A stretch of DNA of 35,253 nt from an uncultured Verrucomicrobiota bacterium (GCA_964535205.1 CAZHSS010000001.1:1-35253); one strand, 5' to 3'; numbered from the stretch's first letter, positions 1 through 35,253 are shown. Notes: a model not told the origin generated them from the letters alone. A program made the numbers and translations.

Positions 1-47
1 ATGCCACGCCTGTTGTCGTCACAAACACCCGCTCAATCACCACTAAT

Positions 48-1877
48 TTGATCGGCATGCGGGTGACGGTCGAAGATTCCCGGGACTGTGTCACAGGAGG
101 AAATCCCGGACGGCAAAACGAGGTGGCCACATTGGAAGTGCGTGATTTGCTTGAATGCGGCTATTACGTGGATATTGAAATAGAAGGATCGGTTGAGGAT
201 GTGGACGACGGTTATGACATGGTTTATTTCGAGGCCCATAGCAACAACTTCTATTTTTCAAGCCATGACGGCATTCCGGATGGGCTTAAAGAAGAATGTG
301 TTATGATAGATGAAAATGCAGAGAAAAACAATCTCATACTCGCCAACAGCACCGTTGTTCTGCGATACAACACGGTTGGCTATCGATGGCACAGCGGTGC
401 GTATGCCGAGATCATTCATGCAACGAATACAGGCCCCTACAAGGTGGTCGTTTCCGGGGCTGATGTGATATGCGTCGGCGAGACAGCGCAGATGGAGGCG
501 TCCGGTGCCGCCGGAGCACCCTTCACCTGGAGCGGCAATGGCGATATCTCGGTCAGCACGAATGGCGAAGTGACCGGCCTTGCCCCGGGAATTGCCACCG
601 TCATCGCCACCGATGCGGGCGGTTGTAGCGGAGAAAAAGAGATCATCATACTTAAGGTGGACTTGGATATAGATGCAAACTATGACGGGTCCATTGATGA
701 CGCAGATGACTATTCTGAAGAATCGCCAGGAGGCCTCGTTGTTCATTCAGATTCTTGGGATGATCGACCATTGACGAAAATCATCATTCAGAAGGTTCAG
801 CCGGAAGATTTGGATTGCAGTGTGGATCTTTCAATCTCGGCGGGCATATCAAAGATAGAGCTTTTCGAAGACTTTTTCGGAACCCAGCAAATATCTTTTT
901 TCCCTGTTACTTATCAGAATAGCGATTTGCCAAAGACGTTATGGGTTCGCTCTTGGGATACAAGTGATGCATTGGGCGATATAGAGTTTCAGCTTCAACT
1001 GAACACAATCGCCGAATGCCAAGACATCGTCCGGGGCACGTCGATTGAAGTTGAATATACTAATACTGTAAATCAAAAATACGGGTTTGATGGAGAGACC
1101 GATTTGCCAATATATTGGAAATCTATAAAGTGGTCGGATTCCGATACGGCTTTTGCGAAAATGGATCCCATTGCAGCCTCAACTCGCGTAAAATTCTCTT
1201 CGAGTTCTCCTGACATTTCCGTATCGCCTTCATCCGCTTCGACTTCTCCGGAGACTCTTACTCTTACCTCGCTCGGCACGATGGACAGCTCGATTGGGGC
1301 GGATTTGGGCGCAATTGATTATCTCAGGGCGGCTTTTCTTAATGTTAAAAACTATAGCCTTATAGAGAAGAGAGTGGCTCTTTATCGCGTTGTTGAGGGA
1401 GTAAGCAATATTCCTCCAGTTGACGCCACTTCAGCGGCCACCATCCAGGCGTATTTGAATGATTCAGTTTACAATCAGTGCGTAGCTGAATTTGAAGTTG
1501 TTGATTTTGGCATGACGAATGTGAACTATGATCTTAATAACGATGGTAAACTAGAGTACTCGTCGCCATTATCATCGGAGGCTCAAGTTATTTGCAGCGC
1601 CATTCCGCTCCCAGCTAACTTTGATTACGTTGTTTACCACGTTCACGACATTGCTGGGGCAAATGGATTTGCAAATCGAAATAATACGTATGCTTTTGTG
1701 CGTGATGGTTCCTTGTCAATACGCAACTTAATTGCCCATGAGCTTGGTCATGCTTTCGGAAATCTTCCAGATGGGGGGCCTTCTCATTGGCTGATGAACA
1801 ATACGGGTAATTGCGATGAGGGGAAAATGTTTTTACCCAAAGCTCATTGGGACCTGATCGATTCAAGACACCGCTAA
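48..1877 (+). CDS. Secreted Big_2 (bacterial Ig-like) domain protein with C-terminal zincin-type metallopeptidase motif; probably 5'-partial
   Basis: 609-aa ORF. The frame stays open back to window position 3 and there is no signal peptide at the first in-window start (TTG 48), so the true N-terminus probably lies upstream. Ig-like group-2 type segment VVVSGADVICVGETAQMEASGA...GIATVIATDAGGCSGEKEIIILKV. HELGHAFG (HExxHxxG) lies about 45 aa from the C-terminus. Low-GC codon usage. Stop TAA 1875-1877. Confidence 0.75.
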   Translation: MIGMRVTVEDSRDCVTGGNPGRQNEVATLEVRDLLECGYYVDIEIEGSVEDVDDGYDMVYFEAHSNNFYFSSHDGIPDGLKEECVMIDENAEKNNLILANSTVVLRYNTVGYRWHSGAYAEIIHATNTGPYKVVVSGADVICVGETAQMEASGAAGAPFTWSGNGDISVSTNGEVTGLAPGIATVIATDAGGCSGEKEIIILKVDLDIDANYDGSIDDADDYSEESPGGLVVHSDSWDDRPLTKIIIQKVQPEDLDCSVDLSISAGISKIELFEDFFGTQQISFFPVTYQNSDLPKTLWVRSWDTSDALGDIEFQLQLNTIAECQDIVRGTSIEVEYTNTVNQKYGFDGETDLPIYWKSIKWSDSDTAFAKMDPIAASTRVKFSSSSPDISVSPSSASTSPETLTLTSLGTMDSSIGADLGAIDYLRAAFLNVKNYSLIEKRVALYRVVEGVSNIPPVDATSAATIQAYLNDSVYNQCVAEFEVVDFGMTNVNYDLNNDGKLEYSSPLSSEAQVICSAIPLPANFDYVVYHVHDIAGANGFANRNNTYAFVRDGSLSIRNLIAHELGHAFGNLPDGGPSHWLMNNTGNCDEGKMFLPKAHWDLIDSRHR

Positions 1878-1894
1878 TGATTAAGGCATGCACC

Positions 1895-2857
1895 ATGAAA
1901 CATAACGCGTCATTATCTGTAATATTTTTTATCTTTTCACTGTCCCTTTCGGCAGGTGCTACAGAGGTCAACAACGCTTCATTCATTGCCGCGGTAGAAA
2001 AGTCTATAACCGCCGTAAAGAAGGGGGAGCCGTTCAGACTGGTCGATATTCCCCTTGCGGTTACCGATGATTCCCTGCAATTGCTTGAAAAATATAAGAA
2101 AGACCCTTCCCCAGATGTGCGCGAAGCCGCTCTTACTATATATTGCAGGATCGGTATTCGCTCAAAAGACATGGAAGTTCGACAGCGCGCGGTCGATAAT
2201 TTGGTCGAGGGGATTTTTGACTCATCAACCCTCGTTCGAGAGCATATTTCAAAACTGCTTTTTGAATTTTCACCAGAAGACTTTTCTGTTGGTGCAAAAA
2301 ATAGATTAATGGCGGCTATACAGACTAAGCCTGACTATAATGTGGTATTGGCTGTCGGGGTGGCGAACATTCAGGAGGCACTTCCCATTCTTTCAGAAAT
2401 CAGAACAAACGAAGTGGAGCGAATCGAACAGCTTATGGCTCGTCAAAGAGCTGACTCCGGTCTGTATCAGCCACGTTGGGATGTGTCCAGCCTGTACCGG
2501 GGTTCTTTGCTCGCATCCGGACGAATGGGGGAAACTTATGCAATTGAAGAATACATTCATCGCGTAGAAAATTTAGAGGAACTCTCCACACGCATGTACT
2601 TTATTAATTTATTACAGTATGTGCGACAACCAGAAGTAATTGAATTTCTTTTGAAATATTTGGACTCCAACGAATTCTATGGCGGCGAAGGAGATGTTGT
2701 AAAAGCTTTTGTAGCAGTAGATTCCGCTGAAATGTTAGTAAGTATGATCGATGGATTTCCAAGCCGGGAATATCTTGAACAAGAAGAAGCATACATCGCA
2801 CGTTGTAGAGAATGGGTATCGAATAATCCCGATAAAGTGGCGCAACAAACTGATTAA
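1895..2857 (+). CDS. Secreted HEAT/ARM-like repeat protein, function unknown
   Basis: Start chosen at ATG 1895 (MKHNASLSVIFFIFSLSLSAGA, a typical signal peptide) rather than the ORF-track start 1847, which overlaps the upstream gene. HEAT-like repeats DPSPDVREAALTIYCRIG and MEVRQRAVDNLVEG. Stop TAA 2855-2857. Confidence 0.7.
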   Translation: MKHNASLSVIFFIFSLSLSAGATEVNNASFIAAVEKSITAVKKGEPFRLVDIPLAVTDDSLQLLEKYKKDPSPDVREAALTIYCRIGIRSKDMEVRQRAVDNLVEGIFDSSTLVREHISKLLFEFSPEDFSVGAKNRLMAAIQTKPDYNVVLAVGVANIQEALPILSEIRTNEVERIEQLMARQRADSGLYQPRWDVSSLYRGSLLASGRMGETYAIEEYIHRVENLEELSTRMYFINLLQYVRQPEVIEFLLKYLDSNEFYGGEGDVVKAFVAVDSAEMLVSMIDGFPSREYLEQEEAYIARCREWVSNNPDKVAQQTD

Positions 2858-2882
2858 TAGATTCGCTATCCTTCTCTTCTGG

Positions 2883-2915
2883 TAAAGGGGCCGTAAAGGG
2901 GCCGTAAAGGGGCCG
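2883..2915. repeat. Three perfect tandem copies of the 11-mer TAAAGGGGCCG
   Basis: Read directly: copies at 2883-2893, 2894-2904 and 2905-2915. A perfect TATAAT hexamer follows at 2920-2925 on the + strand. Confidence 0.95.
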
Positions 2916-2981
2916 GTCCTATAATTTGATGTTTTGTCCATTTCATTCCTCTGGAATTGGTTAAGAAGGCCATATTTGACG

Positions 2982-3087
2982 TTTTTGGGGCAAAAATGAC
3001 CGAAAAATGCCTCAAAATCGCGATTTTGGGCCTATTTTGAGCATTTTAGGACTGAAAATACCGTTTTCGGTCCGTTTTAGGCGATTT
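2982..3087. promoter_or_regulatory. Helically phased A/T-tract array (predicted intrinsically curved DNA) at the low-GC/high-GC junction
   Basis: Eleven A4-5 or T4-5 tracts start at 2982, 2992, 3003, 3014, 3024, 3035, 3044, 3055, 3064, 3074 and 3084. Spacings are 10, 11, 11, 10, 11, 9, 11, 9, 10 and 10 nt. The later tracts have a degenerate unit like cgATTTTgRg. Confidence 0.7.
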
Positions 3088-3586
3088 TGAAGCCGAGGCG
3101 AGAAGAGGGCCGATCGCCCGCGTGGGCGGGCTTCGCGGGGTATGGGGCGCGCCCAGGCGCCGTGCCAGCGCGGGGCCGCGCTGTCACGTCACCTGCGGGG
3201 CTTCGGGTGCGCCGTTGAATCCGCTCTCGCGGTGCGGCCGATTGGCGCGGCGGGGAGGCGGGCGGCTGCGGTTTCCCCCGCCTTGGTTTTCCCCCGGCGC
3301 CCCCATTCCGAGGCGCCCCCTTCCTTATGCGGATCATCGGCCGGGGAAAAACCCATCCCCGTTCACTCTCTGCGCTCGTTCACTGGGGGCAACCACACGG
3401 CGGCCATTTTCGTTTATGGTGCCGCCGCCCTTCCGCCTTCGCCAAGGCTACGGTGGACAAAGTCGGGTCCCCCAGCCTGTAAACCCCCGCTGCCCACTGA
3501 ACACCCCCGCACCGGAAACCCCCGGAAACCCGCAGCCAACTTCCGCCTTGCGCGGCCGGAAGGCGCGTGGTTGACTCCCCTGCGGT

Positions 3587-4789
3587 ATGCCGCCACCCTT
3601 CTCCATGTCCTGGCTCTCCGGCGCCGCCGGACCGGCCCTGCGCCGCGCCGTCCGCCGGCTGCGGGGCCTCAACGAGCGCTGCGTGGAACTGCCGCCGGCC
3701 GCCGGCGCCTCCCCGCGCGGGCGCGTCCTGCTGTCCTACATCGTGGATGCCGTCCTCGTCCGCAGCGAACGCGACCTGCCCCACCGCCATCCGCATTTCT
3801 GGGAGACCTGGGCCATGGCGCAGGCCTTCCGCGAAGAAGGCTATGCGGTGGATGTCATCCACTGGACGCGGCGCGGCCCGCTCCCGCGCACCGATTACGA
3901 CATCTATGTGGACGTCCGCCGCAATTTTGACCGCTATGCCGCCGACCTGCCGCCTTCCTGCCTGAAGATCGCGCACATGGACACCGCGCATCACCGGGTC
4001 CACAACGGCAGCCAGCAGCGGCGGCTCGACGACCTGCGGCAGCGGCGCGGCATCGCCCTCGCCCCCTTCAAGCAGATCGAAGAAAACCGCGCCGCGGAAA
4101 ACGCCGACCTGATCACCGTTCTCGGCAACGAGTTCACCATCGGGTCGTTCGCCTTCGCCGGCAAGCCCATCCGCCGCATCCGCCTGTCCAACGCCTTCGA
4201 CTATCCGTTTCCGGACGGCCGCGACCTGGCCGCCGCCCGCCGCCGCTTCCTGTGGCTGGGCAGCGAGGGCTTTGTCCACAAGGGCCTCGATCTCGTCCTC
4301 GACGCCTTCGCCGGCCTGCCGGATCTGCACCTGACCGTCTGCGGACCCGTCGAACGGGAACCCGCCTTCCGCAACGCCTTTGCGGACCTTCTCTACCGCA
4401 CTCCCAACATCCGCACCGAAGGCTGGGTGGATGTCGCCGGCCCGCGCTTCCGGGAACTGGCCCGCCAAAGCCTCGCCCTGGTCTATCCCTCCTGCTCGGA
4501 AGGCGGGGGCGGCTGCGTCCTCACCGCCATGCATGCCGGCCTGATTCCCGTGGTCACCCGGGAGGCCAGCGTGGACATCGCCCCGGACCGCGGCGTAACC
4601 CTGCCGGACGCCTCGGTGGAATCCATCCGGACCGCGGTCCGGACCCTGTCCGCCGCGCCGCCCGCCGACCTGGAGGCCATGGCCCGCGCCGCGTGGACCT
4701 GGGCGCGGGAATTCCACACCCGCGAACGCTTCTTCAGCGAATACCGCGCCTTCGTCCGGGAACTGGATTCCTTCCGCAAGAAAGGCTGA
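3587..4789 (+). CDS. Glycosyltransferase, GT1/GT4 family (GT-B fold)
   Basis: 400 aa. C-terminal GT-B signature FLWLGSEGFVHKGLDLVLDAF ... LVYPSCSEGGGGCVLTAMHAGLIPVV. ATG 3587, TGA 4787-4789. Confidence 0.85.
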   Translation: MPPPFSMSWLSGAAGPALRRAVRRLRGLNERCVELPPAAGASPRGRVLLSYIVDAVLVRSERDLPHRHPHFWETWAMAQAFREEGYAVDVIHWTRRGPLPRTDYDIYVDVRRNFDRYAADLPPSCLKIAHMDTAHHRVHNGSQQRRLDDLRQRRGIALAPFKQIEENRAAENADLITVLGNEFTIGSFAFAGKPIRRIRLSNAFDYPFPDGRDLAAARRRFLWLGSEGFVHKGLDLVLDAFAGLPDLHLTVCGPVEREPAFRNAFADLLYRTPNIRTEGWVDVAGPRFRELARQSLALVYPSCSEGGGGCVLTAMHAGLIPVVTREASVDIAPDRGVTLPDASVESIRTAVRTLSAAPPADLEAMARAAWTWAREFHTRERFFSEYRAFVRELDSFRKKG

Positions 4790-4792
4790 TGC

Positions 4793-5779
4793 ATGGAAAC
4801 GCCGTCGTCCCCCGCCCGCCCCCATGTCTGGGCCGTTGTGCTCGGATATAACCATCCCGAGGTCACCCTCGACTGCCTGCAAAGCCTCGCCAAGGTGGAT
4901 TACCGGCCGTTCACCGTGCTGTACGTGGACAACGGCAGCGAGAGGTCCGCCTGCGAACAGGTCATGCAGAACGCGCCGGGCTGCGGCGTGCTGCGGCTGG
5001 AACCCAACGCCGGCGTCGCCGGCGGCTTCAACGCCGGCATCCGCCATGCCCTGGCGCACGGGGCGGATTATGTCCTCATCCTGAACAACGACACCACGGT
5101 CGAGCCCGGATTCGCCGGACATCTCGTCGCCGCCGCCCTGGCGCATCCCCGCGCCGGCCTGCTCGTGCCCAAGATCTACTACCACGGCCACCCCGATACC
5201 GTCTGGTCCGCCGGCTCCGTGTTCCGGCGCTTTCCCCCCGTCGTCACCATGCGCAAAACGCGCGGGCCCGACGACGGCCGCTACGACCGGCCCGGCGACC
5301 TGGACTTCGCCACGTTCTGCGTCATTATGTTCAGCCGCGCCATCCTCGAAACCGCCGGCCTGATGGATCCCGACTACCATTTCCTCTACGAAGACTACGA
5401 CCTGTGCCTGCGCGCGCGCGAAGCGGGGTTCGGCATCCGCTACGTGCCCGATGCGCATGTCTGGCACAAAATCTCCATGACCACCGGCGCCGGCACCCCC
5501 AATCCCCAATTCTGGCATACCTACGGCCGCAGCGAATCCATCTTCCGCCGGAAGTTCCGCCGCCACCGCTGGCTGACCGGCTGGACCCACGCCGCCTACA
5601 TCGTGGCGCGCTTCGTGTTCGAGGGCAACCGGTATGGCGTCCGCCCCTACCTCCAGGGCTGGCGGCAGGGCGCCCGCGATCCCCTCCACCCCCCGCCGCG
5701 CCTCGACACGCCGTCCGCCGCTTCTGAAACGCTGCTGCGCGAGCCGGCACACGCGCCGGAGCGTCCATTGGGCGCTTGA
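4793..5779 (+). CDS. Glycosyltransferase family 2 (WbbL/rhamnosyltransferase-like)
   Basis: 328 aa. Motifs VVLGYNHPEVTLDCLQSL, YVDNGS, NAGVAGGFNAGI, LILNNDT and YEDYDLCLRAREAGFGIRYVPDAHVWHK. Starts 3 nt after the upstream stop. Confidence 0.88.
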   Translation: METPSSPARPHVWAVVLGYNHPEVTLDCLQSLAKVDYRPFTVLYVDNGSERSACEQVMQNAPGCGVLRLEPNAGVAGGFNAGIRHALAHGADYVLILNNDTTVEPGFAGHLVAAALAHPRAGLLVPKIYYHGHPDTVWSAGSVFRRFPPVVTMRKTRGPDDGRYDRPGDLDFATFCVIMFSRAILETAGLMDPDYHFLYEDYDLCLRAREAGFGIRYVPDAHVWHKISMTTGAGTPNPQFWHTYGRSESIFRRKFRRHRWLTGWTHAAYIVARFVFEGNRYGVRPYLQGWRQGARDPLHPPPRLDTPSAASETLLREPAHAPERPLGA

Positions 5780-5806
5780 CCCCCCTTTTTGATCCGTGCT
5801 AGAGAG

Positions 5807-6487
5807 ATGCGCATGAAATTCAAGCTCCCTGCCTTGTCCTCGCTCTTGTGGCCGGGGGCCCTGTTTGCTGCCTTTGCCCTCCTTGCCGCGGGGTGCGAAC
5901 CCGGCGGTTTCTCCGAAGGCGACGGCACCCAAACGCCGATTTCCATGGCGGAACTCAACGGAATCGAGCCGGAGGCGGAATCACCGCCCGCCGAGACCGA
6001 AACCGAAACGGAAACCGACGAAGCCGACGAAACCCCGGCCGTTCCGGTCACCGTGCCCACGCCGGCCCCGGCCCCCGCCCCCATTGTGTCCAGCGGCGGA
6101 TTCCTGTGGCAGCCCCGGACCGACAGCGTCCGGATCGTCATTCCCGCCTCGCTCCCCCATTGGCAGATGCACGTGTTCTCCCGGCGCCGGCACTACACGC
6201 TCTACGGCCCCGACAACCGCGGCGGCAACCAGCCCGTCAACGTGGAATACATCCTTCCCGGCGGCGGCGCGGTCTGGCGGCAGAAATCCCTCCAGGTCGG
6301 CGACGACGGCACCCTGCTGGTGTTCATCAATACGCGCGACGTGGCCACCGGCACCTACAAGAACGCCGGCTGGCGCATCATGAATCCGGAACAGGCCCAG
6401 TCCGGCGTCGGCGGCCGGCTCCTCCCCGGGGAAAACCGGGCCGTCCTGGATCTTTCCCTGGACGGCACGACGGCCGCCCCGAATTGA
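5807..6487 (+). CDS. Lipoprotein of unknown function with an acidic TE-repeat / PA-rich linker
   Basis: Start set at ATG 5807 (or 5813). Signal peptide plus lipobox: [30 protein letters not shown]. Linker [32 protein letters not shown]. The globular C-terminal part has no recognisable family. Confidence 0.65.
5993..6034 (+). repeat. Imperfect hexanucleotide (GAAACC-like) coding microsatellite
   Basis: gagaccgaaaccgaaacggaaaccgacgaagccgacgaaacc encodes [14 protein letters not shown] inside the lipoprotein gene. Confidence 0.7.
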
Positions 6488-6540
6488 TCCGGCAGAACCA
6501 GCATCCTGGACGCTGTCCTGCCGCAGAAAGGAGACAACAG

Positions 6541-7317
6541 GTGAAAGCGGTTATTCTGGCCGGGGGATACGGCACCCGCCTGAGCGAGGAAACCACGGCC
6601 CGCCCCAAGCCGATGGTGGAAGTCGGCGGCATGCCGATTCTCTGGCACATCATGAAAATCTACGCCGCCCACGGCATTGACGACTTCGTGATCTGCTGCG
6701 GCTACAAGGGCCACATGATCAAGGAGTACTTCGCCAACTACTTCCTCTACAATTCGGATGTCACCATCGACCTGCAGCGCAACAAGACCACCATCCACCA
6801 GCACACCGTCGAGCCCTGGCGCGTCACCCTCGTGGACACCGGCGAAAACAGCGGCACGGGCGGCCGCCTCAAGCGCGTGGCCCCCTACCTGGACAGCGGG
6901 ACCTTCTGCTTCACCTACGGCGACGGCGTCAGCAACGTGGACATCCGCCGCACCATCGCCTTTCACCGCGAACAAAAGGCCCTGGCCACCATGACGGCCG
7001 TGCAGCCGCCCGGGCGGTTCGGCTCCTTCCGCCTGGCCGAGGGCCAGGTCCGCATCGCCTCCTTCCGCGAAAAACCCCAGGGCGACAACGCCTGGGTCAA
7101 CGGCGGGTTCTTCGTCCTCGAACCCCAGGCGCTGGACTACATTGACAACGACGCGACGTTCTGGGAGGCCGATCCGATGGAACGCCTGGCCCGCGACGGC
7201 CAGCTGGTGGCCTGCAAGCACGACGGCTTCTGGCAGTGCATGGACCACCTGAAGGACAAGATCGACCTCGACCGGATGTGGACCGAAGGCCGCGCCCCCT
7301 GGAAAGTGTGGGAGTGA
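6541..7317 (+). CDS. rfbF: Glucose-1-phosphate cytidylyltransferase
   Basis: GTG 6541 preceded by AAAGGAG (6528-6534). [73 protein letters not shown] is the canonical RfbF/DdhA N-terminus. The upstream part of ORF 5848..7317 is an Arg/Pro-rich out-of-gene extension. Confidence 0.92.
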
Positions 7318-7323
7318 GTCGTC

Positions 7324-8553
7324 ATGCCGACCTGCCGATTCTGCGGAACTGACCTGACGCGCACGTTCGTGGACCTGGGCGTCTCGCCGGTCGCCAACGA
7401 CTACCTGCCCGCCGACGCCCTGGACCGGATGGAACCCTTCTATCCCCTGCACGCCCGCGTGTGCGACAAATGCCTGCTGGTGCAGCTCCCCCCGGTCCAG
7501 GACCCGCAGGCGTTCTTCAACGACCGCTACGCCTATTTCTCTTCCTTCTCCGATTCGTGGCTGGCGCATGCCCGGGACTATGCGGCCGCCATGATCCGGC
7601 GCTTCGGACTCGGACCCGCCCACCGCGTGGTGGAAGTCGCCAGCAACGACGGCTATCTGCTCCAATACTTCCGGGAGGCCGGCATTCCCGTGCTGGGCAT
7701 CGAGCCCGCCCGCAACTGCGCCGAAGCCGCCGTCGCCAGGGGCATCCCCACCGAAGTCCGCTTCTTCGGCGCCGAAACCGCCCGCGCCCTCGCGCCCGCG
7801 CATGCCGCCGACCTCATGGCGGCCAACAACGTGCTCGCCCACGTGCCGGACATCAACGACTTCGTCGAAGGCTTCCGGATCCTGCTCAAGCCGGAGGGCG
7901 TCGCCACCTTCGAGTTCCCCCACCTGCTGAATCTGATCCAGCGCAGCGAATTCGACACCATCTACCACGAGCACTATTCCTATCTGTCGCTTCATGCCAC
8001 GCGGCAGATTTTCGCCGCCCACGGCCTGACCGTCTTCGACGTGGAGGAAATCGCCAGCCACGGCGGCTCCCTGCGGCTCTTCGTCCGCCACGCCGCGAAC
8101 GACCGCCTGCCCGTCGGGCCCGGCGTCGCCCGCGTGCAGGCCAAGGAGGAACAGGCCGGCCTGACCCGCCTGGACGGCTACCTGGGCTTCGACAGCAAGG
8201 TGCAGAAGGTCAAACGCGACCTGCTCAGGTTCCTGATCGCGGCCAAGGAAGCCGGACAGACCGTCGCCGGCTACGGCGCCCCCGCCAAGGGCAATACCCT
8301 GCTCAACTATTGCGGCGTCCGCACCGACCTGCTCGCCTTCACCGTGGATCGCAGCCCCCACAAGCACGGCAAGTTCCTGCCGGGAACCCGCATTCCCGTT
8401 TATCCGCCGGAGAAAATCCAGGAAGCCCGCCCCGATTTCCTGCTCATCCTGCCGTGGAACCTCCAGGACGAAATCATCGGGCAGATGAAAGGCATCCGGG
8501 AATGGGGAGGGAAATTCGTCGTGCCGATCCCCGAACTCCAGGTCCTGCCGTGA
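7324..8553 (+). CDS. SAM-dependent methyltransferase with the sugar C-methyltransferase architecture (TylC3/NovU-like: Zn-ribbon + MTase + C-terminal domain)
   Basis: 409 aa. N-terminal CRFCGTDLTRTFVDLGVSPVANDYL zinc-ribbon motif. Class I MTase core VVEVASNDGYLLQYF. C-terminal VAGYGAPAKGNTLLNYCG ... DRSPHKHGKFLPGTRIPV. Confidence 0.85.
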   Translation: MPTCRFCGTDLTRTFVDLGVSPVANDYLPADALDRMEPFYPLHARVCDKCLLVQLPPVQDPQAFFNDRYAYFSSFSDSWLAHARDYAAAMIRRFGLGPAHRVVEVASNDGYLLQYFREAGIPVLGIEPARNCAEAAVARGIPTEVRFFGAETARALAPAHAADLMAANNVLAHVPDINDFVEGFRILLKPEGVATFEFPHLLNLIQRSEFDTIYHEHYSYLSLHATRQIFAAHGLTVFDVEEIASHGGSLRLFVRHAANDRLPVGPGVARVQAKEEQAGLTRLDGYLGFDSKVQKVKRDLLRFLIAAKEAGQTVAGYGAPAKGNTLLNYCGVRTDLLAFTVDRSPHKHGKFLPGTRIPVYPPEKIQEARPDFLLILPWNLQDEIIGQMKGIREWGGKFVVPIPELQVLP

Positions 8554-9080
8554 AACTCGTTCCGCTGCGCATCCCGGGGGCGTTCCGGATCGACGCGGAC
8601 CCGCTGGAAGACGAGCGCGGGTTTTTCGCGCGGACCTTCTGCCGGGAGGAACTCCGGCGCCACGGCGTGGAGTTCCCGGTGGCCCAGTGCAGCGTGTCCT
8701 TCAACCGCGAGGCGTTCACCCTCCGCGGCATGCATGTCCAGGCCGCCCCCTGCCCCGAACAGAAGATCGTCCGCTGCACCGCCGGCCGCGTGTGGGACTG
8801 CCTCCTGGACCTGCGGCCCGGCTCGCCCGCATTCAAGCAATGGACCGCCGAGGAACTCTCCGCCGAAAACCGCCGCGCCCTCCTCATCCCCGAACAGTGC
8901 GCCCACGGCTTTCTCAGCCTGGAACCCGGCACGGAACTGCTCTACATGATGTCCGCCCCGTTCGCCCCGGAATGCGCCCGCGGCGTGCGCTGGAACGATC
9001 CCGCCTTCGGCATCGCCTGGCCCGCCCCGCCGCGCATCCTCTCGGACAAAGACCGCTTGTTCCCCGACTTCACCGGATAA
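8550..9080 (+). CDS. NDP-4-keto-6-deoxyhexose 3,5-epimerase family protein (RmlC-like cupin)
   Basis: GTG 8550 overlaps the upstream TGA (GTGA). LEDERGFFARTF, TLRGMHVQ, KIVRCTAGRVWDCLLDLRPGSPAFKQW and NDPAFGIAWP match the RmlC family pattern. 176 aa. Confidence 0.88.
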   Translation: MKLVPLRIPGAFRIDADPLEDERGFFARTFCREELRRHGVEFPVAQCSVSFNREAFTLRGMHVQAAPCPEQKIVRCTAGRVWDCLLDLRPGSPAFKQWTAEELSAENRRALLIPEQCAHGFLSLEPGTELLYMMSAPFAPECARGVRWNDPAFGIAWPAPPRILSDKDRLFPDFTG

Positions 9081-9086
9081 TCCGCC

Positions 9087-10418
9087 ATGACCACCCCGCC
9101 CGCCACCCTTCGTTCCCTCTGCGATTCCTTCGACGCCGAACGCGAAGGAAGCGGACTCTTCGATCTCGCCGCCCGCCTGTTCCCCATCTGCCGCAGCCTC
9201 ACCGGCGAAGGCAACCGGCAGACCCTCGCCATCCTGTCGGAGCAGATTCCGCTCCACATCCGCGAAGTGCCCAGCGGCACCCCGGTCCTGGACTGGACCG
9301 TGCCGCCGGAGTGGACCCTCCGCGAAGCCTGGATCCGGGATCCGCAGGGCCGCACGATCGTTGATTTCCGGAACCACAACCTCCATGTGGTCGGCTACAG
9401 CCGGCCTGTCCGCCGGACCCTGACGCTGGACGAGCTCCGGCCGCATCTGCATAGCCTGCCCGATCACCCGGACTGGATCCCCTACCGCACCTCCTACTAC
9501 CGCGACACCTGGGGATTCTGCCTGCCCGACGCGCTGAAGCAATCCCTCGCCCCGGGAAATTATGAAGTCTGCATTGATTCGGATTTGAAGCCCGGCCACT
9601 TGACTTACGGGGAACTGGTTCTGCCCGGAGCGGACTCCGGCGAATTTCTGTTTTCCACCCACATCTGCCATCCGTCACTGGCCAACGACAACGCCTCGGG
9701 CATGGCCGTGGCCGCCCGGCTGGCGGCGCTTCTGGCCGGCGTTCCCCGTCGCCTGACCTGCCGGTTCCTGTTCATTCCGGGCACCATCGGCTCCATCACC
9801 TGGCTGGCCCGCAACCGCGAAACGGCGGACCGGATCCGCCACGGGCTGGTGCTGTCCTGCCTGGGCGACCCGGGATCGCCCACCTACAAGCAGAGCCGCC
9901 GCGGCAACGCCGTCATCGACCGGGCCGCGGCCCATGTCCTCCGCCACAGCGGACGCCCCCACGCCGTTCAGTCCTTTTCACCCTACGGCTACGACGAACG
10001 CCAGTACGGCTCGCCCGGCTTCAACCTCCCGGTCGGCCTGTTCATGCGCTCGCCCCACGGGACGTTCCCCGAATACCACACCTCGGCCGACAACCTCGAT
10101 TTCATCCGGCCCGATTCCCTGGCCGACTCCCTCCTCCGGCTGCTGGAAACCGTCGCGGTGGTGGACGGCAACGCGACCTTCCTCAACCAATGTCCGTACG
10201 GCGAACCCCAGCTCGGCCGCCGCGGCCTGTATGATTTGCTCGGCGGCGCCAACGAACGCCACGACCAGCAGATGGCCATGTTGTGGGTGCTGAACCAGTC
10301 CGACGGCGGGCCGTCGCTGCTGGACATCGCCGACCGCGCCGATCTGCCGTTCTCCCGCATCCGGGAGGCGGCGGACCGGCTGGCCGGCGCCGGACTGCTC
10401 AGGGAAAAGGAGACCTAG
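9087..10418 (+). CDS. COG4310 / DUF4910 aminopeptidase-like-domain protein associated with polysaccharide loci
   Basis: 443 aa. CRSLTGEGNRQTL, LDWTVPPEWT, FSTHICHPSLANDNASGMAV, TSADNLDF, and a C-terminal winged-helix-like tail. The family call is from memory of these motifs. Confidence 0.75.
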   Translation: MTTPPATLRSLCDSFDAEREGSGLFDLAARLFPICRSLTGEGNRQTLAILSEQIPLHIREVPSGTPVLDWTVPPEWTLREAWIRDPQGRTIVDFRNHNLHVVGYSRPVRRTLTLDELRPHLHSLPDHPDWIPYRTSYYRDTWGFCLPDALKQSLAPGNYEVCIDSDLKPGHLTYGELVLPGADSGEFLFSTHICHPSLANDNASGMAVAARLAALLAGVPRRLTCRFLFIPGTIGSITWLARNRETADRIRHGLVLSCLGDPGSPTYKQSRRGNAVIDRAAAHVLRHSGRPHAVQSFSPYGYDERQYGSPGFNLPVGLFMRSPHGTFPEYHTSADNLDFIRPDSLADSLLRLLETVAVVDGNATFLNQCPYGEPQLGRRGLYDLLGGANERHDQQMAMLWVLNQSDGGPSLLDIADRADLPFSRIREAADRLAGAGLLREKET

Positions 10419-11210
10419 ATGAACACATCGCATGCCGGCATTGTGGTTTTGTCCTGCCTGCTCGGCGCCGCTCCGTTCTCGCGTGCCCAATCCGGAACCC
10501 GCTCCGCCCGCGAAGCCCACGACGCCTCCTGGCAGGCGTATGCCGCCTCCCGGGAAAACGGAACCGCCTCCTGGTTCGACGGCCGCCTGGAACTCGGCGC
10601 ACGCATCCATCACTTCACCCTCCGGGACACCCGGCGCACAACTTCCGGCCGGCTCGACAACAACAATGTCCGCATCAACTTCATCGGCAGCGTGTGGGGG
10701 CTCGAGGAAAAACAGGATTACTTCCCCCGATTCTTTCTTCAATACGCCGTGGTCCCCTGGTTCGGAGCCGGCCTCACCTATGACCACGTCGCCGCCCGGA
10801 CCCGGGACTGGGGCGACGTGGAGAAAACCCGCTACGGCACCGACGGGAATGTCCACGTGTGGGGCCCCATGCTCTACCTGTTTGTCCGCTATCCGAATTC
10901 CACCCGCTTCACCCCGAAGGCCGAAGCGGGATGGGTCCGGTATTTCGCCGATTTCGACGTGAACCCCGCCTGGGCCGCCACCGGCCCCGGCTACCGCTTC
11001 GAAGTGGACGACACGGACGGATATTATCTCGCCGTGGCCCTCGATTGCGCCCTCAACAACCACTGGCACGCCCACGCCTACTGGCGCCGGCTGTTTGACG
11101 CGGAAGTGGACGCACGGGCCTATTTTTCCACGGGTTCCCGGGTCGGACGCTACGGCGCATTCCCCATGGACTATGATATGTTCGGCCTGGGCGTGACCTA
11201 TGCATTCTGA
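10419..11210 (+). CDS. Outer-membrane beta-barrel protein (unknown family)
   Basis: ATG directly abuts the upstream TAG, with AAGGAG at 10407-10412. Signal peptide MNTSHAGIVVLSCLLGAAPFSRAQ. Alternating amphipathic strands. Ends in GLGVTYAF, an aromatic C-terminal residue typical of BAM substrates. Confidence 0.7.
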   Translation: MNTSHAGIVVLSCLLGAAPFSRAQSGTRSAREAHDASWQAYAASRENGTASWFDGRLELGARIHHFTLRDTRRTTSGRLDNNNVRINFIGSVWGLEEKQDYFPRFFLQYAVVPWFGAGLTYDHVAARTRDWGDVEKTRYGTDGNVHVWGPMLYLFVRYPNSTRFTPKAEAGWVRYFADFDVNPAWAATGPGYRFEVDDTDGYYLAVALDCALNNHWHAHAYWRRLFDAEVDARAYFSTGSRVGRYGAFPMDYDMFGLGVTYAF

Positions 11211-11240
11211 TTCGGACCGGACGGACAGGAAGACCATCCT

Positions 11241-11870
11241 ATGCGGATACTGAACTGGATCGGCGGCGGATTCGCCGCCCTGCATAAGTTCCGGCGGCTT
11301 TGCCTGCAGCAGTACTGGAGCGGCAAGCTGGCCGAAGCCGGCCCCGGCCTCTCCATCGGCGACGGCTTCCAGGCGCACGGCCCGGACCGCATCCGCGCGG
11401 GCCGCGAAGTCTCCATCGCCAACCACGTCACCCTGCGGGCCATGACCGCCTACCCGTGGACATCCCCGCCCCAAACCTTCTCCCCGGAAATCGTTTTGGA
11501 AGACCGCTGCTTCATCAACAATTTTTCCCAAATCTGTTGCGTCAACCGGGTGGTCATCGGTGCCAACACGATGATCGCCGAGGGCTGCTTCATCGCCGAC
11601 AACAACCACGGCTATGATGATCCCGCCAACAGCATCCGGGAACAGCCGCTCCGGATCTGCGGCGAAGTCCATATCGGCCCGGATTCGTGGATCGGCGCCC
11701 ATAGCGTCATCGTCGGAAACATCCGGATCGGACGCCACTGCGTGGTCGGGGCCCATGCCGTGGTCACGTCCGATCTGCCTGATTTCTCCGTCGCCGCCGG
11801 CGCACCGGCGCGTGTCCTCAAGCAGTATGACCCGGTCCGGAAGCAGTGGCTCCCGCCTGCCACCGCATGA
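11241..11870 (+). CDS. Sugar O-acetyltransferase, left-handed beta-helix (hexapeptide repeat) family
   Basis: 209 aa. Hexapeptide repeats IGANTMIAEGCFIADNNHGY ... VHIGPDSWIGAHSVIVGNIRIGRHCVVGAHAVVTSDLPDFSVAAGAPARV. Confidence 0.88.
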   Translation: MRILNWIGGGFAALHKFRRLCLQQYWSGKLAEAGPGLSIGDGFQAHGPDRIRAGREVSIANHVTLRAMTAYPWTSPPQTFSPEIVLEDRCFINNFSQICCVNRVVIGANTMIAEGCFIADNNHGYDDPANSIREQPLRICGEVHIGPDSWIGAHSVIVGNIRIGRHCVVGAHAVVTSDLPDFSVAAGAPARVLKQYDPVRKQWLPPATA

Positions 11871-13135
11871 ACCGCTCCGCCGCCATGGACTGGATCTCCA
11901 GCCGCGCCGGGCGGCATCCCGCCCTGGCCGTGTTTCTGGTCTCCGCGCTCGTCTTCGGAGTCTTCAATGTCCTGCCCGTCCTGCGCGAAGCGGGCCATAT
12001 TGCCGAACACGGCCAGGTCCACACGCATGTCCGCCTCGCCGCGGAAATGCTGCAGGGACGCGTGGAATTCCATGAGGCGTTTTACAAGGATATCGCGGAT
12101 TTCCATGGACGCTTCTATTCGCCGTTTCCTCCGTTTCCCGCCTTTTTCCTGATGCCGCTGGTCGCGTTGTTCGGCGTGAACCTGCCGACCATGCTCCTGA
12201 CGCCGCTGCTGGGCGCGCTGGCCGGGACCGCGCTGTTCCGTCTGCTCCGGGCCCTTGGCATCCGCACAGACGTGTCGGCATGGGCCACTGCCGGCTTTCT
12301 CTTCGGAACGGCCTTCTGGCTGGTGGTGCGCTTCCCGTTCGATACCTATTTCGCGCATGTCCTGGCCACCGCGCTGGTGTTCCTCGCGCTGGAGGCCGCC
12401 GCCGCGCATCGCTCCGGCGCATGGGTCGGTCTCGCCATGGGAGCGGCCTTCCTCTGCCGCCAGCTGACGGTGCTGGCCCTGCCCTTCGCCTGGCTCCTGA
12501 TGCTCCGCCCCGGCGAACCCCTGCTTTCGCGTCGCTTTCTCAAGGCCGTCCTGGCCTCCGTCCCCGCTCTCGCCCTCGCCCTGGGAATCTATCTCTATTA
12601 CAACTGGATCCGCTTCGGCAACCCGCTCGATTGCGGCTATGCCTACATCCCCGAATACAGCTGGTACCTGACCCGCCTGGACAAATGGGGCGTTCAAAGC
12701 CTGGCCTATGTCCCGTCCAATTTCGTCCGCCTCTTTCTTCAGGGCTTCGTCATCGAGTTCAATGATCCCGACCTGATGATCCCGGACATCAGCCGCGCCG
12801 GCACCTCGCTGACCTTCGCCAGCCCGTTCCTGTTTTTTGCATTCCGGAACCGGTTCCGCGACCGCCCGCTCCTGGACTGGACGGCGTGGGGCGGCATCGG
12901 CCTCTGCGCCCTCGCGGTCATGATGAACAAGAACGCCATGGGCGGTTGGCAAATCAACGGCATGCGCTACGCGCTCGATTTTCTCCCTGTGCTCGCCGTG
13001 CTGGCCGCCCGCGGCATGCAGCGCGACGCCGACACCCCCTGGCGGCGCGCGTGGCAAGGCGCCATCGCGTATTCCATCGGACTCAATCTGCTCGCCACCG
13101 CCCTCTACTATCTCCCCAAACTGCTGGGCGCCTGA
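11867..13135 (+). CDS. Polytopic inner-membrane protein, GT-C-like (ArnT/PMT-type) glycosyltransferase candidate
   Basis: ATG 11867 overlaps the upstream TGA (ATGA). About 422 aa with roughly 10 or more hydrophobic helices and a PFPPFPAFFLMPLVALFG segment. No soluble domain. Confidence 0.55.
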   Translation: MNRSAAMDWISSRAGRHPALAVFLVSALVFGVFNVLPVLREAGHIAEHGQVHTHVRLAAEMLQGRVEFHEAFYKDIADFHGRFYSPFPPFPAFFLMPLVALFGVNLPTMLLTPLLGALAGTALFRLLRALGIRTDVSAWATAGFLFGTAFWLVVRFPFDTYFAHVLATALVFLALEAAAAHRSGAWVGLAMGAAFLCRQLTVLALPFAWLLMLRPGEPLLSRRFLKAVLASVPALALALGIYLYYNWIRFGNPLDCGYAYIPEYSWYLTRLDKWGVQSLAYVPSNFVRLFLQGFVIEFNDPDLMIPDISRAGTSLTFASPFLFFAFRNRFRDRPLLDWTAWGGIGLCALAVMMNKNAMGGWQINGMRYALDFLPVLAVLAARGMQRDADTPWRRAWQGAIAYSIGLNLLATALYYLPKLLGA

Positions 13136-13140
13136 TCTCC

Positions 13141-14208
13141 GTGGCTGGCCGAACGAAACAAAACGGGCCGTGGTTGGGTATGCTTCTCGTCTGTTCCCTG
13201 GTCCTGGCGGGGCCGATCTCCTGCTCGCGGTCCAGACCATCCGGCGCGCCGGACCCGGCCGGGCAGCGCCTCCGCGAATTCGTCGGCGGACCGGCGCGGC
13301 TGGTATGGATTCAGCAGGTGGACGGAGATGGGGACGACCCTTTTTGCAATGACAGCCGCCTGGTCCTGATGGGCCTGGATACGGAAGACGGGCGGGGGCC
13401 GCGCCCCATTGTGAGCACCGTCACCAACTACCACCGGCCCATGCTCACGCCGGACGGCCGGCATGTGGTGTACAGCCGCCAAACCACGCGGGAGGCCTTT
13501 GCCGTGGCCTGGAATGGCGGCCGGCCGCGGCGGCTCGGGGCAGGCTATGCCGCCGCCACCTGGCAGGACCCGGCCACCGGCGCCGTCTGGGTCTACATGG
13601 CCGACAACGGCACGTCGGGGAAGGAACGCAATCACGCCAAGACCCTGCATCGCGTGCGTCTTGACGACCCGTCGGTACGGGAAGTGGTCTGGGATCTCGC
13701 CAAGTTCACCTTCAACAGCCTGCAGTTGTCCGCCGATGGCACGCGGGCCTGCGGCCAGTTCATCCATCCCCGCGCCGGCTTCGCGGAACTGCCCAATCGC
13801 TCCTGGACCTATCTGGGGCGCGGGTGCTGGACGTCCATCGCCCCCGACAACAGCTATCTCGTCTGGATATTCGACAACCCGCACCGCAACCTCATCTTCC
13901 ACGATCCGACCGAAAACACGTCCTGGAGCGTCCCCATCGGGTCCCCCCCCGAAATGAAGGGCTTCGAAGTTTACCACCCGCGCTGGAGCAATCACCGCCG
14001 GTTTTTCACCCTGACCGGCCCCTACGAAATCGGCCGTCCGGGCGCGAATCTGATCGGAGCCGGCGGGCCCGGCGTGGAGGTATGGATCGGAAAATTCGCG
14101 CCTGACCTCAAAACGGTCGAGAACTGGCTGCAGATTACCCATGACCGTCTGGGCGATTTCTATCCCGACCTGTGGGTCGCCCCGCCGGCCCCGGCTCACC
14201 GGAAGTAG
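13141..14208 (+). CDS. Exported (possible lipoprotein) beta-propeller protein, TolB/PD40-like
   Basis: GTG 13141 (alternative ATG 13180) lies 5 nt after the upstream stop. Signal sequence AGRTKQNGPWLGMLLVCSLVLAGPISC. PD40-like LTPDGRHVVYS and repeated strand patterns. The rest of ORF 12886.. is an Arg-rich overlap with the upstream gene. Confidence 0.6.
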   Translation: MAGRTKQNGPWLGMLLVCSLVLAGPISCSRSRPSGAPDPAGQRLREFVGGPARLVWIQQVDGDGDDPFCNDSRLVLMGLDTEDGRGPRPIVSTVTNYHRPMLTPDGRHVVYSRQTTREAFAVAWNGGRPRRLGAGYAAATWQDPATGAVWVYMADNGTSGKERNHAKTLHRVRLDDPSVREVVWDLAKFTFNSLQLSADGTRACGQFIHPRAGFAELPNRSWTYLGRGCWTSIAPDNSYLVWIFDNPHRNLIFHDPTENTSWSVPIGSPPEMKGFEVYHPRWSNHRRFFTLTGPYEIGRPGANLIGAGGPGVEVWIGKFAPDLKTVENWLQITHDRLGDFYPDLWVAPPAPAHRK

Positions 14209-14290
14209 GGCCAACCGAAGAAGGGTTGCGCCCCGTACCCTCACATGGCCGGCGAATCCGCGCGGCGGAATCCGGACAACCGCAACCGGC

Positions 14291-14980
14291 CTACAGCGCG
14301 CCGGCAAAAGCAAAGGCGATGATCTGGGTCCCGGTGGCGTTGGGATGGAATCCGTCGGCCAGCATCAAGCCCTCGCCCGACCCGAATTCCGCGGCGACAT
14401 CCACCAGGGCCACGCCTTCTTCCGACGCCAGCGAGCGGATGTGGCCGTTCATCTCGTCCACCCGCGTCATCAGGACGCTCATGTCGCCGGTCATCGGAGG
14501 AATCGTGGCCAGGATGGGTTTCCCTCCCGCCGCCCGGACCTGACGGACAATGTTCCGCAGGCACTCCTTGGAATTGGCCAGCACGTGATAGGCCAGGGCA
14601 TCGTTCGTTCCCAGCAGAATCAACACAATCCGGGGCTTGCGCGTCAGGATGGAATCCACGCTGTTGGACGCCCGGCAGGTGCTGATGCCCCCCACGCCCC
14701 GGTTCACCACCGTTTCGCCGATGATCCGGGACAGCCGCGAAGGATAGGACTCCGATCCCGGATCCGCCTCCCCGCTCGTAATGCTGTCGCCGTAGGCCAC
14801 GATGGACCGGGTGACCGTTCCGGTCGAACTGTTTGTCTCCTCCTGGACCTCTTCTTCCGCCTCCGGCTCGGGGGCGCGGCTGCTTCCCGAGGAGTCATCG
14901 CAGCCCGACACCGCCAGGGCCCACCCCAGCAGCAGCAGAACCAGCCATGCCCGCGCCATCATCTGTCCGATTGTTTTCAT
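14291..14980 (-). CDS. SGNH/GDSL hydrolase lipoprotein (candidate polysaccharide esterase)
   Basis: Start set at ATG 14980: MKTIGQMMARAWLVLLLLGWALAVSGC (lipobox). SGNH blocks YGDSITSG, LLGTNDA and DGFHPNATG. Confidence 0.85.
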   Translation of the reverse strand: MKTIGQMMARAWLVLLLLGWALAVSGCDDSSGSSRAPEPEAEEEVQEETNSSTGTVTRSIVAYGDSITSGEADPGSESYPSRLSRIIGETVVNRGVGGISTCRASNSVDSILTRKPRIVLILLGTNDALAYHVLANSKECLRNIVRQVRAAGGKPILATIPPMTGDMSVLMTRVDEMNGHIRSLASEEGVALVDVAAEFGSGEGLMLADGFHPNATGTQIIAFAFAGAL

Positions 14981-15301
14981 CTCTGTCTCATTGTGTAGGA
15001 TTCTCCACATTCCGTACGGATATTTTTGTGCAGAATACGCCTGTGGATACGAACACGACAACAACTTTCACCCCCTCGATGATCTGCTCTTTTGCGAACC
15101 GTTGCCCTTCAGGCTATAACTCTCACCGAATATGGTCCGGAAATTGGGGGAACGTCAGTCCCACGACCCGACTCCGGCATTTCCGCAATAGGGCATAATT
15201 GGGCCCTTTCGTAACTGCAATATCAGACCATCCCATTGCTTCCGCGCGGACAAGCTAGCGCACCGGGATTTGGCTTGGACAGGTCACGGTTCTAGCCGGC
15301 A

Positions 15302-15314
15302 GGGGGGGGGGGGG
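15302..15314. repeat. G13 homopolymer tract (C13 on the - strand)
   Basis: Read directly. It is intergenic, 64 nt downstream of the last paralog stop (15378) and about 320 nt upstream of the SGNH hydrolase start (14980) on the - strand. Confidence 0.95.
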
Positions 15315-15377
15315 ATTTGCCTGCGGAAACCTCACACCGAGATAATTGGTCTCATCGAGGCGGGAGATTCCCTTAAT

Positions 15378-15968
15378 CTATTCTTCTGGGTCAATAGGTC
15401 CAACTTCCCAATTGAACGTACCGTTCTCCGTGGCACCGATTCTCCAATCTAGTATCTGGAAGAGCTTAATATGAGGAAATGCATTCGAATATGTCTTATG
15501 CATATATTCAATTTTTTCGGGGGAACGAGCATGATATGGAAGATTTGTTGGATTCGATTCTCTTGAGATATGTATTGGGCTAGCCATTGGGACACGTTCC
15601 TTAATAATTTCTTCAGGAACCCGGTTTGAAACAGCCAGGACATAAGCCTGAGCGGCAGCTTTCGCGGCAAGATAATCCACTTCTGCTACGCGGTAATACT
15701 CGAATAAAAGCCCCATGGCAAGAAGATCATTGGTGTTCTCCGCTAAGCGATTAGTGATGGCGGTTTTAATTCGCGGATAGTTGGTTTCCATCCATGCGGC
15801 ATTCACCTCCTGCACGAATGGGTCCGCATCGTAACCGCTGGAGACGCCATCACCGTCCACTGCAAAGTATACCAGGCTAAGGTCAATTTCTCCATCCTGA
15901 CTGAATCCACAACCGGGGAATATGATTGCATGAATTGAACATATAAGTGCAATGGTTTTAATATTCAT
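15378..15968 (-). CDS. Secreted (possible lipo-)protein, paralog 4 of the tandem ~180-aa family
   Basis: 196 aa. AGGAAGG lies 7 nt upstream of the ATG. Signal MNIKTIALICSIHAIIFPGC. Shares VNAAW.ETNYP.IKTAITNRLAENTNDLLAMGL..EYY...VDYL.AKAAAQAYVLAVSNRVPEE ... PTNLP ... EYMH ... DPEE with the three upstream genes. Confidence 0.8.
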   Translation of the reverse strand: MNIKTIALICSIHAIIFPGCGFSQDGEIDLSLVYFAVDGDGVSSGYDADPFVQEVNAAWMETNYPRIKTAITNRLAENTNDLLAMGLLFEYYRVAEVDYLAAKAAAQAYVLAVSNRVPEEIIKERVPMASPIHISRESNPTNLPYHARSPEKIEYMHKTYSNAFPHIKLFQILDWRIGATENGTFNWEVGPIDPEE

Positions 15969-16036
15969 GGGTTAACCTTCCTGACTTCTCTACCAAGTAT
16001 TCTTTCGTTGAGGGATACAATTGTTGCAGTTTTCAT
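15965..16036 (-). pseudogene. Relic 5' end of a paralog-2-like gene (23-codon ORF MKTATIVSLNERILGREVRKVNP)
   Basis: ATGAAAACTGCAACAATTGTATCC resembles the paralog-2 start ATGAACACAGCAACAACCGTTATC. It sits in the same position relative to the conserved 3' flank of the preceding gene. Its TGA overlaps the paralog-4 ATG (ATGA). Confidence 0.4.
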
Positions 16037-16195
16037 ATGCTCAGGACAGCATAGGCTGTTGGGCTATTCTTCCGGATCAACAAATCCAACACCCCAGATT
16101 AACTTGCCCTCTTCTTGGAGTTTTACGCGGCCTGCCACGATTTGATAAACACCGACATGTGGAAAACCATCTGAATACGTGCTGTGCATATATTC
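16033..16195. repeat. Direct repeat copy A (3' end + 3' flank of paralog 3)
   Basis: Hand alignment with 17181-17343 (offset 1148 nt) gives 6 mismatches in 163 nt. Beyond this block, mismatches become frequent and fall mostly at 3-nt spacing. Confidence 0.85.
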
Positions 16196-16609
16196 TATTT
16201 GAGCAGGGGTTCTCGCCTGTTCAGGTACAGAAGGCAGATTTGTGGGCATAGCCTCGCGAGCATATACTAGTGGAAGTTTCATTAGATCCCTCTGCTCATT
16301 TATCTCCTCCGGAACACGATTAGATACCGCAAGCACATACGCTTGGGCAGCAGCTTTTGCATTAGTGTAATTCACTTCTGCTGAAATATAGTATTCAAAT
16401 TGAATGCCCAGCGCCAGCAGGTCATTTGTACAAATTGCCAATCGGTTGGTAATTGCCTGCTTGATCAATGGGTAATTCGTGGCTACCCAAGCGGTATTGA
16501 CCTCTTCGATAAAGGCGTCTTGCTCACATTCCGCATAAGAGGAGGCTACTGCGGGAACAACAGCCATTAGCGCAAGTATAACGAATTTACTATGCAGCAG
16601 CGATTTCAT
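16064..16609 (-). CDS. Secreted protein, paralog 3 of the tandem family
   Basis: Start set at ATG 16609 (MKSLLHSKFVILALMAVVPAVASSYAEC). 181 aa. The C-terminal 53 aa are identical to paralog 1. Confidence 0.8.
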   Translation of the reverse strand: MKSLLHSKFVILALMAVVPAVASSYAECEQDAFIEEVNTAWVATNYPLIKQAITNRLAICTNDLLALGIQFEYYISAEVNYTNAKAAAQAYVLAVSNRVPEEINEQRDLMKLPLVYAREAMPTNLPSVPEQARTPAQIEYMHSTYSDGFPHVGVYQIVAGRVKLQEEGKLIWGVGFVDPEE

Positions 16610-16650
16610 TCTGCAGCATGTGTAATTCACGCAAATTGACCAGTTGCGAT

Positions 16651-17184
16651 TCAATCCCTGTTCAATGGGTTGAAATAGCCATTTGTGACCAAGCCTTGCT
16701 CTATAGCCTCGATGCGGAACATGAGGCTTTGGTAGAGGATAAGCGAAGGATAATTCTCGGGATACTCATCATGCAGAAATTGCATCTGTTCTGGCGTTTT
16801 GGACTGATCAGCAGGAAAGTTGGTTGGGATTGGCATTTCGACAAGAGAAATTGCCCCTTCCAAAGGGGCCCGTTTATGAATCACTTCCGTTGGCATGCGG
16901 TTGGATGTTGAAAGGATAAAGTCTGATGCGGCGGCACGGGCTTTATAGAAGTCAATCGATATATCATCATAATATTGATACAGTAATCCTTTCGCTAATA
17001 AATCATTTGTACAATCAGCAACACGGTTGGTGAGCACCTGCTCCAACAGGGTGTAATTGCTGGCCACCCAGGCCGAATTAACGGCTTGGATAAACAAGTT
17101 TGTATCACTGCACTCCGCATATCCGGGTGCTGGTACGAATATGCCTATAAAAAGGCATATGATAACGGTTGTTGCTGTGTTCAT
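16651..17184 (-). CDS. Secreted protein, paralog 2 (most divergent member) of the tandem family
   Basis: 177 aa. Signal MNTATTVIICLFIGIFVPAPGYA. Retains EC...VNSAWVASNY...TNRVADCTNDLLAKGL and PTNFP, but has a different C-terminus (…FNPLNRD). Confidence 0.78.
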   Translation of the reverse strand: MNTATTVIICLFIGIFVPAPGYAECSDTNLFIQAVNSAWVASNYTLLEQVLTNRVADCTNDLLAKGLLYQYYDDISIDFYKARAAASDFILSTSNRMPTEVIHKRAPLEGAISLVEMPIPTNFPADQSKTPEQMQFLHDEYPENYPSLILYQSLMFRIEAIEQGLVTNGYFNPLNRD

Positions 17185-17343
17185 ATGCTCAGGACAGCAT
17201 AGGCTGTTGGGCTATTCTTCCGGGTCAACAAAGCCAACGCCCCAGATTAATTTACCCTCTTCTTGGAGTTTTACGCGGCCTGCCACGATTTGATAAACAC
17301 CGACATGTGGAAAGCCATCTGAATACGTGCTGTGCATATATTC
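17181..17343. repeat. Direct repeat copy B (3' end + 3' flank of paralog 1)
   Basis: See copy A. It includes the stop codon, about 27 nt of downstream flank, and the ATG of the next gene. Confidence 0.85.
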
Positions 17344-17748
17344 AATCTGCGCTGGTGTTCTTGCCTGTTCTGGCACGGGGGGCAGGTTTGTAGGAACGGG
17401 ATCCCAAGCAACGCTAATTGGCAAGCCCATAGGAATTCGCTTCTCATTCACTTCTTCTGGAATACGGTTTGACACGGAAAGAACATATGCCTGTGCCGCC
17501 GCTCTAGCGCTAAGATAATCCACTTCAGCAGACATATAATACTCGAAATACAGACCCATTGCCAGAAGATCGTTTGTGCATTCTGCCAAACGATTGGTGA
17601 TCGCCTGCTTAATCAACGGATAGTTCGTGGCTATCCATGCGGCGTTTACCTCCGCGATAAACTCATCAGACTCACATTCCCCATAAGTGTATGGTCCGCA
17701 TACTGCAACCACAATAAGCATGGCGGATATTAGAATTTTTGTTTTCAT
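17212..17748 (-). CDS. Secreted protein, paralog 1 of the tandem family
   Basis: ATG 17748 preceded by AGGAAGG (8-nt spacer). The alternative GTG 17757 overlaps the giant gene's TGA. MKTKILISAMLIVVAVCGPYTYGEC..., about 178 aa. Confidence 0.8.
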   Translation of the reverse strand: MKTKILISAMLIVVAVCGPYTYGECESDEFIAEVNAAWIATNYPLIKQAITNRLAECTNDLLAMGLYFEYYMSAEVDYLSARAAAQAYVLSVSNRIPEEVNEKRIPMGLPISVAWDPVPTNLPPVPEQARTPAQIEYMHSTYSDGFPHVGVYQIVAGRVKLQEEGKLIWGVGFVDPEE

Positions 17749-17753
17749 TAGAT

Positions 17754-20700
17754 TCACCTTCCTGCTGCTTGTTCCATAAGTGCTCTTGTCGATTCAATCA
17801 AACCTATGGAATTGGTTTCGGCAATGCCCCCTCCGGGCCATTCCTTGGAAACCCTCATGCCTGGAGGCTGCATATCCAATGCGTTGGTCTGAATAACACT
17901 TGCCAGCGAATAACCCTGTGCCAGAGCAATTCCGGCATCATAGCATTCCCGGGCATATTGATCGTCCTTAGCGCCGACAATTCCGCCTTTAAAGAACCGA
18001 TAAGCATTCGGACCGTAGGGCAAAAGCCAAGAAGGGATGCCCATGTGATAGGCAAACATGGCAAAGCCCATGTTATTGCGCTTGGCAAAATCCGTCACAT
18101 AGGGACGGGAGTTACCTGCAATCACAAATCTTGAGGAATCCCCCGCTGAATCGTCTGTTGTGTATGCATGGGCAAGCCCGCAGATGTCTTGCCAACGCTC
18201 ATGTGGGGTTACATAGTCGAAATCAAGGCCAATAGTTTCAAGGTCGTTAAGCCATAACTCCGCTTTTTTCTCTTCGATCCTATTGGTATTACTGTGATGT
18301 TCAGCAGGCAACTCTGAAAGGGCCCTTGTCGTCTTGTAGGCATCATAATCGACAATCCAGTCATCGAGATAGTCGATTTCCCGCTGAAAGTCCACGGAGA
18401 TATCCGGCCCGCTGACGGGGAGCCACATCTGCGAGGTGATGGGGTCGGCACCGGGGATGGTGGTGGTGAAGGTGTAGAGCCCGCCTTTGGTGGCATTGGA
18501 GAACGTGGCGACGGGTTGGTCGCTGTTCAGCAGAGTTCCCGAGTTGGGCCCGTCGGTTTTCGCCCAGGTCACGCCCGGCAGGTCTTCGGGATGGACGTGC
18601 AGGGTGACATTGAAGTTTGTGGGATCGCCTTCGGGCGTAGAGGCTTTATCAAAGAGAATGGTAAGAGCACGCCCCTGTTTGTTTTGATCGATTCGTGCAG
18701 CCTCCTTTTCTTCCGCCCATACCGGATAACACACGAGTTCCGGCGGATCGGAGCCGAAACCCACAGGGGACTTCTCCGCCAAACTGCATTCCAGTTCAAC
18801 AAGAAATCCAATGGGTTCGATGGTGCCATAGGCGAAGAATTCATTTGTCCATGGGCGACCCGCCGTATAAGTCGGGGTATAGACATCGCCGCCGGTCCCG
18901 ATTGTGGAATAGCTTTGCAGCCGGTAATCCGAATAGGTGCTCATTCCCTGCGGGCGAAATGCCTCCAGCCACATCATCTTATAGACCACGCCGCTTGTTG
19001 TCGGTATCATCCATCGGTACTGCAGGTCCTGAAGGAATAGATTAGTGTGGTCCTCTGAGAGAAGGGAGGCAGAAAATATCTCGTTGGTGGGCAGGCTCTC
19101 TATCCAAGGTTCCTGCCGGTGATTCTCGCGTGTCCAACGCTGCCCCCAGGTAATGCCGGCCCAGTTGAGCAACGGCGGAAGATCCTGAACCGTATAAAAC
19201 AAGAGCATATCCGTTGTGTATTCGTTGGTTAGCGCGGTGGTTTCATACTCGAAGGAATCCGGATCCGGTATGCCCCACGTCCACAGGTAGTGATCATATG
19301 CATTGCTAATGCCCGATGATGTATGGGTGCTGACCTCGAGTTCATCATCCAGCGGCATCAGGCAGGTGTTCACGTTGTATGACAACGGGATGATAGCGCC
19401 GTTCAGGTATTGCGTGCCGTGCACAACCAAATATTCATTGGGCTGCTCATACTCATAGGCGACCTGCCATATGGAGTGATATTCTTCATAGCCCCCATAT
19501 AGATGATAATTGTCATAGTAGCTCTCTTCTCCCCTGCATACATGATTGGATGGCGTGTCGGGCCAGCCATTGGGATCAAATTGCTTCAGGCATAAACGGG
19601 ATGCCGAGTGGATCATGTGTTCGCTGACATCCTCATCCGAATAGTGGCCGTCTCCATTGGCTTCGTATCTGGCTTCTCGACTCAAATACCACTTGGGCGG
19701 ATCGGAGGGCGGCAGAAACGAATTGGTGTATTCGGGATATCCTTCTTTTTGCCGATATGTGGACACGGCTTTGGCTTCTAAGTTGTCCTGGTCTAAATAG
19801 ATGTAACCGCCGCCAGATGATCGGCGGAGTTCCGCCGGATTTGGATTGTAGTACACAAAAGTTACTTCATTCGATTCGAACATTGGAAGGCCCAATTCGT
19901 ATTCTTCCCGGTTTGTCAGATGATCCCCATCCGGATCTTCTTCCGCATCGGTCGCGTTGTTGGGATCAAGACCCAGACTGATTTCCACTCCATCCGGAAT
20001 GGAATCCGCATCTGTATCGGCATCTTCGGGGCTGGTCCCATAGGTGTTGACCTCATCGCCATCGGATAGACCATCGCCATCGGTATCTGCCAGGGTTGGA
20101 TTGGTCTCTTCCTTGTATTCCTGAATATTGGTTAGGCCATCCCCATCTTTGTCGCCAAAAGCATCATACATGTCCGCGATGCCGCTAGGCCCCAGGGCAC
20201 CCGCATATACTCGGATATCGTCCAGCATGCCTTCCCATTTTTCCGTATAGAAAGGATCCTGCCCGTCACCCAGGGAAAAGCGGGCGTTGCCGGCATTGGT
20301 AAAGGATGCGGTCACGGCGCTCCCGGCTGGCGCTCCATTGAGATAAAGCTGCATCTGGGCGCCATCATACTCCATGGCCACCCATATCCATTGTTCTATC
20401 CGTGCCGTATTGTCCGTCAGCATGGTATTGTCCACCATACCAAACGCATGCGCCGAGGAATTAAAACCTATACAATAGCCGATATAGTGGTAGGAAGGCA
20501 GAATGCTCATATCGCTGATAATTTGCGGGTAGTCCGATGTGCAGTTGCCATCCAGCCATACCCAGGCGCTGACCGTAAACGGCCCCCCCGTCAACATGGC
20601 GGTGGCCTGGACGATCTCCACCCTGTCGTCTGATCCATCAAACCGCAAGGCCCCGCCAATTTTGCCTGCTTCAGCCCATCCGCTGTTCGTCGTTTCTGTA

Positions 20701-21887
20701 AACCCGATCAATTCTCCGTGAAAATTCTCTGTGGCTGAATTGAGCGCATTCGTTCCCTCGCCGTCGTCCAGCTTCCACCACCCCAGCAGCGACTCATCCA
20801 GTCCGGATCGGGCATTCATGCCATATTTCACTTCCCAGCCATCCGGCATGCCGTCCCCATCCGTATCCGACATTTCCGGGTCCGTGCGGTACAGGAATAT
20901 CTCCTGTCCGTCGGAAAGGCCATCGCCATCACGGTCCTGCCGCTTGCTAGCGGCATAATAGCGGATTCGGTCGTTGCCGGTTATATTCGTATCCTCCCAA
21001 GTACCCGCTCCGTTGGTCAGCACGAGATTGGTTGTTCCATGGACCCACTCGCTTTCGATGCCGTTGAACCCAGGCGAAACCGGGTGCCAGACCGTATTCG
21101 TGCGCGTGATCACTTCGTCATATTCGTTTGTCCAGGTGGACACCACGACCGACGATGTGTGCCCTACTGTATAGGTATAGATTTCCGCAATGTCCGTTCC
21201 GTTCGTGACAGCAATCAGCATGGTGCCGTTCGTGGTTATCTGGGAGCAACAAAACCCGAATTCATTGCCTCCCAATCTGTTCTTAGCCATTACGTTCGAT
21301 CGCTTCATTTTCATGGCGTTATAAGTAGAAAGGGTATTTGCGATTCGGCTTTCGGTGTATAGGTAAGGCTCGACATCCTCGGCGGGGAGCAAATCCAGTA
21401 TCAGGGTCACGCGGGCCGGGTCGGCATCCTCGGGCCATTCGCGGGACACCCGGTCGGCCGGGATGGTCGCAATCAACTTGCCCTCGGCATTGTAAACGAG
21501 GGTTTCGCGCGTCTTCGGGTCCTGCGTCAGCGATAGAGGATAAATCGCCACGCTGTTCTTGTCCTCGCCCAACAGTTCATCGAGAAACTTCTCGTCGAAG
21601 TTGTCGGCATCAAACGGCACCACAGACGGAAACATCGGCTGAACCCAGGAAAATCCCGGCGGGGTCATGCGGTTGAACCGGCGGCGCTGGATTTCCGCGC
21701 CCTCCGCCAAGTCCTGAATATCAAAAACCTCGTTTTCGATGAAATCGGCGTACTGCTCGGCTTCGACGGCAGCGGACTTTTCGATCCGTGCCAAATCCGA
21801 CGCAAGAGCGGCAAGACAAAGTGCGGCGGCAATGGCGGCGATGCCAATCCCGATGACGGGCTTGTGGTTCATCCTCGGTATTCTCAT
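17754..21887 (-). CDS. Giant signal-anchored/secreted protein: N-terminal region, TSP3 Ca-binding repeats, LamG (laminin-G_3/concanavalin-like) domain, second TSP3 block, ~700-aa C-terminal region of unknown function
   Basis: Start set at ATG 21887 (AGGAG 8 nt upstream): MRIPRMNHKPVIGIGIAAIAAALCLAALA. TSP3 repeats DRDGDGLSDGQ / DTDGDGMPDGWE (about 20800-20940). LamG region LLGWWKLDDGEG...ALRFDGSDDRVEI...FTVSAWVWLDG...MQLYLNGAP...LDDIRVYAGAL (about 20190-20790). TSP3 block DKDGDGLTN...DTDGDGLSDGDE...DTDADSIPDG...DPDGDHLTNREE (about 19890-20160). Stop TGA 17754-17756. Confidence 0.85.
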   Translation of the reverse strand: MRIPRMNHKPVIGIGIAAIAAALCLAALASDLARIEKSAAVEAEQYADFIENEVFDIQDLAEGAEIQRRRFNRMTPPGFSWVQPMFPSVVPFDADNFDEKFLDELLGEDKNSVAIYPLSLTQDPKTRETLVYNAEGKLIATIPADRVSREWPEDADPARVTLILDLLPAEDVEPYLYTESRIANTLSTYNAMKMKRSNVMAKNRLGGNEFGFCCSQITTNGTMLIAVTNGTDIAEIYTYTVGHTSSVVVSTWTNEYDEVITRTNTVWHPVSPGFNGIESEWVHGTTNLVLTNGAGTWEDTNITGNDRIRYYAASKRQDRDGDGLSDGQEIFLYRTDPEMSDTDGDGMPDGWEVKYGMNARSGLDESLLGWWKLDDGEGTNALNSATENFHGELIGFTETTNSGWAEAGKIGGALRFDGSDDRVEIVQATAMLTGGPFTVSAWVWLDGNCTSDYPQIISDMSILPSYHYIGYCIGFNSSAHAFGMVDNTMLTDNTARIEQWIWVAMEYDGAQMQLYLNGAPAGSAVTASFTNAGNARFSLGDGQDPFYTEKWEGMLDDIRVYAGALGPSGIADMYDAFGDKDGDGLTNIQEYKEETNPTLADTDGDGLSDGDEVNTYGTSPEDADTDADSIPDGVEISLGLDPNNATDAEEDPDGDHLTNREEYELGLPMFESNEVTFVYYNPNPAELRRSSGGGYIYLDQDNLEAKAVSTYRQKEGYPEYTNSFLPPSDPPKWYLSREARYEANGDGHYSDEDVSEHMIHSASRLCLKQFDPNGWPDTPSNHVCRGEESYYDNYHLYGGYEEYHSIWQVAYEYEQPNEYLVVHGTQYLNGAIIPLSYNVNTCLMPLDDELEVSTHTSSGISNAYDHYLWTWGIPDPDSFEYETTALTNEYTTDMLLFYTVQDLPPLLNWAGITWGQRWTRENHRQEPWIESLPTNEIFSASLLSEDHTNLFLQDLQYRWMIPTTSGVVYKMMWLEAFRPQGMSTYSDYRLQSYSTIGTGGDVYTPTYTAGRPWTNEFFAYGTIEPIGFLVELECSLAEKSPVGFGSDPPELVCYPVWAEEKEAARIDQNKQGRALTILFDKASTPEGDPTNFNVTLHVHPEDLPGVTWAKTDGPNSGTLLNSDQPVATFSNATKGGLYTFTTTIPGADPITSQMWLPVSGPDISVDFQREIDYLDDWIVDYDAYKTTRALSELPAEHHSNTNRIEEKKAELWLNDLETIGLDFDYVTPHERWQDICGLAHAYTTDDSAGDSSRFVIAGNSRPYVTDFAKRNNMGFAMFAYHMGIPSWLLPYGPNAYRFFKGGIVGAKDDQYARECYDAGIALAQGYSLASVIQTNALDMQPPGMRVSKEWPGGGIAETNSIGLIESTRALMEQAAGR

Positions 21888-22297
21888 TGGGCATGCTCCT
21901 GGGTGGTGGCATGAACCCGGTGCCGCGCAAAACTGGTAAGAGGCGCGAACTCCAAGCCCATGCCCTGTAGAGGGACCGACAAGCCCCACCGAAGAACACA
22001 AGACGAGGAGCCGCGCCCATGGTGGGCGCGTCTTTCAAGTCTCGTTCTTCGGTTGAAAGCTGTCGGTTTTCTACAGAACGATTCCCCGCTCGCGCGGGGA
22101 AGACTTCAAAACGCAAATTGATAAAGAACAGCGTCCGAACAATAACCGTTCCGGAACTACTGTACTTATCGTAGAAGCTGGAGCATATGGCAAGAATAAA
22201 TATTAGAACAAAAGGACAAAATGCCAAAAGACAGGGCAATTGCCGGGCGCAAGCGATCTTGACGCCTCCTCCCCTTTTCTGCACCTTGCCTTCCATC

Positions 22298-23446
22298 GTG
22301 AACCTTCTATTGCTCACCTGGAATTTTCCGCCCGCCGTGGGCGGCATGGAAGCCATGATGGACCATCTGTTCCGGGGCCTGCGCCGACGCGGCCATTCGG
22401 TCCGGGCGGTCACCACCCGGGGCGACGGCGAACCCATGGAGGATGTCCATCGGGCCCCCCGCCCGGGCGTGCCGGCCTATCTTCTGTTTTCCTTCTTCCG
22501 CGGCTGGACGCTTTGCCGGAAACAGCGGCCGGATTTCATTCTCTGCGGAAGCGTCCTCAGCGCCCCGGCGGGATGGCTGCTGTCCGTCCTCCTCCGCGTT
22601 CCCTGGGGCGTGCCCCTCTACGGCAGCGACCTGCTGGCGGGCGGACGGGCCTATCGCCTGCTGCTGCGGTTTCTGCTGCGGCGGGCCCGTCGCCTCTTCC
22701 CCATCAGCCGTTTCACCCGGTCCCTGGCCGAACAACTCGGCGTGGACACCCGCCGGGCCGTTCTCATCCCGCCCGGCGTGGACGTGCATCCTTTCGAGCA
22801 GGAACCCGCCGAAGGCGCCGAACACCTGCTGGCCCTCTGCGAACACCGCCGCATCCTGCTGACCGCGGGCCGGCTGGTCCGCCGCAAAGGCGTACTGGAG
22901 TTCGTCCGCGATGCCATGCCGGAACTGATCCGGCGCTTCCCCGACCTCCTGTTTCTGGTGGTCGGGGATGACGGCGCGCAATCCCTGATCCACAAGAAAG
23001 AAGGCATGCGCCGGCAGATCGAGGACGTCATTCGCCGCCAGGGACTGGAACACCAGGTCCGCCTGCTCGGGCGCCTGCCCGACCGCGACCTGATCCGGCT
23101 GTATTTCCACGCCGACGTGTTTGTTCTTCCCGGCCTGGATCTGCCCGGCGACGTCGAAGGATTCGGCATCGTGTTTTCCGAGGCGGCGCTGGCCGGCGTT
23201 CCTGCCGTCGCCACCCGGACCGGCGGCGTCCCCGACGCCATCGAGGACGGGCAAACCGGCGTGCTGGTTCCACCGGGCGACACCCCGGCCATCGTGGAGG
23301 CCGTGTCCTCCCTGCTGCGGGATGACGAAAAGCGGCGCCGAATGGGCCGGGCCGCGGCGCAACGCGCCCGCGATACCCTGGCCTGGGAGGTCATTGTCAG
23401 TCGCTACGACCAGGCCATCCGGGATTCCCTGGCCTCCGGAAACTGA
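22298..23446 (+). CDS. Glycosyltransferase, GT1/GT4 family
   Basis: Start placed at in-frame GTG 22298 (VNLLLLTWNFPPAVGGME...). The ORF-track start at 22187 lies in AT-rich DNA unlike the rest of the gene. ExxxxxxxE motif VEGFGIVFSEAALAGVPAVATRTGG. Confidence 0.85.
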   Translation: MNLLLLTWNFPPAVGGMEAMMDHLFRGLRRRGHSVRAVTTRGDGEPMEDVHRAPRPGVPAYLLFSFFRGWTLCRKQRPDFILCGSVLSAPAGWLLSVLLRVPWGVPLYGSDLLAGGRAYRLLLRFLLRRARRLFPISRFTRSLAEQLGVDTRRAVLIPPGVDVHPFEQEPAEGAEHLLALCEHRRILLTAGRLVRRKGVLEFVRDAMPELIRRFPDLLFLVVGDDGAQSLIHKKEGMRRQIEDVIRRQGLEHQVRLLGRLPDRDLIRLYFHADVFVLPGLDLPGDVEGFGIVFSEAALAGVPAVATRTGGVPDAIEDGQTGVLVPPGDTPAIVEAVSSLLRDDEKRRRMGRAAAQRARDTLAWEVIVSRYDQAIRDSLASGN

Positions 23447-23447
23447 C

Positions 23448-24617
23448 TCAGCCGGCCACGAGGCGCGACCAGACCGCCTGCCACCCCGTCCGGATCACCC
23501 GCCAGTCATACCGTTCCGCCGCCAGCTTTCGCGCATCGGCCCCCATGCGGGCGGCGCGGGGCGGATCGCTTGCCAGCCGTCGCACCGCGGAAGCGAATGC
23601 CGCAGGCTCGGCCAGTTCAACATGCACTCCGGGCTCCCCCGCCAGGCCTTCCGCCCCTTTGGGCGTGGCCACCACCGGTTTTCCCGCCGCCATGTATTCC
23701 AGAATCTTCAACCGTGTTCCGGAACCCGTGAAAATCGGGGCGAGACAGATGTCCACCCGGCGGACATACGGCACGATGTCCGGCACCCGCCCGGCAAACA
23801 CCATGCCCGGATGCGGGGCCACCGCCGGAGCCGGTCCGCCGCACACCAGCAGGCGGCAGGGCCCGCCGCCGTCCCGTTCCAGTTCCGGCAGCACCTGCCC
23901 GGCCAGAAACGTCAGCGCTTCCCGGTTCGGCTGATAGTCCAGTTTGCCCATGAAAAACAGCACCGTGGCGCCGCGCAGAGCGGCTTCCACCGCCGGATCA
24001 ACGGCTCCCGCATCCGCCGGGCCGGACCATGCCTCCATGTCCACCCCGTTCGGCACAACGGACACCTGATCCGCCGGCACGCCGTACCGCGCGATGAACT
24101 GCGCGCGATCCAGATCCGAACAGGCGAACACATGATCCGCCCGGCTCACCACCCGGCGCTCCCATGCCCGCACCAGGCGCGTGAACAAGTGGCGGGCCCC
24201 GTGTCGTTCCTCAATTGCATTTCCCAGCACATCGTGCGCATCCAGCACCACCGGCGGAAGCCCCTTCATCCTCCGCAGGGGCAGATAGCTCCAGATGGAG
24301 GTGGCCACAATCAGGGCTGGACGCTCCCGGCGCACCAGGCGACGCACCCGGACAGCCGTCGCGGGCAGCAGAAAATTAAACATCCCCCAGTTGATGCCGA
24401 GCTTGCGCCGGCCCAGATCCGGCCCAAAGGTCCAGGAACGCGTATGCGGATGCGCCGGGGCCGGCTGAACCAGCAGCGCCCGGTCCCCCAGAGCGTCCAG
24501 CAGCGCCCGGATCCGCCGCGCCCCCCCGAACGACGGCGCGTTCAGATTCCAGTACGACAGCACCAGTACGCTGCCCCCGGCGGCCTGTTTCTCGGTGGTT
24601 GTGGCTTCTGTCTGCAT
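23448..24617 (-). CDS. Glycosyltransferase, GT1/GT4 family
   Basis: ATG 24617 (the ORF-track start 24626 is TTG). VLVLSYWNLNAPSFGGARR ... FTGSGTRLKILEYMAAGKPVVATPKGAEGL. Convergent with the preceding gene, with stop codons 1 nt apart. Confidence 0.85.
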   Translation of the reverse strand: MQTEATTTEKQAAGGSVLVLSYWNLNAPSFGGARRIRALLDALGDRALLVQPAPAHPHTRSWTFGPDLGRRKLGINWGMFNFLLPATAVRVRRLVRRERPALIVATSIWSYLPLRRMKGLPPVVLDAHDVLGNAIEERHGARHLFTRLVRAWERRVVSRADHVFACSDLDRAQFIARYGVPADQVSVVPNGVDMEAWSGPADAGAVDPAVEAALRGATVLFFMGKLDYQPNREALTFLAGQVLPELERDGGGPCRLLVCGGPAPAVAPHPGMVFAGRVPDIVPYVRRVDICLAPIFTGSGTRLKILEYMAAGKPVVATPKGAEGLAGEPGVHVELAEPAAFASAVRRLASDPPRAARMGADARKLAAERYDWRVIRTGWQAVWSRLVAG

Positions 24618-24677
24618 TTGGATCAAACGGCGGTCAACAGACCCTACAACGCCAACCGCTCCGGCGGCAACGGATTC

Positions 24678-25769
24678 TCATGGCGGGTCCGCCGGAGGCC
24701 CGACCTCGGATTCGACCAGTTTTCCGGCCATGCCGGAATCCACCTCCACCACCTGGTGGAGATACCGGTCCAGGATTTGCCACATCTCCCGCTGCGACGT
24801 GCTGACCTGACGCGGCGCGTACCCGGCATCCACCAGACGGTTTGCCAGCAGGTAATGAAACAGATTCTCGGCCGCCTGCCGGTGGGCGATTTCGTTCGGA
24901 TGGGCATCCACCAGCGGAATGACCTGAAGCCGCTGGGGGGACTGCCCCCGGAAGGCCTCCAGCAAATCCATGTGGGCAATGCCTTCCGTCCGGAACACCT
25001 CTCCGATCTGCTCATGCACCCAGTCGAACGGATAGCGGTCCACGTCCGAAAACAGCGGAAAGACCACCGGCACAAATGTAATCTCCTGTTCCCGGCAAAA
25101 GGCGCGGAACCGGCGGATGGCCTGCACAAACAGTTTCCACCCGCTGTACTCCCGGTCGTACAGCCGGCGGTAATACGCCAGATAGCCCCGACGCGCCCGG
25201 CGGGCGGCCAGCTTCTGATAGATGAACGATCCGGCCCGGGAATGCCGCAACACCGCCGCCAGCCAGGCCGGCGGCGGTGCGGGCAGCGTTTCCATCCGCC
25301 AGCGCATCAGTTGGGCTTTTTTATGCGCATTCTCGGCGTCATTCAGACAGATTCCCAGAATCAGTATGTCGGGCCGCCATTCTTCTATGGCGGGCAGATA
25401 TCGAGCCTCTGTGTCCGGGTTATTCCCTCCCTTGGCCCATACCCGCACTTCGGCCGGCCGCTGGCCTTCGTTCAGATTCAGCAGGGCTTCCAGCCGCTGG
25501 CTGTAGGTGTCGTAAAACTGGCATCCCGTCCCGTAGGTGACGGAATCCCCGACAACGGCAATTCGCAGGGGATCCGGATGCCCCCGGCTCCACGGACTGA
25601 TCCGCCCCTCCCCCGGATAATACACAATGTCAGGCCGATCATCCGCCGCCCGTCCCGGCCGGCCGGGAGGCGCGGTCCTCAATGCCAGTTCAAGCCCTCC
25701 CATCAGCAGGACAACCGGGAGCAGCATGAGCAGGATCCTGGCCAGCCATCGCGTTGCCGTTCGCCTCAT
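24678..25769 (-). CDS. Membrane-anchored SGNH/GDSL hydrolase family protein
   Basis: Start set at ATG 25769 (MRRTATRWLARILLMLLPVVLLMGGLELAL, TM anchor). SGNH blocks VVGDSVTYGTG, LGICLNDA and DAHPNEIAH. Confidence 0.82.
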   Translation of the reverse strand: MRRTATRWLARILLMLLPVVLLMGGLELALRTAPPGRPGRAADDRPDIVYYPGEGRISPWSRGHPDPLRIAVVGDSVTYGTGCQFYDTYSQRLEALLNLNEGQRPAEVRVWAKGGNNPDTEARYLPAIEEWRPDILILGICLNDAENAHKKAQLMRWRMETLPAPPPAWLAAVLRHSRAGSFIYQKLAARRARRGYLAYYRRLYDREYSGWKLFVQAIRRFRAFCREQEITFVPVVFPLFSDVDRYPFDWVHEQIGEVFRTEGIAHMDLLEAFRGQSPQRLQVIPLVDAHPNEIAHRQAAENLFHYLLANRLVDAGYAPRQVSTSQREMWQILDRYLHQVVEVDSGMAGKLVESEVGPPADPP

Positions 25770-26049
25770 CTGTTCCGTTCCCTTGGTTGCCCGCTCCTCA
25801 ATTGCGCCGCCGGACTCCCGCCCGGCTCCGCCGCGTTGCCGGCGGTGCATCGACGGGAATCCTGCCATGCCCCCCGTCGGCCGTACACACTAAAACCACG
25901 GCCAAACAGCCCGTCCCATTGACTTCCCCGGGACCCTGTGATAGGCAGTCCCGCATGTCCGCCTGTTTGTTTTCGACACTCTCGCCGGCCCGGCTCTCCG
26001 GATCTCCGGCCTTCGCTCCCGGCGTTCCCCCCCACCGTGTTCCGTTGGC

Positions 26050-26811
26050 ATGAAAACCGCGTCTCCATTGGGAATCGCCGCCCTGGCCCTGTTCCTGGGC
26101 CTGGCGATGGCTTCGTGCCGCCGCCCGCCGCCTTCCCGGGCCGGCGTGGCCATCACCTTTGACGACCACAGCATCGAGGAATGGCACCGCGCCCTCGATC
26201 TGTTCCGCCGCTATGACGCCCATGCCACGTTCTTCGTCGATCAGTTTCATCTCCTCACCAAGGAACAACTGCGCCTGCTGGAAGACATCCGCCGGGATGG
26301 GCACGAAATCGGCGTGCATTCCGTGGATCACGTGAACGCCCATGTCTACCTGGCGGAACAGCCCGGCCGCACCATGGAAGACTACGCGCGCGAACAGGTC
26401 CTGCCGGCCCTGGAAGCGATGCGCCGGCACGGCTTCGCTCCCGTCAGCTTTTCCTATCCCGGCGGGCATGGGCCGCCGGAAGGCGATGCCGTGCTTCTGC
26501 GACACTTCCGCATGCTCCGCACCAACAATCACTATGCCCCGTTCTACCCGTTTGACGGCACGCGCGTCGTGGGAGCCCAGGGCATCGACCACCAGTTCGC
26601 CGAGGACCGGGAAAAAATCTTCGCCCGGCTGGAGGAAGCGCGGCGCGAAGACAAGGTGCTCGTGCTGTTCGGTCACCGCATCGGCCCGGAACGCGGCCTG
26701 TATTACACCGCCATGGACGACCTGGAAGTCCTTCTGCAATACGCCCGGAAACAGGGCCTGCGGTTCTACCGCTTTGGCGATCTGGGACCGGTGCCGACCG
26801 GGGAAAATTGA
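26050..26811 (+). CDS. Polysaccharide deacetylase (CE4 / NodB homology) lipoprotein
   Basis: MKTASPLGIAALALFLGLAMASC lipobox. NodB motifs ITFDDHS and GHEIGVHSVDH. Confidence 0.85.
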   Translation: MKTASPLGIAALALFLGLAMASCRRPPPSRAGVAITFDDHSIEEWHRALDLFRRYDAHATFFVDQFHLLTKEQLRLLEDIRRDGHEIGVHSVDHVNAHVYLAEQPGRTMEDYAREQVLPALEAMRRHGFAPVSFSYPGGHGPPEGDAVLLRHFRMLRTNNHYAPFYPFDGTRVVGAQGIDHQFAEDREKIFARLEEARREDKVLVLFGHRIGPERGLYYTAMDDLEVLLQYARKQGLRFYRFGDLGPVPTGEN

Positions 26812-26838
26812 AATCCCTGCCCCGTTCCGGCTAGCCGT

Positions 26839-29565
26839 TTACGGACCGTCTGCCGGAGCAATCTCCACCCGGCGCAGTTTAACCCCCAGCATCCGGGTGT
26901 CCCCGGCCCCGAAAGCCGCCGGAGTCCAAACGGGCGTGGACCATTCCAGCCGGTTCGCCTGCCCGGCATTCACCCGGTCTGCGGGCACCCGCGCCTCCCA
27001 TGTCGCTTCGCGGGACTCCGGAGATTCCCTGCGCTCTTCGCCGGTCAGCACCTCTCCGTTCCAGCGGACCTCGACCGGCCCGGACTCCACCCCGGCCGGA
27101 ATGCTGTCGGTCGAATAATCGATCCGCAGGAGAATATCCCCGTCCGCAGCCGGCAGATCAAAATCCATTTCGGCCCGGCCGGCGGTCCACCGATAGGCGT
27201 CCGCTCCGCTTCCCTCCCGGCGGCTGAAACCCGATACGATGTACAGGGAATCCGCGTCGCTGCCCATCTGGACCCGCACGGGATAGACATCCGCGGGACG
27301 GTGCAGCAGCACCCGGTAGATTTCCGGAACGGCCGGTTCCTGCCAGGACGGCAGATTCGTCTCCGGTTCGTCTTCCAGCACAATCCGGATCCGCCTCGTC
27401 TCCCGCTCCGGATCGTACGGCAACGGAACGATGGCGGAATAACCGTTTCGGTCCATCGGAATTTCCGCGGTCGCCAGCCGGCGGTCTCCCTCGAAAAATC
27501 CGATCCGGTGAGACGCCTCCGGCTGCCGGCGGGAACCCACGATCCGCCATTCCAGAACCACCCGCCGGGCTTCCGGCAGCGGCACGGGCACGTCCAGTTC
27601 CGCCGATCCCGTCACGCGCGGCACTGGATGGGCCGCCGTGGCCGGAATCACATCGCCGCTCCAGCGCGCACTGTGATCAAACAAGCTGAAAAATCCCATG
27701 TTCAGTTCCATGGGCTCGTCCAACGTTCCCGCCATCATCTGGATTTCTCCCGGCAAAAGCCGGTCCGATTCCAGCACAGCGCTCCCGCCCGGTGCCCCCC
27801 CTGTTTCGGTCGGCCGAATTCCCCCGACAAACGCCCCCCCCCGCGTAATTCGGCGGGGATGCGATTCACCGTCCACAACGAGGGTCACCGGCGAATCCGT
27901 GGCGTCCACGGCTTCCAGATAGCCCAGGTCCAGAATGAACCAGCCGGGAACATCCCGCGGTGCCGTCCATTTCAGTTCGGTACGGTGATTCCGCCAGGGC
28001 TGGATGCGCCGGATATGGACAGGGGGTGCGGCGTAATCCTTGGCATGATAGACCGACGGATCGAAGGAGACCACCGGCTCCAGATCAACCAGCCGCCGCA
28101 ACGGCACCGTGTCCCCTTGCGGCATTCCTGAATACGGCCAGAAGGCGGCAAACAGCGGAACGCCCGCCTTCTGCAGCGGCTCCAGATGTCCCTGAAGCTG
28201 GACGGGAACCGGATCCCGGGGATCGTGGGGAAGCGGCAGGGCGTACGACCGGCACGACATGAACCAGTCCAGCCATTCGCACAAATGCCGGGGAGCAAAC
28301 ACAACGGCATTCTCCGGCAGCACGGCCGACAGCTCCTGAACCATGGCCCGGGCTTGCGGCACCTGGTGCAGCGGCCCCTTCGCTTCCATCTGCAAAACCC
28401 GCCCCCCGGAAACCATCGCCGCCAGCGCCAAGACTCCCCAGCCCAGCTTCCGGCCCGCCTCCGGCCGCCAGGACGCCAGCGCCTCCAGAGCGGTGTATAT
28501 TCCATACCCCGCCATCAGGACCAGAAACAGCACCACGACGTAAAAATAGCGGAAAAAGAAAGTCCAGTAGAACGAGTAGAACGCGGCATACACCACGGCC
28601 GCCGGCAAAACCAGCGCCAGCATCAGCGGCTGGCGCCGCCGAAGAGCCGCCCACAGTCCCGCGCCGGCCAGCACCAGCAGCCAGGGGTCGTTCTTCACGT
28701 AGTAGTCCCAGGCCATGCCTCCGACGGACGAAAACGTGGCCCAGTTGAAATGCGCGCCGGGAATCACCTGCGTCTCGATGGCGGCCTGGGGCGGCAGCAG
28801 AATCTGGTGCGTGGTGACATACGTCTGCCAGACCAGCGGCACCAGGGACATCCCCAATCCGGCCAGGAACGAGAGCACGGCCCGCCAAAACGAGAGGCCG
28901 CCGCGCGCTTCGCGCCAGGCCCATAACCCGTACAAGCCCAGCGGAATGATCATCAGAACGGACGGTTCCCGCACGCTCGTGGCCAGCCCCAGCAGCACGC
29001 CCGCGCCTGCGATCCCGATCATCCGGCGGCGCGCGAGCGAAACCACCAGCGCCCCTGTGGCCGCCAGCAGCAGCACATAGGAGAGCGGATCGCGGTAGGG
29101 GTTGATGTACCGGGTGAAATTCACCGCATCGGCGGCCAGCACCACCACCCAGACCGACAAAAAGGCCCAGCAGGCGGGAACAGCAGGTCGCCGAGCCGGA
29201 TCGCGCCAGAACCGTCCCATCCAGGCCGTCAGCCCGAACAGCACCAGCATCACCGGCAGGTTGACCAGATACACATAATAGGGCCCGGCCACCTCCAGGG
29301 CCGCCCGAAGAAACAGCGGGAACCCGTACGGCCATCGGCTTTGCGTGAATTCCCGGCTGAAGTTCCGCGCGAAATCCAGCCAGTTGTACGAATCCGAATA
29401 CGCCCGGATGAAATAACTGGTCTGCACCAGCCGCAGGAAACAGACCAGGCCGAACCCGCCGATCAGCCACGGCAATACGCGTTCCAGCCGCCCCCGGGCC
29501 GGCCGCGGCCCGCCTCCCGATCCCGCGACGGAATTCCGGGATCCGGTCTTTGCGGCGTCATCCAT
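26839..29565 (-). CDS. Large polytopic membrane protein: GT-C-like N-terminal domain plus ~480-aa periplasmic C-terminal domain
   Basis: 908 aa. About 12 predicted helices in the first ~430 aa. Acidic first loop AYSDSYNWLDFARNF. SVREPSVLMIIPLG is paralogous to IRETVLLALPG in the next gene. The soluble C-terminal half is unassigned. Confidence 0.65.
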   Translation of the reverse strand: MDDAAKTGSRNSVAGSGGGPRPARGRLERVLPWLIGGFGLVCFLRLVQTSYFIRAYSDSYNWLDFARNFSREFTQSRWPYGFPLFLRAALEVAGPYYVYLVNLPVMLVLFGLTAWMGRFWRDPARRPAVPACWAFLSVWVVVLAADAVNFTRYINPYRDPLSYVLLLAATGALVVSLARRRMIGIAGAGVLLGLATSVREPSVLMIIPLGLYGLWAWREARGGLSFWRAVLSFLAGLGMSLVPLVWQTYVTTHQILLPPQAAIETQVIPGAHFNWATFSSVGGMAWDYYVKNDPWLLVLAGAGLWAALRRRQPLMLALVLPAAVVYAAFYSFYWTFFFRYFYVVVLFLVLMAGYGIYTALEALASWRPEAGRKLGWGVLALAAMVSGGRVLQMEAKGPLHQVPQARAMVQELSAVLPENAVVFAPRHLCEWLDWFMSCRSYALPLPHDPRDPVPVQLQGHLEPLQKAGVPLFAAFWPYSGMPQGDTVPLRRLVDLEPVVSFDPSVYHAKDYAAPPVHIRRIQPWRNHRTELKWTAPRDVPGWFILDLGYLEAVDATDSPVTLVVDGESHPRRITRGGAFVGGIRPTETGGAPGGSAVLESDRLLPGEIQMMAGTLDEPMELNMGFFSLFDHSARWSGDVIPATAAHPVPRVTGSAELDVPVPLPEARRVVLEWRIVGSRRQPEASHRIGFFEGDRRLATAEIPMDRNGYSAIVPLPYDPERETRRIRIVLEDEPETNLPSWQEPAVPEIYRVLLHRPADVYPVRVQMGSDADSLYIVSGFSRREGSGADAYRWTAGRAEMDFDLPAADGDILLRIDYSTDSIPAGVESGPVEVRWNGEVLTGEERRESPESREATWEARVPADRVNAGQANRLEWSTPVWTPAAFGAGDTRMLGVKLRRVEIAPADGP

Positions 29566-29669
29566 CAGTTCACTCTGTTCCTGCTCATGCGTACGGTTTT
29601 ACTCTAATGCGTCCTTCCCTCGCATCGCAACGGAAATACGGCCTGGCGCGCCCTCGACAAGGGCGCCTT

Positions 29670-31829
29670 TCACTGAAGCTGATATCCGATCTCCACCAGC
29701 CGGAAATGGTTGTCCCAATCCTCCGGGACCTCTACGGAAAGGTCCACTTGAATAAACCCGGATTCCACCCGCCGGGGAACGGGCAGTTCGTGTCGGAATC
29801 GGCCCCGATGCAGCCGGTTGGTGAACGAAACCGTGTCTTCTCCATTCAGGCGGTACTGAAACACGACTTCCCGCTTTTGACGAAATCGGGGCTCCAGCAG
29901 CAGGGAAATCACGGGACGCACCTCACTGCTTCCCCGCGGAACCGGAAACTCGAATCGGGCCGCCCGGGTGATGCCCACTCCCCATTTTTCGTCGGGCCGG
30001 CTTAGGTGCGCCGGCGGCCTGACCCAGTTCCAGGCGGACGGCAACCGGCCCCGCTCCATCGTGAAGGCATCCCATGTTCCGCTGATTTCCGGAATCCGAA
30101 TCAGCTTCGACGGCAGAACGCCGCTCGATTCAACCTCTACGCGTAGTTCCTCCCCTCCCTGAATTCGGCTGGGGGCCACCGCCAGCGGGATCAGGCCGTT
30201 TCCGCTGGAAACGGTCCATTGCTGCAACTCCGTTCCAGTGGGATCCAGCAGCCGGACCCGTCGCTTCGCCGCCGGGTCCGATTCCTGGAAATCCAGCCAA
30301 AGCAACGGCGGCTCGTCCGGATCCGGCCTCCACTCCTGCTCCACCTGATGCCGCGACCATGGAACCACCCGCTGAAGCGAATAGGCCATGGATCCAAGGG
30401 AGGCTTCCACCGGCGCCCCCGTCTCGTCGGCCACCGGAACCAGATCGGCCCGACGGCGGATCAGATCGTCGCTGCTCGATCCCCATACATTCCCCGGCAC
30501 GGCAAGACGCCAAAAATACCGCTCCCCGTCCGCAAGGGCCGCCGGTATATCCTCCCACGGGGGCAGCGGATCGATGCACAGATAAGTCCACACCACTTCA
30601 ATCAGATGGCGGCAGTTGCCGTCCACCCAAAGCCGGGACGGATCCGGCACGTGGCGCCACGTGGTCTGGACAAATCGCTCCACCTCCGCCTTGGCTATCT
30701 TCTGCCCCCAGACCGGCAGTTGCCGGATCGCCTGAAGATTCAACCCCAGCATAAGCGCGAGCCCGCCGCCCAGGATCCACGGGCGGAACCGCGCGGCCGT
30801 CCGGCGGCCCGCGACATCAAAGGCGAAAGCCAGTCCTGCCGCCGCCACGACGACCAGCAGCAGGTAGCAGTCCAGCGCATACCGCTGGTGCACCATGAAC
30901 ACCGCATAGAACGCGGCCAGAAACAGCGCGGGCGGGATCCACAACAGCAACCGCTCCGGCGAACGACGCTGAAACCAAATCCCGAGGGCGAACAGCATCC
31001 ACCCCGGCCAGCCGGCAGCGGCGGCGATCAAACGAAAATATTCCATCAATCGGCCCCCATAGGCGGCCGCATCCATCTGCGTCAAAAACATCCACCAGGA
31101 TTGAAACTGCGCATTCCCTTTCCAGCCCGACGCCAGGACATACACCAACACCCCCGCCGCCAAAACCGCCAGCGGCGCCAACAGGCATGCCGCACCCTGC
31201 CACCGACGGTTCTTCCAGGCCGGCGCCAAAAGCACCCAGGCCAGCATGCCCGGCAACGCCAGCAACACCGTTTCCCGAATCAACGCCCCGGCCAGCAGGA
31301 CGCACGTGGCCAAACCCAGGCGGAGTCCTCCACCCCGCCTGCCGGGATCGGCCTCCTCCAGCAAAACAAACGCCCACACCATGCAGAGAAACTGTGGCGC
31401 CCCGCGAAAGGCATACAGCAGGAAATGGGCGTACAGACTTTCGCCGCTCCACACGAGCCAAAGCAAGGCTCCCGCCAACAGCAGCCCGCCCGCCGGACCC
31501 AATCCCCACTTCCGGGCCAGCCGCAGCAATCCGGCGCCCGCCCCCCAACAAACGAAAAATCCGACCCAGGACACGGCATACGGCCCGAACAACTGGATCA
31601 CCCCCGCCAACACCATCGGCCATCCCGGGATGATGAAATCCGCCACCGAACGAAACGCCGCCAGCGACATCCCGCCCTGGAGCAGGTCCAGCGCCAGCCG
31701 GGTATAGGTGAAGGGATCCTGCCCCGACGCATAGGTCAGGATTTGGAGCTGGGCCGCCAGCAGCACCAACCCGATCCCCAGCAGGCTTGCGCCCCACCCC
31801 CAGGCCGGCCGCCAACGGAGCCCGCTCAC
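29670..31829 (-). CDS. Large polytopic membrane protein, paralog of 26839..29565 (GT-C-like plus periplasmic C-terminal domain)
   Basis: Start set at GTG 31829, which overlaps the DUF2304 stop (GTGA). VSGLRWRPAWGWGASLLGIGLVLLAAQ... The 89 upstream codons of ORF ..32096 are Gly/Ala/Arg-rich and overlap the DUF2304 gene. Confidence 0.65.
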   Translation of the reverse strand: MSGLRWRPAWGWGASLLGIGLVLLAAQLQILTYASGQDPFTYTRLALDLLQGGMSLAAFRSVADFIIPGWPMVLAGVIQLFGPYAVSWVGFFVCWGAGAGLLRLARKWGLGPAGGLLLAGALLWLVWSGESLYAHFLLYAFRGAPQFLCMVWAFVLLEEADPGRRGGGLRLGLATCVLLAGALIRETVLLALPGMLAWVLLAPAWKNRRWQGAACLLAPLAVLAAGVLVYVLASGWKGNAQFQSWWMFLTQMDAAAYGGRLMEYFRLIAAAAGWPGWMLFALGIWFQRRSPERLLLWIPPALFLAAFYAVFMVHQRYALDCYLLLVVVAAAGLAFAFDVAGRRTAARFRPWILGGGLALMLGLNLQAIRQLPVWGQKIAKAEVERFVQTTWRHVPDPSRLWVDGNCRHLIEVVWTYLCIDPLPPWEDIPAALADGERYFWRLAVPGNVWGSSSDDLIRRRADLVPVADETGAPVEASLGSMAYSLQRVVPWSRHQVEQEWRPDPDEPPLLWLDFQESDPAAKRRVRLLDPTGTELQQWTVSSGNGLIPLAVAPSRIQGGEELRVEVESSGVLPSKLIRIPEISGTWDAFTMERGRLPSAWNWVRPPAHLSRPDEKWGVGITRAARFEFPVPRGSSEVRPVISLLLEPRFRQKREVVFQYRLNGEDTVSFTNRLHRGRFRHELPVPRRVESGFIQVDLSVEVPEDWDNHFRLVEIGYQLQ

Positions 31830-32383
31830 GTCGTTCGCTTTCCTTCCGATTCCCCGTCCTTCCGTTCCACCCGGCGCAACCGTTCTTCGGCCAGCGCCAA
31901 CTCGCGCGCCACCTGCGCCAGCTTGTGCTGCGCAAGGCTCAGCGCCACCGAAAAATGGAACAGCATCAAGAGGATGAACGCAAAAACCACCACCAGCACC
32001 GCCACCCCGTAGCTGATGCCCGTCATGGACTCCACCGCATGCGCCAGGTCGGGGAACAGCGCCCCGGCCAGCAGCAGCAGCCCCGTCGCCAGCCACAGGA
32101 AACCGTACCGCTCCTGCATGCGGGAAACCCGGATCATCTCCAGGGTCACCGTCAGCACGATGAAACTCAGCAGCGCGACGATCAGCCGGATGCGCAATTC
32201 GATGGAGTCGGGCCCCAGCACCTCGATGAACGTCGGCCGGAAACCCGCATAGACCATCGCGGCGCCGATGGCCGCCCAGAACAGCGCCTTGAACCGCCTC
32301 GTCTTGTGCTGGAAGAACGTAACGACGCTCGCCGCGAAAACCAGCCCGCCCGCCACCGCCGCCACCATCTGCGGAATCGTCAT
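31826..32383 (-). CDS. DUF2304-family small membrane protein (GT2-associated)
   Basis: ATG 32383 overlaps the GT2 stop (ATGA). Four hydrophobic helices. EMIRVSRMQERYGFLWLATGLLLL, plus a C-terminal helical tail LAQHKLAQVARELALAEERLRRVE. The family call is from memory of this motif and the GT2 adjacency. Confidence 0.6.
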   Translation of the reverse strand: MTIPQMVAAVAGGLVFAASVVTFFQHKTRRFKALFWAAIGAAMVYAGFRPTFIEVLGPDSIELRIRLIVALLSFIVLTVTLEMIRVSRMQERYGFLWLATGLLLLAGALFPDLAHAVESMTGISYGVAVLVVVFAFILLMLFHFSVALSLAQHKLAQVARELALAEERLRRVERKDGESEGKRTT

Positions 32384-33126
32384 GGCGCCGCCTCCATGTT
32401 CCGGCGGTCGAACCGCGGATCCACCGCCCGGCACCGGTCCACGAACAGCGCCACGCACACCTTGAACATGTAGAACACCGTGCCCCAGCGGCGGATCGAG
32501 GACTTGCCCGCCTGCCGTTCCCGGAATTTCGCCGGCACCTCCGCGAAACGATAGCCCTGCCGGCTCAGCAGCGCCAAGGCCTCCGGCTCCGGATAATCCG
32601 CCGGGTATTGATGCGCGAAATACGCCATCGCCGCGCGGTTCACCATCTGGAACCCCGAGGTGGGATCGGTGATCTTCTGCCGGCACACCCAACTCAGAAA
32701 GGCCGCCAAACCGGCAATCCCGGCTTGCCGGACCATCGTGCTGGTGTAGCCTCCGGCGGCCAGAAACCGGGATCCCGCCACCAGGTCCACGTCGCCTTTC
32801 GCCATCCGTTCGATCAACGCGGAACATTCGGCCGGCGGATGCTGTCCGTCGCCATCCAGCCGAATCGCATAGTCATAGCCCTGCTCCAGCGCATAGCGGA
32901 ATCCCGCCTGCATCGCCCCCCCCACTCCGAGATTGCACGGCAGGTTCAAATAGGCGCACCCGGCCGCCTTCAATTTCTGCGGCGTGCCATCCTTCGAACA
33001 GTCATTGATCACGCAAACCGGCACCCCCGGCAGATGCTCCCCCACCTCCTGCAACAACGGCGCAAGGTTCGCCTCCTCGTTGAAGACGGGAATCAGCACG
33101 ATCGTGTTGGATGGTTGCGCCGTCAT
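32380..33126 (-). CDS. Polyprenyl-phosphate glycosyltransferase, GT2 (DPM1/ArnC/GtrB-like)
   Basis: ATG 33126 (alternatives GTG 33144, TTG 33150). IVLIPVFNEEANL, VINDCSKDGT and IRLDGDGQHPP. Short (~248 aa) soluble GT-A typical of lipid-phosphate sugar synthases. Confidence 0.85.
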   Translation of the reverse strand: MTAQPSNTIVLIPVFNEEANLAPLLQEVGEHLPGVPVCVINDCSKDGTPQKLKAAGCAYLNLPCNLGVGGAMQAGFRYALEQGYDYAIRLDGDGQHPPAECSALIERMAKGDVDLVAGSRFLAAGGYTSTMVRQAGIAGLAAFLSWVCRQKITDPTSGFQMVNRAAMAYFAHQYPADYPEPEALALLSRQGYRFAEVPAKFRERQAGKSSIRRWGTVFYMFKVCVALFVDRCRAVDPRFDRRNMEAAP

Positions 33127-33165
33127 GAGATATCGAAACGACACTGCCAACTCGCGGATGGCGAG

Positions 33166-34284
33166 TCAAGCATGGCGGGCCGCTGTTTTTGCCAACACCT
33201 GCCACAGGCCATCTGCGCTGGCCTCCCACGTAAAGCCTTCCGCTCGTTGCCTTGCCTTTTCCGCAAGTCGCGCGCGTTCTTCGCGGGGCAAACCAACCGC
33301 CGTTCTCAACGCCGCGGCAAAAGCCGCCTCGTCGCGGCCATCCGCATAGCGCACCGCCTCGCCGCCAATTTCGGGAATCGACGCCTCGCGCGTCGTCAAC
33401 ACCGGTACGCCGGCGACCATGGCTTCGAGGACCGGCAAACCAAAACCCTCGTAGAGCGACGGGAACACGAACCAATCCGCGCCCTGGTAGAGCGCAATCA
33501 GTTCGCGGCGGGGAAGGTCGGGGAACCGGATCACGCGGCCGGGCGGCGAATCCTTCAACGCAGCCAACACCTCCGGCTCGCCGAACCGCGCCTTGCCCAC
33601 CAGCACCAACCGATGCGGGATGTCCGCCGCGATCCGATTGAACGCCCGGACCAGCAGCGCCACATTCTTGTGCGGATAGGTGTGCGCCACGCACAGAAGA
33701 TACGGCGCGCCCCCCGCTTCTTCCGGTGGCGGCCCGGCCGGGACGCTGAACTTCGGATCGGCCGCCAGTAGCGCGACCGAGATTTTCGCCGGAGATATGC
33801 CGAGGAACCGCACCACCTCCGACTTGGAGAATTCCGAGATGGCCACCACCGCGGCGCTCCGGCCCGCGGCCATCGGATAGAGCACGTCCATCGTGCGCGC
33901 CGCCAGCCAGGAGACATCCTGCGGGAACCGCCGGTACTGCATGTCGAGGATCGAGACCACCTGCGGGCATGCGCAAACCGCCGGCGCGGTGTAGCCCGGC
34001 GACCACAGCACATCCACCTGCGCTCGCTTCACCAACCTCGGCAGCCGGATCTGCTCGGCCAGGATGCGGGCAAACCGGCTGGTGGCGGCAACGCCCGATT
34101 CCACGATTTCCGCCTGCGGAAATTCCGCGCGCAAACGGCCTGCATTTTCACGGTTGGCGAACAGCACCAGTTGCGGAGCGTCTTTCCGGCGTGCCAGCGC
34201 GCGCAGCGTCTCCAGCAGATAGGTCTCCGAGCCCCCCACCTCCCCGGGCAGATAGAACAACGAGTTGACGCCCAGCCGCATCAT
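33166..34284 (-). CDS. Glycosyltransferase, GT1/GT4 family
   Basis: 372 aa. MMRLGVNSLFYLPGEVGGSETY. FVFPSLYEGFGLPVLEAMVAGVPVLTT (E-x7-E). Confidence 0.88.
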   Translation of the reverse strand: MMRLGVNSLFYLPGEVGGSETYLLETLRALARRKDAPQLVLFANRENAGRLRAEFPQAEIVESGVAATSRFARILAEQIRLPRLVKRAQVDVLWSPGYTAPAVCACPQVVSILDMQYRRFPQDVSWLAARTMDVLYPMAAGRSAAVVAISEFSKSEVVRFLGISPAKISVALLAADPKFSVPAGPPPEEAGGAPYLLCVAHTYPHKNVALLVRAFNRIAADIPHRLVLVGKARFGEPEVLAALKDSPPGRVIRFPDLPRRELIALYQGADWFVFPSLYEGFGLPVLEAMVAGVPVLTTREASIPEIGGEAVRYADGRDEAAFAAALRTAVGLPREERARLAEKARQRAEGFTWEASADGLWQVLAKTAARHA

Positions 34285-34441
34285 CCCCTCAACTCGCCGG
34301 ACCGGTTGACGCTGGAACCTGCTTGATCATTGCGCAGACCTTATACCATGAGCGCGCATATTCGCCATTCCCATTTCTTGCTTTATGCGCCAAGGCATGA
34401 GAATTTCCCCAGCGCCATAAGGCAACAAAACCCGAAGGAAC

Positions 34442-35227
34442 ATGCAAGGCAGCGGACGAATCGAATTTGCGAACACATTGCGCGGCTTTGCGGCCGTTGC
34501 CGTGATGGCCATCCATTATCTCGGCTTTTTCGGGCCGGAACGCGATTTTCTTGCCTCCATGATTCATACCCCGCCGCTCCCGATTGAGAGTCAGCCGGTT
34601 CCGTTCTACTCCCTGTGGATGGCCGCTTCGCCCTTCTTCAACCTGGCGCCCTTTGGCGTTGCGCTCTTCTTCGTCATCAGCGGCTTCGTGATTCCCTTTT
34701 CCCTGCAGAAAATGAGCTGGCTGGGCTTCTCGGTCAACCGGCTGTTCCGGATCGTGCCCACCTATGTCGCCGGATTCAGCCTGACGCTGCTCGCCCTGCT
34801 GCTGGGCACGCGCTATTTCGACGCCGCCTGGCCCTACCGCCTGCCGGAAGTGCTCATCCATTATGTGCCCGGCATCCGGGACATCCTGTGGTCGCGCCAC
34901 ATCGACTTCATCGTCTGGACGCTGGAAATCGAGATGAAGTTCTATTTCCTCTGCGCCGTCCTCATCGTCTGGCTCCGGCGCTATTCCCTCAAAGCGTTCG
35001 GCGGACCGGTCGCCTTGTTTTTGCTGGCCCTGGCGCTGGACCGGCTACTTCCGGGCTGGGAAAAGTCCAACCACTCGCTCTATCGGCTGGGCATGGTGAC
35101 CCTCACGGCTTCGCGCTACCTCATCTTCATGTTCATCGGGGTCATGTTCCACTACTTGCACCGGGGCAAAGTCAACCGGAAAACGGCCTTTCTGGGAATC
35201 GGGGGCGTAAGACAAATTTCTTCATAG
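34442..35227 (+). CDS. Acyltransferase family 3 (OafA/YrhL-like O-acyltransferase), apparently 3'-truncated
   Basis: IEFANTLRGFAAVAVMAIHY is the typical AT3 N-terminus. About 7 TM helices are present, whereas this family usually has about 10. The ORF ends (…FLGIGGVRQISS*) exactly where the sequence turns AT-richer at about 35208. Confidence 0.75.
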   Translation: MQGSGRIEFANTLRGFAAVAVMAIHYLGFFGPERDFLASMIHTPPLPIESQPVPFYSLWMAASPFFNLAPFGVALFFVISGFVIPFSLQKMSWLGFSVNRLFRIVPTYVAGFSLTLLALLLGTRYFDAAWPYRLPEVLIHYVPGIRDILWSRHIDFIVWTLEIEMKFYFLCAVLIVWLRRYSLKAFGGPVALFLLALALDRLLPGWEKSNHSLYRLGMVTLTASRYLIFMFIGVMFHYLHRGKVNRKTAFLGIGGVRQISS

Positions 35228-35253
35228 TGGACAGAGTGGACAGGGAGCGGTCA

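Follow-up and report, generated by a model that had tools for sequence, protein, structure and literature searches.

In CdiA toxins the short junction ahead of the variable tip is marked by VENN, and in Rhs toxins the same role is played by PxxxxDPxGL. Other antibacterial effectors act in the periplasm and are matched by periplasmic immunity proteins, as in the amidase and muramidase pairs of type VI secretion systems (T6SS). Polymorphic toxin systems were catalogued by Zhang et al. 2012 (PMC3482391), who also listed HEAT-repeat immunity proteins, and have been reviewed (PMC4436062); among them is MafB/MafI of Neisseria (PMC5349182), whose secretion partner is MafA (PMC7738311). A full-text literature search found no paper tying polymorphic toxins to Kiritimatiellia. 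Here we analyse a block within a 35,253-nucleotide stretch of DNA from an uncultured Verrucomicrobiota bacterium (the window), which is probably a polymorphic effector/immunity-type locus of a Kiritimatiellia-specific kind; our best call is that it represents a lineage-specific variant of a polymorphic toxin system. As in such systems sensu Zhang et al. 2012 and Jamet & Nassif 2015, a conserved exported N-terminal region is joined to a hypervariable tip, a small tip-type-specific gene lies immediately downstream, and the islands are variable and bear signs of horizontal transfer; relatives also hold orphan tip-plus-immunity cassettes with a homology arm.

The block (15378-21887, minus strand throughout) consists, as an earlier note had described, of one gene for a giant exported protein and four tandem genes for exported paralogs of about 180 aa, and is completely occupied by these five genes (Table 1). 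Of the gaps of 5-95 nt given in that note, the 95 nt is present and the 5 nt applies if P1 starts at its ATG, whereas the GTG start of P1 overlaps the giant's stop codon. This GTGA overlap translationally couples P1 to the giant gene, and successive paralog genes are separated by 27, 41 and 95 nt. The low G+C content reported for the block was also found, at 0.45-0.56 against 0.63-0.69 in the flanks. The flanking glycan genes encode GT1, GT2, a nucleotidyltransferase, a sugar C-methyltransferase, a dTDP-sugar epimerase, a hexapeptide acyltransferase, a GDSL protein and GT4. At third codon positions (GC3), flanking genes range from 0.79 to 0.88 and the giant's N-domain, LamG, Mid and PKD segments from 0.60 to 0.69; the value then drops at the tip boundary, the tip having 0.49 and the paralogs 0.41-0.48. 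No integrase or transposase was found in the block, as noted earlier, and no tRNA or flanking direct repeats were found at it. The position within a glycan locus is incidental; relatives occupy unrelated neighbourhoods.

Table 1 Positions of the block's genes, of the parts of the giant protein and of a second gene pair in the window.
Feature	Position (nt)	Strand	Remarks
Giant gene	17754-21887	-	1377 aa from ATG; the ORF reaches further, to a TTG at 22001
Giant, Sec-type signal peptide, residues ~1-35	21783-21887	-	Basic n-region, hydrophobic core, ALA/SD
Giant, conserved N-terminal domain (N-domain), residues ~36-315	20943-21782	-	55-76% identity across proteins with unrelated C-terminal parts
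Giant, first TSP3 block (calcium-binding type), residues ~316-365	20793-20942	-	Pfam TSP3_bac
Giant, LamG (concanavalin-like) insert, residues ~366-595	20103-20792	-	Pfam Laminin_G_3 at 417-570, E 1.5e-17
Giant, second TSP3 block, residues ~596-646	19950-20102	-	TSP3_bac best stretch 601-618; repeat self-matches
Giant, beta-rich 'Mid' body domain, residues 647-1010	18858-19949	-	BLAST ranges; AF2
Giant, linker and PKD/Ig-like domain, residues ~1011-1154	18426-18857	-	AF2 strands at model 447-510
Giant, junction motif WLPVSGPDIS, residues 1155-1164	18396-18425	-	Homologous tips diverge from here (tip alignment)
Giant, variable C-terminal tip, residues 1165-1377	17757-18395	-	Alpha-helical; candidate effector/toxin domain
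P1	17212-17757	-	181 aa; GTG start shares GTGA with the giant's stop; alternative ATG at 17748
P2	16651-17184	-	177 aa
P3	16064-16609	-	181 aa counted from MKSLL
P4	15378-15968	-	196 aa; longer N-terminal region
Second exoprotein-family member, 3' part	3-1877	+	Cut by contig start; different tip with zincin motif HELGH
Signal-peptide HEAT-repeat protein	1877-2857	+	ATG at 1877 or 1895; Pfam HEAT_2 E 1e-6

The N-terminus of the giant, read from its sequence and an alignment of 19 homologs, has the look of a cleavable Sec signal (...AALCLAALA/SD, with A-x-A kept in the homologs), contrary to the signal anchor suggested earlier. The N-domain that follows (~280 aa) has 78 invariant columns among eight diverse members and no match in Pfam, NCBIfam or PDB sequences, and we propose that it is the family's trafficking or anchoring module. 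LamG and TSP3 modules had been recognised in the giant before, and both scored above their Pfam gathering cut-offs (Laminin_G_3, 64.5 bits against 27.6; TSP3_bac, 58.9 bits against 25, in four stretches); partial NCBIfam matches to MtsD/CglD land on the first TSP3 block. The LamG insert is optional, being missing in four proteins (P0002-P0005) that match the giant in the N-domain and over residues 600-1377.

Residues ~680-1377 had been treated as one unassigned region containing a variable effector candidate. This holds for the last ~213 aa, the helical tip without an assigned family, but not for all ~700 aa, since residues 647-1010 belong to a shared beta-rich body and ~1093-1156 to a PKD/Ig-like domain. 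The Mid domain is common to ~30 listed relatives, many of which run on into other C-terminal ends (BLAST ranges); AF2 modelled it as beta-rich, mostly at pLDDT 70-94, and Foldseek gave loose adhesin- or phage-fibre-like matches only. The PKD/Ig-like domain matched PKD 2yrl with a Foldseek probability of 1.0 and a phmmer E of 0.11, alongside a weak Pfam match to K319L-like_PKD. At the junction, where the homology arm of the orphan cassettes ends, L7, P8, G11 and P12 are invariant in alignment A4.

An identical copy of the giant is present in public data (P0001), and ~1461 proteins match it at E<=1e-3, some of which may match TSP3 or LamG only. The giant is a member of a Kiritimatiellia family united by the Sec signal and the N-domain. 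Its N-terminal 358 aa recur at 55-76% identity in the 120 best hits, which differ in the remainder (LamG, LTD, beta-helix and others). The last 250 aa of these hits fall into 49 clusters, and one tip cluster can sit on different bodies. HExxH occurs in 11 of the 49 tip types, against 0.17 expected by chance, and a few family tips are picked up by Pfam models of peptidases (Peptidase_M7, 6.5e-5; Trypsin, 6.8e-4; Reprolysin_3, 9e-4). HEAT-repeat partners follow other family tips (L092_187, L091_157b): the tip of P0008 and an orphan tip of locus L091 share 72% identity, their HEAT-repeat partners 48%. Behind a DUF6973 orphan tip lies a lipoprotein gene. Coupling to a small gene is not universal, as the next gene after the N-domain family member P0109 is 690 nt away.

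The window itself appears to hold a second effector-partner pair, at its start. The first 220 aa of the truncated exoprotein there are 90% identical to residues 435-654 of P0058 and 79% identical to residues 460-681 of P0024, both of which carry the N-domain. The HEAT-repeat gene lies directly 3' of it and encodes a candidate partner or immunity protein for its tip; G+C is 0.47 in the exoprotein gene and 0.43 in its neighbour.

The giant's own tip was modelled by AF2 as helices with moderate confidence (pLDDT 45-83). Its homologs amount to 12 clusters in 5.8e9 proteins, six from one search plus P0001-P0005 and P0024. It had no match in a Pfam scan of the tip by itself or among PDB sequences and no similarity to hydrolases, and Foldseek with the 731-aa C-terminal model returned matches to beta domains only, none to the tip. 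An invariant Cys/His/Glu catalytic set was not evident in the tip alignment, the Cys of 'CGLA' being Tyr or Gly in homologs. Two divergent tip relatives, P0190 and P0010, gave weak matches in the same register (E 0.05-0.06, 14.2-14.3 bits) to Ntox44 (PF15607), a predicted toxin domain of polymorphic toxin systems (PMC3482391) that is, like the tip, an all-alpha C-terminal domain. Membership was rejected: the relatives lie far below the 24-bit gathering score, the window tip itself has no match, and the Ntox44 motifs DxK, GNxxxG and DxxxD cannot be made out when the tips are aligned. The apparent resemblance of these relatives to Ntox44 is a lead only.

Identity to P1 is 43-74% among the paralogs, and 47 columns are invariant. 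Each begins with a basic n-region and then a hydrophobic stretch, in agreement with the individual signal peptides proposed for them earlier, and they share a conserved Cys pair (AEC...ECTND), which fits export. Their placement outside known families likewise stood, with no match in Pfam, NCBIfam or PADLOC and no relative among PDB sequences; the anti-phage models of PADLOC-DB gave zero families for all five block proteins. The AF2 model of P1 is all-helical (pLDDT 84). Foldseek ranked TPR proteins best, yet with E of 0.2-3 and TMq of ~0.35, and there was no Pfam TPR match; the predicted fold is helical-repeat-like (TPR-like), and TPR membership is not established. The family is rare, with 68 representatives among 1.84e9, 61 of them with an N-terminal hydrophobic signal-like segment.

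A survey of the neighbourhoods of paralog homologs, as proposed in the earlier note, linked the small genes to the tip. That note would have counted paralog homologs lacking a large exoprotein beside them as a refutation, and the survey instead favoured its reading. Among loci with upstream DNA, a paralog-family gene directly followed a homologous tip at 8/8 junctions from seven loci (the window, L001 twice, L003, L004, L005, L008 and L089). In the relatives, tip and partner genes are 9-12 nt apart or overlap by 4 nt. Tip identity and first-partner identity were correlated with r = 0.95-0.98 over 20-21 locus pairs, and the main and orphan cassettes of L001, within one genome, differ in parallel (tips 44% identical, partners 42%). 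Behind the more distant tips P0010 and P0107, the next proteins match the paralog profile only weakly (1e-4 and 8e-7, respectively). The co-variation could partly be simple co-inheritance of adjacent genes.

The four paralogs relate to tips in different ways. P1 is closest to the partners found behind the most similar tips, making it a candidate cognate partner or immunity protein of the resident tip. P2 is 67-70% identical to the first partners of L003/L004-type tips, whose identity to the window tip is only 44%, and is a candidate non-cognate ('collected') immunity protein; L003 and L004 in turn hold an extra P1/P3-like copy (57-61%). With P2 matching a partner that belongs to another tip subtype, the array has the look of an immunity collection. 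P3 is 74% identical to P1, with the last ~125 nt 92-100% identical, third codon positions included, and the repeat (D1) runs 43 nt beyond the P3 stop codon; this pattern indicates that the 3' end of P3 was recently homogenised with P1 by apparent recombination among the paralogs. P4 is 57% identical to P1 and belongs to a 196-aa subtype also present in public data (P0202, P0204, P0205).

Orphan cassettes were found in several relatives. At 13816-14649, L001 has a tip-plus-partner cassette without an ATG, which shares an arm of ~50 aa with the main gene up to WLPVSGPDIS and then diverges. L091 has two orphans that start in the end of the Mid domain and adjoin an ISL3 transposase and an integrase, and L004 has a 5'-truncated copy with four paralogs. 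An orphan tip is absent from this window, which has extra partner genes only. The relatives lie at unrelated chromosomal sites, some adjoining ISL3, integrase, rve, Y1 transposase or RHS toxin genes, the RHS toxin being a neighbour of one relative. The GC3 break, the unrelated sites and the paralog recombination were counted in favour of a putatively foreign or recent origin of the cassette. Comparison of the relatives, the orphans and the GC3 break together show that the tip and the gene or genes after it form one cassette swapped by recombination at WLPVSGPDIS.

These features were compared with the described systems. The architecture resembles MafB/MafI in its Sec signal and lineage-restricted conserved N-terminal domain ahead of a hypervariable C-terminal region, in the gene immediately downstream at the immunity position, in the presence of several modules per genome and, here or in relatives, in alternative C-terminal cassettes within loci and in islands that bear signs of horizontal transfer. 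This likeness concerns the architecture and not the sequence, as the Pfam scan gave no DUF1020 (PF06255) match. Unlike MafB, proteins of the giant family are three to four times larger and carry a stalk of TSP3, LamG, beta-rich and PKD domains; there is no conserved upstream gene for a MafA-like outer-membrane lipoprotein, and the partners here are exported with signal peptides. With CdiA-CT/CdiI and Rhs-CT/RhsI the locus shares a conserved body, a variable tip behind a short junction motif, a downstream gene of cognate type, start-less orphan cassettes with a homology arm and extra arrays of immunity type. Unlike those systems, the giant lacks TPS/FHA repeats, RHS/YD repeats and PAAR/VgrG or LXG/WXG trafficking domains, there is no CdiB, and Pfam, NCBIfam and PADLOC contain neither the N-domain nor the tip nor the TPR-like partner family. 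Assignment to contact-dependent inhibition (CDI, T5SS) was rejected on the lack of TPS, FHA and VENN matches in the giant (Pfam, NCBIfam) and of a ShlB/POTRA-type gene in the window, and assignment to Rhs/YD toxins on the lack of RHS_repeat or TEN_YD-shell matches (Pfam). Like the periplasm-acting effector pairs, partners here carry a signal peptide or lipobox, which would place them where immunity to an envelope-targeting activity is expected, and other family tips are peptidase-like; unlike the T6SS pairs, the locus comes without T6SS genes and is not homologous to effector or immunity families already known. Neither in the window nor in the relatives' neighbourhoods do the giant genes have a conserved neighbour dedicated to secretion or delivery (T5/T6/T7, MafA-like).

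The body of the giant, built from the adhesin-type modules TSP3, LamG, beta-rich and PKD, could also belong to a variable surface adhesin or fibre. Its tip would bind glycans, cells or phage decoys, the small proteins would be periplasmic chaperones or adaptors that fold or export each tip, and the orphans would serve antigenic or ligand variation. A Foldseek top match to an adhesin region of SraP, besides the phage-fibre-like ones, points the same way, as do the lack of a visible catalytic signature in the tip, the frequent service of TPR-like folds as chaperones and the location among surface-glycan genes. However, the Foldseek matches have a TM-score of ~0.1 and are non-specific, the glycan context is not conserved in relatives, and other tips of the family are enzymes and not binders (the HExxH types and trypsin-like ones). 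Up to four divergent paralogs would also be left unexplained, notably P2, which matches the partner of a tip subtype that this part of the genome lacks. We regard the adhesin interpretation as unlikely, and chaperone or adaptor roles for the paralogs as less likely. It is less probable still that the four small proteins have no protective function and are instead secreted along with the giant, as subunits or cargo of a multi-subunit surface complex assembled on its tip. Tight operon-like coupling with the giant, signal peptides on the small proteins and a co-variation expected of any binding pair would suit such an assembly, but partner number ranges from one to four for near-identical tips (two in L003 and four in L004, whose tips are 100% identical), the arrays include types that match other tips, and different tips have partners of unrelated fold (HEAT, lipoprotein, TPR-like).

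Kiritimatiellia degrade complex polymers, and the family might consist of nutritional exoenzymes whose downstream exported protein is an inhibitor or maturation factor guarding the producer's own envelope, with no inter-bacterial antagonism. Many family tips are peptidase-like, LamG and CBM-like modules are known in polymer-degrading enzymes, all partners are exported, and no delivery apparatus is evident. Yet the window tip has no similarity to any hydrolase; orphan tip-plus-inhibitor cassettes, inhibitor arrays and mix-and-match tips on a constant N-domain are not normal for nutritional enzymes, and neighbouring IS elements, integrases and an RHS toxin are not usual for them. This explanation, which seems improbable to us, overlaps the polymorphic effector/immunity reading (an effector with a protective partner) and differs in the target only. 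The toxin/immunity-like module put forward in the earlier note gains support from the comparative data, namely the conserved N-terminal part in >100 proteins, the 49 tips, the adjacency of tip and partner genes, the co-variation and the orphan cassettes, which suggest a polymorphic effector/immunity-type locus.

We propose the following model for this locus. The giant would be exported by its Sec signal and handled or anchored via the N-domain, the sharing of which by >100 paralogous or orthologous proteins is established and the role of which is predicted. Its stalk of TSP3, LamG, the beta-rich body and the PKD-like domain would present an exchangeable ~213-aa alpha-helical tip, which would be replaced, together with the gene or genes behind it, as a single cassette by recombination at WLPVSGPDIS. 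The small TPR-like proteins would, after export, bind and neutralise the tip in the periplasm or at the cell surface, with P1 as the cognate partner and P2-P4 as extra immunity against tip variants of neighbouring strains. Export of the partners makes an envelope or periplasmic target in competing bacteria the most likely one for the tip.

The model may extend beyond this locus. It is conceivable, though we hold this broader proposal only tentatively, that the N-domain defines an undescribed Kiritimatiellia-wide, possibly PVC-wide, export and delivery platform for interchangeable antibacterial effectors, with the tip as a new envelope-targeting toxin fold and the paralogs as a new exported TPR-like immunity family. 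If so, the N-domain platform would be a counterpart of CdiA, Rhs and MafB, similar in role and unrelated to them.

The block consists of a gene for a giant exported protein followed by four genes for small exported paralogs, P1–P4 (table). An alternative P1 start, an ATG 9 nt downstream of the GTG, would give a gap of 5 nt to the giant gene, and the ORF coordinates bear out the tandem same-strand arrangement with gaps of 5–95 nt described in the earlier note.

Genes of the giant–paralog block and a second family locus in the window
Feature	Position	Strand	Remarks
Giant gene	17754-21887	minus	1377 aa counted from ATG
P1	17212-17757	minus	GTG start overlaps giant TGA as GTGA
P2	16651-17184	minus	27 nt after P1
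P3	16064-16609	minus	41 nt after P2
P4	15378-15968	minus	95 nt after P3
Second family member	3-1877	plus	5'-truncated, runs in from contig start
Signal-peptide HEAT-repeat protein	1877/1895-2857	plus	directly after second family member

The G+C content of the block is 0.45–0.56 compared with 0.63–0.69 in its surroundings, in agreement with the lower G+C reported before. Third-position G+C (GC3) declines stepwise, from 0.79–0.88 in the flanking genes to 0.60–0.69 in the segments of the giant gene encoding the N-domain (~280 aa near the N-terminus), LamG, Mid (residues 647–1010) and PKD, then to 0.49 in the variable C-terminal tip (residues 1165–1377) and 0.41–0.48 in the paralogs; among the stalk segments, the second TSP3 block, which is short, stands apart at 0.51. 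Because GC3 breaks where the tip begins, the pattern fits recombinational replacement of a cassette comprising the tip and its partner, the small gene product directly downstream. No tRNA, flanking direct repeat or recombinase/integrase was found in the block, in line with the earlier claim that integrases and transposases are absent, and blastn revealed no similarity to plasmid and phage collections; on these grounds an origin of the block as a mobile element was rejected. A promoter/terminator scan gave results at chance level, and PADLOC defence models matched none of the block proteins.

Flank annotation confirmed glycosyltransferase genes on both sides, the neighbours being GT1, GT2, nucleotidyltransferase, sugar C-methyltransferase, dTDP-sugar epimerase, acyltransferase, GDSL proteins and GT4 enzymes. 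A function of the block in the glycan locus was dropped: in relatives, the same cassette adjoins ribosomal, amino-acid, hydrogenase and kinase genes, so the glycan context is incidental. Within the glycan cluster, a DUF4910/DUF2172/winged-HTH (M28-peptidase-like) protein is encoded at 9087-10418 on the plus strand (Pfam E 8e-107); it does not belong to the system described here.

Pfam analysis of the giant bore out the LamG and TSP3 modules named in the earlier note, placing LamG at 417–570 and finding four TSP3 repeats, with nothing significant elsewhere. A search of 5.8e9 proteins returned ~1461 matches at E<=1e-3, some of which may align solely through TSP3/LamG, and the best 120 were used for a BLAST-based module map. 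The organism names carried by these homologues point to a Kiritimatiellia bacterium as the source of the window. Residues 1–358, comprising a Sec-type signal (…AALA|SD), the N-domain and the first TSP3 block, were conserved at 55–76% identity in nearly all of these 120. The N-domain matched nothing in Pfam or among PDB sequences. Beyond residue 358 the family proteins vary, carrying LamG, lamin-tail (LTD), beta-helix, Big_2 or no recognisable domain. The Mid domain recurs in ~30 listed relatives, many of which then switch to other C-terminal ends, and the complete 600–1377 region was found only in P0002–P0005 among the best 120. An AlphaFold2 model of residues 647–1377 (mean pLDDT 69.6) resolved into three parts: the beta-rich Mid domain, a PKD/Ig-like domain at ~1093–1156 that both Foldseek and phmmer matched to PKD 2yrl, and an alpha-helical terminal domain at 1165–1377 (pLDDT 45–83).

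Scanning genome contigs for the N-domain yielded 80 loci, mostly unrelated TSP3 proteins of many phyla, because the pattern DGMPDGWE is a TSP3 repeat. Alignment extended over most of the N-domain only in L009 (56%) and L010–L013 (26–29%), and was partial in L028, L060 and L074. L010–L013 are Verrucomicrobia and Victivallales MAGs outside Kiritimatiellia; since these distant matches are near full-length, the N-domain may, judging from these alignments, be spread across the PVC group. In another family member, the lamin-tail-domain protein P0109, the next gene lies ~690 nt downstream (locus L095). As P0109 is without a tightly coupled small gene, effector/partner pairing may not be universal in the N-domain family.

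Searches with the last ~350 aa of the giant gave 12 clusters overall, six from a dedicated search together with P0001–P0005 and P0024. Alignment of the tip homologues revealed a conserved junction, WLPVSGPDIS (residues 1155–1164), with divergence beyond it. The tip had no relative in Pfam, and its profile matched no PDB sequence at E<=10. The strings 'CGLA…' and 'AYNAG/YDAG' recall SLT motifs, but a lysozyme/lytic-transglycosylase assignment was dropped, being contradicted by the lack of a PDB or Pfam match, the unconserved position of the expected catalytic Glu and replacement of the Cys in homologues; this replacement also led us to reject a Cys-His peptidase reading of 'ICGLAH'. Sub-threshold 14-bit matches to Ntox44, an all-alpha predicted toxin domain, occurred in the same register in two divergent tip relatives, a possible likeness that we treat as a lead only. 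When the 731-aa model was compared with PDB and BFVD by Foldseek, low-TM beta-domain matches dominated, and these do not inform on the tip.

P2–P4 share 43–74% identity with P1, and 47 columns are invariant among the paralogs, including N38, W41, N45, Y46, R56, S96-N97-R98, H142 and R161. The separate signal peptides claimed for them were recognisable in each as a basic n-region and a hydrophobic core, with a conserved Cys pair directly past the predicted cleavage site. Their placement outside known families also held: none of P1–P4 matched Pfam, NCBIfam or PADLOC, nor any PDB sequence. The family is rare: searching 1.84e9 cluster representatives with a profile brought up only 68 relatives (17 below 1e-10), 61 of them with an N-terminal hydrophobic segment. 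The AF2 model of P1 is all-helical (pLDDT 84, core above 90) with weak TPR-like similarity by Foldseek (best E 0.23, TMq ~0.35). The 3' ends of P3 and P1, together with 43 nt beyond their stop codons, form a direct repeat of 242 nt (16021-16262 / 17169-17410) with 88% identity and a spacing of 1148 nt; only here do the third codon positions nearly agree. Since a 3' tract of ~125 nt in the two genes is 92–100% identical in nucleotides including third codon positions, and similarity continues past the stop codon, the comparison indicates recent duplication or gene conversion between P1 and P3.

Related loci were found either via the paralogs, in a metagenome scan, or via giant homologues. The earlier note had asked whether paralog homologues lie downstream of large exported proteins, and wherever upstream DNA is present each begins 9–12 nt after, or overlaps, a gene whose 3' end encodes a homologue of the tip. 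This was so in L001 (twice), L003, L004, L005, L008 and L089; in L002, L006 and L007 the contig end cuts the upstream DNA, and the contigs of a distant paralog relative, P0124, were too short and came without DNA. Paralog copies number 1 to 4 per locus, and the identical tips of L003 and L004 are followed by two versus four copies. Tip identity correlated with first-partner identity across 21 locus pairs (r = 0.98; 0.95 without a near-identical pair), and also within the single genome of L001. There, the full-length gene bears one tip subtype and is followed by its partner; next comes a start-less ORF (13816-14649) in which ~50 aa of the arm preceding the tip recur as far as WLPVSGPDIS. The tip that this ORF goes on to encode is of another subtype, 44% identical to the main tip, and its partner is 42% identical to the main partner.

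In P0024 the tip, at 37% identity, is joined to another body, and a divergent paralog-family member (profile E 2e-39) comes after it. In P0010 and P0107 the tips are more remote again, having just the junction and a few motifs in common with the window tip, and their partners are exported proteins of ~150 aa with weak paralog-profile matches (1e-4, 8e-7). Tips unrelated to these come with partners of unrelated kinds. The P0008 tip is 72% identical to that of an orphan (stand-alone) cassette in L091, and the HEAT-repeat proteins after the two are 48% identical. This orphan consists of a Mid-domain end, the P0008-type tip and the HEAT protein; the other in L091 joins a Mid-domain end to a DUF6973 tip and a lipoprotein. 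Both lie in a region (8700-16077) downstream of P0010 and its partner, together with an ISL3 transposase gene, and are followed by a phage-integrase-domain gene. In these comparisons tip and partner behave as a single cassette. P1 is nearest to the partners of those tips most like the window tip; P2 shares 67–70% identity with the protein encoded first after tips of the L003/L004 subtype, a subtype with just 44% identity to the window tip; conversely, the L003 and L004 arrays end in a P1/P3-like copy (57–61%). The paralog array thus looks like a putative immunity collection.

Across the best 120 listed family members, the last 250 aa formed 49 clusters, and single clusters cross body architectures. 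HExxH occurs within the last 150 aa of 11 of the 49 tip types, compared with 0.17 expected by shuffling. Pfam assigned a few tip types to Peptidase_M7, Reprolysin-like or Trypsin and none of the rest. The second family member in the window is 90% identical to P0058 over 220 aa and 79% to P0024; its tip differs from that of the giant, has no Pfam assignment and ends in the zincin motif HELGH. Together with the HEAT gene, it has a G+C of 0.43–0.47 in a 0.66 genome. P0058 itself (L094, 5600-21400) and a 217-aa downstream gene lie amid rve-integrase, group II intron maturase and Y1 transposase genes, adjoining an 1863-aa RHS-repeat protein (RHS toxin) whose gene is likewise followed by a small one, which gives the region the look of a conflict island. 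L004 (25-5169) encodes a beta-helix/TSP3 exoprotein fragment with a trypsin-like GDSGNP motif at its end, then four tandem ~200-aa paralogs each ending in a PEP-CTERM sorting signal (IPEPATAGLLILG…RRR), the same layout of a big exoprotein and four secreted paralogs with another partner type; a 5'-truncated giant copy and four paralog-family genes follow directly.

Six features characterise the system: a constant N-terminal part with interchangeable tips, a short conserved junction before the tip, a tightly coupled and co-varying downstream gene, start-less orphan cassettes bearing a homology arm in relatives, extra partner genes in arrays, and island-like composition and neighbourhood. Jointly they are the hallmark of polymorphic toxin systems (PMC3482391, PMC4436062), and this comparative evidence supports assignment of the block as a probable polymorphic toxin-type locus, as the toxin/immunity-like reading of the earlier note had proposed. 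In such a locus the tip would be toxic and the paralogs would bind and neutralise it. The one pointer to the target is that all partner types carry export signals, which suggests that it would lie in the envelope. No conserved secretion gene accompanies the giant family. The nearest architectural analogue is MafB/MafI of Neisseria: there, too, a Sec signal and a lineage-restricted N-domain precede a variable C-terminus, the immunity gene lies downstream and alternative cassettes occur (PMC5349182).

The giant could instead be a variable adhesin whose small proteins are tip-specific chaperones, a member of an exoenzyme family that serves nutrition and is paired with protective inhibitors, or a protein with which the small proteins are co-secreted as subunits. 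All three fit less well, as they poorly accommodate cross-type partner arrays, orphan cassettes and the resemblance of other tips to enzymes. Between the exoenzyme/inhibitor explanation and the polymorphic toxin-type assignment, the main difference is which target is attacked.

The principle is already known; the components, namely the N-domain, the Mid body, the junction motif, the window tip and the TPR-like exported partner family, are in none of the searched libraries. Kiritimatiellia are abundant polymer degraders of anoxic sediments, digesters and guts, and their genetics are almost unstudied. A literature search found no paper connecting polymorphic toxins with Kiritimatiellia, and a full-text search no interbacterial weapon system reported in them. 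If the toxin-type assignment is true, the family of ~1461 matches, some perhaps through TSP3/LamG only, would be a lineage-specific polymorphic toxin platform, with at least 49 tip types in the best 120 of these matches. It would yield candidate effector domains and immunity families by the dozen, so far without annotation, such as the alpha-helical tip and its TPR-like partner. The conserved N-domain could then open a way to the machinery with which the phylum exports or delivers such proteins. For annotation, low-G+C 'LamG domain-containing' giant genes with small hypothetical genes directly behind them in such genomes would be read as effector/immunity cassettes and not as parts of glycan loci. 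Though no conceptual surprise, the system would give a solid starting point, open to testing, for studying how bacteria of an understudied phylum antagonise others and export proteins.

Follow-up and report, generated by a model that had tools for sequence, protein, structure and literature searches.

Exchange of sequence between paralogous genes of one bacterial genome by gene conversion is a familiar process, with tufA/tufB and the cassette exchange of the pilE/pilS type as well-known examples. Arrays of small genes that are built up and reshuffled behind a gene for a large secreted protein have been described in other systems. In the T6SS clusters of Vibrio cholerae, arrays of orphan immunity genes result from the displacement of effector-immunity modules (Kirchberger et al. 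2017, PMC5361080), and the authors attribute the addition of cassettes to illegitimate joins. Orphan toxin-immunity cassettes are also present in the CDI (CdiA-CT/CdiI) and Rhs systems (Poole et al. 2011, PMC3150448), for which recombination between the main gene and an orphan is, as quoted in PMC5361080, an accepted route of diversification.

The window analyzed here is a stretch of DNA of 35,253 nucleotides which represents the whole contig C1 of a 1.94-Mb MAG (61% complete, 366 contigs). It harbors four paralogous small genes, P1, P2, P3, and P4, which are arranged head to tail on the minus strand directly 3′ of a giant ORF. All features described below are located on the minus strand unless stated otherwise. 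The giant exoprotein (17754..21887) comprises 1377 aa counted from MNHKP and includes a signal peptide, TSP3 repeats, LamG, and a C-terminal module of about 400 aa (aa 969-1377) which occurs as an orphan ORF at another locus. P1 (17212..17748) codes for a putatively exported, all-alpha protein of 178 aa and belongs to the type located directly behind type-1 giant C-termini. P2 (16651..17184; 177 aa) is of the B-type, and its cognate giant C-terminus (type 2) was found only at two other loci, L012 and L020. P3 (16064..16609; 181 aa) is a mosaic consisting of an own-type 5′ part, a middle part, and a P1-type tract, and P4 (15378..15968; 196 aa), of the P4-type, carries a 20-aa insert and is devoid of the Cys pair.

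The region 15001-22000 has a GC content of 45-56% compared to 64-69% in its flanks, and the GC3 values are 0.41-0.48 for the small genes and 0.76-0.79 for the neighboring genes. In several independent assemblies, among them that of a same-genus genome labelled Lentisphaerae bacterium AS10tlH2TH_169, this low-GC module likewise lies beside high-GC genes, with differing neighborhoods. Direct repeats of at least 11 nt flanking the edges of the island were not found in the window. The genome to which the window belongs contains, in its recovered 61%, one giant and four small-gene types; a comparison of array copy number in related genomes, as suggested with the original prediction, revealed between one and four small genes per locus.

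The 3′ ends of P1 and P3 are almost identical. For the blocks 16033-16195 and 17181-17343, which align without gaps at an offset of 1148, the predicted number of 6 differences in 163 positions was obtained again by recomputation (mismatches at 16076, 16085, 16091, 16103, 16106, and 16166). The complete tract is in fact longer and extends over 16021-16195 and 17169-17343, i.e. 175 nt with eight mismatches (95.4% identity), including exact runs of 59 nt and 43 nt common to both copies. Past the tract, the identity falls to the random level of 26% in 3′ direction (15990-16020) and to 69% in 5′ direction (16196-16545). Uniform divergence along the genes was not seen: a max-chi-square scan located a breakpoint at 16195, and the observed statistic was reached in 0 of 10,000 permutations (p<1e-4), with the same outcome for all sites and for third-codon positions alone. 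Third-codon positions differ between P1 and P3 in 6 of 43 cases within the tract and in 70 of 117 cases outside (Fisher p=1.3e-7); at the other two codon positions, no differences occur within the tract. Calculated according to Nei-Gojobori, the 43 tract codons have a pS of 0.22 and a dS of 0.26, compared to a saturated pS of 0.75-0.88 and a dN of 0.13-0.36 for the rest of the two genes, where omega is well below 0.2. The saturated silent sites, the low omega, and the sharp step in silent divergence are in agreement with the predicted old divergence under purifying selection beneath a recombined patch.

Since this contrast is seen at silent sites, constraint on the protein level cannot account for the identity of the tract. 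Equal protein constraint beside a sharp step in silent divergence is explained by recombination, and by nothing else. The mismatches in the tract are clustered, with 5 of 14 third positions differing at 16067-16106 and 1 of 29 at 16107-16195 (Fisher p=0.01), a pattern which either repeated events or patchy repair could explain. In its N-terminal part, P1 is closer to L013, L023, P0006, and P0007 (76-80% identity) than to P3 (71%). As the protein tree calculated from 100 N-terminal columns is a polytomy and a P1+P3 clade is not rejected by the AU test (p=0.136), the phylogeny provides no incongruence that is independent of the silent-site argument. Tracts with more than 90% identity were not found in the arrays of L016, L020, L033, and L035.

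P1 and P3 share their last 54 residues, one more than predicted, and the silent mismatches expected upstream of the block with the amino acids unchanged were indeed observed: the 11 codons directly upstream of the tract (16196..16228) encode identical amino acids with eight synonymous and no non-synonymous differences. The conclusion drawn earlier, that the C-terminal module is evidently under strong constraint, goes too far, because 43 of the 54 identical residues stem from copied DNA. It is further overstated in that, throughout the family, conservation of the last 44 residues does not exceed that of the N-terminal part (24-84% versus 46-80% identity to P1); most of the invariant family residues are located in the N-terminal two-thirds. 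A hint at additional constraint is given only by the 11 codons mentioned above (Poisson p about 0.02, an estimate).

Copy B of the tract (16021..16195) consists of the last 43 codons of P3 with the stop codon, a 27-nt spacer, and a relic P2-type ATG followed by five codons. In copy A (17169..17343), the inferred source, the last 43 codons of P1 and their stop codon are followed by the spacer and by the functional start of P2 with its ATG and five codons. The block had been described as about 44 codons, a stop codon, and about 30 nt of flank, which is correct in outline and has to be extended by the start of P2. In the noncoding spacer and the P2-start flank, 2 of 43 positions differ between the copies. 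The relic start opens a dead ORF of 23 codons, MKTATIVSLNERILGREVRKVNP (15965..16036), the TGA of which overlaps the ATG of P4.

The two edges of the tract differ in nature. At 16195/16196, the crossover lies within continuing P1/P3 homology. At 16020/16021, 16 nt into the P2-type start, all homology ends, although canonical conversion requires homology at both ends; this edge looks like an illegitimate join or like the point up to which a P2-type gene was deleted. Of the two processes originally put forward, gene conversion or duplication, recombination in the form of a conversion or of a retained duplicate segment can be kept, but a simple conversion between intact paralogs cannot, given the stop of homology at 16021. 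As the ATG works as a gene start only at the P1-P2 junction, the donor was probably this junction or one of its alleles, and copying would have proceeded from the P1-P2 junction to the end of P3, a direction read from the relic start alone. At L012, P2 directly adjoins a giant C-terminus of another kind; the P1-P2 junction is therefore a derived one and must be older than the tract. The P2 of L012 starts with MKTAT, as does the relic, and so one flank difference can be assigned to each lineage.

The same arrangement was recovered from other assemblies. L031 (ENA assembly) is 98.85% identical to the window over 19042-15488 and shows the order P1-P2-P3-relic-P4 with all eight copy-specific differences and a few more of its own. 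L037-L039 (JGI assemblies of three samples; 99.57% identical) contain both junctions and again the same eight differences. In the giant gene, P1, and P4, the four sampled strains are 99.4-100% identical to the window. At position 17201, the base of the P3 copy is found in the window only, with G in four other assemblies. The patch had been called recent. With a dS of 0.26 and all eight differences common to four near-identical strains, it does not qualify as recent and is older than the divergence of the sampled strains. Exact-pattern scans of JGI metagenome contigs for the P3-type tract variant and for the shared 56-mer gave no match. A Logan contig (L029, assembled with k=31) at first sight resembles a recombinant of P3 and P2: within the exact run of 59 nt, its sequence changes over from the copy of P3 to that of P1 and then continues into P2, and a cycle of 1148 nt is nearly closed. 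This contig is ambiguous and probably represents a graph artifact.

From these observations, the 175-nt block is probably the footprint of a non-allelic homologous recombination, an ectopic gene conversion if the term is taken broadly. The junction formed by the 3′ end of P1, the spacer, and the start of P2 would have been copied and the copy have become the 3′ end of P3, and the start of a P2-type gene would either have been located downstream of P3 already or have been joined there illegitimately. Mechanistically this is ordinary, a textbook mosaic with a single short ectopic recombination tract in tandem paralogs.

The tract is not the only one of its kind, as the array is a recombination hot spot and the P1/P3 tract is one of several short-tract exchanges. 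L031 and the window differ at 41 positions, 32 of which fall into the segment 16300..16592 of P3 (dS 0.34, omega 0.16), and the giant gene, P1, and P2 differ at zero to one position. Similarly, L037 differs from the window at 21 positions, and 17 of these are concentrated in 76 nt of P2 (16846..16921). Over 16407-16683, L012 does not differ from the window; from 16406 toward the 3′ end, its P3 orthologue shows paralog-level divergence and is of a type not otherwise sampled. In addition, P2 of L012 contains an in-frame stop, and P4 of L037 is interrupted by an rve-type IS. That near-identical strains differ almost exclusively by short swapped segments of small genes suggests selection or opportunity for a reshuffling of partner specificity. 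The natural chimeras, namely P3 of the window, P3 of L031, P3x of L012, and the P2 variants, could be used to map the part of the small protein that reads the giant C-terminus.

Such replacements also bear on the strongest competing explanation, according to which P1-P2 underwent a younger tandem duplication and the tract is the part of the duplicate that escaped replacement. A deletion would have left 16 nt of the duplicated P2, and imported, divergent P3-type alleles would have overwritten the 5′ two-thirds of the duplicated P1. With this history, the tract would have been in place first, and the rest of P3 would have arrived later. The replacement of P3 segments is directly visible in L031 (16300-16592) and in L012 (from 16406 in 3′ direction), the imports resemble the tract in their divergence (dS 0.34 and 0.26, respectively), and homology stops exactly at an illegitimate-looking junction inside the P2-type start. 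On the other hand, a duplication, a deletion, and a replacement add up to three events, compared to one or two for a conversion. The replacement must moreover have ended exactly at 16195, and yet the next 11 codons encode identical residues. An intact second P2 behind P3 was found in no strain, with the exception of the probable graph artifact L029. We regard the remnant of a duplicate as unlikely, although it deserves to be kept in mind, and favor the ectopic recombination.

A second explanation does without recombination and assumes that selection on the nucleotides themselves, through an antisense gene, an internal promoter or leader, or an RNA element, has kept silent divergence low. Two ORFs on the plus strand, of 76 aa (16021-16251) and 74 aa (17169-17393), begin exactly at the edge of the tract, and both tract copies are positioned directly upstream of the next gene. 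The antisense frame, however, contains two to six stops in P2, P4, and all 12 of 12 homologues from other loci, so that an antisense ORF over the tract is ruled out as a gene, and all six silent differences would alter the antisense peptide. No such block was found in the other sampled arrays, and the noncoding flanks past the P2 start are unrelated between the copies. A search of 15000-18000 against Rfam gave no match, promoter or terminator sites were not found within the tract, and the 61-nt flank around stop codon and spacer has no stable fold in either copy (z -0.4 and -0.1). Selection of this kind is therefore highly improbable as the cause of the tract.

Least probable of all is an assembly artifact, in which a repeat would have been collapsed or mis-threaded when the short reads of the metagenome bin were assembled: the window comes from an incomplete, fragmented MAG, the tract copies have exact runs of 59 and 43 nt in common, and L029 demonstrates that a k=31 assembler is able to switch copies at the tract, but four independent assemblies of different samples (the window, L031, L037, and L038/L039) agree in gene order and copy-specific variants, which are interleaved along the tract and lie no more than 10-30 nt from each junction with unique sequence, mis-threading can only swap the distal parts of copies and cannot make a tract, and, since no k-mer of at least 21 nt spans either junction of copy B in both copies, a de Bruijn chimera should be unable to create these junctions.

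The small proteins form a rare family with 72 cluster representatives among 1.84 billion proteins, and they match no entry in Pfam, NCBIfam, or PADLOC. As indicated by the signal peptide and by a largely conserved Cys pair, they are exported. The predicted model of P1 (pLDDT 87.8) is all-helical with nine helices. In Foldseek, its best matches are TPR domains, which are weak (E at least 0.34, TM at most 0.39), and a Pfam TPR match is absent.

In every locus recovered, down to 30-39% identity of the giant protein, a small gene is located within a few bases behind the giant gene; in the window and in 11 other loci, the two genes overlap by 4 nt or are no more than 9 nt apart. The types of the last 77 residues of the giant protein and of the first small protein covary (Spearman 0.77 over 66 pairs), a correlation for which vertical co-descent accounts in part. 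The C-termini of L012 and of the orphan in L020 (L020b) show 77% identity, and the genes behind them are both of the P2-type and 80% identical to each other; the C-terminus of the first giant protein of L020 (L020a) is followed by a P4-type gene. The orphan of L020 is an ORF of 419 aa which corresponds to aa 969-1376 of the giant protein and has its own P2-type small gene behind it. All giant C-termini are homologous to one another, with 35-81% identity over the last 77 residues. For aa 969-1377, no match was obtained in Pfam, NCBIfam, PADLOC, or PDB sequences, and no toxin or enzyme domain was detected; the predicted model of this module is poor (pLDDT 55) and gave no fold match. The giant protein as a whole shows weak matches to MtsD, CglD, and TafC, which run through its repeats. 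Genes for T2SS pseudopilins adjoin the module in L013 and L014.

By analogy to the described systems, the array may consist of partner genes, immunity-like in nature, for the C-terminal module of the giant protein, with P1 as the resident cognate and P2 to P4 as orphans; we give this assignment an about even chance. The array would then have been built by cassette displacement and subsequently reshuffled by recombination, as in effector-immunity arrays. It is also possible, though with a lower probability, that the small proteins are non-antagonistic docking, chaperone, or anchoring partners of the C-terminal module and that the array reflects the diversification of a surface or adhesion system. 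Such a role would fit the adhesin-type parts of the giant protein (TSP3 and LamG, with the weak matches to MtsD, CglD, and TafC), its C-terminus in which no toxin domain was found, the TPR-like helical model predicted for P1, a fold typical of binders, and the T2SS pseudopilin genes beside the module in L013 and L014. It is less easily reconciled with orphan partner genes that accumulate in arrays without a giant gene of their own and decay in some strains, with the orphan cassette of C-terminal module and partner in L020, or with the appearance of the module as a low-GC island in varying genomic contexts. Orphan partners, orphan cassettes, and low-GC islands in varying contexts are hallmarks of effector-immunity loci (PMC5361080, PMC3150448).

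For the partner-gene assignment, a further-reaching version can be formulated, in which the giant protein and the small, exported helical proteins of PVC-group bacteria constitute a polymorphic, effector/immunity-like system that is self-contained and so far undescribed. The conserved junction of a small-gene 3′ end with the next start would serve as a substrate for the addition, displacement, and shuffling of cassettes, and the patch would be a scar of array building. We consider this version doubtful. A literature search for Kiritimatiellota with ‘polymorphic toxin’ retrieved no paper. The setting of the tract is, in any of these cases, an undescribed family of giant-protein/partner cassettes with frequent short-tract shuffling.

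In comparison with the arrays of V. cholerae, the locus shows the same succession of a gene for a large secreted protein, a cognate small gene, and further small genes with cognates only in other strains, and it is likewise a mosaic shuffled by homologous recombination. Here, too, C-terminal and partner types covary, and the array length ranges from one to four. Unlike in V. cholerae, the small genes belong to a single paralog family and the giant C-termini are all homologous, the window contains no T6SS, VgrG, PAAR, or adaptor gene, no toxic activity is recognizable, and the host is a PVC-group MAG (Lentisphaerae/Kiritimatiellia-labelled). An ectopic exchange between two members of an array, as observed here, is not described in PMC5361080.

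The locus resembles the CDI and Rhs systems in the 5′-truncated orphan C-terminal module which, in L020, is located together with its own partner gene behind the main gene. It differs from them in that CdiB/TPS, Rhs/YD, and PAAR parts are absent and that no demarcation motif of the VENN or PxxxxDPxGL type was identified. In contrast to these systems and to classical polymorphic toxins in general, the C-terminal modules are related to each other (35-81% over the last 77 residues).

With regard to the exchange itself, the closest counterparts are tufA/tufB and pilE/pilS. The tract deviates from them in that one border lies outside homology, in that it includes a piece of a third gene, the start of P2, and in that there is no sign of a programmed or repeated unidirectional transfer. 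It shares with them a short, near-identical, and sharply bordered tract in diverged paralogs of direct orientation, which are separated here by about 1.1 kb.

The module formed by the giant LamG/TSP3 exoprotein gene (17754-21887, minus strand) and its small genes has a GC content of 42-55%, compared with 64-71% in the surrounding genomes (window 15001-22000; related loci L013, L014, L005 and L025), and GC3 values of the small genes are between 0.41 and 0.48. Since this low-GC module recurs in several independent assemblies, across giants sharing only 56-75% identity, the low GC content is persistent and represents more than the mark of one recent transfer. Another low-GC stretch (44-49% GC) is located at the start of the contig (window 1-3000) and contains a 624-aa ORF without Pfam match as well as a 336-aa HEAT-repeat ORF.

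In the JGI contig L016, a perfect 34-nt direct repeat, CACTGTCATCCCATAGCGGGTGAAAGAAAAGGC, is found at positions 448-481 and 5234-5267 and encloses the entire module, here the giant and two small genes, which is followed by a DDE_Tnp_1 transposase gene. This repeat could be an insertion scar or an att-like scar of the island. A counterpart of at least 11 nt was sought at the island edges of the window and none was detected. In the sister strain L037, P4, the last of the four tandem small-protein genes (15378-15968, minus strand), is interrupted by a 1.3-kb IS carrying an rve-family integrase gene (L037:4642-6529; window ~15699-15701); apart from this insertion, L037 is 99.6% identical to the window.

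In the related strain L012, the sequence downstream of the P3-like gene (L012:1366-1443), ...QPLGMRVAKEWPENADPARVTLLLDL, fuses the giant C-terminal motif MRVSKEWP, which lies 30 aa from the C-terminal end, to the giant N-terminal region RVSREWPEDADPARVTL. Both motif copies are present in the giant of the window, about 3.6 kb apart (17834-17873 and 21390-21440). This junction may be a recombination joint or belong to a second, 5′-truncated giant.

On a smaller scale, position 17201 in the P1-P2 spacer is A in the window versus G in four other assemblies, and A matches the base at the equivalent position 16053 of the copy at the 3′-end of P3. The A at this position arose either by micro-conversion of that one site or by point mutation.

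The small proteins (window 15378-17748; alignment A1) carry a generally conserved Cys pair (motifs ..EC.. and ..CTND..). P4-type proteins (P4 and the homologues P0010 and P0013) lack it as a pair. Covariation is not strict, since P0011, P0014 and P0015 lack the first Cys alone.

In two assemblies, L013 (3046-5257) and L014, the giant and small-gene module is followed directly on its 3′ side by genes for type II secretion pseudopilins; these genes are high in GC, GspG/H/I/J-like and encode N_methyl domains.
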